The notes beneath the pieces were generated by a model. The model was not told the DNA's origin, ran no database searches, and saw only the letters and a list, made by a program, of their open reading frames with translations. A stretch of DNA of 64,000 nucleotides. It comes from Candidatus Poribacteria bacterium (GTDB lineage: Bacteria > Poribacteria > WGA-4E > WGA-3G). This document shows, in pieces, positions 1 through 64,000 of this stretch. The position numbers were made by a program, and so were the translations under genes. Numbering within the stretch: the stretch's first letter is position 1; each line of letters starts with the position of its first letter. The stretch covers positions 512,001-576,000 of the forward strand of contig CAXXLX010000001.1 in NCBI GenBank assembly GCA_963665235.2, in the 5' to 3' direction.

Positions 1-2944
1 CATCGTCGTAATCGATGAATGTGACCCATCTAGCAGCTCGGATTTCTGGGATAAACTGAGCCATCGTGGGGCGCGAATTAAGTTGATTAGTATCTATAAT
101 GAGCATGAGGTTAGGGGCGGAGGCATTAGCTACCATGACACGCCATCGCTGAATGACGAGCAGATTCGCAGCATCATTCAGAAACATATAACTATTTCTA
201 ATGCTGAAGCCGACGGGTGGGGTAAGCTCTGTAGTGGTTCGCCAAGGGTTGCACACGTCATCGGTGAGAACTTGGTAAAGCATCCCGAGGATTTACTTAA
301 ACCCCCTGGCACAGTTGAAATATGGGAACGTTATGTCGCTGCAGGTGATGACCGTGAGAAGACTGAGCGACAGCGGTTGGTGCTTCAACACCTCGCGCTT
401 TTTAAGCAGTTTGGCTATGAGCGCTCTGTTGCCAAAGAGGCAGAAGCCATCGCCAAAAAGGTTGAGAAGGCTGACCGGAACATCACATCACACGAATTTG
501 AAAATATCATCTATGAACTCCGAGAACGTAGGATACTGCAAGGCGAGTCTACACTCTATATCACGCCAAAGGCACTCCAGATTTGGTTATGGACGCAATG
601 GTGGGAAAGACATCACAGATTATTTAAGCTTGAGGATTTCACCGAAGGACTCCCCCCGAAATTGGTTGAACGGTTTTATGAGATGTTTGTCTACGCTGCC
701 GAATCGGGTGCGGCATCAAGAACTGTTGAGTACCTTCTCGGACCAAACGGTCCTTTTCGGGATGACGAATATCTGAAGACAAGGTTGGGTAGCCGTTTTT
801 TTCTAGCATTGGCTGAAGCGGAGCCCAAAGCAGCCTTAAAGTGCTTGACGCGTACGATAGGAACCTGGGATACGGATACCCTTCTTCAATTCACAGATGG
901 CCGAAGGGACGTAGTATGGGCACTTGGAAAGATTGCTATGAAGCGAGAGCTGTTTGTTGATGCCACGCGGTTACTCCTCGCCCTCGGTGAAGCAGAGAAT
1001 GAAGGTCGGTCAAACAACGCCAGCGGTATATTTGCTGGACTCTTTTCGCCCGGACGCGGCAGAGGCATACCGACCGAAGCATCTCCAGCAGAACGTTTGC
1101 CTGTCTTGAAAGAGGCGTTTGAATCAGGGTCGACAGAACGACGGCTGCTTGCATTGAAAGCCTGCAATGAAGGTTTGGAGCCCGACCATTTCTCATCGAT
1201 GTCTGGGACAGAATATCGGGAATTACGTAACGACATCGACTTTTGGGAGCCCAAAACTTACGGTGAACTTTCTGAGGCTTACCGTCAGGTATGGCATCTC
1301 CTGGCTGAACAATTAGAACGTTTGCCGATAGAAGAACGTGAAGAAGCTATAGGGATTCTCCTAAAACGTGCCCCGCGACTCGCAAGAAACCCGAACCTAA
1401 GTGATACGGTTGTTGACACAATGCAAACAATCGTCGAAAAAGCCTATGTTGATAACAGACTCCTTATTAAAATTGTTGTCGAGTTCCTTCATGATGAAGG
1501 CAACGATTTACCCGATGACCTAAAACAACGTTGGGAACACCTCAAGGATGAATTAATTGGTTCTGATTTCCATTCCATGATGCGCCGGTATGTGGCGATG
1601 AATTTACGTGTAGATACTTTCGACGATAATGAAAATTACCTCGAGGAAGGACATCCAAAAATTCGGACACTCGCCCAACAAGCTGTTGAGAATGCATCTC
1701 TTTTGGAATCGGAACTGCCCTGGCTTGTCACAACAGATGCAAAAAACGGGGACAGCTTCGGATACCAACTCGCGAAAAAAGACAATGGATTTGTCCTTCT
1801 ACCAATGCTTATTGAGGCACAAAGAAACGCGGGGGAAAATGCAAGCGCATTCTTTCTAGGTGGATATTTTCGCACACTCTTTGAAAGCAACGTATCGGAA
1901 TGGGAAGAGCAGCTTGACGCACTGGTTGAGGATACAAGACTAAATGTGTTAGTTGCAGAACTCACGTATCTCTCAGGAATGACAGATCGAGCGGGTTTAC
2001 GACTACTCAAACTTGCCAAAACCGAGGTCATGGATATCAAATACTTTGCATTTTTCTTCGGCAAGCGTACGACAGACAACCTATCCGAGAAAGTCTTCAC
2101 TGAATGGATTGCATTTTTGCTGGATTGCTCGGACAATTTGGCGGTGTCTATCGCGCTTAAACTGTACCATTTTTACTATATCCATGATAAACAGGAACCA
2201 ACGCCTCCGCGCGACCTAACGTTCCAGCTCCTCACTCGTCCAGCCTGGTTTGAAAACTCAATCCCAAATCAGATGAACCCCATGACAAGTCACTATTGGA
2301 CAGAAATTGCAAATGTCTTCCTAAACCTCTATCCGGAAAAGGATTTAGAGTTCATTGAACAAGTAATCCCCAATTTTGGGAAAAAGGGCACCATTTTTGG
2401 AACATTTACTAATACCGACGCGTCCTCTGTGCTGACTGAGTTGACAAAACGGCATCCAGAGCAAGTTTGGAAACACGTTAGCAAACGCTTAGAGGAATAT
2501 GACCGTTTCTTAGAAAAGTGGCTTAAAGAGGGTAATTCCAGAGATTCTTTTTCAACCCCGGAAGAAACGGGAGCGTTAGCCTTAATTCCACGTGAAAAAA
2601 TTTGGGAGTGGATTGATAACAATGTAGAGGAGCAGGCATGGTATTTCGCCTACAAACTCGTTCCCAAAACCCTTTCAGCAGAAGAATGGCAGGATTCTCT
2701 GACACGTGCCTTCCTTGTTCGTTACGGGGGCCGAGAAGATGTCCGAGAAAACCTAAGCGCAAATTACGGAACAGAGATATGGAGAGGGCTCCGTAGTCTA
2801 CACTTTGAAGCGAAAAGAGACAAGCTGCTTCGTATAAACGAAGGTGAAGACAACGCGAACGTCAAACGATGGCTTGAGGAGTATATACATCAGCTGGAAG
2901 GGAATATTAAACATGAAAGAATTGAGGAGGAAAGAGAATTCTAA
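1..2944 (+). CDS. STAND-like P-loop NTPase with long helical C-terminal region (5'-truncated by window edge)
   Basis: Frame is open from nt 2 (IVVIDECD, Walker B-like), followed by a GxP motif (CSGSPRVA), a winged-helix-like region and ~700 aa of helical sequence. Walker A and any effector lie outside the window. Confidence 0.6.
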   Translation, partial: IVVIDECDPSSSSDFWDKLSHRGARIKLISIYNEHEVRGGGISYHDTPSLNDEQIRSIIQKHITISNAEADGWGKLCSGSPRVAHVIGENLVKHPEDLLKPPGTVEIWERYVAAGDDREKTERQRLVLQHLALFKQFGYERSVAKEAEAIAKKVEKADRNITSHEFENIIYELRERRILQGESTLYITPKALQIWLWTQWWERHHRLFKLEDFTEGLPPKLVERFYEMFVYAAESGAASRTVEYLLGPNGPFRDDEYLKTRLGSRFFLALAEAEPKAALKCLTRTIGTWDTDTLLQFTDGRRDVVWALGKIAMKRELFVDATRLLLALGEAENEGRSNNASGIFAGLFSPGRGRGIPTEASPAERLPVLKEAFESGSTERRLLALKACNEGLEPDHFSSMSGTEYRELRNDIDFWEPKTYGELSEAYRQVWHLLAEQLERLPIEEREEAIGILLKRAPRLARNPNLSDTVVDTMQTIVEKAYVDNRLLIKIVVEFLHDEGNDLPDDLKQRWEHLKDELIGSDFHSMMRRYVAMNLRVDTFDDNENYLEEGHPKIRTLAQQAVENASLLESELPWLVTTDAKNGDSFGYQLAKKDNGFVLLPMLIEAQRNAGENASAFFLGGYFRTLFESNVSEWEEQLDALVEDTRLNVLVAELTYLSGMTDRAGLRLLKLAKTEVMDIKYFAFFFGKRTTDNLSEKVFTEWIAFLLDCSDNLAVSIALKLYHFYYIHDKQEPTPPRDLTFQLLTRPAWFENSIPNQMNPMTSHYWTEIANVFLNLYPEKDLEFIEQVIPNFGKKGTIFGTFTNTDASSVLTELTKRHPEQVWKHVSKRLEEYDRFLEKWLKEGNSRDSFSTPEETGALALIPREKIWEWIDNNVEEQAWYFAYKLVPKTLSAEEWQDSLTRAFLVRYGGREDVRENLSANYGTEIWRGLRSLHFEAKRDKLLRINEGEDNANVKRWLEEYIHQLEGNIKHERIEEEREF

Positions 2945-2976
2945 GAACTGTTCACCTCACCCGACTATTTCGTACA

Positions 2977-3001
2977 GCACAAACTAACAGTTTGCACTAC
3001 A
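2977..3001. repeat. REP-like palindrome (GCACAAACT-N3/4-AGTTT..CTAC family)
   Basis: Imperfect hairpin between convergent genes; related copies at 24091-24293, 35231-35255 and 49609-49633. Confidence 0.6.
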
Positions 3002-3011
3002 AAAAATTACC

Positions 3012-3722
3012 TTAGTCTAAGGTTTCCCCAACCGCTAACGAAATAATTTCCACATCCTGGGATGCTGTCAATTTTCGGAGTTCTTCCGGGGTGCCTGTTA
3101 AGAGTGGAAAAGTGCCGTAATGGATAGGCAAAATCGCCGGCACATTGAGCAATTCTGCTGCGTAAGCCGCCTCACGCGGGCCCATCGTGAAATGGTCACC
3201 GATAGGCAGAAGTGCCAAATCGGGTTGGTAAATCTCACCTATAATTCGCATATCCCCGAAGACGTTGGTATCCCCAGCATGATAGATTTTATACCCGTTC
3301 GCAAACTCAAGCACGTAACCAGCGGGTTCCCCCAAATAGACGATTGTTCCATCTTCCGTTGTGAAGCTACTGCTATGATTTGCTGAAACCATCGTCGCTT
3401 TTACCCCCGCAACCGTTACGGTGCCCCCCTTGTTCATACCTATCGTGTTTTCCACCCCCTGACTGCCAAGCCATCGTGCTATCTCTACGATAGACACAAC
3501 CGTTGGCGTGTGTTTTTTGGCGAGCGAGACTGCATCACCAATATGGTCAGCGTGCCCGTGCGTTATGAGTATCACATCGAGCGTGTCGAAGGTTTTGAGG
3601 GTGTCCGGACAGACAGGATTACTTGCAACCCAGGGCTCCATGAGGAGGGTTTTTCCATCCACCTCAATTTTGACGGTGGCATGTCCCAGCCATGTGAGTT
3701 GAATACCGTTGTTAAGTTTCAT
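3012..3722 (-). CDS. Metallo-beta-lactamase-fold metal-dependent hydrolase (UPF0173/UlaG-like)
   Basis: WLGHA, THGHADH, YHAGDT and PIHYGTF motifs. Confidence 0.9.
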   Translation of the reverse strand: MKLNNGIQLTWLGHATVKIEVDGKTLLMEPWVASNPVCPDTLKTFDTLDVILITHGHADHIGDAVSLAKKHTPTVVSIVEIARWLGSQGVENTIGMNKGGTVTVAGVKATMVSANHSSSFTTEDGTIVYLGEPAGYVLEFANGYKIYHAGDTNVFGDMRIIGEIYQPDLALLPIGDHFTMGPREAAYAAELLNVPAILPIHYGTFPLLTGTPEELRKLTASQDVEIISLAVGETLD

Positions 3723-4840
3723 GATGTTTTCTCTAAAATCTCCTTTAATCTTTGTGCGATAATTTCCACTTCACCCGGCATCAAGGTTTGTCCGTTGATA
3801 AGTACGCCGTTTGTGCCTGCACCTGCAATATCTATAGAAGGTTCACCTTCAGCAAGTTGTTGGAGAATTTCGTCGCGTGTGATACCTATCTGTTCAGCGT
3901 CAAATCGGATTTCCGTTCGGGGCATAGGTTGTCCCGCCTCAGATGGGAAGCTTCGATGCACTGAAACTCCTCTGATGTCCTTAAACATCGACGTATAGTA
4001 GGTAACCTGAGCCTCGTAGGATTGCATCAATTGTGTGTGGTCTTGATTCAGGTACCATTCCACGGCAGCCAGCAAGCCGACCATCTCCTCTTTACCGACC
4101 TTCATGCCCCTACCGATGAAGGGATGCGGGGGACCGTTGAATGCAATCGCCTCAATCAGCGATTTTTTACCGACGATGAGTCCACTACTTTGCGGACCGC
4201 ACAACCCTTTTCCGCCGCTAAACAGAGCCAAATCTGCCCCGAGCTGTGTGAATCGCCACAAGTTTTCTGGCGGGGGCAGCTGTGCCGCGGCATCAACGAT
4301 AAGGGGGACACCGTGCCTTTTGGCAATTTCAATAGCCTTTTCGTACGGTACCCAGAGATGTGCTCTACTGGGGTTCGCGAAGTAAAAGATTGCCGCGGTC
4401 TTCTCCGTGATAGCACTTTCAAGGTCCTCAGGCGTTGTGCCGTTTTCATCTCCTATCTCCACGAGTGTGACACCGACCTGTCGCACGGCAAAATCGTATC
4501 CGACTCTACCGTGGCGATGCACAATGACCTCACTTTTCATAGAGTCGTCAAGATGGGGCAATTTCCCACGTTTGGCAGCATCTAATCCCGTGATACAAGC
4601 GGCAGTGCTGAGCGTCAACGCTGCTGCAGCACCGCAGGAAACATACGCTGCTTCGTTATGAGTGAGTCTCGCTATCTCTTCACCGACCCGCTTTTGGAGT
4701 TCAACAATATCCACAAAATGCTTTGAGGCCTCCGCCATCGCGGAGACGACTTCAGGCGGCATGATGGAGCCGCCGAGACGTGTCAACGTTGCGTTCCCGT
4801 TGATAACAGTGCGAATGCCTAAGCGTTTGTAGATTGACAT
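3719..4840 (-). CDS. SelA-like / DgaE-family PLP-dependent enzyme
   Basis: VINGNATLTRLGGS, VDAAAQ, PLP lysine in FSGGKGLCGPQSSG, IGRGMKVGKEE. Confidence 0.85.
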   Translation of the reverse strand: MSIYKRLGIRTVINGNATLTRLGGSIMPPEVVSAMAEASKHFVDIVELQKRVGEEIARLTHNEAAYVSCGAAAALTLSTAACITGLDAAKRGKLPHLDDSMKSEVIVHRHGRVGYDFAVRQVGVTLVEIGDENGTTPEDLESAITEKTAAIFYFANPSRAHLWVPYEKAIEIAKRHGVPLIVDAAAQLPPPENLWRFTQLGADLALFSGGKGLCGPQSSGLIVGKKSLIEAIAFNGPPHPFIGRGMKVGKEEMVGLLAAVEWYLNQDHTQLMQSYEAQVTYYTSMFKDIRGVSVHRSFPSEAGQPMPRTEIRFDAEQIGITRDEILQQLAEGEPSIDIAGAGTNGVLINGQTLMPGEVEIIAQRLKEILEKTS

Positions 4841-4848
4841 GTAGCGGT

Positions 4849-5654
4849 TTATCCGACCTCTTGGCCGTCCAATTTGCCGACGTGTAGGTCAATTTCATCG
4901 CGTGACTCAATTTTCTCAACCTTACCATCCGCCATGTGGAAAATCCGATCGGATACATCGAGCATCTTATGGTCGTGTGTTGCGGTGATAATAGTTACGC
5001 CGTTTTCGTCATTGAGTCGGCGGAGCAGTGCGATGATTTCAAGTCCGGTTTTGGTATCCAGGTTACCCGTAGGTTCATCCGCGAGGACAATCGCCGGGTC
5101 GTTAGCGAGCGAACGCGCAATTGCAACACGCTGCTGCTGCCCCCCGACAGTTCTAACGGTTTATGTTGCACACGGTCCCCCAATCCGACGAGCGAAAGCA
5201 GGTCAACCCCCTTGTCTCTACTTTCGTCAGCACTCATGCCAGCGAAAATCATCGGAAGAGAGACGTTTTCAAGAGCCGTCATGACAGGAATAAGGTTAAA
5301 CGATTGAAAGATATAACCGATTTTCCGACAGCGGAGCCACGCCAGCTCATAAGCGTCAAGTTGGGCGATGTCCACCTCGTCAATATAGACCCTGCCTTCG
5401 GTAGGTTTATCCAATCCGCCAATCATGTTAAAGAGCGTTGACTTCCCGGAACCGGAGGGTCCCATAATAGAGATGTATTCCCCGCGCTGGATTTGGAAGT
5501 TGACACCGCGGAGGGCATCCACAGTTTGCGTCCCCATTTCGTACCGTTTGATAAGGTTTCGGACGCGAACGGTATTCTCCTTCGGCAGGAGACGTTGAAA
5601 TCTTTCAGGTGTTTCAGTGAGTGTCCGTTGTCCACCGCCTATTTCTGTTTGCAT
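4849..5654 (-). CDS. LolD/MacB-type ABC transporter ATP-binding protein, frameshifted at a G homopolymer (~5140-5145)
   Basis: GPSGSGKST Walker A; adding one G after LSGG restores QQQRVAIARSLANDPAIVLADEPTGNLD...ATHD to a stop at 4849. Confidence 0.9.
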
Positions 5655-5715
5655 ATCTATTTTTTCTCCTTTTGTGAGGCATGCAACGGGGAGACCATTT
5701 CGTTTTCGGTTTGCT

Positions 5716-8048
5716 TCAGGAATTAGCACGGTTTCCGGTATTTTGCTTAGCCTCTCGCAGCTGCTCGTATTTCTTCAAGAATTCGGTATGTGCATCCCGG
5801 ACCATGCGGAGTAAATCCGTATATCGCCTGATGTAGATTTGCGACTTCTCCAAATTTTTACGCTTTCCTCTTACGTAAGACGTATCAACCAAATCTCCGC
5901 AAAGGAGATACCCCGTAACCTCCTCAATTTTGTAGTTCGGGTCTGATGTTCGTTGAATATAGTCTCGCATAAAGATAACATAGTCCTCAATTTGGTGGAG
6001 TTCTTCCCGAGAAGCTCTCGATTTGGCCGTTTTATTTCCACAACGACTAGATGTGTGCTTGCTCGTACACAGAGGAAATCGATCCGTTTGTTTTCCGCTG
6101 GTACAGTGCTATCTTCCGGAAATTTATCGCGAAGTAATTGACTATAGGTGACTTCGTCAGCCACCAATGTCCAACGTGGGTCGATGACCCAAGGAAATTC
6201 TTTCAAGAAATTGTGGAGCGTTGGTACTTCCAGGGCGTTGTTTTCAATCAATTCCTGAAGTTTTTCTATGGTAGTTATCCGTCCTTTGGTAACGCGTGCC
6301 ATTTCTTTCGCTTCAACGATTTCCCATTCCCGGAATAAATTGAGAAGCGCATCGATATCTTCAAACGCCGTTTCAGTTAATTCTTCAGCGATTTCCCAAA
6401 AGGCATCGAACTCCAGAAAATCCAGACAGTTTTGGATAAGCGGCTCAAGCTCTTTGGTGTCAGCAATTGGATTTTTCGTAATTGCTTGACGGATGAGTTG
6501 GTCCGCTAGTTTCAATGCGCGCTTATTGCCTGTTGCTTCCGCTTGCTCCTTGAATTTAACATATTGTTCGTTTTCTTCCAACTGCTTTTCTTTATCCTGC
6601 CGGCGCTTTTTAGCCCACAAACTTGCGATTTTATTGACCTTTTTTGCTCCCCACTCTTTGAGAGCAGTATTAGCTTCTGTCTCCCAGACCAATGAGTTGC
6701 GCGTTGTGCTAATCGTATCCTCTCCTTCGTCAACAAATTCGGTATGGAGTTCACCAATAAGGTAAGAGAGCGCGTACTGCTGACCGACAACTGCGTCGAA
6801 AACAAACGGTTCTTGCACAAGTTTACCTCTCGCCATAAGGACAATGCCACGGTTTATTCCATCAATCTTTGATGTTGTTCGCTCTAGGGCTCCAATCCAA
6901 CCCGACACTGTCCAACCTGTTTCTTCCTCTATCTCCACATTATCGTACTCCCACAGGTACGGCTCACCGTTCATATCTTTTGCAAGTAGACGTTTCAAAT
7001 CCCGCTCCTCAACCGAGATTGGGGTACCGTTAATTATCACCTCAAAGTTGTGTTTTTCCCCAATGACAGCGAAACGTCTGGCGAGTCCTCTACGGATTGT
7101 GTCAATTGGAATACGGCGATTTTTGAATTTTGTGAAATATCTGAGTGTAATCTTTGTACCGATAGAGAACACTTTCAGTGGCAGGCAATCGCGGTAATTC
7201 AATAAATCGTTCATCTGCTTTTTCCAAGAGTTCGTCGTAATTCATTCGGAAATGGCTAACCTCTACAACATTTCCTTAGCGATACCAGCGGAAAATTTGC
7301 CAATACCTTTCCTACCCATGATTGGACGCTCGTGAGGCGGCGGTGTTTTGTCAACCTGCTCTTTTTCGCGCCGATCGCGACCGATAATCAAATATTTTTC
7401 TCGCACATCCCTATCTGACATACCGACACCATTATCACTAATGATGATTTCTGAAGTTTGTTGGTTAATTTGCCCCTCTGGGATTGTAATCTTAACTACA
7501 GTCGCATTTGAAAATTTGCCAATACCTTTCCTACCCATAGGAATTTTACGTTCGTGAGGTGGCTGTGTTTTGTCAACCTGCTCTTCCTCCCGCCGATCGC
7601 GACCGATAATCAAATATTTCCGCAATGAAATACCCCTATCTTGTGCTGGATGCACAAAGCGTCCAGAGTAAACATCCGCGCATGACATGCCGATACCATT
7701 ATCACTAATGATGATTTCTGAAGTTTGCTGATTAATTTGCTCCTCTGGGATTGTAATCTCAACTACAGTCGCATTTGCATCCCAAGCGTTTGCAACCAAT
7801 GTTTGGCATCAAGCAAATTCGCGTCAGCCCAAAAACCGTGCTGCTTTAGCATAGAGCAATTCTTCGTAAATTTCTTTTCCACAAGCGTTAATTCTCAACG
7901 AGAATAAAATCCGGAGGGCATTCTTCTACAATTCGCGCAAAGGCTAATAAAAGTACTTTCCGTACATCTGCAAACCGAGGTGTTTAATGGTCCCAATGTC
8001 AAACTTCATCTCGTAGGGGTTTTTCTTAGGAATTTCGGCTTGATGCAT
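5716..8048 (-). pseudogene. GHKL (MORC/Hsp90-like) ATPase fused to C-terminal PD-(D/E)xK nuclease-like domain, fragmented
   Basis: Pieces in different frames: MHQAEIPKKNPYEMKFDIGTIKHLGLQMY (from 8048), VANAWDA, DNGIGM, GRKGIGKF (duplicated internally), then RIDFL...VVVEIKRP; further shift near 6010. Confidence 0.75.
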
Positions 8049-8109
8049 AAAGTACCTCTTCAGAGTGTTCTATCAAATACAGCGGAGTCAACCAATTTTC
8101 ACGTGCCGC

Positions 8110-8574
8110 CTACTTTTTCTGTAGGAATCCAAAAAAGCCTCGCTTTTCGGGGACAGGTGTTGTTGCAGTATTCGGTTTCGCGTCTGTCGGTATAGCAAAT
8201 CCGATGAAATTCCGTTTACCGAGCTGTTGTATGAACGTAAAAAGCGACGTTTCCGCCTCCTTTCGGGTCAGTTGATGTTTCTTCTGGAGTGCCTTGATAA
8301 TCTGTGAAATGGTATGCTCCCCATCACACATCTGCCACACATACGCACCTATGCTATCTAGCACGACAACCCGTTTATCGGGAAGCATAAAGAGTTTACT
8401 TGTAAGCCGTATCCAGAATTTGTCTTTCTGCGGAATGACAAGTGAGGCTTCCCCTTTGTCGTCCATTTCCCACGTTATCAGCTGATTCCGTAACGGAAAG
8501 GCTTTGAGGATTTTACCTCTATCTACATCGGGACGTTTTTTGAGTTTAAGTGAATATAGAATTTTGTTGAGCAT
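8110..8574 (-). CDS. PqqD-family (RiPP recognition element-like) protein
   Basis: LDSIGAYVWQMCDGEHTISQI...FIQQLGKRNFI matches the PqqD winged-helix signature. Confidence 0.85.
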   Translation of the reverse strand: MLNKILYSLKLKKRPDVDRGKILKAFPLRNQLITWEMDDKGEASLVIPQKDKFWIRLTSKLFMLPDKRVVVLDSIGAYVWQMCDGEHTISQIIKALQKKHQLTRKEAETSLFTFIQQLGKRNFIGFAIPTDAKPNTATTPVPEKRGFFGFLQKK

Positions 8575-8658
8575 GTGTTGTTTTTTTGCCTATTGTTCCA
8601 GTTACGTTCACCGCTAGCGAGGCGGAACTATATGGTGGGTAGGACGAAAACCGCTGCA

Positions 8659-9657
8659 TCAGTGACAATGGATGCTGTCGGCGACCTGTTGTGCTATCTT
8701 TTCAGCATCCACTCGCCCGATAGATTGCACCACATAAATCCGATTGGACTCATAACAGTGTCTTATATGAAAGACAAGCCTTGTCCGTTTGCGTAGTTTG
8801 TCCAATACCAGCACCGGTGCAATCGGGACATAATCGTAGAAGCGCGTCTGCTGTCCAATCAGCGTCAACCATTGGTCACCCTGTACGTCCTGCTGCGTGA
8901 CCTCAAAGCCGTATCCACGAATTGCCTTTGCGTACTTTGCCCGGAACCAAGTCTCTAGGGGTGTCGATTCAGTGCTGTATGCATTCAGCAAGACCTCGGC
9001 GGGGCCATAACGTTCTACGCTAATTTTTCGACTTTTTCCTTTGTTAAATGCAAATAACAGATAGCCGCTGAGCAGTTTCTGACGTTCCAATTTAAAGATT
9101 CTCGGGACAGCGAGCCTGAGTCCATAAGCACTCCAGAGGGTGTGTGTGTCCGTGGCACCGTAGTCAGAAATGGAGTGGAAGATATGTTGAACTGTGGGGC
9201 GCCAGTTCTCTTTCAGCCGTCCCATGACTTGTACGATGGTAATCCGCTTGGCAGTTGGGTTGTGCACAATTAACCCGTTGGCGCGGATACCCCCTTTCCA
9301 ACTGAAACCGATGACAGTTCTACCTTTTAAAAAATCTTCATCCTTGACGAGGTCAACATTTCTTCGGAAGGAGACCTCGCCGGTCCGCTTATAGTTTTTC
9401 CGGACTAATTTGAAGTATTCATCAAGCGTTTTATGGAGGTCAGGTTTTTTCTGACGTGATTTTGCCCATTTGAGTTCTAAGCGTGGCATCTCTGCATCAT
9501 CCATTCGGAGGTACCCATTTTTCTCATCCCCGCTGAGCCCGCTGATTTCCCATGTTGCCGGAATGTCTATTTGAATGCCTGCCCAACCAAATTTTTCAAA
9601 TTCTCTCGTTGAAGAGGATTCTGTTTTAGAGATAGAATCGGGTGATTTCTGCTTCAA
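8659..9657 (-). CDS. Hypothetical protein (332 aa)
   Basis: Long ORF co-oriented in the gene run with GAGG upstream; no recognised motif. Confidence 0.75.
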   Translation of the reverse strand: MKQKSPDSISKTESSSTREFEKFGWAGIQIDIPATWEISGLSGDEKNGYLRMDDAEMPRLELKWAKSRQKKPDLHKTLDEYFKLVRKNYKRTGEVSFRRNVDLVKDEDFLKGRTVIGFSWKGGIRANGLIVHNPTAKRITIVQVMGRLKENWRPTVQHIFHSISDYGATDTHTLWSAYGLRLAVPRIFKLERQKLLSGYLLFAFNKGKSRKISVERYGPAEVLLNAYSTESTPLETWFRAKYAKAIRGYGFEVTQQDVQGDQWLTLIGQQTRFYDYVPIAPVLVLDKLRKRTRLVFHIRHCYESNRIYVVQSIGRVDAEKIAQQVADSIHCH

Positions 9658-9691
9658 ATCGGCACCTCAGGATATAGCAAATAACCAAAGT

Positions 9692-10012
9692 TTAATCGCG
9701 TGTGGCAATTTGCTGCCACAACCGAATTGTTTTGTCGTCGCTTGCACTGGCGAGCGTTTTCCCATCGGGACTCCACGCTACTGAGTTGACATTATCTGTA
9801 TGTGCCATCAAAGTTTGCATGAGTCTGCCTGTGTGAGGCTCCCACAATTGAATTTTGTTGTCATTGCTTGTACTAGCGAGCCAACCTTCATTAGGATTCG
9901 GATTCCATGCCAGTAAAAACTCTACCCACCGAGGTATTGTATAACAAGCACTTAGTGATAAGATTACGGCAAACGAAGCGATCATTAACCAGATTAAGCG
10001 GTTTCTAAACAT
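9692..10012 (-). CDS. Short WD40-repeat protein with signal/lipoprotein-like N-terminus (possible remnant)
   Basis: AHTDNVNSVAWSPDGKTLASASDDKTIRLW; only ~2 repeats; LSLSAC; GAGGAG RBS. Confidence 0.7.
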   Translation of the reverse strand: MFRNRLIWLMIASFAVILSLSACYTIPRWVEFLLAWNPNPNEGWLASTSNDNKIQLWEPHTGRLMQTLMAHTDNVNSVAWSPDGKTLASASDDKTIRLWQQIATRD

Positions 10013-10218
10013 ATTTCAATCTCCTCACAAGGCTGGCATGTGCTCTATTTTTTCTTACCTGATTTGTCCATGGTCTCAATTAAGCCATCACCTGCTTTAT
10101 TACATGAAATCGGCCGACAAACCGGCTGTTTCTATTGACAGTTTTCAGAAATCCACCACTTTCATCGGCATTTATTTTGAGGTATCCCTCAACAAATCCC
10201 TAACATCAGATTAAAAGA

Positions 10219-12207
10219 TTAAAACGGTTTAACGATAACAGCCTTAGAAACAAGGGCAATTGCAACAGTACCCATCCCTATCAATCCGACACCGCATGCG
10301 AATCCTGCTGCCAAAACCGGATTGAACATATACCATCGTTTCAAGCCGAACCGCTTAATCATATAGAATCTGCCGATAATTGCGCCGAGCAGTCGTGCCA
10401 CCATACTTCCTGGGTCCGCACCAATTCCGCCGATGATACCGTAGTACCACATAGAGGGATACTTGAAGACCCAGAGCAGCCCATAAATAGCGAGACTGGA
10501 GGTGAACCCCGCGGCGACATAATCCCCGCGGATAGCGTTCAGCATCTCACTATTTCCATCGCGTAGCGATGTTTTCCAGAGGCATTCATTAGTTGCATTA
10601 ATCGGCCACATCATCTGGACGTACGGATATTGTGCAGAAGGTATCGGCGCGATTTTCCAAATAAAGTGCAACACCACAATGCCACTAACGAGCAGAATTG
10701 GCATAATAAGCAGCGTGCCGGCAAGATTTGAGGTGAAGGTTGTGCCGGTGAGTTCTAACACACGCCAGCTCTGCGTTCCCTGTCCATAATCCTCATCCGG
10801 CAGCGGCGCGAACCAGATATCAATTTCTTCATACCGGCTCAGAATGAACGTAATCTCATGAAGGTACGGTATTTCAAACAGGTCGCGTCCGAGTACGCCG
10901 AAAGTTCTCGCCGTGATATAGGAGTTAAGCGGTGTGTATAAGAACGCGTATCCGAGTAAAAAGCTGAGCGGGAAGTTGGGGACCATCCAGTGGATGAGCC
11001 AAACAAATCCCCCCATCCCGATGAGCCAGAGGAGCCCCATTAACCATAGTGGAAAATCGCCTCGCCCGGGAGGTGTAGCCAGTGAACCGCGTTGCCCTGC
11101 CTTTTTCTTGGAACTTCGGAGTTTGAAAAGCATCGGAATAGAAGCCGCCATGCCGACGAGCCCGAGGCTAAACATTTTGCCCATGCCGTAGCTCATCCAG
11201 AAATCGAGGTTGTTGAAAAGTCCAACCCCCCGTACATCGAGCCCAGGGTGCCATTGCCACAGAATGCCGGATTTGTACAGAATTTGCGGGTTCAACACGA
11301 ATTGCGATAGCATCGCCGTAATGAACTCCGACATCATCACCGGGAACGGCATGACGAATCCGATAAGCATCTGTCCAAAATCGGTGCGGAGCGCAAAGAC
11401 CCCCGTTGGCGCGAACCCTTCAATGCTTTGTGTGAAGTCTATCCACGGGATTTTGAGTATCTGAATCGGTTGACTCATCATAACGCCGCTAAGCGCAGGA
11501 ACACCGATATAGATGAACCCCCAGATTAAGCCAGCCATGGAGCCGATGGAAAAGACTTGCCATCGCCAGGTTTCGTTTTTGCCCGTCGTTTCTGCAAGTG
11601 CGGTCGCGCCTTGTGCACTAATAGGTGCCATCGGGTAGGGGAGCCGTTCGAGGTCCGCTGTCAGCCGGAACAGGATGTACTGACCACTGACAAACCGCAA
11701 TGTACCGAGCAGCTTGCCAGCGAGATAGACCCCTATAGGTAGGAGCCAATCGGGGTGCAACAGACTGCGCGTTAGCACGCCTGCGGAATCACCAGCAGGC
11801 ACAACCCATGCGGGAATTTTGTCGGCGATTTCGTAGGACACCGCTTGCGGCGTGTTCACGAAATAGGCATACCAGATAAAGTTCCGGTATTGCATACCGC
11901 TGCCAACCGCGGCACCAGTGAGCCCGAGGAGCATATAGAGCTCCTGTCGGCGCGCAGTGGTAAAGGAACGTCTGGCTAATTCGGTGAAGAGTATGACAGC
12001 GACCCATGGGGCCGCCGCTGCACCGGATTGACCGGATACATAACTGAGATAGATGGAACCGGGCATCATGAGCAGCCCAACAAAGAGCGCGCCGAGGAAC
12101 ACTTTGAGCGTTAATCCGGATTCAAATTCCCGGACACCGCCTTCAATGTCGTACCGTTGTGCCCAAGTTTGCCATTCATCTGCCTGTGAGATTCGTTCTC
12201 TCGCCAA
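10219..12207 (-). CDS. OPT/YSL-superfamily-like polytopic membrane transporter
   Basis: Many hydrophobic helices; GLTLKVFLGALFVGLLMMPGSIYL and ERLPYPMA resemble OPT-like peptide transporters; TTG start with AAGGAG. Confidence 0.7.
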   Translation of the reverse strand: MARERISQADEWQTWAQRYDIEGGVREFESGLTLKVFLGALFVGLLMMPGSIYLSYVSGQSGAAAAPWVAVILFTELARRSFTTARRQELYMLLGLTGAAVGSGMQYRNFIWYAYFVNTPQAVSYEIADKIPAWVVPAGDSAGVLTRSLLHPDWLLPIGVYLAGKLLGTLRFVSGQYILFRLTADLERLPYPMAPISAQGATALAETTGKNETWRWQVFSIGSMAGLIWGFIYIGVPALSGVMMSQPIQILKIPWIDFTQSIEGFAPTGVFALRTDFGQMLIGFVMPFPVMMSEFITAMLSQFVLNPQILYKSGILWQWHPGLDVRGVGLFNNLDFWMSYGMGKMFSLGLVGMAASIPMLFKLRSSKKKAGQRGSLATPPGRGDFPLWLMGLLWLIGMGGFVWLIHWMVPNFPLSFLLGYAFLYTPLNSYITARTFGVLGRDLFEIPYLHEITFILSRYEEIDIWFAPLPDEDYGQGTQSWRVLELTGTTFTSNLAGTLLIMPILLVSGIVVLHFIWKIAPIPSAQYPYVQMMWPINATNECLWKTSLRDGNSEMLNAIRGDYVAAGFTSSLAIYGLLWVFKYPSMWYYGIIGGIGADPGSMVARLLGAIIGRFYMIKRFGLKRWYMFNPVLAAGFACGVGLIGMGTVAIALVSKAVIVKPF

Positions 12208-12222
12208 ATTGAAGATTCTCCT

Positions 12223-12423
12223 TTAGTCGGGTGAGTTGTCATCTGTATTCGTGTCGTTATTATTCTCTTCACTGAGTTCTTCCCAGAAGTGTGCCATGAA
12301 GATGCCGATAGTCAATATGAGTGCGGCGAACATCTGCCACTGCCAGCGACCCCCTAAGGCGAAAATACTGACGAACCATAAAACAGTCCCGATGATGATA
12401 ATAAGACTCGCTAATTTTTCCAT
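12223..12423 (-). CDS. Small two-TM membrane protein with acidic tail
   Basis: 66 aa, two hydrophobic segments, tight spacing in operon. Confidence 0.7.
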   Translation of the reverse strand: MEKLASLIIIIGTVLWFVSIFALGGRWQWQMFAALILTIGIFMAHFWEELSEENNNDTNTDDNSPD

Positions 12424-12456
12424 AGTTAATAGGTATCAGAGTGTATGCCTACTCCC

Positions 12457-15400
12457 TTAATCTGCTGTCGTCATGACAGGCTCTAATTGTCCGGTGCCCT
12501 CCTGTGTATCGGCACTTTCAGTTCGCCCGCGTTCATGGAATTCTGCTCGAACATCAACACTAAATGTCCGCCAAATCAGCAGCTGTTTCCGCAACAGATT
12601 GAGGAAGCGACGGTTCACCCGTTTCCAAGACGCTATCTCGCCACTTTCACGGTGAACATCTAAGGTAATTTGGTAAAGATCTTCCTCTTCTCCACCGACC
12701 GGTGAGGTAACAAATTGGATGGATTGACTGACCCCCAGGTCGTAAGGTGCCAACCAGACCCGCATACCGATTTGGTAGGAGTGTTCCTCTGATTGCGCGG
12801 CGTCTGTATCTGTAGCGACCGTGCTGAAAGTGACATTGTCAGTATAGAAGTCGCTTGCGGACTCATCAGCGTGTGCGTCGAAGTAGTCCCGCATGAACAC
12901 ATTTAAACCGAGTGCCTCCTCCTGTAGCACGGTAAACGGCAGGTTAAAGTGCCAAACATCGCCCTCCGGTTCCGGCAGTTTCCATTTCCGTTCAATATCC
13001 GGCACCGCCATGCGGGAAGCTTTCAGGGCGGGATAAAGCGTACTGAGCAGCACCACAATCATCACGATAACTGTGGCGACCACCGTTGACATTGAAGAGT
13101 AGTTCAACGTCAATCCGGCAAGCCAGCCGAAGTATACCAATGTTGTTGCAATAGCTTGTCCCATGAGATAACCGAGGACTGCCCCGACAATCGCATAGAC
13201 ACAAGCTTCAGCGAGGAAAAGAAACGCGATATGGACGGGGGCAAGCCCAACCGAACTGTAAATTCCGATTTCGCGCACGCGTTCATAAACCGCCCCGAGC
13301 ATCGTATTTAAGACAATCAGTGCAGCAATCAGAATCGGGACGAAGAGGTTGCCCATGCCGCTAAAACTGGTCATGCCGATACTGCTGTAAAGATAGGTGT
13401 CTTTGTCCCGTCCGACAAAGAAATCTAAAGCGATGCGGTTCATCAGCGGTGCCATAATGAGGTCAAGTTTATCAATTGACGTTAAGAGCGTTGGGTCGTC
13501 CGGTTGAGGCTCCATGTTGACAGCGACACTTCTCAGCGTTCCACCCTGATTCATGACCACCTGATATGGGAGCACGGCAATACTATCCGGGGTGAGGTGA
13601 AGATATTTCTGAAGTTCACCTTCAAGCGTTTCATCACCCGTTCCGCCTCGGCTCCGTTGCTGTTGCATCAATTGATAATCGACGGGGGTGAGTTCCTCCC
13701 CATCGTTATCTGTCAAATCCTTGAATCCGATGCCGAGTACACCGACGACAGTGAAATCCGCCCCGTAAACAGAGATTGTCGCTTTGCCCATGTCGCTTTC
13801 CGTAATTTTCAGGAGGTCCGCCATCCCTTTCGGAAGGATAATTGCGTAGGGCCACTCAGTCGGCCAAGTGTGTGCATCCACGCGATCGAACCATTTTCCG
13901 TATTGAAGATATCGATGGATACCGGTGACTGTGGGTTCCATCTCACTCATCCCGACGAGCATGTTTGCAGCAAAACTCGGGAGTTCCCCCGTAAGGGGAT
14001 GTGTGGGCGGGACTGGGTCGTGGGTGTTGCTGCTTCGCGTCAATTGCACAAACGATTGGTCCCCGGTTCCCGACGACTGATACCATGCGCGCGGAGCGAC
14101 GACGTTCTCCACGGTGAGGACCGGTTCTTCGTCAACGGTTTTGATAAACCCATCTTCTCTCAATGTAGCAATTGCGGCAGGAATGTCGACCGGTGTCTGT
14201 CCCTGCTTCTTGAGCCGTTCGTTTTTCTGTTCCAAAAGCCGTTGTAGTGCGTCAACCGTAATTTGTGTTTTCTGCATATCGTTGAGAATAGAGTTCAGCA
14301 CCGGTTCTTCAAGCGGCCGCCAGTATTGGTCGCGAATAAGCAAACCTGTATAGCGAGGCGTTACCTGCGGCAGACTCGTCCGGTTCGGGCGTAGGAACGT
14401 CCGCACCGATGTGAACGATATGACAGTAAACGTTAGGATAACGAGCGTGGCGCAGGTAAGGATAGTCCGTCCTTTGCGTTTGCGCATATTCGAGATACCG
14501 AGGCTAAACGCCGCTGCACTGGCACTCAGTCTGCCAACATCAGCTTTGTAAACCTTATGGTCCCCCTGCTGGCGGATTTTCTCAAGCTGCTCCTCGAATT
14601 TTCTTACAATAATGCTGATAACAATCACGGTCAGTGCAAGCACAACGAACGCAATCAGGATAATCACAGGCGTTGTCGTTATCTGGAACGCCGGATGTAC
14701 CTGGCTTAGGAAGAAGAAGACTAACAGAAAAATGCCAAAGGTTGCTATAATCTGTTTGTGAATGTTAGGGAAACCGAAGAGCAGCCGTTCCATAAAGTAT
14801 GCAAACGGCATCAAGAGCGCGAGATAGAACATAATCCCGTTCACTACATCGTTGCCTGTGCTTTTCACATCTGGATATGCCCGCGATTCGTACCCCCAGG
14901 CCGCCCGTGCTAATTTGAGGGCTTGTTGATAATCGTTTTGAAGGAGTGCCGTCTCCGCGCGGGTGAGGTATTCGTTAGCGAATTGGTGCAGTTTGTCAAG
15001 ACGGTCGCTACTGATACCGAACCGCTTGTAGAGCCGGGAGCGGTTTTCATCGAGCCACCACATATCGCGAACCACGACATAGGGTGTTAGGCGGATGCTA
15101 CCGTTTTCTCGGACGACGAATCCTTCTCCTGTATAGAGCGTCGGATTTTTCATACCGCTTTTTGTCGCTTTAATTAACAGCAACCGTTTGCCGATTTGCC
15201 CATAAGCCATCCCGACTTTAATACGTTTCTGCGGTTCGCTATAAACCAGGGCAATCGGTTCAGCTGCAGAGACACCCTCCTGTTGCCACGGCTTGGACAT
15301 ACCGAATTTCTCTGGCGGACTATCCGAGAGGGCATCGTATATCTCTAATTCTCGGAGGGTTCGGAGGTACCGTTGGTCGACCAGGTCGTAGATAGTCGTG

Positions 15401-18400
15401 GAAACGCAGGGAAACGTTACCACTCGGCAGCCACGTCTGCGGGTATTGATTGGAACTTTGTTAGGCAGCAGTTTCGCGCCGTAATTTCCGAGGTCGGGGG
15501 CATACACGATATCGCCTGAATCTGGGTCAAGGATATACGCCTCAACCTCTTGTGCCCCGCCTAGTCTGCGTGTTGCCCTACCTTCCATTGCAAGGCCTGC
15601 CACCTCAAAATTGCCCTTGTTATCGCCCATCGCGAAGAGGTCCCCGCGCACCCCCATCATTGTCTTGTGTTTCCGGCGGAGCGTCAAAATAGGATAGGAT
15701 ACCGGCTTATTCGGGAGTGCTGAATCGCGGGCATCAAATTCAACCACATCGCCGAAGAGGTTGCAATAGAAATTACCGACCCGTGCAGCGGTCGGCATTT
15801 GCGGGTCCCGCAAGGCCTGAATGAGTAAAGAGGCTAATGTTTTTGCTTGCTGATGCAGATTACCATCTTCGCGTAGGTCAACCCGTTCAATTGTATCCAG
15901 AGGCGTATCTGTCAGGACACGCGCATCTTCAATCGTTGCAAAGGCTATACCTGTTTTTCCGACTAACGTTGCCACTTCACTATCAAAGGCGATCTTTCCG
16001 GGGATGTAGGTTTTCCACGTCTTGCCGCCGCTAGCAGAAATGGCATTGACAAAGTTAGAGCTGCCCCCAAGTCCAACGATAGAAATTAGCGTTCTAATGT
16101 CCTCTATTTCATCTTCGGTGAAGGTATCCGGGTCTTCGTGCCGGAGCCTAAGCATTGCGGGGAGTTGTGCTATCATGCGGATGCTATTTTTTCGGCTTTT
16201 CTTTGCATTGCGGACATCGTTTCGGATAAACCGTTCCACCTCTTTACGGATGTAGTCCATATCCTTCAGCATATCTTCAGACGGTTCTCCGCGGTGTTGC
16301 CACTGTTCGAACTGCATTCTCATCAGGCGGCTGACTCCCCCTAATCCCGTTAATTTGCCGTAGTGTGCGCTGAGCAGGGTTTCAAGGGTTTTCCCTTCAA
16401 GTGCTTCCTTGTCCGAAATTTGGCTAGCGACACCCCATTGGCGGGCCATCACAGCTTGTCGGATTTGGTCATCCGTTGCTTGCCACAGTTTTCTCACACG
16501 GACACCGAAATCCGCATCCGCCGCATAGGCCGCTAATTTATTTCCGATGCTTGCAAATTCACGCCGCAGCACAAACTCGGGTTGCTGGTCATAGAACCAC
16601 CCTTTGTTAAAAACACCAAATTGGTTCGATTGCGAAGAGAGGTCGATGCTACAAAAGAGCGAGGTATAATAGCGGTTGAAAAGGTCTTGAAGGGCAATCG
16701 CAGCTTCAATCTGTGCAATTTTGTCGTTGTATTCCGCCTCACTAATCCGCACCATTTTTTCCACACGACTCTGAATGTTCCGAAGCCTTGCATTCCTCAA
16801 CGTCAACATGTTGTCCCGGAGGAGCCGTTTGGTCTCTGCATTGAGGTCGGATGTGAGCGTTGGTAACTGGATTATGAGATTTTTGAGCGCGTTCACATCT
16901 GCTGTGGCACCCTGCTTCACTGTCTGTAGCAGGTGTTCTTCTGCCAAATATGCGGATATAGCCGCGCGTGCTACTTCTGCCTGCTCAACTTCAGCACTTG
17001 ACAGGTAGCTCTCTAAAATAAGCCGTTCCTCCGCTAAATATCCACGGGCTAGCGTCGCGTGTGATTCAAGCAGTTTTTCAAGCCGTTCCTGTTCGAGGCG
17101 GGCGTTGCGAAGCGCAATTTCAAAGATGCCCTGCTTATCTCGGACGAGGTCAGCAATAAGGATGTCGGTACTTTCTCCGCCGCCCACTACATCTTTAGAC
17201 GTTCTCTCCTGAGCACGTTCTTCCGTTAAACGTTGCCGGAGTTGAGCGTTTATTGCGTCTATCCGTTCTCGAGAGTTTTTCGTAAGATAGCGGATTTGCA
17301 AATCGGGTGTCAAGGTATGTTCAGGCGTGTCGCGCAGCGCATTGATAGCCGCCTTAATTTGGTTAGCGGGCATAGCCGTATCGCCAAGAGGCTCCTGCTG
17401 ACTGTCGCCGGATAACTGCCGACGGCTAACGAGTGCCTGCTGTGCTTTCAAGAGGAGAGCTTGCTCTTGGGCGATACTCGCTTCACGCGACGCAGTTGCT
17501 GAGTTGCCTATAAGCCGGCGGGCATCTCTCGCTTTTTTCAGGTCGGGCAGATTCAGGTGCCGGTCTAGGATTTTATCCGGTGTCCACATCAACGCAAACT
17601 TTCGCGTGTCGCTCAGCTCCCAATTGGCAAGTGTTTTATTGAGTAGTTCTATGTCCGGTATCAATTCAGGGGGCAAATCTGTCGGTGTCGGTATCTCATA
17701 ACCATCATTTCGTTTCACTGGCAATAGGTATGATGTCCTTGGATGCGTTCCGTATCCATCGCTCAGTTTGCCCGCTTGAAGCTCGCGCTCCAGCTTGTCC
17801 ACTGCCCAGGTGTCCAATCGGGCGATAGGTAAGGCGATAGTCTCTATCAATTCACGTTGCGCGGTTCGGCTGCTGTCTAAGGCAGATGTACGGACCTGTG
17901 CAAGTCGTTGCACAATATGTCGGAGAAAGTGTGTTGTTTGGAGTGCCTCTTTTTCAAATCGGATAAGGTTTGCGTTACGTTTTGATTTTTCCTCTTCCGT
18001 GAATCCCTGCTTTTCCCGTTTCCTATTTCGTGTGACCCGTTTTTTCTGCTGTTCAGAGAAATCGCGTTGCGCTGCATGCAGCGACTCAATTTGTGAACGT
18101 GTCGTTGCCAAGGCTGTTAACGTTGTTGCCAGTGAGTCTATGTCCGCTTTCACGCCGTGTATATCGTGAAAGAAATCCGCAGACAGGTCGACGAGCGTGC
18201 TTCGGTCGATTGAGAGGAGCAGTTTGCGTCCTAATTCTTCGAATTCAATAATATCGTTGGATAACCCACGTCTGAGTCCTTGCAAAGTCGGTGTTCCTGG
18301 GGAATCGGTTGCGGACCCGACAATATCTTGTCCGATACCTTCCATGAATGCGCGCATGCCTGCTAAACCTTGGAAATGCGCGTCAACCGCCACAAAGAGG

Positions 18401-19902
18401 ACAGAACGTCCTGGACGGTATTCAGGTTTCTCGAACAAGCGTGCAAGTTCCATAAGCACCGCAATCCCGCAGGTTGGGTCAGCCCCAGGGGCAATTGCGG
18501 GAACAACAGACATGGAATCATAGTAAGCGGTGAGGACGACCAATTCATCCCGCAAGATAGGGTCACCGCCTTCAAGGAAACCTCGGATATTTTGTCCAAC
18601 CCGGCGTTCCCATGTCATTTTACCGCTGACACGCACGTTAACTTCGCTATTAGAGAGCCGTTCTTTTAGTGCGGCTGCATCCGATTTTGTAATCCAAAAC
18701 CGGGGAATGTTTGCGGGAACGGTGAGAAATTTGTTCTCTGCTTCACCACGGATAGTTGTTTCCGGTTCAATAAAAACAACTGCCGATGCTCCTAACATCG
18801 CGGCATTAATCCAACGTGTCCCGGAATTAAACGCTGTCAAGACTATCGCGCCCTTTGGTATGAAAATGTCGGCCTCGCTTGCAGCAATGAATTCACCGAC
18901 TTCGTCAATCTGTCCATCTTTATTGTTATCCAGTCCATCTGTCGCATCGCCCGGAATTTCGTCTGTCCAGCCGTTCGCGTTATTGTCAATGCCATCTGTT
19001 CCCCACCCTACGATTTCAGAGAGCAGCGGAATTTCGCCATATTCATCAACCATCCCATCTTCATCGTTATCAATACCATCAGATGCCTTCTGAAGGTGGC
19101 CGTTCAGAACATCGTCCGTAATACTCGCTTGTGTGACGCGATAACGTCTCGATAGGGTAGAGAGCGTATCCCCCACCTGAAGCGAATACCAGAAACCGCC
19201 CACATTGCTGCCGTTGAAATCTGATAGTTGTGCATCGTCAACGTCCAACAGCGGCCCCGTGAGCCCCCCTGTCGGTATAAAAACCGTGTCACCTACCCCG
19301 ATAGGAGTGGATAGGAAGCGGTTTCGTGAATTCTCCACGATGTCTGTCAAGGAGACAGCATAACTCTCCGCAATCTCCTCCAAAGTTTCACCCGCTTCAA
19401 CCGTATGTTTCACCCCATCCGCTATGAGAGATGTCCTGACGAGGTTGGGCCACAACGGTTTGAGCGTGAACGTCTCCAGCACTGTTCCATCAGGCGCAAG
19501 CACCTCCAGCGCACTATTCCCGTGGTCAATGGGAACGGTGATTGAAAACTCACGGCTCTCTACGTTCTGCAAACCGCTCTCGACAAAACGGTCAAAGACG
19601 TATTTGCTGCCACTAGCTGCTTGCGGGTAGCCTGTGACGCGACTGGAGAGACTCGCCATGCGAGCGAGGTCTTTCCGAATATTGCGAATGGAGAGTTCAC
19701 CACGAATTTGGATGGCAGCCGCCGATAAACCGAGGGCACGTTCTCCTTCCGCTGCATAGCAGCTCTTGGGAGTCGGGTTGAACGCAGAAAAACCCGACAA
19801 GAAAATTAATAGAGTTATAAGGACATATATCCGATTCATTAAACACCTTAAAGGCAAATATCGCCGTTTCTTGATAAAAAATTCTTTCATCTTAAAGTTC
19901 AC
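12457..19902 (-). CDS. Giant membrane protein: signal/TM, 2x LysM, DGxDN repeats, degenerate M28 peptidase fold, coiled region, TM block, MacB-periplasmic and FtsX permease domains
   Basis: HTVEAGETLEEIA and YSLQVGDTLSTLS (LysM); DGIDNDEDGMVDE-like x3; TAYYDS..PGAD..ELAR..RSVLF (M28); NMRKRKGRTILT and VYERVREIGIYSSVG..FLAEA (MacB/FtsX). True start uncertain. Confidence 0.85.
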   Translation of the reverse strand: MNFKMKEFFIKKRRYLPLRCLMNRIYVLITLLIFLSGFSAFNPTPKSCYAAEGERALGLSAAAIQIRGELSIRNIRKDLARMASLSSRVTGYPQAASGSKYVFDRFVESGLQNVESREFSITVPIDHGNSALEVLAPDGTVLETFTLKPLWPNLVRTSLIADGVKHTVEAGETLEEIAESYAVSLTDIVENSRNRFLSTPIGVGDTVFIPTGGLTGPLLDVDDAQLSDFNGSNVGGFWYSLQVGDTLSTLSRRYRVTQASITDDVLNGHLQKASDGIDNDEDGMVDEYGEIPLLSEIVGWGTDGIDNNANGWTDEIPGDATDGLDNNKDGQIDEVGEFIAASEADIFIPKGAIVLTAFNSGTRWINAAMLGASAVVFIEPETTIRGEAENKFLTVPANIPRFWITKSDAAALKERLSNSEVNVRVSGKMTWERRVGQNIRGFLEGGDPILRDELVVLTAYYDSMSVVPAIAPGADPTCGIAVLMELARLFEKPEYRPGRSVLFVAVDAHFQGLAGMRAFMEGIGQDIVGSATDSPGTPTLQGLRRGLSNDIIEFEELGRKLLLSIDRSTLVDLSADFFHDIHGVKADIDSLATTLTALATTRSQIESLHAAQRDFSEQQKKRVTRNRKREKQGFTEEEKSKRNANLIRFEKEALQTTHFLRHIVQRLAQVRTSALDSSRTAQRELIETIALPIARLDTWAVDKLERELQAGKLSDGYGTHPRTSYLLPVKRNDGYEIPTPTDLPPELIPDIELLNKTLANWELSDTRKFALMWTPDKILDRHLNLPDLKKARDARRLIGNSATASREASIAQEQALLLKAQQALVSRRQLSGDSQQEPLGDTAMPANQIKAAINALRDTPEHTLTPDLQIRYLTKNSRERIDAINAQLRQRLTEERAQERTSKDVVGGGESTDILIADLVRDKQGIFEIALRNARLEQERLEKLLESHATLARGYLAEERLILESYLSSAEVEQAEVARAAISAYLAEEHLLQTVKQGATADVNALKNLIIQLPTLTSDLNAETKRLLRDNMLTLRNARLRNIQSRVEKMVRISEAEYNDKIAQIEAAIALQDLFNRYYTSLFCSIDLSSQSNQFGVFNKGWFYDQQPEFVLRREFASIGNKLAAYAADADFGVRVRKLWQATDDQIRQAVMARQWGVASQISDKEALEGKTLETLLSAHYGKLTGLGGVSRLMRMQFEQWQHRGEPSEDMLKDMDYIRKEVERFIRNDVRNAKKSRKNSIRMIAQLPAMLRLRHEDPDTFTEDEIEDIRTLISIVGLGGSSNFVNAISASGGKTWKTYIPGKIAFDSEVATLVGKTGIAFATIEDARVLTDTPLDTIERVDLREDGNLHQQAKTLASLLIQALRDPQMPTAARVGNFYCNLFGDVVEFDARDSALPNKPVSYPILTLRRKHKTMMGVRGDLFAMGDNKGNFEVAGLAMEGRATRRLGGAQEVEAYILDPDSGDIVYAPDLGNYGAKLLPNKVPINTRRRGCRVVTFPCVSTTIYDLVDQRYLRTLRELEIYDALSDSPPEKFGMSKPWQQEGVSAAEPIALVYSEPQKRIKVGMAYGQIGKRLLLIKATKSGMKNPTLYTGEGFVVRENGSIRLTPYVVVRDMWWLDENRSRLYKRFGISSDRLDKLHQFANEYLTRAETALLQNDYQQALKLARAAWGYESRAYPDVKSTGNDVVNGIMFYLALLMPFAYFMERLLFGFPNIHKQIIATFGIFLLVFFFLSQVHPAFQITTTPVIILIAFVVLALTVIVISIIVRKFEEQLEKIRQQGDHKVYKADVGRLSASAAAFSLGISNMRKRKGRTILTCATLVILTFTVISFTSVRTFLRPNRTSLPQVTPRYTGLLIRDQYWRPLEEPVLNSILNDMQKTQITVDALQRLLEQKNERLKKQGQTPVDIPAAIATLREDGFIKTVDEEPVLTVENVVAPRAWYQSSGTGDQSFVQLTRSSNTHDPVPPTHPLTGELPSFAANMLVGMSEMEPTVTGIHRYLQYGKWFDRVDAHTWPTEWPYAIILPKGMADLLKITESDMGKATISVYGADFTVVGVLGIGFKDLTDNDGEELTPVDYQLMQQQRSRGGTGDETLEGELQKYLHLTPDSIAVLPYQVVMNQGGTLRSVAVNMEPQPDDPTLLTSIDKLDLIMAPLMNRIALDFFVGRDKDTYLYSSIGMTSFSGMGNLFVPILIAALIVLNTMLGAVYERVREIGIYSSVGLAPVHIAFLFLAEACVYAIVGAVLGYLMGQAIATTLVYFGWLAGLTLNYSSMSTVVATVIVMIVVLLSTLYPALKASRMAVPDIERKWKLPEPEGDVWHFNLPFTVLQEEALGLNVFMRDYFDAHADESASDFYTDNVTFSTVATDTDAAQSEEHSYQIGMRVWLAPYDLGVSQSIQFVTSPVGGEEEDLYQITLDVHRESGEIASWKRVNRRFLNLLRKQLLIWRTFSVDVRAEFHERGRTESADTQEGTGQLEPVMTTAD

Positions 19903-20480
19903 ATTTTTATTATACCAAAATTCTTAAGTTTTTGTCAACAAAAAAAAATAAAAAACGGATGTGTCAACATTTTGTACTTATGTGTCAGTCTACCCTATAG
20001 CTCTCCACCGTTTGTAAAAAATGACGTTGTGATATTTGGGGCATGAGCTTAGTCGGGGCCTACAACGGTGGCATACATCCAAAAAACGGATACGTCATTT
20101 TGGGTTTCCACGCCTCCATTCCTATATCTATCCTTTGGGCCTCCAAAAAGTTTACACATCCCCAAAAAACGTTCCCCCTTCCCACCTATTCGTTTGACAA
20201 AAATTTTACATATCAAAAAAAAATTTGCTTTTTAACGTTTTTTAGGTTAAAATATATTTAACGTTTTTATTCTGTTTCATCTTTTTTATCGGACCTGTGC
20301 TATCGGTTCGCTTAAAAAGTTGAAAGAAAAAAACACGGTTCACGATACACAGACAGATTCCAACTGTCAACGTATCCTGCTTAGCCTGATAATAAGAGCG
20401 AGTTTCTGCTCGCGATTTTTGTGTCAAAATTTTCTAAACGTATACACTGCTTTATTTACAACGAATGAAAGGAAACAGTT

Positions 20481-20873
20481 ATGAGTAAAGATGAAACCGT
20501 CTCTCGGATAAAAAAACGGCGGCTTGAACTAAGCATGACACAGACCCAGTTAGCGAAAATCGCAAACTTAACACCTGCAGCCATCTCACAGTTCGAGTCT
20601 GGGACCCGCAAACCCTCTTTTAACACGCTCGCTGGCCTGTCCGAGGCCCTAAAGGTAACAACAGATTATCTTCTCGGTAAAGAGGAATTGCGATACGATG
20701 ACCTTCTTGCGGACCCGAAGGTTAGTCTCATGTTTAGAGGCATGATGGAATTCACAGAGCGCGATAAGGAAACCCTCTATGAGTTCTATAAATTCCTCAA
20801 GACACAAGCGGATGATGCTACATCAGATGCCACATCAGATGCTACATCAAGTGAAGGTTCATCGGGTCAATAA
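20481..20873 (+). CDS. XRE-family HTH transcriptional regulator
   Basis: IKKRRLELSMTQTQLAKIANLTPAAISQFESGTRKPS; AAAGGA RBS; stop codon lies inside the downstream element. Confidence 0.92.
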   Translation: MSKDETVSRIKKRRLELSMTQTQLAKIANLTPAAISQFESGTRKPSFNTLAGLSEALKVTTDYLLGKEELRYDDLLADPKVSLMFRGMMEFTERDKETLYEFYKFLKTQADDATSDATSDATSSEGSSGQ

Positions 20874-21140
20874 CCCCCAGCTAAAGCATGGGGGCTTGTC
20901 CCTGATGTCCGCCAAGGCTATCACAGGGACGAGGGTAACTTGTTGACTACCGTAATATATCGCAGATGCTGGACGTGGCAGTCCAAAGTATGGTTATCTA
21001 AAAAGGTGGCTTGTTTGTGGTAAAAGCAAGTTGCTGAAGGGTGCTCCCCAAGCCTTAACCCACTACGCTTATGTGATCGGGATGGGGCAATATATACCCG
21101 TGTAAGCGGAGAGCCCGAGAGGGTCCTTACCTGCTTTCTC
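20866..21140 (+). ncRNA. Putative omega-RNA/HEARO-like scaffold (3' end approximate)
   Basis: Three-way junction (closing stem plus hairpins CCCCCAG/TGGGGG and CTTGTCCCTG/CAGGGACGAG); loop sequence CCCC can pseudoknot with GGGG at ~21084. Confidence 0.65.
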
Positions 21141-21432
21141 AAAGAGACCGTGTCAGGTCGGCTCGGAGATGGTGACAGCACTGAAGAGCAGGCTGTTTGC
21201 CTGAATACTGAAAAGAAGCAGCACACTCGGAGAGGATCGCCCACGGGATTGTGGCGAAAAAACAACCCGAAGGAGGAAAACGAATGAACTTCGTTCATTT
21301 GTTTTCCCTCCCCCCCTTTGGGGTAATCTAAAACCGAAAAAGAGGCGGTGTTAGGAGGAAAGCTAATGAACTTCGTTCATTCGTTTTCCCTCCCCCGCAT
21401 AAATGCTAGGGGTCTCCACACCGAATATTTTG
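20866..21432 (+). mobile_element. Non-autonomous IS200/IS605-superfamily element with IscB-type omega-RNA (HEARO-like) and no ORF
   Basis: Starts GTCAATAACCCCCAGCTAAAGCATGGGGGCTTG; GTCAATAA pairs with TTGTTGAC (20940-20947); GGGTGCTCCCCAAGCC motif; ends TTCCCTCCCCCGCATAAATGCTAGGGGTCTCCAC..; followed by ATGA. Confidence 0.75.
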
Positions 21433-22356
21433 ATGATGCGTAACCGATTGCACTCTGCGAAGGATAGCCCCGCCGCCACGGCGTGGGCCCTCCTTCGCGA
21501 CCTCGATATACAAGAATTTCCAATCGAACCGAGGCACATCGCAAGTGCCCTCGGTATAGTCCTATGGGAACGTGAATTTGCGGGTAATTATGATGGATGC
21601 CTCATGCGCGTTGGAGATGCGTGGGGTATTCTCATCAACGCGCAAATTCAGTCCGAAGCCCGGCGGAACTTTACAATCGCCCATGAAATTGGGCATTACC
21701 AATTGGAACGCGATACGGAAACCCGCTCCTGTTCCCTAGATGAACGGTTAAACGCCGTAACTGCGGAACAGCGTGAGGACACTGAAGAGACATCCTCACA
21801 GAAGCGGGCGCATCTGCTTAGTGAACAGCGCGCCAATCAGTTTGCCGTTGAGTTGCTAATGCCAACCCCTATGTTTTTGGCGGACGCAGCAGGGCTGACA
21901 GAGGTCGGATTGCCAGCCATTACTGCCCTTGCTGAGCAGTACGGCACATCTTTGACGAGTACCGGCATTCATTACACCCGCCTCTCCGATTTGGTTTGCG
22001 CAATAGTGTTCTCGGAAGCTGGAATTATTCGTCACTTCGCCTACTCCGATGCATTTCGCGAGAATAGGAACTGCTATATCGCTATCGGCCAGACGCTTCA
22101 TCCTGAATCGCTCGCTTATCGGTTAGCGAATGAAACCCGTAAGGAGCCACTCATAGGACGGGTCCCGCTCAGCTGTTGGTGCCGACCTAATCAGCGTCGT
22201 AGGCATAGTAATAAGTATTCCGCCAAGGGGGCCGTAACCACAGAAATTGTAGAACATTCACTACGAATTCCGAGTACGAACCGCGTGATAACGTTTATCC
22301 ATTTTCCTATTGAGGGTGTGATGCCATCTCACAGTGTCATAGTACCCACCACCTAA
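21433..22356 (+). CDS. ImmA/IrrE-family metallo-endopeptidase
   Basis: RRNFTIAHEIGHY (HExxH), EQRANQFAVELLMP, YGTSLTS; start taken at ATGATG directly after the inserted element. Confidence 0.9.
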   Translation: MMRNRLHSAKDSPAATAWALLRDLDIQEFPIEPRHIASALGIVLWEREFAGNYDGCLMRVGDAWGILINAQIQSEARRNFTIAHEIGHYQLERDTETRSCSLDERLNAVTAEQREDTEETSSQKRAHLLSEQRANQFAVELLMPTPMFLADAAGLTEVGLPAITALAEQYGTSLTSTGIHYTRLSDLVCAIVFSEAGIIRHFAYSDAFRENRNCYIAIGQTLHPESLAYRLANETRKEPLIGRVPLSCWCRPNQRRRHSNKYSAKGAVTTEIVEHSLRIPSTNRVITFIHFPIEGVMPSHSVIVPTT

Positions 22357-22452
22357 AGGCGGCGGATTTGACAGGGGAGCGTTAAAATAGCGCGATGCGC
22401 TATCACAGGTAGGAGCGGATGGGATATGAAGAATGCCTGCTACCTTCACATG

Positions 22453-23496
22453 TCACGGGAGCAGACAGATTTTTCCGAAATTTTGACGCGCCTCCAAAAG
22501 ACGATGCGCTTCAGCTGCCTGCTGTAAAGGCAACGTGCGGTCAATGATAGGACACAACCGCTCCTGTTCTAAGAGGCGAACGAGGGTGCGAAGCTCGGTG
22601 ACGGTCCCCAATGCCGACCCCATGAGCGTCAGCTGTTTTTGATACATTTTCCGGATGTCGATTTGCCCTATGTTGCCTGTTGTAACACCGCACGAAACGA
22701 GTCTGCCGTTTTTCGCAAGGCTGCGGATGCTCTGTTCCCAGGTCGCAGCCCCGACATGTTCAAGAACGACATCAACCCCCCGCCCATCTGTTTCGGCTAG
22801 GATAACCTCTGAAAAATTTACGTCGGCATAGTTAATGGTAACGTCTGCGCCGAATTCCTTGGCGCGTGCCAATTTTGCATCTGTGCTAGCAGTCGCAAAG
22901 ATGCGCGCCCCGACTAGCTTGGCGATTTGTAAGCCGGCACTTCCGACACTTCCCCCAGCACCGAGTATCAGTACATCATCACCTGCGCGGAGCTGTGCGC
23001 GCGTGATAAGCATGTGCCATGCGGTGAGATAAGCGATAGGCAGGGCAGCAGCGTCAACAAACGACACGTTATCACCTATCCGAATTGCGTTTTTGGCTGG
23101 GGCCTTAACGAACGCAGCATACCCGCCATCTATCTGGAAGCCGAGCAGGTGTTGCGTCCCACACAGATTTTCGTACCCGTTGATGCAGTCGCTACAAACA
23201 CCACACGGGATACAAGGAGCGAGGAGTACCCGGTCCCCGATAGTGAGTTCCGAATGTGTGCCAGAAATTTCAGCGATTTCACCTGCAATGTCGGAACCGA
23301 GGATATGCGGTGCGCCTGTCTCTGATAATTTCTGTTTTATTTCAGGCCGGTCGCGCCGCGCGTGTATATCGAGATAGTTAACAGCGCACGTTCTAACTTT
23401 AACAAGGATTTCATCACGGTCAAGGGTCGGTTCAGCTACGTCTTGATACTGTAAAACGTCAATCCCGCCCTGTTCTGTAAACGCCAGTGCTTTCAT
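22453..23496 (-). CDS. Zinc-binding alcohol dehydrogenase / quinone oxidoreductase (MDR family)
   Basis: MKAL start; PHILGSDIAG, CGVCSDC..C, GAGGSVG, NFGKICL. Confidence 0.9.
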   Translation of the reverse strand: MKALAFTEQGGIDVLQYQDVAEPTLDRDEILVKVRTCAVNYLDIHARRDRPEIKQKLSETGAPHILGSDIAGEIAEISGTHSELTIGDRVLLAPCIPCGVCSDCINGYENLCGTQHLLGFQIDGGYAAFVKAPAKNAIRIGDNVSFVDAAALPIAYLTAWHMLITRAQLRAGDDVLILGAGGSVGSAGLQIAKLVGARIFATASTDAKLARAKEFGADVTINYADVNFSEVILAETDGRGVDVVLEHVGAATWEQSIRSLAKNGRLVSCGVTTGNIGQIDIRKMYQKQLTLMGSALGTVTELRTLVRLLEQERLCPIIDRTLPLQQAAEAHRLLEARQNFGKICLLP

Positions 23497-24025
23497 TACA
23501 AATCCAAATTGTAGGAGGTGTATGCCATACACTAACCTAAGTTGCCACATAGTAGCATAATCTTCCAGATTGTGCATATTTGTGGGCAAATTGGAAGTGA
23601 ACGGGACAAATATTAGCTCATTATCGGCATATTTTCAGTAAAGACGGTGTTTCCAGGTCTAAAAACTTATAAGTAGCAACTTGGGTTACACTATCAAACC
23701 GCTAAATATTTAACCATTATATCGAGATAGTTAACAGCGCACGTTCTAACTTTAACAAGGATTTCATCACGGTCAAGGGTCGGTTCAGCTACGTCTTGAT
23801 ACTGTAAAACGTCAATCCCGCCCTGTTCTGTAAACGCCAGTGCTTTCATTACAAATCCAAATTGTAGGAGGTGTATGCCATACACTAACCTAAGTTGCCA
23901 CATAGTAGCATAATCTTCCAGATTGTGCATATTTGTGGGCAAATTGGAAGTGAACGGGACAAATATTAGCTCATTATCGGCATATTTTCAGTAAAGACGG
24001 TGTTTCCAGGTCTAAAAACTTATAA

Positions 24026-24321
24026 TACCATTTTTATTAATTATTCTATCATTACCGGTTGTTAGAAATGAAACGGAGAACGGAAGACCCAAACTAAAAG
24101 TTTATGCTACAAGGAGGCACAAACTGGAAGTTTATGCTACAAGGAGGCACAAACTGGAAGTTTATGCTACAAGGAGGCACAAACTGGAAGTTTATGCTAC
24201 AAGGAGGCACAAACTGGAAGTTTATGCTACAAGGAGGCACAAACTGGAAGTTTATGCTACAAGGAGGCACAAACTGGAAGTTTATGCTACAAGAAAGAGA
24301 CATTTTCAATTAGAAATGGTA
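24026..24321. mobile_element. MITE, 296 bp, TIR TACCATTT...AAATGGTA, 3-bp TSD TAA
   Basis: Empty site AAAAACTTA-TAA-GTAGC is visible at ~23661-23677; filled site has TAA on both sides. Confidence 0.85.
24091..24293. repeat. 30-bp tandem repeat x7 (AAACTGGAAGTTTATGCTACAAGGAGGCAC)
   Basis: Direct reading; first and last units imperfect; unit contains the REP-like palindrome. Confidence 0.95.
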
Positions 24322-24361
24322 TAAGTAGCAACTTGGGTTACACTATCAAACCGCTAAATAT

Positions 24362-25207
24362 TTAACCATACGCGCCATGACTGAGAAATCCGAGCAGCCG
24401 TCGGAGGCGCGGGGATGCGTCCCGATATACAGATTCCGGCATCGTATAATTTACGAACGGATAATATTTATGCCCTACTAATCGGCGCGCATAAGTCACC
24501 TGTGTGATATATCGGGTGCGTTGACTTTGATTCGGACCGCCGCGGTGCCACACCTGATTGTTGAACATAATGACACTTCCCGCTTTGCCGAGGTTATATT
24601 GAATCTTTTCTTCCCATTGCGTTCCCTCCATCGGATTTGGCGGCGATGCACCGAAAAGATGTGACCCGGGAATAACCTCTGTCCCGCCATGTTCAATCTC
24701 CGTAACATCGGTGAGATAGTAGTTCGCAGTAAAGAGCAGTACAGGAAGTTTGACGTTCGTCGGCGGTGCACCTTCTGTGACAATATAGTGCGGGGAGTCG
24801 TCTTGATGCCAAGTCGTAATGCCGCCGCCGGGGCGCGTTTGAAACGAGTTGTTGTGAATGACGTGGCATTCTCCCACAATAAGTGCCTCGGCAAACGAGA
24901 CAATCGGTTCAATTTCAAACAAACGCAGGTTTGCCGGGCTGTGTTCAAACATCCGATGACAGAGATGCATAGTTGATGTGCGGTTTCCGCCGTTCAAACC
25001 GTTCGGATTATTCTCAAGTGACCATTCTAAATCCTGCCGAAGTTCATCGCAGTGAGCGGGGGTCAACACATTTTCAAGGAATAGGCAGCCATCCCGGTGG
25101 AACGTCTCCACCCATTCTTGGATTCTTTCAGGAGTGACGTTCTGTTCTGACAAGTAACGCGTTTCAGACACGAAGCACCTCTTTATTATGGAAACCCATA
25201 CAGACAA
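24362..25207 (-). CDS. Phytanoyl-CoA dioxygenase (PhyH) family Fe/2OG dioxygenase
   Basis: FHRDG, WHQD, GGTEVIPGSH, WHRGGPN..R; start may be further downstream. Confidence 0.9.
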   Translation of the reverse strand: MSVWVSIIKRCFVSETRYLSEQNVTPERIQEWVETFHRDGCLFLENVLTPAHCDELRQDLEWSLENNPNGLNGGNRTSTMHLCHRMFEHSPANLRLFEIEPIVSFAEALIVGECHVIHNNSFQTRPGGGITTWHQDDSPHYIVTEGAPPTNVKLPVLLFTANYYLTDVTEIEHGGTEVIPGSHLFGASPPNPMEGTQWEEKIQYNLGKAGSVIMFNNQVWHRGGPNQSQRTRYITQVTYARRLVGHKYYPFVNYTMPESVYRDASPRLRRLLGFLSHGAYG

Positions 25208-25250
25208 CGTTGAAACCCTGCCAATATAGGTTTCCTGCTTGTAGTATAAC

Positions 25251-25589
25251 CTATCCCATCGCTGCGGCGACGATAATGCCGAGCGAGATTAAGACACCGG
25301 CAACAGCGATACCTGCAGCGGTGTTGTTCTCTTCAGCTATCTGACGGTTCAGGTCATACGGGGTTGCCATATCGAAGACCTTATACCCAATCATTAAAAT
25401 GATTAAGCCAGCGATGCTAAAAACTATCACTAGAATGATATCCCTGGCAATCCCTTTCAAATCAAACAGTCCGTCTTCTTGTGGGGCGGCCTCATCTTGT
25501 GCCTGAACAGTCGTTACAAATAGCGTGAAGACACATAATGATACCATGACCAAACAAAATGTAGTTGATACGATTCTTTGCGCTTGCAT
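25251..25589 (-). CDS. DUF350-family membrane protein
   Basis: YKVFDMATPYDLNRQIAEENNTAAGIAVAG; GGAGG RBS. Confidence 0.8.
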   Translation of the reverse strand: MQAQRIVSTTFCLVMVSLCVFTLFVTTVQAQDEAAPQEDGLFDLKGIARDIILVIVFSIAGLIILMIGYKVFDMATPYDLNRQIAEENNTAAGIAVAGVLISLGIIVAAAMG

Positions 25590-25658
25590 AGTTCCTCCAA
25601 TAGATTAAGGTAGGAGCGAGCTCCCGCTCGCGATTAACCTGTGTGATACTCACAACGC

Positions 25659-26948
25659 CTAAAGGCGTGTGCTTCTTTGCCTCCTCAGGGGAGGCTTACT
25701 TGATTTGAGCCCCGAAAACGGTGACCACTTATCAAGTCGACGCAGGTGCGGATTAAACCGAACACCTGTGGGGGATACCACAGCCCCGACTACAGGGTTG
25801 AAAAGCCAGCCCTGATACTTTGTCAAAATGTTGCTTGCCCACACAACGTCTCTGTGTCCGTTCCAACCGCATTTAGAACAGTGGTAATTTCTGCCACTCG
25901 GCTTCTTGCGATTACGGCAACTCGGACAAGTTTGTGAGGTATAGGCTTCGTTTTCTGTCTCAACGTTGATGCCTACCGCTTTTGCTTTGTAGGTTATCAG
26001 GTGTTCGATTTTTGAGAAAGACCACTGGTGCAACTTCTGATTGGCGTTTTTGCTATAGTTAATAGATTGTCGTATGTGCTTAATGTCACCAATGACAATC
26101 GTTTCTATCCTTCGCTCTCGGCAGGAAGAAACAAATCGAGACGTGATTTTGTGACGCATATCACGTAATTGATTAGCAAGCGATGCAAGCGTTCTATCTT
26201 TAGCACGTTTTAGTTTTTTCCAACGCTTGCTATAACGTTTGCACCTTGATAGTTTTTGGTTGATTTTCGCCTTAAACTTTTCGCAATACCTTGCTTTACT
26301 TCGGATTTCGCGGCCGTTATAAATCTCGGAATTAAGTCCATCAAAAGCAACAATCGGATGTATTTCGCCCATGTCCACAGCAACCACAGGACCCGCTTTT
26401 ACTTTTGTCCGCTTCGGTTGCGTTACGTAGGTTGCGTGGAACTCGTATTGTTTCGTGGTTCGGTTATAGACAAGTGAGACTCCAGCGGGCACTTTCTTAT
26501 GGAACTTCTTATCAATCTTAATCCAGAGTGGGTCTCTGCCTTTGCCCAGAGAAAGCCGTAGCTTACCGTGCTTGTAGGTGATACCTGTAGCACGCCACGT
26601 GAAAGTATGGAACTTATGCTTTGGAGGCTTTGCTTTGGGATTAGAAGCTTTATTAGAAAAGAAAGAACGCCTTGCACCGCAATAGTCGTCTATGATTGCC
26701 TGAACGCTATGGGCATGGCAGGGATACCGCTTGAATTTGAGATATGCCTTAAGTCCACCGTCTGAAATCCAAAAGCCTTTTCGCCTGTGTGTTTTGAACG
26801 CAAGCGATACCGTTTTTGAATAGATACGACCGCCAAGCCGATTCATCTCGTCTAACTGCTCTGTAGGCTTGGCGGTTCCTATGATATAAGTGAGATAATC
26901 ATTTTTGGACCTAGACATTCTTTTCATCCTCAATATACTTTTTGACAA
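25659..26948 (-). CDS. tnpB: TnpB RNA-guided endonuclease
   Basis: VAVDMG, IVIGD, NEAYTSQTCPSC, CSKC, HRDVV. Confidence 0.93.
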   Translation of the reverse strand: MSKSILRMKRMSRSKNDYLTYIIGTAKPTEQLDEMNRLGGRIYSKTVSLAFKTHRRKGFWISDGGLKAYLKFKRYPCHAHSVQAIIDDYCGARRSFFSNKASNPKAKPPKHKFHTFTWRATGITYKHGKLRLSLGKGRDPLWIKIDKKFHKKVPAGVSLVYNRTTKQYEFHATYVTQPKRTKVKAGPVVAVDMGEIHPIVAFDGLNSEIYNGREIRSKARYCEKFKAKINQKLSRCKRYSKRWKKLKRAKDRTLASLANQLRDMRHKITSRFVSSCRERRIETIVIGDIKHIRQSINYSKNANQKLHQWSFSKIEHLITYKAKAVGINVETENEAYTSQTCPSCRNRKKPSGRNYHCSKCGWNGHRDVVWASNILTKYQGWLFNPVVGAVVSPTGVRFNPHLRRLDKWSPFSGLKSSKPPLRRQRSTRL

Positions 26949-27324
26949 CTTCTAAGGATACACACCCAACCGACGATATGAATTTGGAACGCGTCCACAG
27001 AGAGGGTAAACCGGATTTTAGGTGTGGAAATCCCTCACGCAAGACTTTAGAGGTGAAACCTTTTAGCATCCAAACTGTCCGAGTGACTGGCACTTTCGGA
27101 TTGGTTTCTATGATAAGATGCACAGGGTCTTCCATCACCTCACTGGCACACACCTTAAAATCTAAATCGGTTTGTTTGGAGCATATCAGATGATGCAACC
27201 GTTCTTGTATAGGTTCGGTTAAAACCTTGCGCCGATACTTCGGACACCAGATAACAGGATACTGACAACTATAGACAAGGTTCGTATCAGAATACCAACT
27301 CTTTTCTGGGTTCTTAATAAACAT
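26911..27324 (-). CDS. tnpA: IS200-type Y1 transposase (HUH motif altered)
   Basis: IWCPKYRRKVL, EDPVHL (canonical DHVH), LKGFTS, SLWTRS, VKKYI. Confidence 0.9.
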   Translation of the reverse strand: MFIKNPEKSWYSDTNLVYSCQYPVIWCPKYRRKVLTEPIQERLHHLICSKQTDLDFKVCASEVMEDPVHLIIETNPKVPVTRTVWMLKGFTSKVLREGFPHLKSGLPSLWTRSKFISSVGCVSLEVVKKYIEDEKNV

Positions 27325-27487
27325 TATACTATATCCTTTATCTGTTAGTTTCTCTAATATAGGATAACATATTTTTTAGATAATGTCAACTATTTTAGCT
27401 GTCACAGAGGCACGGGCGTTACGGGGTTGGACCCACAGCTAAAGCAGTGGGATTGTTAAGTGAGTCCCTTCAGTTTACGAATAGCAG

Positions 27488-30400
27488 TTATTTAAGCAGT
27501 TGAAACTGCATTTCTGCTGTGCTGTGTAGCTGTTTAATCAGGATAGCGTCTTTTTCGTGAAGGTACCGCCATCCGGATGTGACATCTTCTAGGGACTCAA
27601 CTTGCGGAATATCGTAAGGCGCGTCCTCTTTATCTGCATCATGCTCGGCACCCTCTGTTTGTGCGGGGTGAGTCGGGTGTGCACGAATGAGAGATGGGGC
27701 TTGTCCGTACCCGGTAATCAGTGTGTGACTGATTTCGTTTTCCGCGTAGTTCAGTGTCCACTTTAGTTCCCCTTTTCGGGAGGTGTTAACATCTTCCGGT
27801 TTCGCGCCGGAGCTGAGATGGATTGAGCCTGCAATTGCGGTTTTGATGCCCGGGTCAAGTCCGCGGAGCGTATAGACATTAACCATAATATCCTCAGGAT
27901 TGAGATGCGGTCCCTTGCCTTCGGTGCAGAATCCGTAGAATCCATCGGGGTATGTGCCTTTCAGTTCACCCTCTGTCCACTGCTGGTACATTGCACTTAT
28001 GGTGATGCCTTCAGCAATGTCGCGCCATTTTTCATCCCGTTTGTGCCGGTCCAGTTGTTGCAAATAGTAGGCATAGACCAGTCCGTTCCACTGCACTGGT
28101 ACCCCGAACCATGGGTGCGTATGAAACGTTGTGCCGAAAACGGGTATGGAGCCGAACAGCATTCCCGGTCGGTCCGGCAGATACCAATGATATAGGAAGG
28201 GTAGGCCCGCCTTAGCCCAGTATTCCGCGCGTTTCAGATACGATTTATTTCCGGTGATTTCGTGTGCCTCAATGTATGCCCCAATTGCATAGGCGGCAGC
28301 GAGAATATCCGGCTCATACAATGGGCATTCCCATGTTTGGGCACCCCGCGGCACCGAAAAACGGTTCATGAAGGCGAGTGCTTTTTTACCCGCTTCGAGT
28401 GAGACACTGTTCCCGGTGATGCGTGCATGTTTCAAGAGTTTTAGGGCATTCACAGCACACGTTCCGAGGACAACATCGCCCGGTGTTCCGAGGCTTTCTG
28501 TCCGTTCCGATGCTGGTTGAAACGCCCAGCTGCCATCCGCTGCTTGCGATGATAGCAAGGGTGCCACTTCGTCTTCATAGTGTGCCAATGCGGCCTCTAA
28601 GTGTCCGACATAGAATGGAAACTCTCCGCTGAGAATATGACATGAACCGCGGGCTACCAAAGCTGCCGGGCCGCCTTCGGCGACCGTTTTATCTGCTATC
28701 TCCATGACTCGTGCCTTAACAGGGTCAGATTTGGTGATGAGGTAATCGTACCAAAGTAAGGTTGCAAATCCCGGTTCGTTCTGTGAGGGCCAATCGGCAC
28801 AGTGTCGCGATTGCCGTGCCTCTGCATCCCAGGTTGTGTCCATGAACCCGTGCCGTGAGAGGAGTAGCTCCTCTTCATCGCTGCGCGGTGGGTTTAGCGG
28901 TGCTGGGGTGCCATACGCGGATGTCCAATGCGTTACTGCGTCTAAAATTGTGGTATTTCCATCTGCAATAATTTCACACGCCAAGGAGATAGGACGTTCC
29001 GGGGTGAATGTATAGGCTGTCTCAGCAACCCGTTCATTCTCCTTGACCCATTTCGGTACAGTGGGTAAGAAGAGTCCCATTAAATGATTTTTCTCTCGGT
29101 GATACGAATTCGGGGAGGCGAATACAGCGGAGACGTTGTGTTCCTCGCCATCCCAACTTTCCAGGGGATTCCAAGCGATACCGACAATTGATTTCTGCAA
29201 CTCAACCGCCATAACAGGAACAGTAATTTTATAGGGGTGCGGGACTAACCGGTTGTTGAGCGGAGGTGCTGCGTCTCTGGGATTTGAAGAGGGTTCTTCG
29301 TTTTCTAAGAATTCCAGCCCGGGAAACAGCGCAGCCGCTTTTTTATCGCGCATGCTTTTATGTCCTGCATAGATTTCTGTTCCTCGGAAAGCGAGCAACT
29401 CCCGGGGGCTATCCACCGTTAAGCGATATGCTGCTTTGATACGTCTAGCATCTTCAGTGAGCGTTAGCAGGAGTTGAAGCGTCCATGTTACGCCATCGGC
29501 ATCCTTCTGTTCATCGGATAGTCGGACAATAGCTTCGCCGAGGCTGTTCCCTGATAGGTAAACTTCACTTGGAACAAAAGTGAGATTCTGCTGTGTATCT
29601 GTCCGAGCTCCCTCCTGCTCGGGCTGTTCTTTTGATTGAGAAATGTAGGTTGCTTCAGCGATTGTTTTGGAGGTTGCTACTTGGTGATAGGTATTCCCTT
29701 TCGCTACGAAAACGGCATAATACTCAAAGCCTTCCGGTATGTCTATTTCTTGTGAGCGGAGGCTATCGCGCTGTGTGCCATTGTGAACCAAAACGATGCG
29801 GAGATGTTTATTGCCCATCACGACGTGTTCGTCCTGTTTGTAGGTATGGAGCTCCGGTATCACTTTTGTTTCAAGTTTCGGTAATACTGGTCGGATGTCA
29901 ACTGTACCCTTTACCTGTTTCTCACCGGTATGTTGCTGTGACTTCAGCGTAACACTGAATTCGGCACTATTTGAATGTGAAATCCCGTTTGCCTGCCAGA
30001 ATAACGTCGTTGTCTCACCGGGGGCGAGTGCATTCACGTTGTGTGTAGGTTTATCACGTTTGAGTTTCAGCTCGCTGATACTCAGACGTGTCTTGCTGTC
30101 CTTGGTGAGGGGCCCCGCCCCGGTATTTTTCAGAGTGCATTGTACTTCAAACGCCTCCCCTACACCGACAACAGCGGATGTTGCGCCGACGCTGACTATC
30201 TCTAATCGCGGTTGTGCTGCGTAAAGCGTTAAGTCGAGCGGCTCGTCTGCTAATTGCTTATAGATTTCACCTGCAATTTCGGAAGCAGGGGTGAAATCAG
30301 CACGATTGAACGTAAACACGCTGTGCTGATTCTCGTCGAATTCGGCAATAGCAATACCGCATTGCAATTCCGGTGTGGATACCGCTCTCCGCCTCCCTCT

Positions 30401-31543
30401 GCCCCTCGTACGGGTACGCTTCCTATCACGTCCTTCACCCCTTGTAGTTAGCTTCAGAAGTGTCGGTTTACCCCATAGTGCCCACGCGTAGCTGCTATTT
30501 CCTTCAACGTTACAGTGCGTGATGAAGGTGATGTTCACTGTTTTATCCGCGTAATCTGTTAACTCTATCCCGTTTTCCGCCCAACGGCATTCGGTTGACA
30601 CAGCGTCAAAATGCGGTTCGCCCGAAATTTCGATACAGAACTTAACCCCGCCCGGTGGTCGCTCCGCGTCATCAAACACGATGCCATCACGGAGCCCGAC
30701 ACTGAAATGGAGAAAAAGTGCTTCGTTCTCGGCAACGGAAGGGAGTGCTAATTCGTAGTTAATTCGGGCAGCATCGGTTGATGATGGGTGTCCAAACAGG
30801 GCAGGTTTTTTTACGCCGCCTGCTGAATCTGCCAAGCTTGCTGATACCTGCTCCGCCCCCTTATATGTGCTATCTTCAAACATCGCTACGAAATCGTACA
30901 CTTCCTCGCTTGTCCCCAGCTTATAAGACACCTCAGGTTCACTTGGGCCGGGCGTTTCTTTATCGTCAGATGCGGCTTCTGATTCTGCAGTCTCACCATC
31001 CGTAGACGCGCTTTGTAAGGGCTCAATCGATTCTAAAGGTTTAGATATCTGATCTTCTTCTGTAGGCGTGCTCTCCGGAGCATCAGATGTTACTTCAGCT
31101 GTCTCTGCCTCGGCCGCTTCAGGCGTTTCAGTAGGAACGTGCTCCTGCTCGCCATTTTCCACATCTGAACTCTGTTCTGTGGGGGCATCATCGCCCGCGA
31201 CTTCTTCAACAGGGTCAGCAGAATCAGGGTCAGGCGTTTCAGTAGGAACGTGCTCCTGCTCGCGACTTTCCATATCCGAATCTTGTTCTGCTGGGATATC
31301 ATCGCCCGCGACTTCCTCAACTGGCTCAGCAGAATCAGGATTAGGCGTTTCAGTAGGGACGTGCTCTTGCTCGCGACTTTCCATATCCGAATCTTGTTCT
31401 GCTGGGATATCATCGCCCGCGACTTCCTCAACTGGCTCAGCAGAATCAGAGTCAGGCGTTTCAGTGGAGGCGTGCTCCTGCTCGCGATTTTCCACTACGG
31501 GTTGTTCAAGTTCTTCCTCGTCATTATGTGTTTCTTCTTCCAT
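27488..31543 (-). CDS. Large hypothetical protein: acidic repeat N-terminus, beta-sandwich region, C-terminal alpha/alpha-barrel-like region
   Basis: 1363-aa ORF; probable start MEEETH with AGGA; SSQAADGSW, YLKRAEYWA suggest a glycosidase/prenyltransferase-like barrel (tentative). Confidence 0.7.
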   Translation of the reverse strand: MEEETHNDEEELEQPVVENREQEHASTETPDSDSAEPVEEVAGDDIPAEQDSDMESREQEHVPTETPNPDSAEPVEEVAGDDIPAEQDSDMESREQEHVPTETPDPDSADPVEEVAGDDAPTEQSSDVENGEQEHVPTETPEAAEAETAEVTSDAPESTPTEEDQISKPLESIEPLQSASTDGETAESEAASDDKETPGPSEPEVSYKLGTSEEVYDFVAMFEDSTYKGAEQVSASLADSAGGVKKPALFGHPSSTDAARINYELALPSVAENEALFLHFSVGLRDGIVFDDAERPPGGVKFCIEISGEPHFDAVSTECRWAENGIELTDYADKTVNITFITHCNVEGNSSYAWALWGKPTLLKLTTRGEGRDRKRTRTRGRGRRRAVSTPELQCGIAIAEFDENQHSVFTFNRADFTPASEIAGEIYKQLADEPLDLTLYAAQPRLEIVSVGATSAVVGVGEAFEVQCTLKNTGAGPLTKDSKTRLSISELKLKRDKPTHNVNALAPGETTTLFWQANGISHSNSAEFSVTLKSQQHTGEKQVKGTVDIRPVLPKLETKVIPELHTYKQDEHVVMGNKHLRIVLVHNGTQRDSLRSQEIDIPEGFEYYAVFVAKGNTYHQVATSKTIAEATYISQSKEQPEQEGARTDTQQNLTFVPSEVYLSGNSLGEAIVRLSDEQKDADGVTWTLQLLLTLTEDARRIKAAYRLTVDSPRELLAFRGTEIYAGHKSMRDKKAAALFPGLEFLENEEPSSNPRDAAPPLNNRLVPHPYKITVPVMAVELQKSIVGIAWNPLESWDGEEHNVSAVFASPNSYHREKNHLMGLFLPTVPKWVKENERVAETAYTFTPERPISLACEIIADGNTTILDAVTHWTSAYGTPAPLNPPRSDEEELLLSRHGFMDTTWDAEARQSRHCADWPSQNEPGFATLLWYDYLITKSDPVKARVMEIADKTVAEGGPAALVARGSCHILSGEFPFYVGHLEAALAHYEDEVAPLLSSQAADGSWAFQPASERTESLGTPGDVVLGTCAVNALKLLKHARITGNSVSLEAGKKALAFMNRFSVPRGAQTWECPLYEPDILAAAYAIGAYIEAHEITGNKSYLKRAEYWAKAGLPFLYHWYLPDRPGMLFGSIPVFGTTFHTHPWFGVPVQWNGLVYAYYLQQLDRHKRDEKWRDIAEGITISAMYQQWTEGELKGTYPDGFYGFCTEGKGPHLNPEDIMVNVYTLRGLDPGIKTAIAGSIHLSSGAKPEDVNTSRKGELKWTLNYAENEISHTLITGYGQAPSLIRAHPTHPAQTEGAEHDADKEDAPYDIPQVESLEDVTSGWRYLHEKDAILIKQLHSTAEMQFQLLK
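31125..31490. repeat. ~120-bp coding repeat x3
   Basis: REQEHVPTETPxPDSAEPVEEVAGDDIPAEQDSDME repeated. Confidence 0.85.
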
Positions 31544-31688
31544 TTTTCCTATGAGAAAATGTTGGAAAAACGTCAGCATTTCATATCTCCTCTGCTCAAA
31601 GTAGTAGGCATTTTTGAGTATTAGGGCAAGCAGCCTGCTCCTAAGGTTTCCGTAACAACGTTATAGAAGCGAGCTCGCGATTTACAAG

Positions 31689-32393
31689 CTATTGCTTTTC
31701 TTGCCACCGCTTTTTTTGCTGCTTCATTTCAGCGTTGAGAACAGGGTCAGATGATGGCGTTTGGTTTGCCGCGTCAATGAGCCAAACCCCGTCTTCGCTC
31801 TTCAGCACCGGTTTCCGTTGTTCAACAGGTAGCACGTCAAACGGTTTATGCGGCTCTATCTGATACCAATATGCGACAGAAGATGTCTCATTGCTGAGAT
31901 GGTTGCCGTGTCCGTGCTCAATTGTCACCCGAATCTCTTTCTCAAAACGGATGGGATTTTCAAGATGATAGACATACGAAGTTTGGTAACCGTTGGTATC
32001 GCTCTCGTGAATGGATGAACCGTTATGCGCAAACGCATTGCGTTGCATCCCCCACGCCTGATTGAGATAATCTTCTGAGCCGGTGCCGTGCAAATCCGGT
32101 GGCCACTTATAGCCATCTATCCAAATCATATCATCGCCTTCACCCCACCATGTGCCTTGGAAGTTGGTAACCGACAGATTACAACCGATATAGTGCCCTC
32201 TCCCTTCGGCAGACAGGATAAGATAGTTGTTATCCCATGCGAGTCGTTCCGCATTGATGATATCCGCTTCCGCCGTGTTGACTTTGATTTCGTGTCCCCA
32301 GCCATCACACGGATTTTCGCGATGAAATTGTGCATGAAAATGTGCCACATCCTCACCGTGGGGTGTCGGGTATAACTCGTAAACCATCAACAT
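31689..32393 (-). pseudogene. C-terminal part of a DUF2961 / GH172 glycoside hydrolase
   Basis: GRGHYIGC, WWGEGDD, GTGSEDY, VTIEHGH, SSVAYWYQ; the N-terminal part is not found before or after the adjacent IS. Confidence 0.75.
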
Positions 32394-32462
32394 AAGTCAT
32401 AGTTCAATTTTCCTATATATGCATCACACTGCGAATTCATGTTGTAGTGATACTCACAACGC

Positions 32463-33752
32463 CTAAAGGCGTGTGCTTCTTTGCCTCCTCAGGGGAGGCT
32501 TACTTGATTTGAGCCCCGAAAACGGGGACCACTTATCAAGTCGACGCAGGTGCGGATTAAACCGAACACCTGTGGGGGATACCACAGCCCCGACTACAGG
32601 GTTGAAAAGCCAGCCCTGATACTTTGTCAAAATGTTGCTTGCCCACACAACGTCTCTGTGTCCGTTCCAACCGCATTTAGAACAGTGGTAATTTCTGCCA
32701 CTCGGCTTCTTGCGATTACGGCAACTCGGACAAGTTTGTGAGGTATAGGCTTCGTTTTCTGTCTCAACGTTGATGCCTACCGCTTTTGCTTTGTAGGTTA
32801 TCAGGTGTTCGATTTTTGAGAAAGACCACTGGTGCAACTTCTGATTGGCGTTTTTGCTATAGTTAATAGATTGTCGTATGTGCTTAATGTCACCAATGAC
32901 AATCGTTTCTATCCTTCGCTCTCGGCAGGAAGAAACAAATCGAGACGTGATTTTGTGACGCATATCACGTAATTGATTAGCAAGCGATGCAAGCGTTCTA
33001 TCTTTAGCACGTTTTAGTTTTTTCCAACGCTTGCTATAACGTTTGCACCTTGATAGTTTTTGGTTGATTTTCGCCTTAAACTTTTCGCAATACCTTGCTT
33101 TACTTCGGATTTCGCGGCCGTTATAAATCTCGGAATTAAGTCCATCAAAAGCAACAATCGGATGTATTTCGCCCATGTCCACAGCAACCACAGTACCCGC
33201 TTTTACTTTTGTCCGCTTCGGTTGCGTTACGTAGGTTGCGTGGAACTCGTATTGTTTCGTGGTTCGGTTATAGACAAGTGAGACTTCAGCGGGCACTTTC
33301 TTATGGAACTTCTTATCAATCTTAATCCAGAGTGGGTCTCTGCCTTTGCCCAGAGAAAGCCGTAGCTTACCGTGCTTGTAGGTGATACCTGTAGCACGCC
33401 ACGTGAAAGTATGGAACTTATGCTTTGGAGGCTTTGCTTTGGGATTAGAAGCTTTATTAGAAAAGAAAGAACGCCTTGCACCGCAATAGTCGTCTATGAT
33501 TGCCTGAACGCTATGGGCATGGCAGGGATACCGCTTGAATTTGAGATATGCCTTAAGTCCACCGTCTGAAATCCAAAAGCCTTTTCGCCTGTGTGTTTTG
33601 AACGCAAGCGATACCGTTTTTGAATAGATACGACCGCCAAGCCGATTCATCTCGTCTAACTGCTCTGTAGGCTTGGCGGTTCCTATGATATAAGTGAGAT
33701 AATCATTTTTGGACCTAGACATTCTTTTCATCCTCAATATACTTTTTGACAA
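32463..33752 (-). CDS. tnpB: TnpB RNA-guided endonuclease
   Basis: Same motifs as copy 1. Confidence 0.93.
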   Translation of the reverse strand: MSKSILRMKRMSRSKNDYLTYIIGTAKPTEQLDEMNRLGGRIYSKTVSLAFKTHRRKGFWISDGGLKAYLKFKRYPCHAHSVQAIIDDYCGARRSFFSNKASNPKAKPPKHKFHTFTWRATGITYKHGKLRLSLGKGRDPLWIKIDKKFHKKVPAEVSLVYNRTTKQYEFHATYVTQPKRTKVKAGTVVAVDMGEIHPIVAFDGLNSEIYNGREIRSKARYCEKFKAKINQKLSRCKRYSKRWKKLKRAKDRTLASLANQLRDMRHKITSRFVSSCRERRIETIVIGDIKHIRQSINYSKNANQKLHQWSFSKIEHLITYKAKAVGINVETENEAYTSQTCPSCRNRKKPSGRNYHCSKCGWNGHRDVVWASNILTKYQGWLFNPVVGAVVSPTGVRFNPHLRRLDKWSPFSGLKSSKPPLRRQRSTRL

Positions 33753-34128
33753 CTTCTAAGGATACACACCCAACCGACGATATGAATTTGGAACGCGTCC
33801 ACAGAGAGGGTAAACCGGATTTTAGGTGTGGAAATCCCTCACGCAAGACTTTAGAGGTGAAACCTTTTAGCATCCAAACTGTCCGAGTGACTGGCACTTT
33901 CGGATTGGTTTCTATGATAAGATGCACAGGGTCTTCCATCACCTCACTGGCACACACCTTAAAATCTAAATCGGTTTGTTTGGAGCATATCAGCTGATGC
34001 AACCGTTCTTGTATAGGTTCGGTTAAAACCTTGCGCCGATACTTCGGACACCAGATAACAGGATACTGACAACTATAGACAAGGTTCGTATCAGAATACC
34101 AACTCTTTTCTGGGTTCTTAATAAACAT
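33715..34128 (-). CDS. tnpA: IS200-type Y1 transposase (HUH motif altered)
   Basis: Same motifs as copy 1. Confidence 0.9.
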   Translation of the reverse strand: MFIKNPEKSWYSDTNLVYSCQYPVIWCPKYRRKVLTEPIQERLHQLICSKQTDLDFKVCASEVMEDPVHLIIETNPKVPVTRTVWMLKGFTSKVLREGFPHLKSGLPSLWTRSKFISSVGCVSLEVVKKYIEDEKNV

Positions 34129-34346
34129 TATACTATATCCTTTATCTGTTAGTTTCTCTAATATAGGATAACATATTTTTTAGATAATGTCAACTATTTT
34201 AGCTGTCACAGAGGCACGGGCGTTACGGGGTTGGACCCACAGCTAAAGCAGTGGGATTGTTAAGTGAGTCCCTTCACTATCAATTATAACACATCCATAC
34301 AAAAAAGCAACAGAAAAATCTATTTCTCAGCCGCTGTCCCGATTAT

Positions 34347-34844
34347 CAAGTCTTCCGCTACAAAACCCCCGTGCTTTAGCTGGGGGATGTAGTAGCGGCG
34401 CATGAGCTAAAATTTTAATTTGACTTTTGCATTAAAATGTGGTATAATATATATATCATCAGTGGTTCGGATTACCACCTTCAACGCCACCAATGTTGAA
34501 GTTCCGAACCTCAACCTATGGTAGGGTTGTGTGCTGATGTTCTGGCGATACCCAGTCAATATCCACATTTTTGTGCAATGCTTTCGGTATCCAAAAGACG
34601 GGTCATGCTGCATTGGATACCAAAGCACTGATTCACAAGCATAAAGAAGGTGCGAAGCACGAGGGCAGGGCATTGTCCTTTGAGTTAGGGGCAGTAAGAC
34701 TTGGAACAGCCCAAGCATCTCCGTTGAGGATGTCCTCGGTGGGACCTCGGACGTTCACACGTCTGAAAACCACAATCCAATAGCTAACGCGTAGCGGAAC
34801 TTTTTAAAAGAATCTCCCTTGCTTTAGCTGGGAGAGTATGTCAA
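34347..34844 (+). mobile_element. Non-autonomous IS605-type element (PATE-like) with promoter and TnpB-type right-end RNA, no intact ORF
   Basis: TTAT|CAAG.. left end with hairpin CCCCCGTGCTTTAGCTGGGGG; right end GAATCTCCCTTGCTTTAGCTGGGAGAGTATGTCAA; internal GGCAGGGCATTGTCC..GTAAGAC..CCGTTGA typical of tnpB 3' ends. Confidence 0.78.
34420..34448 (+). promoter_or_regulatory. Near-consensus sigma70 promoter
   Basis: TTGACT-17 nt-TATAAT with extended TG. Confidence 0.75.
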
Positions 34845-35066
34845 GTACTCAAACTTGACTATCAACCCTGTAATGAGACGCAGTGTTTATTGCCACAGGT
34901 GTTAGATATTCCGTTGAAATTGCGGTAAATTGATGGGTTTCGCTTTTTTGGCGATTAGCGATTGGCGATTAGCAAATAGCAAGAGGAAGAGGGGTTTGAC
35001 GCGCAGCAGAGATATGCTTAGCATCACAACCTTCTTGCTAATTGCCAAACTGCCAAAGAAGGAGGT

Positions 35067-35425
35067 ATGATTATGTTTTCACGGCTTCAAGCTCATCGGG
35101 ACAGACGGAAAAGACGATTCGATGAAGCTAGAACCGAAGGAAAAGCCGAAGGTAAAACCGAGGCTTACCGAACGCGAGTTTGAAAAAAGTTTTGACCTAG
35201 AGCGTTCTCTGGTAGTTTTAGCAAAAAACAGCACAAACTAGGAAGTATGTGCTACAATTATGCTGCTTTTTTCTCGGTGAAACAGGTTTAGAGCAAACGG
35301 ATATTTATTATCAAGCTCACGTTTACCGAGAAATCGCTGAATGGAATAGCAGACGGCTCAACGCACTGGCACGAAATGAACCATTCACCGAACTGTTCCC
35401 TGAACCGCCTGACACTACTCATTAG
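35067..35425 (+). pseudogene. Small EGKAEG-motif protein (Rpn C-terminal-like) interrupted by a MITE
   Basis: AAGGAGG RBS; removing 35171-35328 gives MFSRLQAHRDRRKRRFDEARTEGKAEGKTEAYREIAEWNSRRLNALARNEPFTELFPEPPDTTH*. Confidence 0.75.
35171..35323 (+). mobile_element. MITE, 153 bp, TIR AACGYGAGYTTGA, 5-bp TSD TACCG
   Basis: AACGCGAGTTTGA...TCAAGCTCACGTT flanked by TACCG twice; inverted homologue at 49541-49694. Confidence 0.88.
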
Positions 35426-35528
35426 CGATTGGCGATTGGCGATTGGCAAGAAATATAAGAGGGTTCTTTCTCTTGCTAATTGCCAACTGCCAACTGCAAC
35501 CTTAACAATATTGTAGGCTAAGTTTATC

Positions 35529-38500
35529 CTACCTGTTAGATTTTACAGATGCCCAGGTCCGGAACTGTTTGCCAGAGGCGGATACATGTCCACGCATCCG
35601 AACCGTCTGCAGCTGTTCACGCACACCGCTAAACGACACATCCTCTATACGATAGTAATACGAAACATTCGGCTTCGCTGTTGTGTCTTTCCATTCATAC
35701 TGCTGACGCTCACCGGTCGTGCCAGCACCCTGAATTAGCTCAGCATTAATCTGTTTGAACGCACCGGTCCGCGACTCACTGCGATAGATATTGAACCCCG
35801 CATTGTCTAACTCGGACTCGGTCGTCCACTTCAGCACAACTTCTGTCCCTGTGAACAGCGCATCGAAATGCGACAACGATACAGGTAAATAACCCCCCTG
35901 ACGATAGCCCGGATTACCAATATCTGTGCTATGTCCCCAGTAAGTTCTAAAACTGAGTTTCAAATCCTTCGCTATTTTCCAACTTGAGAGTTCTGTGCCG
36001 GGAAGCGGTGCCCCATTTTCATACTTACGGATTAATGAATTTCTATATCCCTCTAACGTTTTGCCAGCGGGCAGTTGCCAGGCGGGTTTGTCCATCGTCT
36101 TGGCATCACCATCAAGGTTGCCAATCTTATCAACCATTTTACCGTTGGCATCGGACAGCATCAGACTAAACCCGGCACTACTTAACAACAAATATCGGTT
36201 TACGTTAAATAGTTCACTTATACCGGGCATGTCTGTGTGCTGCACTGACAAATCGTACACTTTGTGCTCTGGGAAATGCCCAGAGTTGGAGCTTTTCTGC
36301 GTTACGATTAGCAACGTCTGTTTCGGGCCGACGTGAACGCCCTCAAAGGTGAAACCCCACGTTGTGTTTCGCAACGTGTTCGGTTCAGGTTTCACTTCTA
36401 AGTTAAACTGCCACCCTCTCAGGTCAACAGTTTTGTTAGAGGTATTGTAAAATTCTATCCACTGCGGGGCTGCACGACCGAAGTCTCGCGTAGCGAACAT
36501 TAGCTCACTGATAGAAACCGGACCACTCGGCAGATTCTTGCCCTTCGGGTAATCGTTGAGATGGCCGGGGGTGCCGAGACTGGTTGTCTTCGGGGCATCC
36601 TTATCGTAGCCGCGCCCCTCCTGGTATCCGCTGGCTGTCCACGCCGCTGCGAGATAGCCGGGCAACTTCTTCGTTGCGGTCGTGCCGGGTATTTTCTTAT
36701 CGGTCCGCCGCCACGCTGCATCCAGGGCGAAGACTGGACGTATTCCTGTCGGTTTCTGAATATACAGGGGCCACATCAACGTTTCGTGGTCCAGATTGTT
36801 CGGCCAATAGGTGCTGGCTACATCAACAATCGCTTCGGAGGTGCCAATTCTATCCTTCTTCTCACGCAAAGTGAGAAGGTATTTCTCCTCGACCGGAAGC
36901 GGAAGTTTCAACGCTTTGGTGGTGATATACCTTGAGACGTTCCAGCTTTCCAGAACAGCCTCATCCCAGCGTCCGGTATAGATGTCAATTCCCGCTGCGA
37001 TGGCGGTTTTCTCCGTCGCACTGTTGAGAATCAAAAGGATATGGTTCGGCAGCAACTCGTAACTTGGAAGTGTGATAATCTTTTTCTCTTCCAGGGTCTT
37101 GCCGTTGCCTGTTACGATGCCGATTTCCCAATCTCCAAGATTAACGCTCCGCTGTCCTACGTTCTTCAGTTCTATCCAGTCATTTTTATCCTCGGTGCCG
37201 TTGTATATCTCGTTGAAGATGACTTTGCCGAAATCGGAGCCATATTCCTCTGTAGACCCTGTGTCAACCAGTTGCGACTCGGTTTCAAAATCAATCGTTA
37301 TACTCACATCTGCAGCAGGCCCATTTCGGACACCGTCTGTCCCCGCATTCACCTTCACAGTGAGGACGATTTCGCCAGCAGTATCAACAGGGGGCGTGAT
37401 GGTAACCGTGTAGTCCGTGCCGCTGCCTGTCAAAGTGAATGTCGCATCGTCTATGCCATACATCCGAGTTGTCGTCAATGTCATATCGCCCAATTCAAAC
37501 CCGTTGACAGGTTTGGAGAAGGTAATATCGACATCAAACGGACCCGTCTGCACATCTTGCGGCACTGTGAAGCGGACCGTCGGTACTGTTGTATCAAAAG
37601 CGATACTTTCGGATGTTCTAACGGCAGTCGGCACATCATACACACCATCGTTTGCAGCATCAGCACGGACTTGAACCTGTAACGTGCCTTTGGCATTGGC
37701 GGGCACGGTGATTGTGGTTGTATAGTTGGCACCTTCACCTGTCAATACTGATGAAACGGTGCCGCCGCTGGTATCGGCACGCGTTGTGATAAGGGTAATA
37801 TCATCTGTTTCAAACTCCGTGACAGGTTTGGAGAAGGTGATACCGACATCAAACGTGTTGTTAAGTTGCGTTCCCGAAGGTTCGCTGAAAACTAGCGTCG
37901 TCGGATTCGTATTCACAGGTGGCGTGTTAACCGGGTTCGTATTCACAGGTGGCGTGTTAACCGGGTTCGTATTCGCAGGTGGCGTGTTAACCGGGTTCGT
38001 ATTCGCAGGTGGCGTGTTAACCGGGTTCGTATTCGCAGGTGGCGTGTTAACCGGGTTCGTATTCGCAGGTGGCGTGTTAACCGGGTTCGTATTCGCAGGT
38101 GGCGTGTTAACCGGGTTCGTATTCGCAGGTGGCGTGTTAACGGATGTATCAAAATTTACCGATACACTGGTATCTGCAACAGGTCCGTTGCGCACGCCAT
38201 CCGTCGCTGCATCTGCTTTCACGGTGAGGGCAATATCCCCCGCAGCATTCGCAGGTGGAGTGAGGGTAGCCGTGTAGTCGGTGCCGCTGCCCGTCAAAGT
38301 GAATGTCGCATCGCCTGTGCCACTTGTCCGAGTTGTTGTCAATGTCATATCGCCTACTTCAAACCCGGTGACAGACTTCGAGAAGGTGATACCGACATCA
38401 AAGGCACTCGCCTGCACACCTTGCGGCACTGTGAAACTGACCGTCGGGAGTGTCGTATCAAAAGCGATACTTGCCGACATTTGAGCGGTAGTCGGCACAT

Positions 38501-41500
38501 CGTGTGTGCCATCGTTGGCAGCATTTGCAGCAATTGAAAGCGTGGCACTTCCTGCCGCATCGGTTGGCGATGTAATCGTAGCTGTCCAAGACGTACCCGA
38601 ACCGCTCAACGATACCGAGGCAGTGCCAGAGGTGCTCGCCACTGTGATGTCACTTGCCGCAAACCCGGTGACCGATTTAGAGAAGGTAATACCAACATTA
38701 AACGTGTTGGCGCGTTGCGTCCCCGAAGGTTCACTGAAAACTAGCGTAGCCGGGGTCGTATTCACAGGCGGTGTGTTAATCGGATCCGAAAGCACCGGGG
38801 GCGTGTTAATCGGATCTGTATTCAGAGGCGGCTTGCTAACCTGTGTATCAAAAGATACCGATACACTCGCATTTTCAGCCGGTCCGTTGCGCACACCATC
38901 CGACGCTGCATCCGCTTTCACAGTGAAAACGACTCGACCGATAGCATCCGCAGGCGGGGTGAGGGTAGCCGTGTAGTCGGTGCCGCTACCCGTCAAAGTG
39001 AATGTCGCATCGCCTGTGCCACTTGTCCGAGTTGTTGTCAAGGTCATATCGCCTACTTCAAACCCAGTGACAGACCTGGAGAAGGTGATATCGACATCAA
39101 ACGGACCTGTCTGGACATTTGGCGGCACTGTGAAACTGACCGTCGGCGTTGTAGTGTCAAATGTAATAGCAGCGGAGCTGACGTTGCTTTCAGGTGCACT
39201 GCGGGCACCATCCGTTACTGAATCGCCTGAGATTTCCAACGTGACAGCACCTTTTGCCTCCGTGGGCGAGGTAACTGTAGCGGTATAAGAGGTGCCTGAA
39301 CCGCTGAGCGTCACTGTGGCATCGCCGGAGCCATTGGTGTGTGTTGTGTTCACCGTTATGTCACTTGCCTCAAAACCTGTGACCGATTTAGAAAAGGTAA
39401 TCGGTACATCAAATGTATCTGCTACCTGTGTGCCCGGGGGTTCCGTGAAGCTGACCGTTGCCACCGTGGTATCGTAGGCGATGGGTTGTGATGTCTCCGT
39501 GGTTGCCGGCACCTCATTTGCCCTATCATACGCGGCATGTTTGCCGACAGCTAATGTCACCGTGCCTTCGGCTGTTGTCGGTGAGGTCACCGTTGCGGTG
39601 TAAGACTTGCCGGAACCGCTCAACGTGAACGTGGCATTGCCGGAGCCGCTGGTGTGGGTTGTGGCAATTGTGATGTCACCCGCTTCAAACCCTTGGACAT
39701 CTTTGGAGAAGGTAATCCCAACGTCAAACGTTTTCGCTATCTGGACACCCTTCGGTTCACTGAAATTCACCGTGCCTTGTGTCGTATCAAAAGGGATAGG
39801 ATTAGACACTGCTATGTTTGCTGGGGCAGTGCGTGTACCATCCGTAACAGCATTTGCGGCGACGTAAAGGATGATGATACCTTTGGCATTTGTCGGTGAG
39901 ATGACCGAGGCGGAGTAGTCAAGGGATAAGCCCGATATGACCAACGTCACTGAGGCTGTGCCCGTGCTACTCGTCACGGTGATGTCGCTTGCATCAAACC
40001 CCGTAATATTCTTAGAGAAGGTAATCGGAACGGCAAAGCCGCTGCCTAACTGTGTGCCTACGGGTTCATCGAAACTCACCGTTGCCACCGTCGTATCAAA
40101 ACTAATCGCATCGGAGGTCGCTTTACTTGCTGGACCGGTGCGGGTGCCATCTGTTACCGAGTCTGCCGCAACTTCCAAGGTGATAGTCCCTTTCGTTGCC
40201 GTGGGAGATGTCACCGTTGCGGTGTAGGAAGTACCCGAACCGCTCAATGACACTGAGGCATTGCCACTGCTACTTGTCACGGTGATGTCACTCGCAGCAA
40301 ATCCTGTGACAGACTTGGAGATGGTAATCCCAACGTTAAACGTGTCTCTGTATTGTGTGCCTACAGGTTCTGTAAAGTCTACCGTTGCGACCGTCGTATC
40401 AAAACTAATCGCATCCGATGTCGCTTTACTTGCAGGACCCGTGCGCGTGCCATCCGTGACTGCATTTTTCGCAACTTCTAAGGTGATGGTGCCTTTGGCT
40501 GCCGTGGGTGAGGTCACCGTGGCGGTGTAGTCTTTGCCTGAACCGCTCAATGACACCGAAGCAGTGCCGGTGCTACTTGTCACTGTAATGTCACTGGCAG
40601 CAAATCCTGTGACAGACTTGGAGATGGTAATCGGAACGTCGAAAGTATTTGCTACCTGGATGCCTGCCGGTTCTGTAAAGTCTACCGTTGCGACTGTCGT
40701 ATCAAAACTAATCGCATCCGATGTGGCTTTACTTGCTGGACCTGTGCGGGTGCCATCCGTAACAGCATCTTTCGCAACTGCCAAGGTGATAGTCCCTTTT
40801 GCTGCCGTGGGTGAGGTCACCGTGGCGGTGTAGTCTTTGCCGGAACCGCTCAATGACACAGAGGCAGTGCCGGTGCTACTTGTCACTGTAATGTCACTGG
40901 CAGCAAATCCTGTGACACTCTTATTGAAGGTGATAGGCACATCAAACGTATTTGCTACTTGTGTTCCTGCCGGTTCTGTGAAAGTCACCGTTGCAACTGT
41001 TGTATCAAAACTAATCGCATCGGAGGTGACTTTGCTTGCAGGCCCCGTGCGCGTGCCATCCGTAACAGCATCTTTCGCAACTTCCAACGTGATAGTCCCT
41101 TTCGCTGTTGTCGGTGAGGTCACCGTGGCGGTATAGGAAGTGCCGGAACCGCTTAACGTTACCGTGGCATCACCTGAGCCGCTTGTGCGCGTCGTCGTTA
41201 CCGTAATATCGCTCGCTACAAATCCTGTGACAGACTTAGAGATGGTAATCGGAACGTCAAAGGTGGCTCCATACTGTGTGCCTGCCGGTTCTGTAAAGTC
41301 TACCGTTGCGACTGTTGTATCAAAGCTAATCGCATCGGAGGTGGCTTTACTAGCAGGACCGGTGCGTGTGCCATCCGTGACAGCATTTTTCGCAACCTCC
41401 AACGTGATAGTCCCTTTCGCTGCCGTGGGCGAGGTAACCGTGGCGGTATAGGAAGTCCCCGAACCGCTTAACGTTACCGTAGCATCGCCTGAGCCGCTTG

Positions 41501-44500
41501 TGCGCGTCGTCGTCACCGTGATGTCGCTTGCTACAAACCCTGTGACGCTCTTAGAAATGGTAATCGGCACGTCAAACGTATTTGCTACCTGCGTTCCTTC
41601 CGGTTCGGTGAAGCTGACCGTTGCGACTGTTGTATCAAAGCTAATCGCATCGGAGGTGGCTTTACTAGCAGGACCGGTGCGTGTGCCATCCGTGACAGCA
41701 TTTTTCGCAACTTCCAACGTGATAGTCCCTTTCGCTGCCGTGGGTGATGTCACTGTGGCGGTATAGGAAGTACCTGAACCGCTCAACGTTACCGTGGCAT
41801 CGCCTGAGCCACTCGTGCGCGTCGTCGTCACCGTAATATCGCTCGCTGCAAACCCTGTGACGCTCTTGGAGATAGTGATCGGCACGTCAAACGTATCTGC
41901 TACCTGCGTTCCTTCCGGTTCTGTGAAATCTACCGTTGCGACTGTTGTATCAAAGCTAATCGCATCGGAGGTGGCTTTGCTTGCAGGCCCCGAGCGTGTG
42001 CCATCCGAGACTGAGTGCGCGGAGATTTCCAGCCTTACCGTACCTTTCGCTGCTGAGGGTAAAGAAATCGTAGCGGTCCAAGAGGTACCTGAACCGCTCA
42101 ACGTTACTGTGGCATTACCCGTGCCGCTTGTGCGCGTCGTTGCCACGGTGAGGTCGGGGCCAGCCTCCTTGGGATCCGGTACCGTTGAAAACCCAGTAAC
42201 GCTCTTATTGAAGGTAATCGGGAGGTCAAACGTTGCTGCTACTTGTGTACCTTCGGGTTCTGTGAAACTCACCGTCGGTACTCTGGTATCAAAAGAGATT
42301 GTCCCGGTTTCTGTCGCACTGGACGGTCCCTCATGTTCTCCTGTATCTTCCACAGCATCCGCCTGCATGGAGAGGTTAACGGTGCCTGCAGCATTTGCTG
42401 GAAGTGTGATTTTCGCTGTGAAGTTGGTGCCAGAGCTGCCGACGATTCCCCCGACACCTGGTATACGGAATGTCGCATCACCTGTACCACTGGTGCGCGT
42501 CGTCGTCAACGTCAAATCGTTTAATTCAAAATCCAAAATGAACTTGGAGAATTTAATCGGCACATCAAAATTGGTTACCTGCACACCTTGTGGCACCGTG
42601 TAGGTGGCTGACGGCGTTGTGTTGTCAAAACTGATAGACTCGGATGTCGTTGCACTGACAGGACCGCTGCGATTTTGGCTATCAGCTACTGCGTCTTTGG
42701 CGACTTGTAGTGTGATGGTGCCTTTCGTTTCCGTGGATGGCGTAACATTAACAGAGTAACCAGCACCTGAACCTAAAAGCGTAAACGTTGCATTGCCGGT
42801 GCCACTGGTAAGCGTCGTCGTTATCGTAATATCGCTGGCGGCAAACCCTGTGACAGACTTACCGAAGGCAATCGGCACACTAAACGTATCTTCGTATTGT
42901 ATGCCTACGGGTTCTCCGAAAGTCACCGATGGCGGTGCCGTATCAAAGCTGATAGCATCGGAGGTCGTTTTACTGGCAGGACCGGTGCGCGTGCCATCCG
43001 TAACCGAGTCTGCTGCAACCGCCAGTGTAACGGTGCCTTTCGCATTTGTCGGCACGGTGATTGCGGCTGTATAGTCTTTGCCGGAGCCGCTGAGGGTGAA
43101 CGTTGCATCCCCCGTGCCACTCGTGCGCGTTGTCGTGATCGTGATGTCAGCCGCTGCAAATCCTGTAACGCTCTTAGAGAACGTGATAGGCAGGTCAAAG
43201 TTAGTAGCTTGTCCCACCGTGGGTTCCGTGAAATCTACCGTTGCCACCGTCGTATCAAAACTAATCGCAGAAGAGGTGGCTTTGCTGGCAGGACCCGTGC
43301 GTGTACCATCTGTTACAGAGTCTGCTGCAACAGCCAACGTGATGGTACCCTTTGCTGCTGTCGGTGAGGTCACCGTGGCGGTATAAGATGAACCAGAACC
43401 GCTCAACGCCACCGTGGCATCCCCTGTGCCGCTTGTGCGCGTCGTCGTCACCGTGATGTCACTCGCTGTAAATTCTGCGACAGACTTAGAGATCGTGATA
43501 GGCACGGTAAAGGTGTTCCCGTACTGTGATCCTTCGGGTTCCGTGAAACTCACCGTTGGCGGTGTGGTATCAAAACTAATCGCATCGGAGTCAGTTTTCT
43601 GTGAAGGACCTGTGCGCGTACCATCGGTGACAGCACCTTTGGCAACTGCCAGTGTAACGGTGCCTTTCGCATTTGTCGGCACGGTGATTGTGGCTGTGTA
43701 GACTTTGCCAGAACCGCTGAGCGTGAACGTGGCATCGCCGGAGCCACTCGTGCGCGTGGTATTGATCGTAATATCGTCCGATGTAAACCCGGTAACGCTC
43801 TTAGAGAACGTAATCTCAACGCTGAAGTTCTTGGCTTGGACATCCGTGGGTTCCGTGAAATCCACTGTCGGCGGTGTCGTGTCAAAACTAATCGCATCGG
43901 AGTCAGTTTTCTGTGAAGGACCTGTGCGCGTACCATCTGTTACCGAACCCCCGGCGACTTCCAGCCTGATAGTGCCTTTCGCGTTTGTCGGCACGGTGAT
44001 TGTGGCTTTGTAGTCCTTGCCGGAGCCGCTGAGCGTGAACGTTGCATCCCCTGTACCACTCGTGCGCGTGGTGTTGAGGTTGATGTCAGCCGCTGCAAAT
44101 CCTGTAACGCTCTTAGAGAACGTGATAGGCAGGTCAAAGGTCGTTACCTGTGTGCTCGTGGGTTCCGTGAAATCTACTTTCGGCACCGTGGTATCAAAAC
44201 TCATCGCATCGGATGTCGCTTTGCTTGCAGGCCCCGTGCGCGTCCCATCCGTTACCGAGTCTGCGGCAACTTCCAAGGTGATAGTGCCTTTGGCTGCAGT
44301 CGGTGATGTCACCGTTGCGGTCCAAGAGGTACCTGAACCATTCAATGTGAACGTAGCATTGCCTGTGCCGCTTGTGCGCGTTGTTTTTATCGTAATATCG
44401 GCCGCTGCAAATCCTGTGACGCTCTTACTGAAAGTAATCGGCACGTCAAACGTATTTGTCACTTGTGTGCCTGTGGGCTCCGTGAAATCTACCGTTGCGA

Positions 44501-45137
44501 CTGTTGTATCAAAACTAATCGCATCGGATGTCGCTTTACTGGCAGGCCCGGTGACGCTGTTGCTATCGGTGACAGCATTTGCGGCAACTTCCAATGTAAT
44601 CGTGCCTTTTGCTGCCGTGGGTGATGTCACCGTGGCAGTCCAGGAAGTGCCTGAACCGCTCAAAGCCACCGTTGCATCCCCTGTACCGCTTGTGCGCGTC
44701 GTCGTCACCGTGATGTCGCTCGATGCAAACCCTGTAACACTCTTATTGAAGGTAATCGGCACGTCAAAGGTGGTTCCGGACTGTGAGCTTTCGGGTTCTG
44801 TGAAACCCACCGTTATCGGCACGGTATCAAAACTAATACTATTAGAGGTTTCATCCGAGGAGGGCCCGTTAAGATTTTGCTTAAAACCTACCATATTGGC
44901 TTTTATGGTAAGGGTTACACTGCCTGCCGCGTTACTCGGCGGTGTGACCGTGGCGGTGTAGCTACTGCCCGAGCCGCTCAAAGCCACCGTTGCATCCCCC
45001 GTGCCACTTGTGCGGGTTGTTGCCACGTCAATGTCATCCGTCGCGTCAAAGTTGGTGACAGTGTGACTGAAATCAATTGGCACGGTGAACGTACTGCCTG
45101 TCTGTGTGCCTTCGGGTTCTGTGAAATCCACCATCAA
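35529..45137 (-). CDS. Giant Ig-like-repeat surface protein with two lamin-tail-like domains and C-terminal sorting-like motif
   Basis: >20 ~100-aa Thr/Ser-rich repeats (VDFTEP..FDVPITFSKSVTGF..ISFDT); VIFNEI..DWIELKN and ISELMF..QWIEFYN (LTD); LPVSLS..ESELDNAGFNIYRS; ends SGKQFRTWASVK. Confidence 0.88.
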   Translation of the reverse strand: MMVDFTEPEGTQTGSTFTVPIDFSHTVTNFDATDDIDVATTRTSGTGDATVALSGSGSSYTATVTPPSNAAGSVTLTIKANMVGFKQNLNGPSSDETSNSISFDTVPITVGFTEPESSQSGTTFDVPITFNKSVTGFASSDITVTTTRTSGTGDATVALSGSGTSWTATVTSPTAAKGTITLEVAANAVTDSNSVTGPASKATSDAISFDTTVATVDFTEPTGTQVTNTFDVPITFSKSVTGFAAADITIKTTRTSGTGNATFTLNGSGTSWTATVTSPTAAKGTITLEVAADSVTDGTRTGPASKATSDAMSFDTTVPKVDFTEPTSTQVTTFDLPITFSKSVTGFAAADINLNTTRTSGTGDATFTLSGSGKDYKATITVPTNAKGTIRLEVAGGSVTDGTRTGPSQKTDSDAISFDTTPPTVDFTEPTDVQAKNFSVEITFSKSVTGFTSDDITINTTRTSGSGDATFTLSGSGKVYTATITVPTNAKGTVTLAVAKGAVTDGTRTGPSQKTDSDAISFDTTPPTVSFTEPEGSQYGNTFTVPITISKSVAEFTASDITVTTTRTSGTGDATVALSGSGSSYTATVTSPTAAKGTITLAVAADSVTDGTRTGPASKATSSAISFDTTVATVDFTEPTVGQATNFDLPITFSKSVTGFAAADITITTTRTSGTGDATFTLSGSGKDYTAAITVPTNAKGTVTLAVAADSVTDGTRTGPASKTTSDAISFDTAPPSVTFGEPVGIQYEDTFSVPIAFGKSVTGFAASDITITTTLTSGTGNATFTLLGSGAGYSVNVTPSTETKGTITLQVAKDAVADSQNRSGPVSATTSESISFDNTTPSATYTVPQGVQVTNFDVPIKFSKFILDFELNDLTLTTTRTSGTGDATFRIPGVGGIVGSSGTNFTAKITLPANAAGTVNLSMQADAVEDTGEHEGPSSATETGTISFDTRVPTVSFTEPEGTQVAATFDLPITFNKSVTGFSTVPDPKEAGPDLTVATTRTSGTGNATVTLSGSGTSWTATISLPSAAKGTVRLEISAHSVSDGTRSGPASKATSDAISFDTTVATVDFTEPEGTQVADTFDVPITISKSVTGFAASDITVTTTRTSGSGDATVTLSGSGTSYTATVTSPTAAKGTITLEVAKNAVTDGTRTGPASKATSDAISFDTTVATVSFTEPEGTQVANTFDVPITISKSVTGFVASDITVTTTRTSGSGDATVTLSGSGTSYTATVTSPTAAKGTITLEVAKNAVTDGTRTGPASKATSDAISFDTTVATVDFTEPAGTQYGATFDVPITISKSVTGFVASDITVTTTRTSGSGDATVTLSGSGTSYTATVTSPTTAKGTITLEVAKDAVTDGTRTGPASKVTSDAISFDTTVATVTFTEPAGTQVANTFDVPITFNKSVTGFAASDITVTSSTGTASVSLSGSGKDYTATVTSPTAAKGTITLAVAKDAVTDGTRTGPASKATSDAISFDTTVATVDFTEPAGIQVANTFDVPITISKSVTGFAASDITVTSSTGTASVSLSGSGKDYTATVTSPTAAKGTITLEVAKNAVTDGTRTGPASKATSDAISFDTTVATVDFTEPVGTQYRDTFNVGITISKSVTGFAASDITVTSSSGNASVSLSGSGTSYTATVTSPTATKGTITLEVAADSVTDGTRTGPASKATSDAISFDTTVATVSFDEPVGTQLGSGFAVPITFSKNITGFDASDITVTSSTGTASVTLVISGLSLDYSASVISPTNAKGIIILYVAANAVTDGTRTAPANIAVSNPIPFDTTQGTVNFSEPKGVQIAKTFDVGITFSKDVQGFEAGDITIATTHTSGSGNATFTLSGSGKSYTATVTSPTTAEGTVTLAVGKHAAYDRANEVPATTETSQPIAYDTTVATVSFTEPPGTQVADTFDVPITFSKSVTGFEASDITVNTTHTNGSGDATVTLSGSGTSYTATVTSPTEAKGAVTLEISGDSVTDGARSAPESNVSSAAITFDTTTPTVSFTVPPNVQTGPFDVDITFSRSVTGFEVGDMTLTTTRTSGTGDATFTLTGSGTDYTATLTPPADAIGRVVFTVKADAASDGVRNGPAENASVSVSFDTQVSKPPLNTDPINTPPVLSDPINTPPVNTTPATLVFSEPSGTQRANTFNVGITFSKSVTGFAASDITVASTSGTASVSLSGSGTSWTATITSPTDAAGSATLSIAANAANDGTHDVPTTAQMSASIAFDTTLPTVSFTVPQGVQASAFDVGITFSKSVTGFEVGDMTLTTTRTSGTGDATFTLTGSGTDYTATLTPPANAAGDIALTVKADAATDGVRNGPVADTSVSVNFDTSVNTPPANTNPVNTPPANTNPVNTPPANTNPVNTPPANTNPVNTPPANTNPVNTPPANTNPVNTPPVNTNPVNTPPVNTNPTTLVFSEPSGTQLNNTFDVGITFSKPVTEFETDDITLITTRADTSGGTVSSVLTGEGANYTTTITVPANAKGTLQVQVRADAANDGVYDVPTAVRTSESIAFDTTVPTVRFTVPQDVQTGPFDVDITFSKPVNGFELGDMTLTTTRMYGIDDATFTLTGSGTDYTVTITPPVDTAGEIVLTVKVNAGTDGVRNGPAADVSITIDFETESQLVDTGSTEEYGSDFGKVIFNEIYNGTEDKNDWIELKNVGQRSVNLGDWEIGIVTGNGKTLEEKKIITLPSYELLPNHILLILNSATEKTAIAAGIDIYTGRWDEAVLESWNVSRYITTKALKLPLPVEEKYLLTLREKKDRIGTSEAIVDVASTYWPNNLDHETLMWPLYIQKPTGIRPVFALDAAWRRTDKKIPGTTATKKLPGYLAAAWTASGYQEGRGYDKDAPKTTSLGTPGHLNDYPKGKNLPSGPVSISELMFATRDFGRAAPQWIEFYNTSNKTVDLRGWQFNLEVKPEPNTLRNTTWGFTFEGVHVGPKQTLLIVTQKSSNSGHFPEHKVYDLSVQHTDMPGISELFNVNRYLLLSSAGFSLMLSDANGKMVDKIGNLDGDAKTMDKPAWQLPAGKTLEGYRNSLIRKYENGAPLPGTELSSWKIAKDLKLSFRTYWGHSTDIGNPGYRQGGYLPVSLSHFDALFTGTEVVLKWTTESELDNAGFNIYRSESRTGAFKQINAELIQGAGTTGERQQYEWKDTTAKPNVSYYYRIEDVSFSGVREQLQTVRMRGHVSASGKQFRTWASVKSNR
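37903..38141. repeat. 30-bp coding tandem repeat x8 (NTNPVNTPPA linker)
   Basis: GGCGTGTTAACCGGGTTCGTATTCGCAGGT repeated. Confidence 0.95.
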
Positions 45138-45615
45138 CAGATTTGTCGTATCAAAACTAATACTCTTAGAGGTTTCAGCCGAGGAAGGCCCATATATCCA
45201 GTCTAGTGAACTATGAAATGCAGTAATTGAATTCGCTTTTATGGTAAGGGTGACACTTCCTATTGCGTTACCCGGCGGTCTAATCGTAATGTCGTACTAA
45301 TTTTCGAGCTCCCTATCACTGCCACCACTGTGGCATCTCCCGAACCTTGTGTGTTGGTTGTTGCCACTGTGACATCTTCCACGGTAAATTCACCGTTACC
45401 ACCGGGACCGGCAGAGGCAGCGTGACTTAACGTGACTTCCACCTTGAACGTTTTGCTTGTCTGTGTGCCTGCGGGTTCGGTGAAAGTCACACTATCGATT
45501 GTGCATGTGCGTCTTGTGGTGTTGTCAGCATCATGCCTGCGGTCAGGAATAGGAGTATCAGTGCTCCGGTGAGTAGGTTTCGGGTTAGTGTGTTAGTGTT
45601 TCTTCTAATATTTAT
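45138..45615 (-). pseudogene. Frameshifted 5' part of the giant protein (signal peptide plus first Ig repeat)
   Basis: LTRNLLTGALILLFLTAGMMLTTPQDAHA and VTFTEPAGTQ...SGDATV occur in different frames from the main ORF. Confidence 0.7.
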
Positions 45616-45841
45616 CCTTTCAACAGAATTATGTGAACTAAAAGCTTGTAGTAACATTATAAGGCTCCTTTTTGTTCCGCAAATTCAAATTTCGTGTCAG
45701 TTGTCAGCAGGTAGACCGATTCACCCGCTTGAACGGTTCCTCGAAGTGTCTAAATTTGGTTCATTAGGTAAGTAAGTGAGCTTACCAATTTTTCTAGCAC
45801 TATCGAGACCGCGAAAAAATTCTTTATCTGCTTCCCTATTG

Positions 45842-45857
45842 TGCAAGTGCTGTGCCA
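45842..45857 (-). promoter_or_regulatory. sigma54 (RpoN) -24/-12 promoter
   Basis: Minus strand reads TGGCAC-AGCAC-TTGCA, about 230 nt upstream of the signal-peptide coding region. Confidence 0.75.
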
Positions 45858-45983
45858 AATAGCTAAAATTGGTCTTTTTCATGTTATCGATATGTTGTGC
45901 GGAGCCTTGTGTAGCCTATGTTTGTCGGGGGGTGAAAAATTTTTTCGGTGTGCGGATGGTGTTATAGGTATCTTTATGAGGAT

Positions 45984-46101
45984 GTTGTAAAATGCCACAG
46001 AATTTTAGGGAAAATTGGCTTTGGTGCCTTGATACGACAGGGTTTATCGGGGTTCGTTGCAAAATACGATAGGCGTTGTAAAATGCCACAGAATTTTAGG
46101 G
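45984..46101. promoter_or_regulatory. Two 27-bp direct repeats containing TGT-N8-ACA (candidate enhancer sites)
   Basis: GTTGTAAAATGCCACAGAATTTTAGGG at 45984 and 46075. Confidence 0.55.
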
Positions 46102-46143
46102 TTTAGTGGAGTGAGATGGAGGGTGTCTGATCGAAAATAAATA

Positions 46144-47053
46144 GGGACGATATATTTATAGAAGAAGACGCACACGCCCCAAATCTTAGTCCCATCGGGA
46201 CGATATCTTTATAGAAGAAGGCGTTTCCGGACTAAATCTTAGTCCCATCGGGACGATATATTTATAGAAGCGGTTTCCGCGCGGTCTCTTAGTCCCAGTA
46301 TTCGGGCAAGCAGCCCGCTCCTCAAGGACGATATATTTATAGAAGAAGACGCACACGCCCCAAATCTTAGTCCCATCGGGACGATATCTTTATAGAAGAA
46401 GACGCACACGCCCCAAATCTTAGTCCCATCGGGACGATATCTTTATAGAAGAAGGTGTTTCCGGACTAAATCTTAGTCCCATCGGGACGATATATTTATA
46501 GAAGAAGACGCACACGCCCCAAATCTTAGTCCCATCGGGACGATATATTTATAGAAGAAGGCGTTTCCGGACTAAATCTTAGTCCCATCGGGACGATATA
46601 TTTATAGAAGAAGGCGTTTCCGGACTAAATCTTAGTCCCATCGGGACGATATATTTATAGAAGAAGGCGTTTCCGGACTAAATCTTAGTCCCATCGGGAC
46701 GATATATTTATAGAAGAAGGCGTTTCCGGACTAAATCTTAGTCCCATCGGGACGATATATTTATAGAAGAAGGCGTTTCCGGACTAAATCTTAGTCCCAT
46801 CGGGACGATATATTTATAGAAGAAGGCGTTTCCGGACTAAATCTTAGTCCCATCGGGACGATATATTTATAGAAGCGGTTTCCGCGCGGTCTCTTAGTCC
46901 CAGTATTCGGGCAAGCAGCCCGCTCCTCAAGGACGATATATTTATAGAAGAAGGCGTTTCCGGACTAAATCTTAGTCCCATCGGGACGATATATTTATAG
47001 AAGAAGGCGTTTCCGGACTAAATCTTAGTCCCATCGGGACGATATATTTATAG
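46144..47053. repeat. Tandem array of mostly 53-bp REP-like units (16 full + 1 partial)
   Basis: Constant TCTTAGTCCCATCGGGACGATATATTTATAGAAG with three recurring linker types. Confidence 0.92.
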
Positions 47054-47092
47054 GGGTTAGTGCAAACCGACATTTATTATCAAACTCACGTT
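47053..47092 (+). mobile_element. Solo right end of the AACGYGAG MITE family
   Basis: GCAAACCGACATTTATTATCAAACTCACGTT resembles 35293-35323. Confidence 0.65.
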
Positions 47093-47558
47093 GCACGGGG
47101 AGGAGGCCGGGGCGGAGGCGGAAAGAAGCGGGGTTTGGCTAAAATCTATAACCATATCGCCCCGCTGGGGCTATTTTGTGTTTTGTTTGGGTTTTCTATA
47201 AAGATACCGCCCCGCTGGGGCTAAGAGCCGACTGTTCCCCTCAAGTTACGTTAGGAGGTCGCGTGCGAAGCAGGTTTCTACATAAGCTCAATGTCGGGAT
47301 TCCAGACAGGTCGAGGGGTGCCAGTCGCGTGCGAAGCAGGCTTCTACATAAGACATCGGACTGTTTGTAAAAAAACTTTACACACCCATTTACTTTTGAT
47401 GCCTTGACATTTTATAGGTGGAATAAGGACTTTCATTTTGAACGTGTCTTCCTTCGTGATGCCCGCGGGACGATGAGGCTGGTATCTCCACCTCTGTAAG
47501 TTACGAAATCATGCAGATTTGTAATCTTTTTTGTTGAAATTGACGACTTCTTTATTGC

Positions 47559-49475
47559 TTACGGCTGCCTTTTCTGCAAACGAATGTCGCCCGAAGAGGT
47601 AAGCAATTTCAGCAAAGTCCCACCCCCATTAATCTTGCCCTTTAAACTATTTTTGGATTGGGTGCCCTGGACAACGAAGTCGCTTGAAATGCTCCCCCTA
47701 TTCGTTTGCGCATCTACATCAATGCCAATCCGGCCTCTGAGTATAGCAATTATCTCACCACTGCCTGATGTCGCCAGATGCCATTGACGATTAGGGCGCC
47801 TTGTTATTTCAGCATGTATATCACCTATGGCGGTGCTCACGTTCACACCTCCCTGACAGCTATTCAGTGTGATATTTCCACTGCTGCCCGTTTTTGCTGA
47901 GACATCGCCTCTGACATCGCTAAACTGTAGGTTACCAATAGAGGCTGCTGCTTCTACTGCGCCCCCAACTCTCGTAACCTTAATATTGCCGCTACTGCCC
48001 GTTTTAACTTTCGCGGTCCCAGTGATATTGGTCAATTCAATATCCCCAATAGATGCTTTCACGGTGACGTTATCTCGGCAATTTTTTAGGGTGACGCGCC
48101 CGCTACTGGAGGCTTCTGCTGTTACGCTACCCCCAACGTCCGTGATTTCAATATCGCCGCCGCGCGCGTTTACAGTGCCAGTAATATTCGTCAACTCAAC
48201 ATCGCCAATAGAGGCTTCCACGTCGACGTTGTTTTTACAAGTGTTCAACAAGATGCGTCCGCTACTGCCTGTCTTTGCCTTTACGGTTCCAGTAATATTG
48301 GTCAATTCAATATCGCCGATGGAGGCTTCCACGTCAATGTTATCTCGGCAATCTTTTAGCGTGATTTTACCACTACTAGATGCCCGCGCTGTTAGGATTC
48401 CCCCGACATTGCTAATCTGAATATCGCCGCCGCGCGCGTTCACAGTTCCAGTAATATTGGTCAATTCAACATCGCCGATGGAGGCTTGCACATCAACATC
48501 ACTTTCACACTTTTTTAGCAAGATGCGTCCGCTACTGCCTGTTTTTGCCTTTACTTTTCCTACAACATTGCCCAGGTCAATATCGCCGATGGAGGCTTCC
48601 ACATCTACACCTCCTTGACAGGCTTTAAGGGTGATGTTACCACTGCTAAAGGCTTTTGCTATTACCTCACCATCAACGGTGCCAATTTGAATATTACCTC
48701 CATTTACTCTCACGTTCCCTGTAACATCGCCGAGCGTGACATCGCCGATAGAGGTTTTTACGTCGACGTTTCCTTGACATGCTTTGAGGGTGATGCGTCC
48801 ACTGCTGCCTGTTTTTGCTTTTACCTCTCCTACGACATCGCCGAGGTCAATATTGCCGATAGAGGTTTCCACATCCACAGCTCCTTGAGCCGTTTTGACG
48901 GTAACGTTACCACTGCTGGTGGTTCTCCCCCAAACGGGGCCTTTAATTTCTCCGAGCTGTAGGTTACCTACAGAGGTCTGTGCTTGCACGCCTCCTATAA
49001 GGTCTACTACGGAAATGCCCCCGTGGGACGTGTTTAGATTGACACTGTACCGGTTAGGTATTGTTACGTTGAAACGAATCTCCAGTAGCGGCAGTACCAG
49101 CAACTTTTTCTGCCAATATTCTTTTCCAGCTTTGAACTTCGCATCAATCATAACATCGGAATCTTCTTGCGTAAATGCAACTTCAAAATCAGCGAGTGCT
49201 TCCTGCAGCAATTTAGTAAGTTCCTGCTTTGTTAATCCGGGTATAGCGATATTAGTGTTTTCTCTTACCGATTTCGTGTAGGTAATTCCAATCTGATTCC
49301 GGGGGTTGATTTTGATATCAATCGCGCCGAGATGTGAGGTAAGGGTTAATTGACCGCCGGGTTTAGTATCAAAATTTTTCTGGGTAGCCTGTGGAATCGT
49401 CTGTGTATCTGCTGCGCTAATTGTGCAGAACAGAAGGGACACTAAGATTGTGATGCTCAACAATCCTTTTCTCAT
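47559..49475 (-). CDS. Secreted DUF4097-type beta-strand repeat (adhesin-like) protein
   Basis: Signal peptide; many V-x-A-S-I-G-D-I / AKTGSSG repeats; ends GKINGGGTLLKLLTSSGDIRL. Confidence 0.85.
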   Translation of the reverse strand: MRKGLLSITILVSLLFCTISAADTQTIPQATQKNFDTKPGGQLTLTSHLGAIDIKINPRNQIGITYTKSVRENTNIAIPGLTKQELTKLLQEALADFEVAFTQEDSDVMIDAKFKAGKEYWQKKLLVLPLLEIRFNVTIPNRYSVNLNTSHGGISVVDLIGGVQAQTSVGNLQLGEIKGPVWGRTTSSGNVTVKTAQGAVDVETSIGNIDLGDVVGEVKAKTGSSGRITLKACQGNVDVKTSIGDVTLGDVTGNVRVNGGNIQIGTVDGEVIAKAFSSGNITLKACQGGVDVEASIGDIDLGNVVGKVKAKTGSSGRILLKKCESDVDVQASIGDVELTNITGTVNARGGDIQISNVGGILTARASSSGKITLKDCRDNIDVEASIGDIELTNITGTVKAKTGSSGRILLNTCKNNVDVEASIGDVELTNITGTVNARGGDIEITDVGGSVTAEASSSGRVTLKNCRDNVTVKASIGDIELTNITGTAKVKTGSSGNIKVTRVGGAVEAAASIGNLQFSDVRGDVSAKTGSSGNITLNSCQGGVNVSTAIGDIHAEITRRPNRQWHLATSGSGEIIAILRGRIGIDVDAQTNRGSISSDFVVQGTQSKNSLKGKINGGGTLLKLLTSSGDIRLQKRQP

Positions 49476-49540
49476 GAAAATTTCTCCTTATTGGCTATTG
49501 GCAAGAGATATATTGGGTATGTGCGTTGTGTGCTTCTATA

Positions 49541-49694
49541 AACGTGAGCTTGATAATAAATATCCGTTTTCTCTAAACCTTTTTCATCGCGAAAAAAGCG
49601 GAATAATTGTAGCATAAACTTCCTAGTTTGTGCAGTTTTTTGCTAAAACTAACACAGAACGCTCTAGGTCAAAACTTTTTTTCAAACTCGCGTT
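49541..49694 (-). mobile_element. MITE, 154 bp, same family as 35171-35323, 5-bp TSD CTATA
   Basis: AACGTGAGCTTGA...TCAAACTCGCGTT flanked by CTATA twice. Confidence 0.88.
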
Positions 49695-49782
49695 CTATAA
49701 ACATATCGTTAATATCGCGTGCGAAGCACGCTCCTGAGGAGCGACTTATCGCCCGAATACTAGAAAAGAACGGTTGAAAATA

Positions 49783-49911
49783 TGGAGGCGCAATATCGCG
49801 AGCACAGCTCGCTCCTACAGAAGAACATATACACATCAATCATCTTTTTTTCTGGAGGCGCAATATCGCGAGCACAGCTCGCTCCTACAGAAGAACATAT
49901 ACACATCAATC
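49783..49911. repeat. Two REP-like units at 70-bp spacing (ATCGCGAGCACAGCTCGCTCCTAC family)
   Basis: Direct duplication; related palindromes at ~20393, ~25610, ~31664. Confidence 0.75.
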
Positions 49912-51021
49912 TTTTTTTTCTGAATCGTATAGGTCAAGAATCTTTGTTCGAGAATTGTAACCGAAATGGTATTCGCGAGCATCCTTCAAGCGACTAGGTT
50001 TAACCCCTGAGCCGAGGGTCCGAGAATAGGTTTGTAATTTATAGTGCTTCGGGGTGAAGGTTTCATCGTTGGCTATGTAATCGAAACGAATTTTGGGGTA
50101 TTCCTTGGGAATATTTTTTGCCGCGCCAGGATACCAATGATTCATAGCTTGCCCCGGTTTAACAGAGGTTTTTTCCCAAGGGTCGTCTTCGAACCATTTG
50201 GTTTGATAATGTACAGTAAACGCGGTGTTATTTTGGATGGAGAACACCTGTCTGGGTTGTAACGTATTCAGCAGGTCTTTTATGTGTTTGGCTGGCACAG
50301 CCCAGGTCGCTGTCCGTTCGTTGCTTAAGGTGGCAATTCCGATTAATGTGCCTTGCTCATTAATTACCGGCCCTCCACTGTTGCCTTTATAGGTGCCGGC
50401 ATGAATCTTAAGCAGGCCTTGGTGAACCGTTTGGAAGAATCCAGCTGCCCATTTCCAAAGTTTGAGTCCGCCTGGGTTCCCAAAAATCTGAACGGGCTCG
50501 TTGGCATCCATACGCAAATAAGGGGAATAGTTGAAATTATGTTCGATTTCACGGGCTGTATCTGGAAGTCCATCAAGTTGAACTATAGCAAGGTCAGTTT
50601 TCGGCTCTTTTGCAATAATGCGGCCTGTTGCTGCATACCCGAGGCGCGATAGTACCCCTAAATTGCTCTTACTTAGGTAGAAATTCCGCTCGTCAATTAA
50701 GTTGCCGTGCCTGTCGCGTACGGGGAAGAACACCTTTACCGATGCATTGTCTTTTGTAACATGGTGGTTTGTGATGGCGAGTCTCAATTCTTCATCAATT
50801 AACACGCCGCTCCCTTGTCCGCTTTCAGAGACAATCCATACCAGTGAGCGAATTGTTTTGTCGTAGAGCTGGTCCACGCTCAATTTTGGTCCGCCAGCTG
50901 AAGTTTTTCCGCTACGTGAAAAAGGAAATTGGCTGTAGCTAATGCTTTGCATGCTGAATGCTAACAACACAACCGCTAAAATTGCCACAATCGGTTTTCG
51001 GTATAAAATTGAATTTCTCAT
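49906..51021 (-). CDS. Secreted trypsin-like (S1) serine protease
   Basis: GSGV, TNHHV, TDLAIV, GNSGGP catalytic triad; signal peptide from MRNSILY. Confidence 0.9.
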   Translation of the reverse strand: MRNSILYRKPIVAILAVVLLAFSMQSISYSQFPFSRSGKTSAGGPKLSVDQLYDKTIRSLVWIVSESGQGSGVLIDEELRLAITNHHVTKDNASVKVFFPVRDRHGNLIDERNFYLSKSNLGVLSRLGYAATGRIIAKEPKTDLAIVQLDGLPDTAREIEHNFNYSPYLRMDANEPVQIFGNPGGLKLWKWAAGFFQTVHQGLLKIHAGTYKGNSGGPVINEQGTLIGIATLSNERTATWAVPAKHIKDLLNTLQPRQVFSIQNNTAFTVHYQTKWFEDDPWEKTSVKPGQAMNHWYPGAAKNIPKEYPKIRFDYIANDETFTPKHYKLQTYSRTLGSGVKPSRLKDAREYHFGYNSRTKILDLYDSEKKD

Positions 51022-51022
51022 T

Positions 51023-51835
51023 TTATCCTTCCACGATGGCGTGCATCTTTTCCAACCCAATCCGGGCGACCTCTGCTGGGTCTTCCGCCCAATAGCTCGG
51101 GTTGAACAGCTCTAACGAGATAACCCCGGTATAATCTGCATCTCTCAAAATAGCAATCATTCTTTTCAGGTCGAGAATGCCATCACCGGGGTAAACTCTA
51201 TCGGCATCGGTTTGTTCCGCGCGCGCGGGTTCCGCAGGTGCATCGTTAAAGTGGAAGACAGCAATTTTTTCACCGGGGATGCCCACCATATCCTCAATTT
51301 CTCCGCCACCACGGTAGATATGAAACGGGTCAAGCACAATCGTACTATCCGGGTGGTCAGCGACTGTTATCACCTCCCAGGCATGTTTGACCTGATTTAT
51401 GCCATCAACGAAACCGAGAAATTCCATGGCAGGTTTTACACCGAGTTCACGACCGAGTTCAAGCAGTTCACGGTAATTCTCACCGCCTAACTGCAAGTCA
51501 GCGACTTCGCGCGGGGGACTTGAGATGATATAGGTTGCCCCGACTGCGGCGGCTTGTGCCATACGTCGTTTTGCTTCCTCAATTGCTTTTTCATGTTCCG
51601 CGCCTGTCGTGTTAAGCCAGCCGTGCAAGGCGATGACAGTAGGGACAGAAAGCCCGTGGTCCTCCAGTGCGCTTTTCACATCGGCGAGTGAACCGCCCTC
51701 TTCTTCGTAAGCGGTTAAATCATCGTTCCACAACTCAATTGCCGAATAACCTGTTTCTCCGGCAATCCGAATCTTATCCATTAAATTAGCGGGACGAATT
51801 GTGCTGGTATTTAAGCCTAACTGAAATTGTGACAT
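51023..51835 (-). CDS. Sugar phosphate isomerase/epimerase (xylose isomerase-like TIM barrel)
   Basis: AMEFLG, LDPFH, FHFND, RVYPGDG, SLELFN. Confidence 0.88.
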   Translation of the reverse strand: MSQFQLGLNTSTIRPANLMDKIRIAGETGYSAIELWNDDLTAYEEEGGSLADVKSALEDHGLSVPTVIALHGWLNTTGAEHEKAIEEAKRRMAQAAAVGATYIISSPPREVADLQLGGENYRELLELGRELGVKPAMEFLGFVDGINQVKHAWEVITVADHPDSTIVLDPFHIYRGGGEIEDMVGIPGEKIAVFHFNDAPAEPARAEQTDADRVYPGDGILDLKRMIAILRDADYTGVISLELFNPSYWAEDPAEVARIGLEKMHAIVEG

Positions 51836-51846
51836 TCTATTTACCT

Positions 51847-52647
51847 CTATTTATCCAACAGTGCCCGAATAAACCGGACATCTACCCGAGCTAAGTCAAT
51901 GACGCTATCTACCGGTTCACCGCTGTATTCACTGTGAAAACTGACCGGTCCCGAGAAGTTCATCGCTTTCAAGGTCTTAAGTGCTGTTTCCCAATCGACA
52001 AAACCTTTTCCGATACGGACAACTTTCCCGCCTCGCATTCCGGGTGAACGCGATAGGTCTTTGAAAGCGATTACGGCGAGGTGTGAGCTGACAATATCAA
52101 GTGCCATGTCAATCGGTTCACCCACAATTGAGAGGTGCCCCGTGTCCGCAAAAACGCCGATGTGTTGTGGGTCAAACCCCTTCACAAGGTTCATCACAGC
52201 ACATGAATTGAGTCCCATGGAGGTTCCGGAATGGTTGTGAATGCAGGTTCGTGGTCCGTATTTCTCAGAAAGTTTGGAAAATCCATCGAGTTGGGTGCGG
52301 ATAAAATCAACTTGTGCCCAATATCCACCATCCGTTGCACGCCAATGCCAGTATCCCAATTTGATATTCTGAACGTTTGCTTCGCCTGCGGCGGCAAAAA
52401 CGCGGATTGTCTCTTCGTTTGAAGGGTCTAAAAAATCTCCGGGCGTTGTAACAAGCGGAATAGACAATCCCGCTTCGGTAAATTGTTTTGCGGCGGTGGG
52501 TAATGCCTTCTCCGCATTTTCCGGGTTTACCGGATACCCGGGACGCACACAAAGGTCAGCCCCTTCAACCCCAACCGATTGCAATGCAGTGATAATGTGT
52601 GGGACCTCTAATCCTTGTAGATGTTTTGTGAACATTATAAATTTCAT
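51847..52647 (-). CDS. Sugar phosphate isomerase/epimerase (TIM barrel)
   Basis: IHNHSG, ADTGH, AFKD, GKGFVDW, SFHSEY. Confidence 0.85.
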   Translation of the reverse strand: MKFIMFTKHLQGLEVPHIITALQSVGVEGADLCVRPGYPVNPENAEKALPTAAKQFTEAGLSIPLVTTPGDFLDPSNEETIRVFAAAGEANVQNIKLGYWHWRATDGGYWAQVDFIRTQLDGFSKLSEKYGPRTCIHNHSGTSMGLNSCAVMNLVKGFDPQHIGVFADTGHLSIVGEPIDMALDIVSSHLAVIAFKDLSRSPGMRGGKVVRIGKGFVDWETALKTLKAMNFSGPVSFHSEYSGEPVDSVIDLARVDVRFIRALLDK

Positions 52648-52670
52648 AATTTTTCGGGTTTCCTACTACT

Positions 52671-53774
52671 TCACCAGTCCACAACGGCTCCGTCATCCGG
52701 ATGGTATGTCATCGGATTTCGCCAGTCGTGATCGATTTTGTCTTCAAGTGCATCTTCGTCAAGTTCAATGCCTAATCCAGGGCCGGTGGGAAGTTCGACG
52801 AATCCATCGTTGAAAACGAAGGGATTCTTAAGATAGCCTTCTCCGAGGGTGGTATGTTCCTGCATCACGAAGTTCGGAATGGAGGCATCTAATTGGATAC
52901 ATGCGGCTAACGAGATGGGGCCGAGCGGATTATGTGGGGCGATGCCGCCGTAATAGGCTTCCGCCATTCCTGCGATGATGCGTACTTCATTGATACCGCC
53001 TGCATGACAAAGGTCGGGTTGGAGGATAGACGCTGCCTGTTTCTCCAAAATTTCGCGGAATCCCCATTTGGTGAAAATCCGTTCCCCTGTTGCAATCGGC
53101 AAATGGGTGCTGCGTGCAATTTCCGCGAGGACATCCACATTTTGACACTGAATCGGCTCTTCGATAAACATCGGTTGATACGGTTCCAAGGCTTTAATTA
53201 AAACCTTCGCTGTCTGTGGACTGACAGCACCGTGGAAGTCAATAGCCAGGTCCACTTCTGTGCCAGCGGCTTCACGCAATGCAGCAAAATGCTCGACAGC
53301 TCTGTCAATGAAAGCTTTGTTTTCAATTATACGTGGGGCTCTTCCGCCAGCAACGCCGGTTTTAAAAGCGGTAAACCCTTTGTCAATCCATTCCCGAATG
53401 CCTTGCGGGTCGCCGCCGCCTTTGTATAGTCTAATTCGGTCACGGGTGGGGCCGCCGAAGAGTTGGTAAACGGGCACCCCGAGTGATTTTCCTGCTAAAT
53501 CCCAGAGGGCTTGTTCAACGCCGCTCAGCGCGCTTGTCAGGATAGGGCCACCTCGGTAGAATGCATGTCGGTACATCGCCTGCCAGTGATGGACGACGCG
53601 TCTTGGGTCTTCGCCGATGAGGTAGGGTGCAAGTTCGTCGACAGCTTGTGCACAGGTCTTCGCGCGCCCCTCTAAAATCGGTTCGCCAAGTCCAACTAAA
53701 CCTTCATCGGTGTGGATTTTTAAAAAAAGCCAACGTGGCTGTACGAGAAATGTTTCTAATTTTGTAATTTTCAT
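52671..53774 (-). CDS. dgoD: Galactonate dehydratase (enolase superfamily)
   Basis: PRWLFLKIHTDEG, FYRGGPILTSALSG, IDFHG, FIEEP, ATGER, APHNPLGP, DGAVVDW. Confidence 0.88.
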   Translation of the reverse strand: MKITKLETFLVQPRWLFLKIHTDEGLVGLGEPILEGRAKTCAQAVDELAPYLIGEDPRRVVHHWQAMYRHAFYRGGPILTSALSGVEQALWDLAGKSLGVPVYQLFGGPTRDRIRLYKGGGDPQGIREWIDKGFTAFKTGVAGGRAPRIIENKAFIDRAVEHFAALREAAGTEVDLAIDFHGAVSPQTAKVLIKALEPYQPMFIEEPIQCQNVDVLAEIARSTHLPIATGERIFTKWGFREILEKQAASILQPDLCHAGGINEVRIIAGMAEAYYGGIAPHNPLGPISLAACIQLDASIPNFVMQEHTTLGEGYLKNPFVFNDGFVELPTGPGLGIELDEDALEDKIDHDWRNPMTYHPDDGAVVDW

Positions 53775-53977
53775 CGAAAACTCCTTTTCCTTTAAGCCCA
53801 ACCAACGGGCGGACTGGATATACGGCATGACACGCCTTTTTTGTATGTATCCTCAACGAACCGATAGGAAATATTAAAAAATGGTATCATTTTGCCTAAA
53901 TTTTGTCAATCTTTTTTTTGATGGTGAGACATGATTCAAATTTGAAATTTTTGAGAGAATCTGTTATCATGATTAGT

Positions 53978-54928
53978 ATGAAAAGAGGAAAACCTTTACT
54001 CAATGTGAATATTGGCGGGATTCAGATGCGAAATCCTGTTATGACAGCCTCCGGGACGTTCGGGTACGGCAGTGAATATGCGGAGTTCATAAATTTGAAC
54101 GAGCTCGGTGCGGTTGTCGTTAAAGGGGTGACAAGCACGCCATGGCCCGGCAACCCGATGCAACGTATTATGGAAACCCCATCCGGCATGCTCAACGCCA
54201 TTGGGCTTCAGAATGTTGGGGTGGATGATTTTATCCGTCAAAAATTGCCCTATCTTCGCGATTTTGATGTACCTGTCATCGTCAATGTCTGCGGCAAAAC
54301 AGTGGCGGAATATCTGACGGTGGTGGCAAAGCTAAACAGGGCGGCAGGGGTTGCTGGGGTGGAGCTCAACATATCCTGTCCGAATCTGGATTATGGCGGT
54401 ATGAGTTTCGGCGTTAATGCAACGTTAGCACATCAACTTGTGAAAGCGGTTCGCGCAGAAACAGCACTTCCGTTATTGGTGAAACTGACACCGAATGTCA
54501 CGGATATTACAGTGATTGCCCGTGCTGTTGAATCTGCTGGGGCAGATGCGCTCTCTGCGATTAATACCTTACGTGCTATGGCAATCAATGCGGAAACGCG
54601 CAGACCGGAACTTTCAAACGTCACAGGTGGGCTCTCTGGGCCTGCAATTAAGCCGGTGGCATTGCGATTTGTTTGGGAGGCTTACAAAAGCGTCTCTATT
54701 CCAATTGTCGGGATGGGTGGTATTATGAATGCGACAGATGCAGTGGAATTTTTTATCGCCGGTGCGTCCGCTGTCGCAGTGGGGACCGCGAACTTTGTCA
54801 ATCCTCGGGCATCAATGGAAGTGGTGGAGGGTATTCACGCCTATCTTGAAAAAGCAGAGATGCCGTCCATCGACGAACTAGTCGGGAGTCTGAAGGTTAA
54901 TGACACTGAAGCAACGCGAGAAAGTTGA
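53978..54928 (+). CDS. pyrD: Dihydroorotate dehydrogenase, class 1B catalytic subunit
   Basis: VMTASGTFGYG, NAIGLQN, ELNISCPN, KLTPN, GGLSGPAIKP; start approximate. Confidence 0.93.
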   Translation: MKRGKPLLNVNIGGIQMRNPVMTASGTFGYGSEYAEFINLNELGAVVVKGVTSTPWPGNPMQRIMETPSGMLNAIGLQNVGVDDFIRQKLPYLRDFDVPVIVNVCGKTVAEYLTVVAKLNRAAGVAGVELNISCPNLDYGGMSFGVNATLAHQLVKAVRAETALPLLVKLTPNVTDITVIARAVESAGADALSAINTLRAMAINAETRRPELSNVTGGLSGPAIKPVALRFVWEAYKSVSIPIVGMGGIMNATDAVEFFIAGASAVAVGTANFVNPRASMEVVEGIHAYLEKAEMPSIDELVGSLKVNDTEATRES

Positions 54929-54960
54929 TATTTTCTCACAAGATAAGGAAATATTAAAGA

Positions 54961-56040
54961 ATGCGGCATCTTGTAACGCTTGACGATTTATCCAATTTTG
55001 AAATTGAGCAAATTTTTCGCCTTGCAGGCGGCATGCAGGTCCAATTAGAGACCTGGGCAGGAATTTGCCGAAGCAAGTTGCTGGCAACCCTTTTTTATGA
55101 ACCGAGTACACGGACTCGGCTCTCGTTTGAGAGTGCAATGGAACGTCTCAACGGGGGTACGCTCGGTTTTGCTGACCCGCGTGCAACCTCTGCCACGAAA
55201 GGGGAAACGTTGGCTGATACCGCGAGAATGGTCACGAACTATGCAGACATCATTGTCGTTCGGCACAATTGGGCGGGTTCGGCGCGTGTCATGGCAAGTT
55301 ATGCGAATATTCCTGTAATCAATGGGGGTGATGGAAGTCATACCCATCCCACACAAGCACTTACCGACCTCTATACGATTATTCGGCGGAAATCACAGGT
55401 GAACGGGTTAAACATTGGCATCTGTGGTGACCTGCGATATGGCCGTGCGGCACACTCGTTTGCATTAGCGGCCGCAAGATTCGGGGGCAAGCTGATTCAT
55501 ATTGCACCCAGCGGGTTACAGATGCCGCCCTGGGTGCTGGCGCGATTAGCACATCTCCATGCACAAAAACCGATTGAAGTAGAAAACGTCACAGAGGTGA
55601 TTGAAACACTTGATGTTATCTATGTTAACCGCCTTCAGGAGGAGCGGCTTCCGCCCACTGTAGATGCGAAAACTGTGCGCGGGAGTTATCTGCTGAATGC
55701 AGCTGTAATGAAAAATGCGAAACCGGATGCGATGATTATGCACCCGCTCCCACGCGTCAACGAACTCGCTTACGAGTTAGATGATGACCCACGCGCTGCC
55801 TATTTTGAACAATCCGCGAATGCTGTGCCAGTTCGCATGGCACTGATTGCTAGCCTTATGGGATTAGAACAACTTATCTTAACACAGCCGCCAGAACGAA
55901 ACATCGGGAAAGCAGCCCATCAGTGTGAAAACACGAACTGTGTCACTAATCATGAGACCTATCTGCTTTCCGAACGTGAAACGTTTACGGGGGATGTTGA
56001 GGTTCACGGCTGCGCGTATTGTGGAGTCCTTATTCCTTAA
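54961..56040 (+). CDS. pyrB: Aspartate carbamoyltransferase with fused PyrI-like zinc domain
   Basis: FYEPSTRTRLSFE, HPTQAL, HPLPR; C-terminal CENTNC..CAYC. Confidence 0.93.
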   Translation: MRHLVTLDDLSNFEIEQIFRLAGGMQVQLETWAGICRSKLLATLFYEPSTRTRLSFESAMERLNGGTLGFADPRATSATKGETLADTARMVTNYADIIVVRHNWAGSARVMASYANIPVINGGDGSHTHPTQALTDLYTIIRRKSQVNGLNIGICGDLRYGRAAHSFALAAARFGGKLIHIAPSGLQMPPWVLARLAHLHAQKPIEVENVTEVIETLDVIYVNRLQEERLPPTVDAKTVRGSYLLNAAVMKNAKPDAMIMHPLPRVNELAYELDDDPRAAYFEQSANAVPVRMALIASLMGLEQLILTQPPERNIGKAAHQCENTNCVTNHETYLLSERETFTGDVEVHGCAYCGVLIP

Positions 56041-56094
56041 ATGTAGTAGAAACGCTCCAAATGTAGTAGAAACGCCCCGCCATGCTGTCCGCTA

Positions 56095-57477
56095 TTATTC
56101 CTCGGTAAGCGGTGTCCCTTTCTCAAGAAGTGCTTGCTTGGTTACACGCCAGAAAAGATCGCCTGGACCAACAGCGTGCCACATTCCGTTTATAAAGGTC
56201 ATGACAGCACTATCTTTCCTTTCATCCGAGAGGGTGCTGCGCGGAAACCTTTGCTTGGGGCCCCAATTCGTGTAAGTGAGCGGTTCACCGCTTTGCCATA
56301 CCCAATCCCCCTCTGTTTCAGCATCGCTGAGACCAATCCAATAGAGAGAATTGCCAAAGATGCCTGAAAGCCATTTCTGTTCCGCTTCGTCGTTGATGGC
56401 GACGAGATATGCTCCTTCGGTAGCGGCTTGCTTTTGTGCGTCTTTAAGATTTCTGCACCGGATTTTTCTGTAAGCGTGACCGTTCGCCGGGTTCACAACC
56501 CACACATTTTTGGGGCTTGAAAACCGCCCAGGCCGCGCTGGTAGCACCGGCAGCGGCGGGGGTGTACTATCGTCCGGCTCATCCGATGGTTTCAGTGTCT
56601 TCGTCAGTTTACGTAATAGACTTGGCAACGATTCACGAGATGTGGTGTCTGGCTTCGGTTTGGGAGTGGAGGCTGCACCTTCAGAAGATGGCTTTGGTTT
56701 CGGAGTGGAGGCTACACCATCAGATGTTGGTTTGGGCGGTGGTGCTACACCATCCAATGTTAAAACTAGGTCATCGTGACGTGTTCCATCTTCAATCAAA
56801 ATCTTTTCTGACTGTGCTGAAAGGCCTCTGTACTTCACTAAAATCGTGTAGTGTGCTGGAACGTCATCTTTCTGAATATAGTGCACAAAATATCCCTCGG
56901 AATTTGTAGCACTGCCTCCACTACTCCTACCGCTCCCTGTTCCATCTACATCTTCATGTGTGATGACTTCGGTAATACGTGCGTTGGTTAACGGTTTTCC
57001 ATCCTTGAAAACGACTCGCGCCCGAATCCGCGCCCGGAGTTGCACAGTGACCGCCACATTTTCGAAATGCCCCCCCGGCTTGACACCGAAACTGATACCC
57101 CCGAAGTGTGTAGGTCCATGTTGAAAAAGGGTTATGTTCCCGATTTTGATTGAGACAATTTCATAATCCGGTTCCGAGGGTGCAAGCAGGACTATGGGCC
57201 GGGTGTTCGGAATCTTCTTTTTACTCTCTTCTTGCGTTTGCACGGGAATAGTAATCTGAATCGGTCCAGCGGGGATATTCGTGAAAGTAAAAGCACCCTT
57301 TTCGTTAGTTTTCACGCCTTGCAAACGCGACGATAGACCAATTACAAATCCGGCAATCGGTTTCCCTTTTGTATCAAGGACAGTACCAGAGAGCGTCCCA
57401 CCTTTTCCTTGTGCTACACAAGGCACTGACATCATAAGGCAAAATCCGATAATTCCAATGAAAAATAAACGTTTCAT
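56095..57477 (-). CDS. Secreted carboxypeptidase-regulatory-like + C-type lectin domain protein (A1)
   Basis: Signal peptide, GTVLDTKGKPI, Pro-rich linker, NGHAY..YLVAIND.AEQ..YWIGLSD..YTNW. Confidence 0.85.
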   Translation of the reverse strand: MKRLFFIGIIGFCLMMSVPCVAQGKGGTLSGTVLDTKGKPIAGFVIGLSSRLQGVKTNEKGAFTFTNIPAGPIQITIPVQTQEESKKKIPNTRPIVLLAPSEPDYEIVSIKIGNITLFQHGPTHFGGISFGVKPGGHFENVAVTVQLRARIRARVVFKDGKPLTNARITEVITHEDVDGTGSGRSSGGSATNSEGYFVHYIQKDDVPAHYTILVKYRGLSAQSEKILIEDGTRHDDLVLTLDGVAPPPKPTSDGVASTPKPKPSSEGAASTPKPKPDTTSRESLPSLLRKLTKTLKPSDEPDDSTPPPLPVLPARPGRFSSPKNVWVVNPANGHAYRKIRCRNLKDAQKQAATEGAYLVAINDEAEQKWLSGIFGNSLYWIGLSDAETEGDWVWQSGEPLTYTNWGPKQRFPRSTLSDERKDSAVMTFINGMWHAVGPGDLFWRVTKQALLEKGTPLTEE

Positions 57478-57488
57478 TTCTACCTCCG

Positions 57489-58742
57489 TTATTTACTGTC
57501 AGCTGGTTTTTGAATAGGTTGGGATGGTTTTTCTATAATTACCACTTTGGTGGAACGGGAGTGTCTATCTCCGGGCCCGACGGCCCGCCATCCACCACCA
57601 AATCCAAATCCGGCGATGACATAATCTTTCATGTCGGTGTTGCCTCCCTCGCTGTCCCCATCTGCCTCGTCGGCATATTTAGTCCAGTTAGTATAGGTAA
57701 CAGGCTCCCCGCTATGCCAGACCCATTTTCCCTCTTCAGCGGCATCACTGAGCCCAATCAAAAAATCCGTTCCTCCAGAGATTTGCCGTATCCATTCCTC
57801 TTCCGCTCTATCGTTAATAGAAACGAGGAACGCCTTTTCGGCGGTGGCTTTGGCAATTGCATCCTCTATACTGTGGCAATAAATCTTTTTGTAGGCGTGT
57901 CCATTTGTGGAGTTCACAGCCCATACCGGTGGTGGATTGAGAAATGCGTCTAATTCAGTTTCCATGCGCTCTGGGTCGTGTTCTTCTATCGGAATTGCCT
58001 GCTCCCCCATCTTCAAAAGAAGATGAACTTCGGGTTGGCCTTCGTGCAAAATAAATGGGAGCGATTTGGCAAGGAAACCTTCATACTCAACGCCAATTAC
58101 ATAGAACTGCGGCTCGTCATCTACCCTAAGGTCCTCCAAAAAATACCCCTCTGCATCGGTATAAAGTGTGCCCCATGAACTCCCGCGGCCGGTTTCATCC
58201 AGGTCCCTACGGCGGAATATATAGCGAATTTGTGCGTTAGCAATCGGCATCCCATCAGCATAAACGACCCGCGCGCGAACCTGGGGCTGGATTTGTGTTT
58301 TCACCTTGATAACGGCATCTTCAATTGTTGTCCCCGGGCTTAAGGAAAATCGCATTTCATTGAAATGTGGATGATCATTTGGATAAAGGGTTAGATTTCC
58401 GATGTCGACTGAAAGCACTTCTGTTTCCCTCTCGTCATCGCCTACCACCAATCTGACAGAGACTGGCGGAATGTCCGTGATGGAGAAACTGCCTTGTAGC
58501 CCGGTTTCTCTGGCTAATATCGGTAAGAAACCCTCTATTTCGATGCCCTCGACTTCGATTTCGTGTTGATGAACGGGGAAATCCGAAGGTTGAATTTCTA
58601 TCGGCATACCGACAACCGGATTTCCCTTTTCATCAACTACACGGCCGGAAAATGTGGAACCTTCTTGTGCAAGCGCGAACGATGCCGCACAAGTGAATAG
58701 CATCGTAATCCCTAAGAGCACGCTAAGTTTTTGAAACGTCAT
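57489..58742 (-). CDS. Secreted carboxypeptidase-regulatory-like + C-type lectin domain protein (B1)
   Basis: GRVVDEKGNPV, NGHAYKK, IGLSDAAEEGKWVWHSGEPVTYTNW. Confidence 0.85.
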   Translation of the reverse strand: MTFQKLSVLLGITMLFTCAASFALAQEGSTFSGRVVDEKGNPVVGMPIEIQPSDFPVHQHEIEVEGIEIEGFLPILARETGLQGSFSITDIPPVSVRLVVGDDERETEVLSVDIGNLTLYPNDHPHFNEMRFSLSPGTTIEDAVIKVKTQIQPQVRARVVYADGMPIANAQIRYIFRRRDLDETGRGSSWGTLYTDAEGYFLEDLRVDDEPQFYVIGVEYEGFLAKSLPFILHEGQPEVHLLLKMGEQAIPIEEHDPERMETELDAFLNPPPVWAVNSTNGHAYKKIYCHSIEDAIAKATAEKAFLVSINDRAEEEWIRQISGGTDFLIGLSDAAEEGKWVWHSGEPVTYTNWTKYADEADGDSEGGNTDMKDYVIAGFGFGGGWRAVGPGDRHSRSTKVVIIEKPSQPIQKPADSK

Positions 58743-58927
58743 TGTAAATCTCCTTTTTTAATATTCACAGAACTTACGCACCTGAAAATCGCAGGCATAA
58801 TCGGAAACATTCTCTATACAACCTTTGACAGAATTTTAATCTTGTAATAGACTGTATAGATTATGGCATATTCAATAAATTTACGCAAGCATGGGCAAAA
58901 ACTTTACACACCTTGACCGAAAACCGT

Positions 58928-59017
58928 TATAAAATTCTATATTACGAAAAATTGCTAAAAATCATAATATAAAATTCTATATTACGAAAAATTGCTAAAA
59001 ATCATAATATAAAATTC
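58928..59017. repeat. 40-bp AT-rich tandem repeat x2.2
   Basis: TATAAAATTCTATATTACGAAAAATTGCTAAAAATCATAA repeated at the duplication junction. Confidence 0.85.
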
Positions 59018-59086
59018 GTAGAATTTGAGTGATTGACGCGGAAGCTGTCCGAAAACATTAGGCACACGCTGCCATACCGTCACCTG

Positions 59087-60490
59087 TTATTCCCCGTTAG
59101 GCAGTGTATCCTTCTCAAGGAGTGCTTGCTTGGTCACGCGCCAGAAAAGCTCGCCTGGACCAACAGCGTGCCACATTCCGTTTACAAAGGTCATGACAGC
59201 ACTATCTTTCCTTTCATCCGAGAGGGTGCTGCGCGGAAACCTTTGCTTGGGGCCCCAATTCGTGTAGGTGAGCGGTTCACCGCTTTGCCATACCCAATCC
59301 CCCTCTGTTTTAGCATCGCTGAGACCAATCCAATAAAGAGAATTGCCAAAGATGCCTGAAAGCCATTTCTGTTCCGCTTCGTCGTTGATGGCGACGAGAT
59401 ATGCTCCTTCCGTAGCGGCTTGCTTTTGTGCGTCTTTAAGATTTCTGCACCGGATTTTTCTGTAAGCGTGACCGTTCGCTGGGTTCACAACCCATGCATT
59501 TTTAGGACCTGAAGACCGTCCAGGCCGCGACGTTTGCGGCGGGGGTGTGCTAGCGTCCGGCTCATCCGCCGGTTTCAGTTTCCCCGCCAGTTTACGTAAT
59601 AGACTTGGCAACGATTCACGAGGGGCGGTGTCTGGCTTCGGTTTGGGAGTGGAGGCTACACCTTCAGACGTTGGTTTGGAAGGGGGGACTACCCCCTCTG
59701 ATGTGGTGTCCGGCTTTGGTTTGGGAGTGGAGGCTACACCATCAGACGTTGGTTTGGGCGGTGGTGCTACACCATCTAATGTCAAAACTAGGTCATCGTG
59801 ACGTGTTCCGGCTTCAATCAAAATCTTTTTTGACAGTGCTGAAAGTCCTTTGTAATTCACGAGAACCGTGTAGTTTCCTGGAACGCTCCTTTGATGAATA
59901 TAATGCACAAAATATCCTTCGGAATTTGTAGTAATGTCTCCACTATTACTACCGCGACTTGTTCCATCTACACTTTCATGTGTGATGATCCGGCGAATAT
60001 GCGCGTTGGTTAACGGTTTCCCATCTTTGAAAACGACTCGCGCCTGAATCCGCGCCCGGCGTTGCACGGTAACCGCCACATTTTCGATATGATTGCCCGG
60101 CTTGACACCGAACATTATGCCGTCGACATCTTGAAAAAGGGTTATGTCTCCGATTTTGATTGAGACAACTTCATGCTCCGGGTTCCGGAATGAAGCCGGG
60201 ACTATGGGTGCGCCGTTGGGAATCTCCTTTTTACTTTCTTCTGGCGTTTGCACGGGAATAGTCATCCGAACCGGGCCAGCGGGGATATTCGTGAAAGTAA
60301 AAGCACCCTTTTCGTCCGTTTTCACGCCTTGTAAACGCGACGATAAGCTAATTACAAATCCGGCAATCGGTTTCCCTTTTGTATCAAGGACAGTGCCGGA
60401 GAGCGTTCCACCTTTTACTTGTGCAGGACAAGGCACTGATGTCATAAGGCAAAATCCGATAATTCCGATGAAAAATGTGATATGTTTCAT
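59087..60490 (-). CDS. Paralogue of A1 (A2)
   Basis: Same architecture; near-identical lectin domain. Confidence 0.85.
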   Translation of the reverse strand: MKHITFFIGIIGFCLMTSVPCPAQVKGGTLSGTVLDTKGKPIAGFVISLSSRLQGVKTDEKGAFTFTNIPAGPVRMTIPVQTPEESKKEIPNGAPIVPASFRNPEHEVVSIKIGDITLFQDVDGIMFGVKPGNHIENVAVTVQRRARIQARVVFKDGKPLTNAHIRRIITHESVDGTSRGSNSGDITTNSEGYFVHYIHQRSVPGNYTVLVNYKGLSALSKKILIEAGTRHDDLVLTLDGVAPPPKPTSDGVASTPKPKPDTTSEGVVPPSKPTSEGVASTPKPKPDTAPRESLPSLLRKLAGKLKPADEPDASTPPPQTSRPGRSSGPKNAWVVNPANGHAYRKIRCRNLKDAQKQAATEGAYLVAINDEAEQKWLSGIFGNSLYWIGLSDAKTEGDWVWQSGEPLTYTNWGPKQRFPRSTLSDERKDSAVMTFVNGMWHAVGPGELFWRVTKQALLEKDTLPNGE

Positions 60491-61746
60491 TATTTAACCT
60501 CCGTTGCTTTTTGAATAGGCGGGGATGGTTTTTCGAGAATCGCCACTTTGGTGAAACGGTGGTTTCTATCTCTGGGTCCGATGACCTGCCATCTACCCTG
60601 AAGACCATAGACAAATCTGGCGATGACATAATTTTTCATGTCGGTGTTGCCTTCCACGCTGTCCCCATCTGCTTCGTTGCCAGAGTTAATCCAGTTGGTA
60701 TAGGTAACAGGCTCACCACTATGCCAGACCCATTTTCCCTCTTCGGCGGCATCACTGAGCCCAATCCAAAAATCCGCTCCTCCAAAGATTTGCCGTATCC
60801 ATTCCTCTTCGGCTTTATCGTTAATAGAAATGAGGTAAGCCTTTTCGGCGGTAGCTTTGGCAATTGCATCCTCTATACTGCGGCAATAAATCTTTTTGTA
60901 GACGTGTCCATTTGTAGGGTTCACAGCCCATACCGGTGGGGGCTCGAGAAATGCGTCTAATTCAGTTCCCATGCGCTCTGGGTCGCGTTCTTCCAACGGA
61001 ATTGCCTGCTCGCTCATCTTCAAAAGAAGATGAACTTCGAGTTGGCCTTTGTGCAAAATAAATGGGAGCGATTTGGCAAGGAAGCCATCATATTCAACAC
61101 CAATTACATAGAACTGCGGCTCGTCATCTCCCTCGAGCTCCTGTAAAAAATACCCTTCCGCATCGGTATAACGTGTTCCCCCTGAACTCCCGCGGCCGGT
61201 TTCATCCAGGTCCCTACGGCGGAATACATAGCGAATTTGTGCGTTAGCAATCGGTGTCCCATCAGCATAAACGACCCGCGCGCGAATCTGCGGCCGGTGT
61301 CGGGTTTGTGTTCGGACTCTGATAACGGCATCTTTAATTGTTGTCCCCGGTGCTAAGGAAAACCTCATTTCCATTTCATCGAAATCTGAATCATTATAAA
61401 GCGTTAAACCTCCGATGTCGACTGAAAGCAATTGTGTTTCTCTCTCGTCCTCGCCTACCACCAATCTGACAGAGCCTGGTGGAATGTCCGTGATGGAGAA
61501 ATTGCCTTGTAGCCCGGTTTCCCTGGCTAATAGCGGTAAGAAACCCTCTACTTCGATGTCCCCGGCTTCGATTTTGTGAGGCTGAATTTCTATCGGCATC
61601 CCGACAACCGGATTTCCCTTTTCATCAACAATACGGCCGGAGAATGTGGCACCTTCTTGTGCAGGCGCGAACGGTGCCGCCCAAGTGAACAGCAGCATAA
61701 TCCCTAAAAGCATGCTAAGTTTTTGAAACGTCATTGTAAATTTCAC
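60490..61746 (-). CDS. Paralogue of B1 (B2)
   Basis: Same architecture; start probably MTFQK at 61734. Confidence 0.85.
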   Translation of the reverse strand: MKFTMTFQKLSMLLGIMLLFTWAAPFAPAQEGATFSGRIVDEKGNPVVGMPIEIQPHKIEAGDIEVEGFLPLLARETGLQGNFSITDIPPGSVRLVVGEDERETQLLSVDIGGLTLYNDSDFDEMEMRFSLAPGTTIKDAVIRVRTQTRHRPQIRARVVYADGTPIANAQIRYVFRRRDLDETGRGSSGGTRYTDAEGYFLQELEGDDEPQFYVIGVEYDGFLAKSLPFILHKGQLEVHLLLKMSEQAIPLEERDPERMGTELDAFLEPPPVWAVNPTNGHVYKKIYCRSIEDAIAKATAEKAYLISINDKAEEEWIRQIFGGADFWIGLSDAAEEGKWVWHSGEPVTYTNWINSGNEADGDSVEGNTDMKNYVIARFVYGLQGRWQVIGPRDRNHRFTKVAILEKPSPPIQKATEVK

Positions 61747-62073
61747 TCCTTCGTACGTAAGTCTTGTGTTATTTTTGGTTATTTAGAGTCTCTTTAGATG
61801 TAAAAAGATAGTAAAAAATTAAAGATTACAGAATTAGGCATTATAATGATTTAATCAGAGTCCGCCTACAGACCTCGCACCGCACCTGCTAACGAAACAG
61901 AAGGGCTACAATTAAACCGGCATAATGTCTATTGTAATCTTGTGATAGACTGTCCAGATTATGGCATATTCAATAGATGGACGCACACATGTTTTGGCGC
62001 AGAAAAATTTTCCTTGATTTTTTGATGAATTTAGACTAAAATTTAAAGATACAGACTTTTTAATTTACAGAAG

Positions 62074-62427
62074 GTGGTTCTTATGACCGGTACCGAATTT
62101 ATGACCCTACGAGAAAATGGCGAGGTCAAAATTGTTGATGTCAAAACAGATTTGAGCAGTTACGCTGCTTCCGATTTGCGTAAGGTCTTAGAGGACCTTC
62201 TTGCGGAGAAGGTCAATATGATTGTTGTGAACCTGAGTGAGGTTAGTCACATCAACAGTACTGCTGTCGGCAGTCTTGTAGGTGTAGCGAAGCGGCTGCG
62301 GCAGAGCGGTGGCGACCTCAAAATTTGTGAAGCGGCACTAAACTTGAGGCACACCTTCGATTTGATAGGTGCCTCAAGCGTTGTTGAAATTTACGAATCT
62401 GAGAAGAGTGCGATTGCCGCTTTTTAA
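62074..62427 (+). CDS. STAS-domain anti-sigma factor antagonist (RsbV/SpoIIAA-like)
   Basis: VVNLSEVSHINSTAVGSL, GGDLKI, IYESE..AIAAF. Confidence 0.88.
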   Translation: MVLMTGTEFMTLRENGEVKIVDVKTDLSSYAASDLRKVLEDLLAEKVNMIVVNLSEVSHINSTAVGSLVGVAKRLRQSGGDLKICEAALNLRHTFDLIGASSVVEIYESEKSAIAAF

Positions 62428-62458
62428 GCAAACGCGCTATAGAAAACGGGTACGAGCT

Positions 62459-62890
62459 ATGGAGAAAACCTATATTGAGCTCAAGGTGCCGAGCGATGTC
62501 TATTACCTTGAGGCGGTACGTGCATTTGTCGGGAAGTTGTCCGAAACCTTGAGATTTTCCAAAAAACGGGTATCAGACATTCAGCTCGCGCTTGACGAAA
62601 TCTGTAGCAATGCTGTCAATCACGGTTCAACGGGGGTTGAAAGCGGAATTCTATTGCAAATTAGCGTTGATGCGCGAGTGCTTGAGATTTTGGTCAGAGA
62701 TACGGGCAAACAGGGAACATGCGACTGGCTAACGCCTGAAAGGTTGACTGAGATTAAGCAGCAACGTTCGCCTGAGGGTGAACGCGGGCATGGGCTTTTT
62801 ATCGTAAATTGTCTTACTGATGCACACAAATTGGAGGGGAATGCAGGTGGGGGGACAGATGTAACAGCTATTTTTTATCGGGAGCATTAG
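62459..62890 (+). CDS. Anti-sigma factor Ser/Thr kinase (RsbW-like)
   Basis: LALDEICSNAVNHG, VRDTG, ERGHGLFIV. Confidence 0.88.
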   Translation: MEKTYIELKVPSDVYYLEAVRAFVGKLSETLRFSKKRVSDIQLALDEICSNAVNHGSTGVESGILLQISVDARVLEILVRDTGKQGTCDWLTPERLTEIKQQRSPEGERGHGLFIVNCLTDAHKLEGNAGGGTDVTAIFYREH

Positions 62891-64000
62891 GAAACGATGC
62901 GGTTTCACTCCCGATACCTTTAATAGCGATGAGTGTCATATCATCATCATTCGGGATGGCGTTTGCAAATGCGGTGATGGCTTCCGAAACGCGCTGAATA
63001 AACAGCAGCGGGGTGTGCTCAGTACATGTTTCTACGATGTGTTGCAACCGCTCGGTTGTAAAATCTTCGCCTTTCGGATTTTTAATTTCATAGGCACCAT
63101 CGGTATACAGAAGGAGCTGGCTTGAAGTATCGAACGGGTAATCGTGTATTTGATATGTGGAGTCTCTCTCAATACCGAGGCCGTTTCCTGTATTTTTATC
63201 GCCGATTAATTCGCAGGGTGTCTGGATGCCATGTTGTAAGAACGGAAATGGGTGGCCTGCGTTCGCGCAGATGAGCTGCTTTTTCGCGAGGTCGAAGATG
63301 GCACAGAAGGCAGTAGCGAACATAAAAAGACGGGAGCTAATTATATCGCTGAAACGTGTATTTAGCATTTGCATAAGGGCGGCGGGGTTGTCGCCAAGCT
63401 GTGCTCTGTATTCTGTGAGGAGTGTTTTGATAAACACGGTGACAAATGCAGCGGAAACGCCGTGTCCCATGACATCAGAGATAAAAACGCCTATTCGGTT
63501 TTCGTCGATTTCCCATACATCAAAGAAGTCACCCCCGACTGCAAGCGTTGGGCTGCTATGGGATGCGATGCGAAACCCCGCGAGGTCTTGGGTGCCGTTT
63601 TGTGGGATGAGAATTTCTTGCACGCTCCGCGCCATTTTGAGTTCATGTTCTAAGCGTGCGTTATGCTCTGCTAGCGTATCCTGGTAATGTTTAATCCGCA
63701 GGAGCGAGCGGATACGTGCTAACACTTCGAAAGCATCAAACGGTTTTTCTATAAAATCGTCTGCGCCTGCTTCGATGGCTTTAATTCGGTTCTCTTGTGT
63801 ATCGCGCAAGGCGGTTATCATAACAATCGGAATGAATTCTGTCTTTTTATCGGCTCGGACGCGTGCTGCGACCTGAAATCCATCCATTTTGGGCATATTA
63901 ATATCTAGCAAAATGAGGTCGGGGGTTTCGTTAGTGATGACCTCTAGTGCCTCAAATCCATTTTGGGCTGTTAGGATGTTGTATCCTCTCGCTTCGAGCT
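62868..64000 (-). CDS. Response-regulator receiver + PP2C (SpoIIE/RsbU) phosphatase, 5'-truncated by window edge
   Basis: PDLILLDINMPKMDG, FIEKPF, VGGDFFD, SDVMGHG, NAGHP, YTDG, DDMTL. Confidence 0.92.
   Translation of the reverse strand, partial: LEARGYNILTAQNGFEALEVITNETPDLILLDINMPKMDGFQVAARVRADKKTEFIPIVMITALRDTQENRIKAIEAGADDFIEKPFDAFEVLARIRSLLRIKHYQDTLAEHNARLEHELKMARSVQEILIPQNGTQDLAGFRIASHSSPTLAVGGDFFDVWEIDENRIGVFISDVMGHGVSAAFVTVFIKTLLTEYRAQLGDNPAALMQMLNTRFSDIISSRLFMFATAFCAIFDLAKKQLICANAGHPFPFLQHGIQTPCELIGDKNTGNGLGIERDSTYQIHDYPFDTSSQLLLYTDGAYEIKNPKGEDFTTERLQHIVETCTEHTPLLFIQRVSEAITAFANAIPNDDDMTLIAIKGIGSETASFPNAPDKK

Follow-up and report, generated by a model that had tools for sequence, protein, structure and literature searches.

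A gene-less IS200/IS605-type insertion with a predicted IsrB-type omega RNA and an additional 3′ RNA domain at an XRE–ImmA junction in Candidatus Poribacteria

The window analyzed here is a 64,000-nucleotide stretch of a Candidatus Poribacteria bacterium genome (contig CAXXLX010000001.1), and the locus of interest is the junction between two codirectional genes, encoding an XRE-family HTH protein and an ImmA/IrrE-type metallopeptidase. This junction is interrupted by a discrete insertion of 567 bp, which has ends of the IS200/IS605 type and retains no trace of a coding sequence. The genes and the outer features of the insertion are as follows:

20481..20873, + strand: XRE-family HTH gene (ORF list; Pfam HTH_3, 2e-15)
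20866..21432, + strand: the whole element, very probably non-autonomous, 567 bp (end alignments, sister copies and an empty-allele contig)
20873..20894, + strand: left subterminal hairpin ACCCCCAGCTAAAGCATGGGGG, which is also the first RNA stem-loop (compensatory changes in relatives)
21383..21432, + strand: right end, with a subterminal hairpin at 21392-21412 and the terminal ..CCGAATATTTTG (25 copies aligned; the hairpin covaries among relatives)
21433..21436, + strand: ATGA target-site/TAM motif, not duplicated, consisting of the ImmA start codon and the base after it
21433..22356, + strand: ImmA/IrrE-type metallopeptidase gene (ORF list; Pfam Peptidase_M78, 1.8e-13; orthologue alignment)

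The present XRE stop codon, TAA at 20871-20873, falls within the first 8 bases of the element, so that the XRE protein ends ..SSGQ rather than ..SSDDA; its orthologues end ..GSEDAE* in the alignment. On the other side, the ImmA start codon directly adjoins the right end, and ImmA would gain 10 codons if it were read from the in-frame ATG at 21403, within the element. In silico removal of 20866-21432 yields ..TCG GAT GAT GCG TAA over ATGATGCGTAAC, and in all five orthologous XRE-ImmA junctions inspected in relatives, which are uninterrupted, the ImmA start and the XRE stop overlap by the same 11 nt. In addition, a natural empty allele is present in an 856-nt contig of a public metatranscriptome (RNA run X8), which joins 20864/5 to 21432/3 with a one-base ambiguity at the joint and skips exactly 567 bases. 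The element comes at a cost to the host, in that it breaks a translationally coupled junction.

The left end opens at 20866 with GTCAATAACCCCC. Comparison of the left ends in this genome revealed that 15 of 16 begin with GTCA(A/G)TAACCCCC and one with CTCA, and that their 5′ flanks are unrelated. The right end closes at 21432 with the terminal sequence given above, and ATGA makes up the next four bases after 22 of the 25 right ends in the genome; in relatives, ATGA follows 7 of 10 right ends as cut, and 9 of 10 once two cuts are shifted by 1-2 nt. An earlier note, made from the letters of the window, had placed the boundaries at exactly these positions, had predicted the overlap of ImmA start and XRE stop and the rebuilding of an empty allele from the upstream flank plus ATGA, and had proposed a genome-wide search for further ATGA-flanked copies; each of these expectations agrees with the aligned ends, the orthologous junctions and the empty-allele contig.

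Subterminal hairpins are found on the + strand at both ends and are conserved in the 16 left-end and 25 right-end copies, and the left one is probably the TnpA recognition hairpin in the DNA. Hairpins on one strand with no terminal inverted repeats, a specific adjacent motif of 4-5 nt, no target duplication, a scarless empty site, and the absence of an internal transposase or nuclease gene alongside a Y1 (HUH) TnpA encoded elsewhere are together the characters of non-autonomous, PATE-like IS200/IS605 elements, and the present element shows them. The ORF list contains no PLMP/RuvC/HNH-type frame inside the element. A decayed isrB ORF was ruled out by tblastn with five IsrB proteins of the genome, which matched only over their last 7-8 codons, overlapping the right-end hairpin. 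A conserved small ORF in the 3′ part was also ruled out, as only this copy has the 45-aa frame at 21150-21287, the sisters reaching a stop within a few codons (judged by eye). The protein-less, omega-RNA-bearing element of the IS200/IS605 type described in the earlier note therefore stands, and we are highly confident that it is a non-autonomous, gene-less member of this family, from a branch whose full-length members carry isrB. Seven complete gene-less copies and one 5′-truncated copy occur at different sites in the genome.

The RNA features of the element, with the flank that bears on them, are as follows:

20846..20865, + strand: putative equivalent of the guide, comprising the last 20 nt before the left end (published IscB/IsrB omega-RNA geometry; length assumed)
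20866..21131, + strand: predicted IsrB-type omega-RNA scaffold, element positions 1-266 (partial HEARO match, isrB-leader homology, covarying helices 1-12 and 14)
20996..21038, + strand: stem-loop of ~42 nt found in gene-less copies and absent from isrB-linked leaders (16 left ends aligned; helix 10)
21127..21270, + strand: 3′ RNA domain specific to gene-less copies, ~120 nt, element positions ~262-405 (covariation; matches of model R1)

Besides a closing stem (GUCAAUAA/UUGUUGAC) and the end hairpin, the scaffold has nested stems and, toward its 3′ end, a hairpin capped by a GNRA loop. Over element positions 1 to ~240, the sequence can be aligned with isrB leaders of this genome as far as the ribosome-binding site; the first 130 nt are 89% identical to the leaders of four isrB elements, and the closest leaders are those at C1:120253, 1443734 and 1658347. 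The match to the HEARO model (RF02033) covers 20866-20991 and reaches 29.4 bits (local E 6e-4) against a gathering threshold of 83 bits, and the 16 left ends of the genome score 21.6-35 bits, all under the threshold, with one relative at 38 bits. At gathering thresholds the whole window gave no Rfam match, and the use of E-value thresholds added no more than the weak HEARO match and microRNA and snoRNA matches at chance level. Similarly, eight homologous loci matched only HEARO (38 bits) and, outside the element, the unrelated sbrA. The earlier reading of a HEARO/omega-RNA-like fold thus holds for the omega-RNA part, through leader homology and covariation, and not for HEARO membership. We interpret the RNA as an IsrB-type omega RNA, an assignment that rests on homology to isrB leaders and on covariation, not on HEARO.

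The fold itself covaries strongly. The element RNA folds better than 100 of 100 shuffled sequences (z -2.95), and a consensus fold built on 14 gene-less copies of 9 genomes has 91.2% of its cells paired, compared with 36-44% in slid controls. Changes on both sides were observed in 55 of 97 consensus pairs, and none of 500 shuffles attained the observed values. Complementary sequences, GCCA/UGGC and CCCC/GGGG, lie where IsrB RNA has its adaptor and nexus pseudoknots and are 94.6% paired; covariation is absent from these candidate contacts because their columns are invariant, and the stem-loop names were assigned by analogy with the accessible text of PMC9581776. Helix 13 of the first consensus fold, which pairs GGG with a far-downstream CCC, is probably spurious because it competes with the nexus-type contact and the 3′ pseudoknot. 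By analogy with the published geometry, the flank at 20846..20865 would serve as the omega-RNA guide if it were transcribed together with the scaffold.

Downstream of the scaffold, gene-less copies carry a 3′ domain, overlooked in the earlier note, built from long-range helices, a covarying hairpin and then an H-type pseudoknot, in which the hairpin loop pairs with CCCG past an A-rich linker. Among the 30 loci examined (23 complete, 7 cut or partial), the domain occurs only within gene-less elements. It was detected in 41 of 151 genomes of the order and in 40 of 103 other genomes of the bacterial family, with at least 24 matches in one genome and 20 in another, and the mini-elements appear to form a separate lineage that has spread through one bacterial family. 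The domain matches no Rfam family, and no known ribozyme, riboswitch or intron model fits it. In our literature searches, no effector-less IsrB RNA was described as having an extra 3′ domain, although published supplements might list IsrB-type standalone RNAs. What we did not find described before is this covarying domain of ~120 nt with its pseudoknot; gene-less guide-RNA elements as such have already been described.

Potential protein partners are abundant in the genome, which was also expected in the earlier note. About 23 isrB-bearing elements of 1.2-1.4 kb have ends related to those of the gene-less element, and 13 Y1_Tnp matches were found. The IsrB proteins are 350-372 aa long and have PLMP and RuvC but no HNH, as judged by a Pfam scan for one representative and by ORF length for the others. 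In this representative (359 aa), Pfam detected only RRXRR/PLMP (PF14239, 3.7e-30). Its best solved relative is IsrB 8DMB (E 1.4e-25, residues 3-299), and IscB chains match only its residues 4-119. The cognate protein is thus best identified, by sequence comparison, as IsrB and not as the IscB that had been suggested, and the expected chemistry would be nicking rather than double-strand cleavage, as an HNH domain is lacking. The proposal of an ATGA-type TAM fits this partner well, since the accessible text of PMC9581776 gives NTGA/TTGA as the TAM of IsrB and reports that ATGA targets were nicked too.

The distribution of the two kinds of element is also suggestive, in that RRXRR genes are present in 36 of 41 genomes with the 3′ domain vs 48 of 110 without it, and in 25 of 25 genomes with two or more copies of the domain, although these are related genomes and not independent, and both kinds of element depend on the same transposase. 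The five genomes that have the domain and no RRXRR gene hold one copy each, which indicates that gene-less copies can persist without a nuclease.

This copy differs from its sisters by three private insertions, which the earlier note had likewise overlooked:

21181..21210, + strand: small hairpin CAGGC..GCCTG, matching a 30-mer scattered over the genome
21271..21314, + strand: first copy of a 44-nt hairpin repeat (family D6)
21353..21396, + strand: another copy of this 44-nt repeat, with 93% identity to the one at 21271-21314

A search of the + strand of the element revealed no site resembling a promoter or terminator, and expression of its RNA would thus rely on read-through. As a side observation, contig depth in the RNA library was higher over the element than over its flanks, and the same was seen in a DNA run; nothing was drawn from this, as the family is multi-copy and depth cannot rank its parts. 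The RNA-library data are assembled contigs, which may contain DNA and cannot show expression, ends or strand, and parts of the stretch lacking cover in runs X9 and X10 constitute no evidence.

The data establish the anatomy, boundaries and mobility of the element, its empty allele and shared fold, and the presence of isrB and tnpA elsewhere in the genome. From this arrangement we infer the following course of events. A Y1 TnpA encoded elsewhere would have inserted the element as single-stranded DNA immediately 5′ of ATGA, without target duplication, and the insertion would have split the overlapping stop/start junction of the XRE-ImmA pair. The inserted DNA would provide a scaffold of ~265 nt from the left end, the ~120-nt 3′ domain in place of the isrB ORF, and the right-end hairpin. 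The XRE promoter would drive transcription of the element as part of the operon RNA, and IsrB from an intact isrB element may bind the scaffold plus ~20 nt of upstream XRE sequence. The resulting complex would recognize the empty allele, that is, the upstream sequence followed by the TAM ATGA, and nick it, and after excision by TnpA the nick may favor recombinational re-copying of the element; in the accessible portions of the literature, the published demonstrations of such homing that we found concern TnpB and IscB. We consider this explanation as a whole, which blends the identity of the element with its use in trans, to be likely, and we lean only slightly toward the view that the RNA of this very copy is actually used by IsrB in trans.

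For the 3′ domain, the most likely role would be to provide an RNA that lacks its effector with a defined 3′ end resistant to nucleases, or to aid its folding or loading. A stronger version, which we put forward tentatively, is that it represents a new RNA module letting an omega RNA live without a nuclease gene, either by 3′-end maturation and protection through the pseudoknot with the A-rich strand or by preferential loading into IsrB. If preferential loading were true, the mini-elements would be hyperparasites of isrB transposons and not mere deletion products.

Several other readings have to be weighed. One makes the 3′ domain the functional core of an element that is more than a guide cassette; the domain could be an RNA that cleaves or protects itself and matures the omega RNA outside the isrB mRNA context, or a decoy that captures IsrB; a decoy outcompeting the nuclease's own RNA would make the element a parasite of isrB elements. 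Covariation speaks for such a core (93.7% paired vs 31-50% in slid controls, with two-sided changes in 17 of 34 pairs, the pseudoknot helix included), as do its confinement to gene-less elements, its many matches across the family and the lack of any matching Rfam family. However, no known ribozyme or protective element resembles it in sequence or structure, and one gene-less copy in a relative (G009) lacks the domain, which is hence not indispensable for persistence; we regard this reading as possible and rather doubtful. Slightly less probable still, in our view, is that, in a family of guide-RNA mini-transposons that are or were mobile, this copy has decayed into an inert fossil, giving no working RNA and merely disrupting the XRE-ImmA junction. 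The copy may indeed be old and inactive, since it bears three private insertions, including 24-30 nt within the 3′ domain, and is only 82% identical to its closest sisters; it also has no promoter of its own, and single copies survive in genomes without IsrB. Against decay speak the retention of 89 of 97 consensus pairs, 5 of the 8 misfits lying in a subfamily-specific stem that is poorly aligned there, the intact ends and ATGA, and the location of the insertions, which spare the scaffold and fall within a hairpin loop and the spacer that precedes the right end.

Recruitment by the host is a different matter. The insertion point coincides exactly with a translationally coupled junction, and the element takes the place of the ribosome-binding region of ImmA; like this copy, many relatives directly abut a start codon (at 17 of 34 right ends of the family vs 17% of random ATGA sites), so that the insertion might have been co-opted to uncouple or control ImmA translation from XRE and been kept for that. 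Against this, the empty allele exists in a close relative, all five orthologues inspected lack the insertion, the same element occurs at unrelated genes, and the bias for start codons is explained by the ATGA target together with the survival of insertions that leave ORFs intact; we hold a regulatory role to be highly improbable. At least as improbable is an HNH-bearing, HEARO-associated element of the IscB type. It could appeal to the weak HEARO matches of this copy and 15 other left ends, but all 16 fall under the threshold, the 23 RRXRR matches in the genome all lie in frames of at most 403 aa, the representative has no HNH, and IscB chains align only to its N-terminal 115 residues whereas IsrB is its best solved relative.

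Standalone (effector-less) omega RNAs of OMEGA systems are reportedly to be credited to Altae-Tran et al. 2021. The idea that a guide cassette is used in trans has precedents in standalone omega RNAs and PATE-like elements (PMC10691335; bioRxiv 10.1101/2023.03.14.532601, as far as these texts are accessible). Standalone omega RNAs are summarized in the available parts of PMC10691335 and PMC9581776, where the tested case worked with IscB. Use of IsrB by this element in trans would resemble them in its mobilized locus without nuclease or transposase, in the compatible effector loci of the genome (eight gene-less copies beside ~23 isrB elements) and in a guide taken from the insertion flank. It would differ from the tested case in being of the IsrB type, and from standalone omega RNAs in the extra conserved 3′ domain, which is missing from the isrB-linked RNAs of the same genome.

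Similarly, the available text of Meers et al. (bioRxiv 10.1101/2023.03.14.532601) describes PATE-like minimal IS200/IS605 elements that encode omega RNAs and are reported to be acted on by TnpB in a Geobacillus genome. The present element shares with them subterminal hairpins at both ends, the absence of an ORF, a target motif that doubles as the TAM, and a presumed dependence on TnpA for mobilization and on the nuclease for protection in trans. Unlike those described there, it carries a scaffold of the IsrB type, which lies at the other end with respect to the sense of the nuclease and has a further RNA domain behind it.

The IsrB omega RNA of Desulfovirgula thermocuniculi (8DMB) has, in the accessible part of PMC9581776, a scaffold of 262 nt that ends after the last stem-loops. 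Both RNAs begin with GUCAA and a hairpin that ends in ..GGCUUG, both have nested stems and, close to the 3′ end, a hairpin with a GNRA cap, and both go with an NTGA TAM; ours has candidate loop-loop contacts at the adaptor and nexus pseudoknot places. Likeness in sequence is limited to the first ~35 nt, as judged by eye. In contrast to that RNA, as far as it is described there, the element RNA runs on into the domain of ~120 nt. With the IscB-associated RNA of RF02033, the 5′ closing stem and first hairpins align, whereas the scores of 21.6-38 bits stay below the threshold of 83 and the associated protein has no HNH.

Gene-less guide-RNA transposons offer the simplest test of whether OMEGA nucleases serve populations of elements in trans, and this locus is an unusually clean case, in that its boundaries are exact, an empty allele exists naturally, the TAM is known, and the genome holds intact isrB and tnpA genes, for example the isrB ORF at C1:120464-121543 and, in an IS605 unit, the tnpA at C2:339792-340142. 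The 3′ domain could reveal how a long guide RNA is matured or stabilized without an mRNA context, and could be of practical use for compact IsrB nickase tools. With regard to the transposase, three TnpA+TnpB units elsewhere in the genome share the end hairpin of the element and end with ..CTTG|ATAA, and in one of them, an IS605 unit, a 25-mer identical to element positions 8-32 is located at the end (C2:338531).

The element occupies the junction between two host genes, and the features discussed here are as follows.

20481-20873, XRE-type HTH gene, 5' neighbour of the element
20866-21432 (+), the element, a gene-less insertion of 567 bp
21127-21270, 3' domain, about 120 nt common to gene-less copies, between the omega-RNA scaffold and the right end
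from 21433, ImmA/IrrE-type peptidase gene, 3' neighbour of the element

The 567 bases between the XRE and ImmA genes hold no plausible gene, in agreement with the earlier note, which had reported no nuclease ORF. The element starts with GTCAATAACCCCCAGCTAAAGCATGGGGG and ends with a second hairpin followed by ..CCGAATATTTTG, and the ATGATG directly after it is the ImmA start. In silico excision of 20866-21432 reproduced the junction claimed in that note, ..TCG GAT GAT GCG TAA overlapping ATGATGCGTAAC. This is the layout of relatives, in which all five XRE-ImmA orthologous loci inspected (about 70-74% identical) are uninterrupted and the ImmA ATG lies 11 nt ahead of the XRE stop (e.g., GGATGCCGAGTAA). 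Public runs were also compared with window positions 20400-21900, and an 856-nt contig assembled from a public RNA library (X8) joins 20864 to 21432, skipping the 567 bases, with a joint ambiguous by one base. Over its XRE part the contig departs from the window by 15 differences plus 30 gap letters, and over its ImmA part by 4 differences. It represents a naturally empty allele from a close relative and carries the upstream flank followed by ATGA, as had been proposed for the empty site. As the empty allele is scarless, insertion did not duplicate the target. The 30 gap letters fall at 20780-20865, where the XRE C-terminal tail carries an in-frame short repeat (DATS x3) that is missing from the orthologues.

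Genome-wide, the element's 567 bases match 62 places. Among the aligned copies of this genome, the left ends read GTCA(A/G)TAACCCCC in 15 of 16 cases (CTCA in the other) after unrelated 5' flanks throughout, and ATGA follows 22 of 25 right ends, the exceptions being ATTG, AGGA and ATAC. The boundaries are therefore real on four independent grounds, namely genome copies, aligned ends, orthologous junctions and the empty allele, and the element is a protein-less mobile element, inserted at ATGA and with a scarless empty allele.

The insertion has altered both neighbours, at a cost to the host. The XRE protein now ends in ..SSGQ, with a stop codon supplied by the element's left end, and the sequence that used to precede the coupled ImmA start is no longer next to it. 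Among 34 right ends of the family, 17 adjoin the ATG of a frame 100 codons or longer (two boundaries were guessed wrongly and scored as misses), compared with 17.4% of 14,708 sampled ATGA sites. An in-frame ATG provided by the right end 10 codons upstream gives rise to MLGVSTPNILM- extensions in ORF calls of this genome.

The Rfam HEARO model, which the earlier note had put forward as a check, matched 20866-20991 with 29.4 bits, below the threshold of 83 (local E 6e-4), and matched 16 left ends genome-wide with 21.6-35 bits; these matches hint at kinship but fall short of membership. Comparison with the resident isrB elements showed that the scaffold is homologous to theirs: positions 1 to about 240 of the element can be aligned with isrB leaders as far as the ribosome-binding site, and the first 130 nt are 89% identical to four of them, while the gene-less copies carry an extra stem-loop of about 42 nt. 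Fourteen gene-less copies were aligned, nine of them from eight relatives and the other five from the window's genome. In the consensus fold, 91.2% of cells were paired versus 36-44% with slid partners, 55 of 97 pairs had changed on both sides, and none of 500 shuffles attained even one of the five measures. The element itself keeps 89 of the 97 pairs, and its folding was better than that of all 100 shuffles (z -2.95). Complementary loops (GCCA/UGGC and CCCC/GGGG) lie where the published IsrB RNA has its pseudoknots, but as they are invariant they argue neither for nor against pseudoknots. The published IsrB scaffold is described as 262 nt long, with two pseudoknots, a GNRA-capped hairpin near its end and a GUCAA-plus-hairpin opening similar to that of the element; its TAM is given as NTGA/TTGA, with ATGA targets nicked too (PMC9581776). 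The original observation, of a gene-less insertion with an omega-RNA-like fold, is confirmed.

A profile of the gene-less copies gave three classes of matches in this genome. Short copies comprise seven complete ones (450-567 bp) and one that is 5'-truncated, and about 23 long elements of 1.2-1.4 kb have related ends and a single ORF of 350-372 aa starting with MFVPVKT..QLMPMHAARARKL. Pfam found only RRXRR/PLMP (3.7e-30), and no HNH domain, in one representative protein. Among solved structures it comes closest to IsrB 8DMB (E 1.4e-25, residues 3-299); IscB chains match residues 4-119 only. The 23 RRXRR matches in the genome all lie in frames of at most 403 aa. On this combined evidence the nuclease of the family is IsrB, an HNH-less nickase, and not the IscB partner originally assumed.

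None of the short or long elements carries a transposase gene. The genome has 13 Y1_Tnp matches, three of them within IS605-type TnpA+TnpB units (TnpA 134-137 aa, TnpB 403-432 aa, target ATAA) on contigs C1 and C2.

C1:31461-33239, IS605-type unit
C1:3153045-3154820, IS605-type unit
C2:338531-340313, IS605-type unit

Their ends share the CCCCCAGCTAAAGC.TGGGGG hairpin with the family, one unit has an identical 25-mer in common with the element, and their termini (..CTTG, then ATAA) resemble those of the element (..TTTG, then ATGA). Judged from these DNA signals, the three TnpAs are candidate transposases in trans. Guide RNAs of TnpB and IsrB would be read from opposite strands of one and the same transposon end.

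The 3' domain has no counterpart in isrB-bearing elements and contains no coding remnant; the gene-less copies did not arise by recent deletion. The domain is kept in relatives and is structured, with 93.7% of cells paired versus 31-50% when slid and 17 of 34 pairs altered on both sides. One hairpin stem alternates between CGGAG/CUUCG and ACAGAA/UUCUGU types, and the terminal-hairpin loop pairs with CCCG past an AAAAAAC linker, a pairing preserved in the variants CGUG/CAUG and CGAG/CUUG. No Rfam family matches the domain, and one short copy in a relative (G009) lacks it. Our preferred guess is a role in 3'-end protection or maturation.

A covariance model of the 3' domain, run on 151 genomes sampled from the order (the window's own included), found 8 places in the window's genome and matches in 41 genomes, all of one bacterial family (40 of 103 besides the window's own; the three remaining families, with 47 genomes, gave none), with at least 24 matches in one genome and 20 in another. 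In 30 loci fetched, the domain always lay inside a short element (23 complete, 435-606 bp; 7 contig-cut or partial). RRXRR genes occur in 36 of the 41 genomes with the domain versus 48 of 110 without it (five genomes of this count were rechecked), and in every one of the 25 genomes that have at least two copies; the five domain-bearing genomes lacking RRXRR have one copy each. Relatedness among the genomes, and the shared dependence of both kinds of element on TnpA, make this co-occurrence supportive rather than decisive.

The earlier reading of a guide cassette holds in outline, with IsrB rather than IscB as the putative partner acting in trans. No promoter- or terminator-like site was found on the element's + strand, and the element is oriented in sense within the XRE-ImmA unit, so that its transcription would depend on the XRE promoter. 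The scaffold, with about 20 nt upstream (20846-20865), may then be loaded onto IsrB made elsewhere; the complex would recognise and nick the 20-mer followed by ATGA, the sequence of the empty allele, and the nick would tilt repair so that the element is copied back in once TnpA has excised it. Such homing logic is reported as demonstrated for TnpB and IscB (bioRxiv 10.1101/2023.03.14.532601; PMC13565253); homing from a nick, as proposed here for IsrB, would follow it. The underlying concept is not new, as standalone omega RNAs have been described as working in trans (PMC10691335) and are mentioned as functioning with IscB (PMC9581776), and PATEs are said often to encode omega RNAs that need action in trans (Meers et al., bioRxiv 10.1101/2023.03.14.532601). 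In the literature searched, we found no description of a gene-less lineage of the IsrB type that has a conserved 3' RNA domain of its own, or of the spread of such a lineage through a whole bacterial family.

Other repeats were observed in and around the element. A hairpin repeat of about 40 nt (GGAGGAAA..GAATGAACTTCGTTCATT..TTTCCCTCC) is inserted twice in it (21271-21314 and 21353-21396), recurs in some isrB elements close to the right end or the leader (C1:1659591-1659675, C1:3021432-3021517 and C1:2522014-2522048) and resembles a small hairpin module that moves or recombines. A 30-mer with a short hairpin (CAGGCTGTTTGCCTG) lies within the 3' domain (21181-21210) and at about 17 other places in the genome, 93-100% identical and away from isrB genes (e.g., C1:235286, 1095944, 1096020, 3104137 and 3104378; C2:165191; C3:3492). 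Two Y1 TnpA genes of the window, 26926-27276 (-) and 33730-34080 (-), are 6804 bp apart and appear to lie inside a large direct duplication; a stretch of at least 300 nt is 100% identical between its two copies (25643-25942 and 32447-32746). A 317-aa ORF comes after the second gene, and a single end hairpin of isrB-family type lies near the pair (about 34366-34387, - strand). At 23365-24369, a 300-nt perfect direct repeat (23365 and 23718) copies the N-terminus of a 378-aa dehydrogenase-like ORF (22453-23589, -) into a fragment of 82 aa at 23694-23942, and about seven tandem 30-nt units (24085-24294) lie between 50-nt perfect repeats at 23668 and 24320. Just upstream of the element, a 2481-aa ORF (12457-19902, -) has a signal-like segment at its N-terminus and permease-like helices at its C-terminus, besides peptidase-like and repeat regions.

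Follow-up and report, generated by a model that had tools for sequence, protein, structure and literature searches.

Three kinds of element lie within the window, by which we mean the whole 64,000-nucleotide stretch that was analysed: two copies of an insertion sequence (IS) with tnpA and tnpB, a gene-less mini-element and a gene-less IsrB-type element (Table 1). Their hairpins contain a common 11-mer, TGCTTTAGCTG, which was matched 5 times in the window against 0.03 matches expected, a count reached in 0 of 100 shuffles. The sequence-only reading had described a hairpin common to the IsrB-type element, both ends of the mini-element and the left ends of both IS copies. Indeed, sequence reading and a repeat search confirmed every hairpin that it quoted, with coordinates correct within one base, and all five 11-mers sit within these hairpins. 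The structure consists of a G/C-rich lower stem of 5 bp, 1-2 unpaired or mismatched bases and a GC pair-pair closing a TTTA loop. The left-end hairpin of the IS copies has a plain T.T mismatch and measures 20 nt; that of the other elements has one extra unpaired base and measures 21 nt.

Table 1. Elements, genes and end features in the window, with positions counted from its first nucleotide
Feature	Position	Strand	Details
Gene-less IsrB-type element	20866..21432	- (transposase 'top' strand)	567 bp; between XRE-type HTH gene and M78 peptidase gene
Omega-RNA-like module	20866..21110	+	HEARO-like 5' part; TnpA hairpin inside first stem
Its right-end hairpin	20874..20894	-	CCCCCATGCTTTAGCTGGGGG; CCCCC-AT-GCTTTAGC-T-GGGGG; 11-mer 20878-20888 (-); guide CAAG 20895-20898 (read on minus)
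Its left-end hairpin	21392..21412	-	CCCC-TA-GCAT-TT-ATGC-G-GGGG on minus, variant without 11-mer; guide GAGA directly 5'
Its target	21433..21436	-	TCAT (ATGA on plus), as predicted by GAGA
IS copy 1	25643..27468	-	1826 bp; left end, tnpA, tnpB, right end
Right-end hairpin, copy 1	25651..25671	-	CAC-ACGCC-TTTA-GGCGT-(T)-GTG, without 11-mer; guide GAAG 25672-25675; element ends TCAC at 25643
tnpB, copy 1	25659..26948	-	429 aa; Pfam OrfB_IS605 and Cas12f1-like_TNB; stop codon within right-end hairpin
tnpA, copy 1	26911..27324	-	137 aa; Y1 HUH-type; Pfam Y1_Tnp E 8.8e-32
Left-end hairpin, copy 1	27432..27451	-	CCCACTGCTTTAGCTGTGGG, upstream of tnpA; CCCAC-T-GCTTTAGC-T-GTGGG; 11-mer 27436-27446 (-); guide CAAT 5' of hairpin, predicts TGAA
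Target, copy 1	27469-27472	-	TGAA (TTCA on plus)
IS copy 2	32447..34272	-	1826 bp
tnpB, copy 2	32463-33752	-	
tnpA, copy 2	33715-34128	-	
Left-end hairpin, copy 2	34236-34255	-	CCCACTGCTTTAGCTGTGGG, upstream of tnpA; 11-mer 34240-34250 (-)
Target, copy 2	34273-34276	-	TGAA (TTCA on plus)
Target of mini-element	34343-34346	+	TTAT
Mini-element	34347..34844	+	498 bp; ends as in TnpB-only elements
Its left-end hairpin	34366-34386	+	CCCCCGTGCTTTAGCTGGGGG; 11-mer 34372-34382 (+); guide AAAA; cleavage site 19 nt away
Promoter-like site	34420..34448	+	TTGACT, 17 nt, TATAAT; TG before second hexamer
Its right-end hairpin	34814-34834	+	CTCCCTTGCTTTAGCTGGGAG; 11-mer 34820-34830 (+); guide GAAT; 10 nt from foot, starting AG, ending TCAA

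Anatomy of the elements

When the two IS copies were aligned with their flanks and their end bases were read, 5 differences were found over 1826 positions (99.7% identity). The copies are inserted at separate TGAA sites; at other loci of this genome, related left ends likewise have TGAA in front of them. The best solved match of their TnpA is that of IS608 (2a6m/2vhg; E 1.6e-31, 126 residues aligned). Its HUH motif reads D-P-V-H, with a proline in place of the first metal-binding histidine, and the catalytic tyrosine is kept; the proline codon of copy 1 (CCT, 27127-27129) agrees in contigs from 3 runs. The label 'defective', which the sequence-only reading had used for some elements, is thus apt for the window copies. 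In TnpB, the RuvC D/E/D residues are present in a within-genome MAFFT alignment (columns AVDMG, IETI and HRDV), although the position of the Glu is uncertain because phmmer, aligning the protein with a solved chain, puts it elsewhere. In a metagenome contig of run X2, position 25642 is followed directly by 27469, so that exactly the 1826 bases of IS copy 1 are absent; this empty-site joint is one contig from one run, placed at 90% likeness and entered as 'between: not known'. Loose ends in four runs give further insertion contexts.

The right ends of both IS copies differ in their stem, ACGCC/GGCGT, although the TTTA loop is that of the other hairpins; this difference had been overlooked before. 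The 11-mer is therefore common to their left ends only. The same right end was also found in two other ISs of the same TnpA clade.

The mini-element is one of 10 gene-less minis in the genome, and eight other copies align with it at 86-97% over about 500 nt. A search for a TnpB coding remnant within it gave no significant match (best E 0.03-0.04), and it shows patchy similarity with the 3' tail of 1.4-kb TnpB elements. Over its first 122 nt, it shares 90% identity with the left end of the sole IS with a HUH-intact TnpA (C1:3153209). The promoter-like site, a consensus match only (11 of 12 positions), points to the right end and the flank, and lies in a region common to the left ends of tnpA-bearing ISs.

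The IsrB-type element contributes the stop codon of the HTH gene; both flanking genes were identified by Pfam. Five gene-less copies share exact termini, their flanks diverging outside GTCAA... and ...TTTTG, and all five are followed by ATGA. At the orthologous locus of a relative, G011, the HTH gene passes at its 3' end directly into the right flank and the insert is absent. At the right end, cleavage is predicted to fall after TGAC, 8 nt 3' of the foot, with 20866 as the last element base. At the place of the variant left-end hairpin, full IsrB elements carry CCCCG-T-TGCTTTAGCA-CGGGG. The element had previously been taken as IscB-type. We correct this to IsrB-type, as the nuclease of one full copy matched RRXRR as its sole Pfam family, with no HNH family detected at E <= 0.01, and had IsrB (8dmb) as its best solved match.

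The consensus of HEARO (Rfam RF02033), the omega-RNA of IscB and IsrB, begins with the same architecture as the module in the window: GUCAa, a CCCC...GGGG hairpin with a UAAA loop, and a closing uuGAC. The module scored 29.4 bits at E 6.5e-4, whereas Rfam sets the gathering score at 83. Genome-wide, HEARO matched 11 places with 29-35 bits, at least 7 of them just upstream of RRXRR ORFs; none of these scores comes near the gathering score, since the central part of the model finds no counterpart. The module aligns with 10 IsrB-linked copies, and compensatory changes were seen at 14 of 42 predicted pairs. The HEARO-like modules form a subfamily that is divergent and associated with IsrB-like proteins, and the 567-bp element would be little more than an IsrB omega-RNA flanked by two ends. 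For its guide, it would use the adjoining upstream flank at about 20846-20865, where the HTH gene ends, and the TCAT target would also serve as the 3' TAM of the putative guide RNA.

Hairpin ends across the genome and the guide/cleavage rule

A genome-wide hairpin scan with classification of cargo, which the sequence-only reading had proposed as a check, gave 70 matches to the 11-mer in 5.3 Mb, 67 of which sort into six end types. Among them are 27 left ends, of which 2 go with tnpA and tnpB, 11 with tnpB alone and 14 with no gene of the element itself. A further 21 are right ends belonging to these families, and 10 are IsrB-type ends (5 with an RRXRR ORF inward on the opposite strand, 5 without). 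The gene-paired matches lie at element ends, and orientation and distance are fixed where genes are present. Altogether, nuclease-bearing mobile elements and their gene-less counterparts carry the hairpin on more than 100 ends in this genome.

In the published IS608 system, a guide tetranucleotide 5' of the hairpin foot pairs with the tetranucleotide at the cleavage site, which lies 19 nt (left) or 10 nt (right) from the foot; the right guide is GAAT, the right cleavage site is TCAA, and A/G stands 3' of the foot. We set the stem at a fixed 5 bp, since automatic extension misread the GAAT class as AGAA, and took the boundary as the point where homology between copies ends. Under these settings, the boundary tetranucleotide was the one predicted from the guide in 14 of 14 end clusters with at least 2 copies. 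The pairs were AAAA>TTAT, AAAG>TTAC, CAAG>TGAC, GAAT>TCAA, GAGA>TCAT, GAAG>TCAC and CAAT>TGAA, and the CAAG>TGAC pairing of IsrB-type right ends was satisfied in 12 copies. Three to four single-copy ends break the rule (C1:19476, C1:469816, C1:667499 and C1:2436355). The predicted targets would thus be TGAA for the window IS, TTAT for the mini-element and TnpB-only elements, and TCAT for IsrB-type elements, and each target tetranucleotide would double as the TAM for the guide RNA of the same element.

These findings bear on a further idea, in which the hairpin would be a repeated extragenic palindrome of a generic kind, or would resemble a terminator, and would be found close to IS genes only incidentally. 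In other genomes, a detectable IS gene was present within 2.5 kb at only 15 of 139 pattern matches. With 16 specified bases, roughly 280 matches are expected by chance in 596 Gb, so that raw match counts there mean little. However, the matches in other genomes fit the guide/cleavage rule in 43 of 134 cases, compared to 23.9 +/- 4.3 when guides were dealt randomly (0 of 500 deals reached 43). None of the hairpins checked has a terminator-like T-run downstream. For the present genome this idea is contradicted by the sorting of the matches into end types, by their fixed placement and by the rule, and we give it next to no weight.

TnpA clades and mobilisation in trans

Profile searches of the genome matched only 13 Y1_Tnp domains, as against 44 TnpB-TNB and 23 RRXRR domains, and 11 elements carry TnpB only. 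Two TnpA clades, 40-47% identical, are flanked by the hairpin. Six of the seven IS605-type TnpA ORFs have proline for the first HUH histidine, and two of these lack the second histidine as well; such Pro-bearing proteins would probably be inactive. Only one HUH-intact copy was found in the assembly, which is rated 92.6% complete, and none in clade 2, to which the window IS belongs. One IS in the genome has both TnpA and TnpB intact.

The loss of these histidines would be in line with the window elements being immobile relics whose fossil hairpins mobilise nothing today, as would two further features: the gene-less IsrB-type copies are only about 82% alike, and in some copies 3 inserted nt shift the guide out of place. 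Against this stand the near identity of the two IS copies at different TGAA sites, the exact empty site, the insertion contexts from loose ends, the closely related mini-elements and the IS with intact TnpA and TnpB. Such an inert state therefore appears improbable.

The gene-less families occur in multiple copies with exact shared termini at different loci, and must therefore have been moved in trans. This part of the network proposed earlier, in which autonomous, defective and RNA-only elements would share a transposase, is borne out; the common transposase is unsupported. The objection that the hairpin may be a generic family feature tied to distinct transposases has turned out to be partly right, as the hairpin appears in the HEARO consensus and at rule-conforming ends in other phyla. 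With two TnpA clades and occurrence in other phyla, one shared transposase is not established. The window IS itself belongs to the clade without a HUH-intact member in the assembly, and the hairpins of the mini-element and IsrB-type elements match instead the extra-base form present at both ends of the HUH-intact IS.

The two clades, together with the differing hairpins of the window IS, mean that two specificity groups may exist. In that case, two or more mobilisation groups would be separate and the 11-mer would reflect family descent and would not point to a common enzyme. Clade-2 TnpA would go with T.T-mismatch hairpins and the ACGCC/GGCGT right end, and clade-1 TnpA with the extra-base hairpins of mini, TnpB-only and IsrB-type elements; the full window IS and its neighbours would not cross-mobilise. 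This division is consistent with the divergence of the clades, with the ACGCC-TTTA-GGCGT right end in three clade-2 ISs (one having a left end with another stem, CCCAAGTC/GACTTGGG), with the extra-base hairpin at both ends of three clade-1 ISs, and with the presence of the hairpin in many phyla with diverse transposases. Yet clade-2 TnpA must in any case cope with left-end and right-end stems of very different sequence, which suggests that the stem sequence is loosely read. Moreover, the clade-2 IS has spread, as judged from its two copies and empty site, without a HUH-intact TnpA of its clade in the assembly, and help in trans would be the simplest explanation for this. One TnpA excised several families in Geobacillus stearothermophilus. 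We regard wholly separate groups as possible, though rather unlikely.

With the anatomy of the elements, their exact boundaries, the guide/cleavage covariation, the multi-copy spread of gene-less families and one exact empty site all observed, the hairpin is very probably the subterminal palindrome of an IS608-like IS200/IS605 Y1 (HUH) TnpA, bound as single-stranded DNA. The sequence-only reading was right to place such a palindrome at the ends of the tnpA-tnpB IS, the gene-less element with TnpB-type ends and the gene-less omega-RNA element, which would be three members of a genome-wide set. The TnpA protein would read the hairpin alone, which would explain its presence on many unrelated cargoes, with cleavage and target specificity carried in cis by each element. 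Any element flanked by the hairpin on both sides should then in principle be excised and reinserted. A trans-mobilised network is plausible. From the sequences, individual elements can be assigned to the TnpA that moves them only tentatively, and the putative RNAs of gene-less elements would be made and loaded by nucleases encoded elsewhere.

Relation to known systems

IS608 of Helicobacter pylori resembles the window IS in its tnpA-then-tnpB order and its one-strand subterminal hairpins, whose sequence we take to be very similar to that of the window hairpin. The mini-element has the same 19-nt left and 10-nt right spacing, GAAT guide and TCAA cleavage site. IS608 differs in its target (TTAC as compared to TGAA, TTAT and TCAT), and the window IS in its TnpA proline and its right-end spacing of 8 nt.

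Among ISGst1-5 of G. stearothermophilus (Meers 2023, bioRxiv 10.1101/2023.03.14.532601), one TnpA excises several IscB/TnpB families and PATE-like elements. As here, these families and gene-less elements have similar ends, tnpA genes are few, and the TAM is the transposon target, recognised via DNA guides. Compared to that system, the present genome has IsrB-type elements (no HNH detected), more end classes, with at least 7 guide/target pairs read from the sequence, and two TnpA clades in which most ORFs have a disrupted HUH motif. According to Kapitonov, Makarova and Koonin 2016 (PMC4810608), ISC and TnpB elements (IS605B) of Ktedonobacter racemifer, nuclease-only transposons with Cas9-like or TnpB proteins, share terminal hairpins, with the two nuclease genes on opposite strands relative to the shared ends, as here. 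Trans mobilisation by Y1 transposases was predicted there, with PATEs and REPs as gene-less relatives. Organism and target sites differ from ours, and the gene-less omega-RNA copies and the guide/cleavage covariation table were worked out here, for this genome only.

Trans-mobilised networks have thus been described before, in K. racemifer (2016) and in G. stearothermophilus (2023). The arrangement in this genome is a rich one of this known kind, in which each family would keep its own target though moved by a common hairpin-accepting TnpA.

Hairpins and elements in the window and the source genome

The 64-kb window contains the 11-mer TGCTTTAGCTG at five places: 20878, 27436 and 34240 on the minus strand, and 34372 and 34820 on the plus strand. 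The expected number was 0.03, and five or more occurrences were found in 0 of 100 shuffles. All hairpins that had been quoted in the sequence-only reading, which proposed one TnpA-type hairpin common to three element classes, were recovered by reading the sequence directly and with a repeat finder. They consist of a G/C-rich lower stem of 5 bp, one or two unpaired or mismatched bases, a two-pair GC/GC top and a TTTA loop. Two features of the IS copies had been overlooked. Their left-end hairpin is 20 nt long with a plain T.T mismatch, whereas that of the other elements is 21 nt long with one extra unpaired base, and their right ends carry an ACGCC/GGCGT stem around the TTTA loop, unlike their left ends. 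In all three elements, imperfect palindromes were found subterminally at both ends on one (top) strand, without terminal inverted repeats.

Coordinates of the elements, genes, transposase loci and neighbouring repeats. Plain numbers are window positions; C1 and C2 are contigs of the source genome, and L-numbers are tnpA loci of related genomes (G-numbers)
Feature	Position	Strand	Remarks
GCGAG...CTCGC hairpin, then GATT(T/A)	20398-20419		upstream of the HTH gene; scores terminator-like
XRE-type HTH gene	20481-20873		split from the M78 gene by the 567-bp insert
IsrB-type element, gene-less	20866-21432	minus (both hairpins)	567 bp
44-nt palindromic unit, two copies	21271-21314, 21353-21396		within the IsrB-type element
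M78 (IrrE/ImmA-like) peptidase gene	21433-22356		other side of the 567-bp insert
353-bp exact tandem duplication	23365-23664 = 23718-24017		includes the 5' end of an alcohol-dehydrogenase-like gene
30-nt unit, head-to-tail	24055-24324		about 7-9 times
GCGAG...CTCGC hairpin, then GATT(T/A)	25616-25637		shortly beyond the right end of IS copy 1
IS copy 1	25643-27468	minus (genes and both hairpins)	1826 bp
tnpA of IS copy 1	26911-27324	minus	Y1 HUH transposase
IS copy 2	32447-34272	minus (genes and both hairpins)	1826 bp
tnpA of IS copy 2	33715-34128	minus	Y1 HUH transposase
Mini-element, gene-less	34347-34844	plus (both hairpins)	498 bp
GCGATTG/GCGATTA heptamer runs	34954-34984, 35421-35451		downstream of the mini-element
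CAATTGC/CAACTGC runs	near 35040-35056, 35478-35496		complementary to the heptamer runs
Very long ORF	12457-19902	minus	2481 aa
Very long ORF	27488-31579	minus	1363 aa; 111-nt tandem repeats at 31095-31494
Very long ORF	35529-45137	minus	3202 aa
Clade 1 TnpA	C1:3153209, C1:32727, C2:339792		extra-base hairpin at left and right ends
Clade 2 TnpA	two window copies, C1:733800, C2:795353		ACGCC/GGCGT right end; left-end stems vary
Relatives' loci with disrupted HUH	L153 and L170 (G003), L171 (G012), L174 (G026), L164 (G001)		

The window corresponds to C1:512001-576000 of the source assembly (5.31 Mb, 4 contigs). In this assembly as a whole, TGCTTTAGCTG was found 70 times, as against about 2.5 expected for 11 bases. 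According to their flanks, these occurrences were assigned to 27 left ends of one type, 21 right ends of the partner type, 10 IsrB-type ends, 5 ends finishing in TCTATCAC, the 2 left ends of the window IS copies, 2 further right ends and 3 unrelated sites. The 27 left ends lie before tnpA plus tnpB (2), before tnpB alone (11) or without a gene of their own (14), and pairing of left with right ends yielded 10 mini-elements and 11 TnpB-only elements. When the 11-mer was relaxed, the invariant core was GCTTTAGC, with 297 occurrences on both strands, of which 120 have a perfect 5-bp lower stem. Left ends of IsrB elements belong to this set too, as does a second family, IsrB/IscB-like and with ATCTTTAC at its end. 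The genome gave 13 matches to Y1_Tnp, 44 to TnpB-TNB and 23 to RRXRR.

The first ~113 nt and the last ~43 nt of the mini-element match the ends of 1.4-kb TnpB-only elements, and its 3' 150 nt resemble the tails of these elements in patches. Over 122 nt, its left end shares 90% identity with that of the IS at C1:3153209. The single ORF of at least 60 aa (103 aa) gave no Pfam match, and a tblastn search with 25 TnpB proteins of the genome revealed no significant TnpB coding remnant (best E 0.03-0.04). A sigma-70-like site with 11 of 12 matches and an extended -10 is located at 34420-34448 and directed to the right end. The mini-elements, of which the genome holds 10, are PATE-like: they have IS200/IS605-type ends, neither a transposase nor a nuclease gene, and several copies at different sites.

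The two IS copies differ at 5 positions in 1826 bp, and their flanks are unlike apart from the preceding TGAA. Each encodes a Y1_Tnp protein of 137 aa and a TnpB of 429 aa with OrfB_IS605 and TNB domains (Pfam). The TnpA belongs to PF01797 (Y1_Tnp; 110 bits against a cut-off of 23) and keeps the catalytic Tyr, which aligns with the VVKQY-IE helix of IS608 TnpA. In TnpB, both Pfam domains score above the cut-off and a genome-wide MAFFT alignment shows the RuvC acidic triad as D, E and D columns; the position of the Glu is ambiguous in the phmmer alignment. Loss of the RuvC-II Glu, suspected from the Gly that phmmer places opposite, was rejected because MAFFT places the Glu of I-E-T-I there. A rearranged TnpB clade bearing Gly has been described as probably active (PMC10691335).

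Logan contigs from four sequencing runs were compared with 25600-27520; none of the data sets listed for the IS stretch was of RNA. One contig, from the run X2, links 25642 straight to 27469 and thus skips exactly the 1826 bases that had been delimited from the copy alignment; the shorter side of this joint is 41 letters and the sequence between is marked 'not known'. The joint is an empty or excised IS copy 1 site in the sampled population. Loose contig ends at 25642/25643 in several runs reflect further contexts for related elements. Other joints in this region skip 141, 396, 76 or 130 bases, and some parts are uncovered.

Three very long minus-strand ORFs surround the elements, and several repeats lie nearby. 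The 30-nt repeats adjoin the 353-bp duplication, and the reverse complement of their unit, also in tandem, lies beside a degenerate mini-element copy on another contig (C2:317330-317450). The heptamer runs downstream of the mini-element bracket two stretches of ~100 nt. A cyanobacterial origin, at first suspected from heptamer-like repeats, was rejected: the source is an uncultured bacterium, its closest named homologues carry the annotation Candidatus Poribacteria, and these homologues together with the pattern matches point to Poribacteria-like genomes.

The IsrB-type element and its insertion site

The gene-less element at the HTH locus had been labelled IscB-type. The full-length relatives examined are 1261-1410 bp long. 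The nuclease of one full copy (359 aa), the single copy scanned for HNH, matched RRXRR and no other Pfam family at E≤0.01; a nuclease gene is absent from the window element. The best match of this nuclease among solved structures was IsrB 8dmb (residues 3-299, E 1.4e-25), and IscB chains matched it over residues 4-119 only. Because RRXRR stands alone, without HNH, and the match to IsrB extends much further than that to IscB, the element is classified as IsrB-type and not IscB-type.

At gathering thresholds, Rfam gave no match in the window. The plus-strand start of the IsrB-type element scored 29.4 bits (E 6.5e-4) against HEARO (RF02033), and the best match in the genome scored 35 bits, both below the gathering score of 83. 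Other Rfam matches at E≤10, to miRNA, snoRNA and lncRNA families, were discarded as chance. The transposase hairpin sits within the first stem of the HEARO-like RNA. This region aligns with 10 nuclease-linked copies, and two-sided changes keep the pairing in 14 of the 42 predicted pairs. By the Rfam threshold, the RNA module is not a member of HEARO; in function it probably corresponds to the 5' part of a HEARO-type omega-RNA.

Five gene-less IsrB-type copies at five loci have exact common termini, with ATGA following in 5/5. With IS200/IS605-type ends and neither a transposase nor a nuclease gene, this family too is PATE-like. The 44-nt palindromic unit is absent from the four gene-less relatives, and a sequence similar to it lies beside two full IsrB elements (C1:3021481 and C1:1659639), at their left end.

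The HTH gene interrupted by the element was matched in 19 of the 30 relatives searched. In one of these, G011, it reads uninterrupted through ...GGTTCCGAGGATGCCGAGTAACCGATT... and aligns with the right flank in the window from 21432 on. The left flank in the window ends ...GGTTCATCGG at 20865; its junction with the G011 sequence was read by eye, since a short tandem repeat makes the alignment poor there. The last two codons and the stop of the HTH gene in the window come from the element; were the insert absent, the stop codon of the HTH gene would overlap with the ATG of the peptidase gene (ATGATGCGTAA). Both the G011 ortholog of this locus and the X2 empty-site contig of IS copy 1 indicate insertion without target-site duplication.

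Guide tetranucleotides and predicted targets

IS608 TnpA is described as binding subterminal palindromes on the top strand and as cutting after TTAC at the left end, 19 nt 5' of the hairpin foot, and after TCAA at the right end, 10 nt 3' of the foot. Recognition of these cleavage sites is due not to the protein but to the tetranucleotide directly 5' of each foot (GL AAAG, GR GAAT). C-3:G-35 and T-4:A-34 are named as pairs, A-2 is unpaired, and the A and G that follow the right foot on its 3' side take part in triples (PMC3201880, PMC5934647). The mini-element reproduces this end geometry almost to the letter. Its left end reads TTAT, then 19 nt ending in AAAA, then the hairpin, and its right end reads GAAT, the hairpin, and AG...TCAA 10 nt on.

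We applied the published scheme (PMC3201880, PMC5934647) to all clusters of at least two copies, numbering the bases within cleavage (C) and guide (G) tetranucleotides: C1 pairs with G2, C2 with G1 and C4 with G4, and C3 is an unpaired A. The C4:G4 pair is inferred from the four published tetranucleotides. The boundary of each cluster was set independently, by the point at which the flanks diverge. For reading the table, the stem was set at 5 bp throughout, as for IS608, which was decided once the output was known; automatic stem extension misreads the GAAT guide as AGAA because T-A can pair at the foot. Read in this way, the guide predicted the boundary tetranucleotide in 14 of 14 multi-copy clusters with seven distinct guides: AAAA (target TTAT), AAAG (TTAC), CAAG (TGAC), GAAT (TCAA), GAGA (TCAT), CAAT (TGAA) and GAAG (TCAC; one right end and one left end). 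Beyond these, AAAT goes with TTAA in a six-copy family with an imperfect stem, and GAAC with TCAG in a single copy and in a Poribacteria contig. Three to four single-copy ends break the rule, and some of these misfits can be explained by a 3-nt insertion between guide and foot. An AAA/TTT insertion of this length was seen beside the foot in the copies at C1:19462, C1:2437638 and C1:667499; as these copies break the guide/cleavage rule, they may be immobile.

TTAT precedes the 27 left ends of the same type, as TGAA does both IS copies. By the pairing rule, the predicted targets of the window elements are TGAA for the IS copies, TTAT for the mini-element and TCAT (ATGA on the plus strand) for the IsrB-type element. 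By analogy with Geobacillus stearothermophilus, for which the TAM is reported to equal the transposon target (bioRxiv 10.1101/2023.03.14.532601), these targets would double as the TAMs of the corresponding guide RNAs.

Distinct transposases, a recurrent loss of histidine, and what the elements mean

The seven IS605-type TnpA ORFs of the genome fall into two clades, with identities of 86-93% and 75-99% within the clades and 40-47% between them. The hairpin is also present in the Rfam HEARO consensus, and a scan for its pattern, covering one genome per species, gave at least 119 stretches. Among the matches listed were Poribacteria, Acidobacteriota, Bacteroidota, Cyanobacteria, Methylobacter, a Helicobacter and others. 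The raw count was not used as evidence, because about 280 chance matches are expected for 16 specified bases. Among the matches listed, 43 of 134 instances obeyed the guide/cleavage rule at IS608-like distances, as against 23.9 ± 4.3 when guides were randomly dealt, and 0 of 500 permutations reached 43; a detectable IS gene lay within 2.5 kb in 15 of 139. Given the two clades, the HEARO consensus and its occurrence in other phyla, the hairpin is a generic IS608-like feature tied to diverse transposases. The interpretation in the sequence-only reading was right in kind, and the hairpin marks the elements that bear it as substrates of this enzyme family. However, the single shared transposase proposed there overreaches: that reading had itself named a generic hairpin tied to distinct transposases as the counter-case, and the two clades and the other phyla show this to hold in part. 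Excision of all three classes by one TnpA may still occur; the indirect evidence for it consists of the likeness of the hairpins and the 90% identity of the mini-element's left end to that of C1:3153209, the IS with the intact HUH.

Both window TnpAs read D-P-V-H where IS608 TnpA reads D-H-I-H, and thus lack an intact HUH motif. Among the seven TnpAs, H-V-H was found only in C1:3153209, P-V-H in four and P-V-L in two; the six with Pro are the two window copies, C1:32727, C1:733800, C2:339792 and C2:795353, with CCY codons versus CAY. A conserved Y-H in the N-terminal strand reads Y-P in the window copies and in C2:795353. At the first-His position, the best 120 database homologues have His in 115 cases, Gln in 2 and Pro in 3, all three from this genome itself. 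At least two changes from His to Pro are needed to explain a tree of 127 rows; one event and several within clade 2 are not separable, since its four copies fork unresolved with two His-bearing outsiders. In the relatives, disrupted HUH motifs were found in 5 of the 27 non-self loci giving an alignment, versus 2 of 117 in the broad homologue list. Four of these motifs (PLH, ALH, HVP, HVD) occur without stop codons, and YLH with two stops.

A long-read or methylation artefact in a CATG-type context was considered as the source of the Pro codons and rejected: CATG shows no depletion, with 14,847 sites, CAC-GTG is retained in the intact copy, and the Pro codon is also read in contigs of three runs. 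These three runs come from one study that may include the source sample and are therefore not independent of the source sequence. A contig of the run X5, from another study, differs at 27136 and 27138 and not at 27127-27129, its coverage of the Pro codon being deduced from distances to the contig end.

The element with the Pro-bearing TnpA has moved, as is evident from the two 99.7%-identical copies that both carry Pro at different TGAA sites and from the empty-site allele. Either it was helped in trans, or the Pro variant is not dead. The Pro-bearing TnpAs may accordingly reflect decay combined with trans-mobilisation, a selected crippled subunit or a non-canonical active site. Between Pro-bearing copies, dN/dS was 0.13-0.22 at dS 0.2-0.8, and 0.51 for the closest P-V-L pair. 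Together with the recurrence of the change and the full-length disrupted ORFs of the relatives, the mostly synonymous differences among these genes suggest that such TnpAs may be kept. We consider it rather unlikely, albeit conceivable, that the replacement is something other than random decay, the proteins being kept either as crippled, hairpin-binding subunits that brake TnpA or as enzymes active with unusual metal ligands. Crippled subunits that still bind the hairpin would poison or tune the obligate TnpA dimer and so act as an inherent brake on the network, which numbers over 100 elements. Under such a brake, few active TnpA molecules together with the guide-RNA nucleases would keep the elements in place.

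A study of 2016 reported that Cas9-like (ISC) and TnpB-only transposons have terminal hairpins in common and carry their respective genes on opposite strands, and it predicted trans-mobilisation by Y1 transposases (PMC4810608). In 2023, a single TnpA was reported to excise several IscB and TnpB families, and gene-less PATE-like relatives to carry omega-RNAs (bioRxiv 10.1101/2023.03.14.532601). Among the papers listed in our literature search, none named Poribacteria together with these elements. The window is a new, unusually rich instance, in another lineage, of an arrangement already known, and it leaves the picture of 2016 and 2023 unchanged. With 120 hairpins of perfect stem, seven or more guide/target pairs, and cargo of the TnpB, IsrB and gene-less kinds, the genome offers a large and clean natural example of a modular design in which one hairpin is recognised by the protein and the choice of target is encoded in the DNA. 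The analysis also provides a natural covariation table supporting the IS608 pairing rule beyond Helicobacter, and lets TAMs be predicted directly for several nucleases of the TnpB and IsrB types (TGAA, TTAT, TCAT/ATGA, TTAC, TGAC, TCAC and TTAA). The sole thread that may be new is the recurrent loss of a metal-binding His in otherwise conserved TnpA genes, beside evidence of movement.

What the first reader, a model, noticed from the sequence alone, without database searches (positions are those of the whole stretch)
34347..34864. Stand-alone TnpB-type guide-RNA cassette with its own strong promoter and extra structured RNA
Seen: both IS605-type ends in 498 bp, near-consensus promoter, then a multibranch fold (ATCAGT/GCTGAT closing GGTTCGGA/TCCGAACC, TTCAAC/GTTGAA, CAACC/GGTTG), a long stem TGCTTT(C)GGTATCCAA/TTGGATACCAAAGCA and a tnpB-3'-like scaffold ending TCAA. 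Its ends differ from the neighbouring IS (TCAA vs TCAC). Inference: expresses an omega-RNA with guide GTACTCAAACTTGACT and TAM about TTAT for a TnpB in trans; the 5' structured domain is unexplained and may be a new ncRNA.
Basis: partly seen in the sequence, partly recalled or inferred. Interest (0 to 1): 0.75.

Follow-up and report, generated by a model that had tools for sequence, protein, structure and literature searches.

The report
Guide-RNA-only transposon with new leader RNA
This is a 498-base, protein-less jumping element that carries only a promoter and a guide RNA for a nuclease encoded elsewhere in the genome, and its RNA begins with a conserved folded domain that matches no described RNA family.

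Summary
Window 34347-34844 is a 498-bp protein-less IS200/IS605-type element (PATE-like). It has 9 copies in this genome, each inserted after TTAT and ending GTATGTCAA. Contigs from two public runs skip exactly these 498 bases.

Its left end and promoter (11 of 12 consensus matches plus TG) are shared with a 1409-bp tnpB-only IS. Its last ~170 nt are homologous to that IS's tnpB 3' end: a covariance model built only from protein-less elements scores it 110-114 bits. This part has covarying stems and the pseudoknot next to the guide that is known from TnpB omega-RNA. The reading "omega-RNA for a TnpB in trans, TAM TTAT" is therefore well supported by homology. Expression could not be tested.

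The new result concerns the 5' domain. It is a real structured RNA: a three-way junction, a loop-loop pseudoknot and a hairpin, followed by a long stem. It covaries strongly and has no Rfam 15 match. It was found in 57 of 151 genomes of the phylum (Candidatus Poribacteria), always directly after a promoter. Most copies lie in such elements, including some with a different omega scaffold. 13 of 49 inspected loci instead have it as a leader of ordinary genes (ParE-like toxin operon, a putative methyltransferase, unknowns). Its function is unknown; I favour a cis-acting leader or switch.

The parts
34343..34346 (+). TTAT target site, equal to the predicted TAM, directly 5' of the left end
   Evidence: 9 of 9 copies of the element and 10 of 10 inspected copies of the related 1409-bp tnpB IS follow TTAT.
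34347..34844 (+). Whole 498-bp protein-less IS200/IS605-type element (PATE-like)
   Evidence: 9 copies at 86-100% identity with unrelated flanks. One contig in each of runs X1 and X2 joins 34346 to 34845, skipping 498 bases.
34366..34386 (+). Left-end subterminal hairpin CCCCC-GT-GCTTTAGC-T-GGGGG (presumed TnpA recognition site)
   Evidence: Read from the sequence. LE positions 1-109 are 88-90% identical to the left ends of the tnpB-only and tnpA+tnpB IS.
34420..34448 (+). Sigma-70-type promoter TTGACT-17-TATAAT with TG; predicted start about 34455
   Evidence: A promoter sits at the same place in the homologous elements of other genomes.
34455..34563 (+). 5' domain I: P1 closing a three-way junction (P2-P3, P4), a pseudoknot between the J2/3 loop (UACCA) and the P4 loop (UGGUA), and hairpin P5
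   Evidence: Covariation. Model R3 finds it in 57 of 151 genomes of the phylum. No Rfam match.
34564..34638 (+). 5' domain II: small hairpin plus the long stem 34579-34628 with a conserved apical motif (AAAGACGGGUCAUGCUGCAU)
   Evidence: Helix 8: 13 of 14 pairs change on both sides. The motif is kept in 14 of the 16 aligned rows.
34653..34844 (+). Omega-RNA scaffold, from stem A (34661-34680) through the RE hairpin to TCAA
   Evidence: Model R2, built only from protein-less elements, scores the window copy 108 bits and the tnpB 3' ends of the 1409-bp IS 110-114 bits. 94.6% of cells pair and 20 of 32 pairs change on both sides, on a MAFFT alignment.
34669..34673 (+). 5' strand of the scaffold pseudoknot (GGCAU, in the loop of stem A); pairs with 34838-34842 (AUGUC), 2 nt before the guide
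   Evidence: RNAalifold predicted it. It is 100% paired in 14 sequences, with one change on both sides. It has the same topology as the ISDra2 omega-RNA pseudoknot (PMC10097598, passages read).
34726..34749 (+). 24-nt insertion in the scaffold: a copy of a small dispersed repeat
   Evidence: Complete in 3 of 9 copies, partial in 1. The 18-nt core occurs at 21 loci in several unrelated contexts and is tandemly expanded at C1:892828-893120.
34813..34835 (+). Right-end subterminal hairpin TCTCCC-TT-GCTTTAGC-T-GGGAGA
   Evidence: helix 6. RE positions 456-498 are 93% identical to the right end of the 1409-bp IS.
34845..34860 (+). Predicted 16-nt guide (flank GTACTCAAACTTGACT)
   Evidence: The position follows from the omega-RNA architecture. 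The 3' flanks differ between copies. This is an inference.
32448..34285 (-). Neighbouring, separate IS605-type element: tnpA 33715-34128, tnpB 32463-33752, RE ending TCAC (ends approximate). Not part of the 498-bp element.
   Evidence: Pfam Y1_Tnp at 5e-32; OrfB_IS605 plus Cas12f1-like TNB. RE sequence.

Best explanation
Window 34347-34844 is a non-autonomous, protein-less IS200/IS605-family transposon (a PATE) whose only product is RNA.

Proposed mechanism:
1. A near-consensus promoter in the left end starts a transcript at about 34455. It runs through a ~185-nt structured leader (domains I and II) and a ~170-190-nt omega-RNA scaffold, then out across the right end (TCAA) into the flank. The flank supplies a 16-nt guide.
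2. A TnpB made by the resident 1409-bp tnpB-only IS binds this scaffold in trans. That IS has the same TTAT target, the same GTATGTCAA end, a homologous scaffold and 9 apparently intact copies.
3. When a Y1 TnpA from one of the tnpA+tnpB IS with matching hairpins excises the element, the rejoined site reads TTAT+guide. [quoted passage not shown]
4. The leader is not needed for cleavage. It is a separate, portable RNA module of Poribacteria that acts in cis on the amount of downstream RNA. Most likely it is a conformational switch or a stabilising/anti-termination leader, and it is trimmed off during omega-RNA maturation.

Shown: element anatomy, copy number, target site, an empty site in the population, homology and covariation of both RNA parts, and the presence of TnpB and TnpA.
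Inferred: transcription, trans-loading of TnpB, homing, and every statement about what the leader does.

The confidence given (0.8) is for the identity of the element as a guide-RNA-only IS200/IS605 derivative with a genuine conserved leader RNA; the specific role of the leader is far less certain (see rivals).
For: Mobility and ends:
- 9 copies, TTAT at 9 of 9, GTATGTCAA at 9 of 9, unrelated 3' flanks. Two copies share flanks, so there are 8 independent sites.
- The joint 34346->34845 skips exactly 498 bases in 2 of 4 runs laid, one contig each.

No protein:
- blastx of the interior against the genome's own ORFs finds nothing TnpB-like.
- An HMM of 12 resident TnpBs against the six-frame translations gives E >= 1.2.
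- Pfam finds nothing in the two longest ORFs. The minus-strand ORF is broken in copies m5, m7 and m9.

Omega-RNA:
- R2, built only from 14 protein-less scaffolds, hits the 3' ends of the tnpB-only IS at 110-114 bits (E ~1e-25) and the tnpA+tnpB IS at 42-46 bits.
- Scaffold structure: 94.6% of cells paired against 30-52% when slid; 20 of 32 pairs change on both sides; 0 of 500 shuffles reach the covariation score.
- The pseudoknot joins the stem-A loop to nucleotides -7 to -3 before the guide, as in ISDra2 (-5 to -3 with -103 to -105).

Proteins:
- The 400-aa TnpB has OrfB_IS605 (7e-21) and the TNB domain (5e-20). 9 ORFs are full length and 2 are broken.
- Y1_Tnp transposases are present.
- 10 of 10 tnpB-IS copies also follow TTAT.

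Precedent: Meers et al. state that PATEs 'often encode omega-RNAs' that must be used in trans (bioRxiv 10.1101/2023.03.14.532601, passages read).

Leader:
- Covariation.
- It sits directly after a promoter in all 13 loci and in most loci.
- It also occurs with a different (TCAC-ending) scaffold family and ahead of ordinary genes.
- In ISDra2 the 5' 115 nt of the omega-RNA are dispensable and are degraded.
Against: - No RNA data. The look-up of sequencing runs listed no RNA run, so the start, the 3' end, processing and even transcription are unverified.
- No test of TnpB binding or cleavage was possible.
- The window copy has a 24-nt insertion in the scaffold and scores lower with R2 (108 bits against 127.6 for copies without it). 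This particular copy may be impaired.
- The empty-site contigs have only 30 letters on their shorter side and were laid at 90% likeness. The tool warns that such joints can come from repeats. The runs may also be the source of the assembly, so they are not independent support.
- Which TnpA acts is inferred from hairpin similarity alone. The tnpA+tnpB IS with the matching left end ends in TCAC, not TCAA.
- Nothing tells whether the leader helps the element at all. The within-genome conservation argument rests on one diverged copy.
Confidence: 0.8

Rival explanations
1. The 5' domain is a ligand- or signal-sensing riboswitch. Its P1 helix competes with a second, downstream copy of the P1 3' strand, and the outcome gates production of the guide RNA and, elsewhere, of toxin-antitoxin, methyltransferase and other genes.
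For: - The fold is compact, with invariant unpaired nucleotides and a covarying pseudoknot.
- The P1 5' strand can also pair with a second segment 7 nt further on, which overlaps the P5 5' arm. 133 of 174 cells pair there (126 Watson-Crick), against 171 of 174 for P1. No other register exceeds 65 Watson-Crick cells.
- By eye, the first copy is often rich in G-U pairs while the second is perfect.
- It occurs as the 5' leader of protein genes with a ribosome-binding site 36-330 nt downstream.
Against: - The downstream genes share no metabolic theme: a ParE-like toxin operon, a putative cytosine methyltransferase, unknown proteins and omega-RNAs.
- No terminator or RBS-sequestering platform was identified.
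- One other register reaches 67% pairing once G-U pairs are counted, so the alternative pairing is suggestive only.
- There is no candidate ligand.
Confidence: 0.25
2. The 5' domain is a constitutive leader that protects or extends untranslated transcripts. It could block 5'-end-dependent or 5'-exonucleolytic decay, or it could make RNA polymerase resistant to Rho or intrinsic termination (as the put and EAR RNAs do) so that transcription reaches the guide.
For: - It always starts within a few nucleotides of the predicted transcription start, and its 5' strand is paired in P1.
- The omega-RNA here is about 390 nt of untranslated RNA, whereas in the parent IS it lies at the end of a translated mRNA.
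- No terminator lies between the promoter and the flank.
- The module appears upstream of unrelated cargo.
Against: - A simple hairpin would do for protection. The conserved loops, the pseudoknot and the duplicated P1 strand are more than that requires.
- No Rfam match to the known antitermination RNAs.
- Nothing was tested directly.
Confidence: 0.3
3. The 5' domain is an extra module of the guide RNA itself. It stays attached and contacts TnpB or the target, for instance helping this RNA compete with the TnpB mRNA's own cis-encoded omega-RNA.
For: - In 36 of 49 inspected loci the domain lies upstream of an omega-like scaffold (judged by eye).
- Domain II (the long stem) was seen only in the transposon context.
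Against: - Domain I also occurs with no scaffold at all, ahead of ordinary genes (13 of 49 loci).
- It is combined with at least two different scaffold families.
- It is absent from tnpB-encoding IS: R1 and R3 hit no tnpB gene in the own genome.
- The 5' region of the ISDra2 omega-RNA is dispensable.
Confidence: 0.12
4. The element is a decayed deletion derivative of a tnpB IS. Its interior is drifting junk whose predicted fold is accidental.
For: - The ends and the promoter are shared with a tnpB IS.
- Decayed copies exist: C1:1843824 and C1:1298508.
Against: - There is no protein-level trace of TnpB in the interior.
- The interior is conserved across genera with compensatory changes: 49 of 59 pairs, 0 of 500 shuffles; 87.7% paired on an unfitted alignment.
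- It is found in 57 of 151 genomes.
Confidence: 0.03

Closest known systems
PATE-like protein-less IS200/IS605 elements carrying omega-RNAs (Geobacillus stearothermophilus; Meers et al., bioRxiv 10.1101/2023.03.14.532601, passages read)
   Same: Transposon ends with subterminal hairpins, no ORF, an omega-RNA at the right end that a TnpB encoded elsewhere must use, and mobilisation by a TnpA in trans.
   Different: This element has a ~185-nt conserved, pseudoknotted leader between the left-end promoter and the scaffold. The passages I read describe nothing like it. The organism is a Poribacteria bacterium, the target is TTAT and the end is TCAA.
ISDra2 TnpB omega-RNA (Nakagawa et al. 2023, PMC10097598, passages read)
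   Same: The scaffold ends at the right-end boundary with the guide taken from the flank. A pseudoknot joins the nucleotides just before the guide to the 5' part of the scaffold. The 5' extension is dispensable.
   Different: The scaffold here is longer (~170 against 116 nt). The TAM is TTAT rather than TTGAT. There is no overlapping tnpB ORF. The 5' extension here is a conserved fold rather than coding sequence.
IStrons: IS605/IS607 elements that join a group I intron to TnpB and an omega-RNA (Zedaveinyte et al., bioRxiv 10.1101/2023.11.20.567912, passages read)
   Same: A large structured RNA in the 5' part of the element and an omega-RNA in the 3' part of the same transcript. Protein-less derivatives exist.
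   Different: There is no group I or II intron match in Rfam. The RNA starts at an internal promoter, so it cannot be spliced out of a host transcript. The element ends in A, not G. The domain is only ~105-185 nt long.
Riboswitch aptamers and processive-antitermination leader RNAs (put, EAR) - recalled, not checked in any call beyond the Rfam scans
   Same: A compact junction-plus-pseudoknot fold at the 5' end of transcripts, acting in cis, with a possible alternative pairing.
   Different: No sequence or structure match to any of the 4227 Rfam families. The downstream genes share no common function. No expression platform was identified.

Membership tests
IS200/IS605 non-autonomous element (PATE) | Subterminal imperfect hairpins at both ends, with no terminal inverted repeats and no target-site duplication | tested here: met
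   LE hairpin 34366-34386 and RE hairpin 34813-34835 share the GCTTTAGC loop. The flanks show no duplication.
IS200/IS605 non-autonomous element (PATE) | Insertion directly 3' of a fixed short target, with a fixed cleavage tetranucleotide at the right end | tested here: met
   TTAT at 9 of 9 copies and ...TCAA at 9 of 9. The related tnpB IS shows the same at 10 of 10.
IS200/IS605 non-autonomous element (PATE) | No protein-coding gene | tested here: met
   The ORFs are not kept in the diverged copies.
IS200/IS605 non-autonomous element (PATE) | Scarless excision or insertion, and a Y1 transposase with matching ends in the genome | tested here: met
   A joint skipping exactly 498 bases appears in 2 of 4 runs (short side of 30 letters, so moderate strength). 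Y1_Tnp genes are present, and the left end of the tnpA+tnpB IS is 88-90% identical over 114 nt. Which TnpA acts was not tested.
TnpB omega-RNA (reRNA) | Scaffold homologous to the 3' end of a tnpB gene or right end, ending at the transposon boundary | tested here: met
   R2, built without any tnpB IS, scores tnpB 3' ends at 110-114 bits.
TnpB omega-RNA (reRNA) | Pseudoknot between the 5' scaffold and the nucleotides just upstream of the guide | tested here: met
   GGCAU pairs with AUGUC in 14 of 14 sequences, with one compensatory double change. Topology as in ISDra2.
TnpB omega-RNA (reRNA) | Transcribed, bound by TnpB, and directing TAM-dependent DNA cleavage | not testable with these tools
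   No RNA run was listed. No RNA-protein or cleavage assay is available.
Any Rfam 15 family (for the 5' domain) | Match to a curated covariance model | tested here: not met
   There is no match at E <= 1 over the element in window 32000-35600, nor over the domain in 7 diverse loci. The single hit in each scan lies elsewhere and is far below its gathering score.
Group I intron / IStron | Group I catalytic core, with splice sites at the element boundaries | tested here: not met
   No Intron_gpI match. A promoter lies inside the element. The last base of the element is A.
Riboswitch | Conserved aptamer upstream of genes with a shared function, plus an expression platform | tested here: inconclusive
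   A conserved fold and a possible alternative pairing are present. The downstream genes are heterogeneous and no platform was identified.

The most novel reading that the evidence does not exclude
The 5' domain is a new class of switch RNA (riboswitch-like) that gates when a transposon makes its guide RNA. In its other contexts it gates expression of toxin-antitoxin, methyltransferase and other accessory genes. This would be the first case of regulated omega-RNA production, and a regulatory RNA shared between selfish elements and defence-type genes in an uncultivated phylum.
Probability: 0.25. Interest if true: 0.85.

Novelty: new variant of a known kind. Interest (0 to 1): 0.7.

Why it matters
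Guide-RNA-only transposons show that the guide and the nuclease of TnpB systems are separable modules, a step on the road to CRISPR-like arrangements. This case gives a clean natural example with everything identified: the element, the cognate nuclease, the TAM, the guide, and an empty site in the population.

The more valuable result is the leader. It is a compact, pseudoknotted RNA of about 105 nt, plus a second stem, that covaries strongly. It is widespread in Poribacteria (57 of 151 genomes searched, up to 25 or more matches in one genome) and matches no described family. It sits at the very start of transcripts for guide RNAs and for several accessory genes.

Whatever it does (switching, stabilising or anti-terminating), it is a portable cis element that selfish elements have kept for a long time. 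It could explain how an untranslated guide RNA competes with the nuclease's own cis-encoded guide. It is also directly testable in a heterologous host.

Tried and rejected
Searches and tests that found nothing:
- Rfam E-value scans of window 32000-35600 and of 7 diverse loci. The only hits were a weak microRNA hit and a weak lncRNA hit elsewhere, both chance.
- Interior as decayed tnpB coding sequence. By eye, frame +3 resembles the '...NAAINILKEG' tail, but an HMM of 12 resident TnpBs gives E >= 1.2 and blastx finds nothing. Rejected as unsupported.
- Plasmid collection, distant blastn: no match.
- BLAST of the element in 40 relatives: only the ends match. The interior was found only with covariance models.
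- Metagenome scan with the domain II motif: 31 loci, 0 confirmed by R1.
- Genome-collection scan: 37 loci. 11 were confirmed by R1 (12 matches), all Candidatus Poribacteria. The other 26 are chance matches.
- RNA evidence: no RNA holder was listed. Expression therefore remains untested; this says nothing either way.

Corrections to my own models and ideas:
P1 covaries, e.g. CAUCAG/CUGAUG -> CACCAG/CUGGUG -> CCUGUU/AACAGG.
- Hammerhead, HDV-like and other small ribozymes were considered by eye. The junction lacks their conserved cores and Rfam gives no hit.
- I first took the genome for a cyanobacterium. The record titles of related loci show Candidatus Poribacteria.

Literature:
- Searches for Poribacteria with TnpB, IS200, IS605 or riboswitch listed no paper holding both Poribacteria and one of the other terms.
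- 'Poribacteria-1' / 'RNA motif': 0 papers.
- TnpB / MITEs / reRNA / orphan: nothing relevant.
- I recall, from no call, that Weinberg et al. 2017 listed a 'Poribacteria-1' motif. The main text of PMC5737381 mentions neither Poribacteria nor IS605. Its supplements are closed, so an overlap cannot be excluded, though no Rfam 15 model matches.

Full report
**What is there**

The sequence shows TTAT, then an element from 34347 to 34844 that ends GTATGTCAA. BLAST against the window's own genome (4 contigs, 5.3 Mb) finds 9 full-length copies at 86-100% identity. In a flank-inclusive alignment all 9 follow TTAT and all 9 end GTATGTCAA, and the 3' flanks are unrelated. The copies at C1:1018312 and C3:14408 share flanks, so there are 8 independent sites.

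There are also two decayed relatives (C1:1843824 and C1:1298508) and one fragment.

Contigs of public runs laid on 33900-35300 include, in 2 of 4 runs, one contig each that joins 34346 directly to 34845, skipping 498 bases. This is the scarless empty site expected for an IS200/IS605 element. Its weaknesses are a short side of 30 letters, the 90% likeness setting, and runs that may be the assembly's own source.

**No protein**

- The interior has no blastx similarity to any TnpB ORF of the genome.
- An HMM of 12 resident TnpBs scores the six-frame translations of five family members at E >= 1.2.
- The two longest ORFs have no Pfam match, and the minus-strand ORF is broken in copies m5, m7 and m9.

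**Relation to resident IS**

- Positions 1-109 (left-end hairpin plus promoter) are 88% identical, and positions 456-498 (right-end hairpin to TCAA) 93% identical, to about 11 copies of a 1409-bp tnpB-only IS.
- Of these, 9 have a full-length 400-aa ORF and 2 are broken.
- That protein has the OrfB_IS605 and Cas12f1-like TNB domains.
- 10 of 10 inspected copies of that IS also follow TTAT and end GTATGTCAA.
- Three tnpA+tnpB IS share the left end (72-90% identity) but end TCAC. Their TnpA, and the one in the neighbouring IS, are Y1 transposases.

**Promoter**

TTGACT-17-TATAAT with an upstream TG lies at 34420-34448 (11 of 12 matches). No terminator-like site occurs between 34200 and 35100. 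The same promoter position drives tnpB in the 1409-bp IS.

**The 3' part is an omega-RNA scaffold**

I aligned with MAFFT the regions between the 5' domain and the TCAA end of 14 protein-less elements from five genomes (A3).

- RNAalifold predicted, among other helices, a long-range pairing between the loop of the first stem (GGCAU) and AUGUC, which lies 2 nt before the element end.
- With a structure of five nested helices plus this pseudoknot, 94.6% of cells pair, against 30-52% when partners are slid. 20 of 32 pairs change on both sides, and 0 of 500 shuffles reach the covariation score.
- The pseudoknot is paired in all 14 sequences and has one double change (GAUAU with AUAUC).
- A covariance model built only from these protein-less sequences (R2) gives 38 matches in the own genome. 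The 3' ends of the tnpB-only IS score 110-114 bits. The element's own copies score 93-138 bits: the window copy scores 108, and two copies without the insert score 127.6. The tnpA+tnpB IS score 42-46 bits.
- In the ISDra2 structure paper, nucleotides -5 to -3 before the guide pair with -103 to -105 to form the pseudoknot, and the 5' 115 nt of the 231-nt scaffold are dispensable (PMC10097598, passages read). The topology here is the same.

[quoted passage not shown] This kind of element is therefore known.

**The 5' domain is a real, conserved RNA**

A model of positions 109-292 built from the 9 own copies (R1) found matches in 6 of 112 genomes of the same family, the own genome included. All 13 foreign loci inspected have the same order: left-end hairpin, promoter, domain, omega-like scaffold, GAGTATGTCAA (one copy reads GAGTATATCAA). 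None has an ORF.

- On the model-fitted alignment 90.3% of cells pair, 49 of 59 pairs change on both sides and 0 of 500 shuffles match. Slid partners give 32-43%.
- The fitted model had chosen a wrong outer helix.
- That fold is P1 closing a three-way junction of P2-P3 and P4, followed by hairpin P5.
- A pseudoknot between the P2/P3 internal loop and the P4 loop is 97% paired, with UA:9 / AU:6 at one position. Examples are UACCA/UGGUA here, UUCCAC/GUGGAA and UUCCAA/UUGGAA elsewhere.
- Rfam 15 has no match at E <= 1, either in the window or in 7 diverse loci.

**Distribution**

- A whole-collection scan for a conserved domain II motif gave 37 loci. R1 confirmed 12 matches in 11 of them, and all carry titles 'Candidatus Poribacteria'. 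The same scan of metagenome contigs gave 31 loci and no confirmed match.
- A broader model of domain I (R3) found matches in 57 of 151 genomes sampled from the phylum: 55 of 99 in the window's family, 1 of 26 in a second family, and 0 of 25 in seven others. Two genomes reached the 25 candidates that were scored per genome.

**Contexts**

I inspected by eye 29 best-per-genome loci and 20 further loci.

- 36 of 49 loci have the domain followed by an omega-like scaffold and a right-end hairpin. Most of these scaffolds belong to a different family that ends TCAC; R2 matches in full in only 4 of the first 29 loci inspected.
- Some of these 36 are interrupted or lack a left end. Two have tnpB fragments from adjacent elements downstream.
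- Three more members of the TCAC type lie in the window's own genome.
- In 13 of 49 loci there is no transposon end. The domain follows a promoter and precedes a ribosome-binding site and an ORF.
- These ORFs include an operon whose second gene has a ParE-like toxin domain (seen in 3 genomes). A protein of unknown family beginning MKNGF.YE occurs in 3 genomes. One ORF begins with a motif I recognise, from memory, as that of cytosine-5 methyltransferases. The rest include secreted or unknown proteins.

Domain I is thus a portable leader, not a part peculiar to one guide RNA.

**A possible switch**

In the 29-sequence alignment the P1 5' strand pairs with its partner in 171 of 174 cells. It can also pair with a second segment 7 nt further on, overlapping the 5' arm of P5, in 133 of 174 cells (126 Watson-Crick). 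No other register exceeds 65 Watson-Crick cells, although one reaches 67% pairing once G-U pairs are counted. This suggests two exclusive folds. It is an observation, not a demonstration.

**Within-genome constraint**

In the one diverged copy (86% identity overall), substitutions are 25.7% in the promoter spacer and 20% in the linker. They are 4.6%, 2.7% and 5.3% in domain I, domain II and the scaffold. This is a single comparison and therefore weak.

**Conclusion**

The element is a guide-RNA-only IS200/IS605 derivative, a known kind. Its cognate TnpB, TAM and guide are identified by homology. It carries a new conserved leader RNA whose role is open. I favour a cis-acting control or stabilising function and give the rivals above. 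Expression, TnpB loading and cleavage remain untested, because no RNA run was available and no tool here models RNA-protein complexes.

Noticed in passing
window 34726-34749; own genome e.g. C1:892828-893120, C1:1403184, C2:342393: A tiny dispersed repeat (18-nt core GATGTCCTCGGTGGGACC within a ~28-nt identical unit) occurs at 21 loci in at least four unrelated contexts. These include two different omega scaffolds and a multi-copy element. At C1:892828-893120 it is tandemly expanded about 13 times. It behaves like a very small mobile insert. I recall similar 'small dispersed repeats' described in cyanobacteria (Elhai 2008, recalled, not checked).
   Followed up: partly
own genome C1:490757-491347 (L014) and C1:470412 downward (L011): Two further protein-less elements share the same left end and promoter but have other interiors. 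One is a 592-bp element with an unrelated ~400-nt interior and a related scaffold ending GTATGTCAA. The other ends TCAC and is interrupted by five tandem ~30-nt repeats (ACAAACTGGAAGTTTATGCTAC...).
   Followed up: no
own genome C1:1653663, C1:892517, C2:751160: A second family of protein-less IS605-type elements has a diverged domain I and a different scaffold ending GGGTGCTATCAC. That scaffold resembles the right end of the tnpB IS at C1:331162.
   Followed up: partly
window 34934-35074 and 35169-35262: Short stretches just downstream have very high summed contig depth (up to about 6000 against about 48 for unique flank). Contigs also skip 34976-35170 and 35005-35170. Other small repeats or MITE-like insertions lie here.
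   Followed up: no
window about 25662-27375 (minus strand): A second copy of the neighbouring tnpA+tnpB IS lies in the same window (own genome C1:537662-539375; phmmer 986 bits to the neighbour's TnpB).
   Followed up: no
L157, L191, L194 (three other Poribacteria genomes): In the leader-type loci upstream of the MKNGF.YE protein, domain I is followed by a further conserved ~120-nt stretch with hairpins and a U-rich run before the ribosome-binding site. This may be an expression platform.
   Followed up: no
window 27488-31579 and 35529-45137 (minus strand): Very long ORFs (1363 aa and 3202 aa) flank the IS cluster. They were not examined.
   Followed up: no
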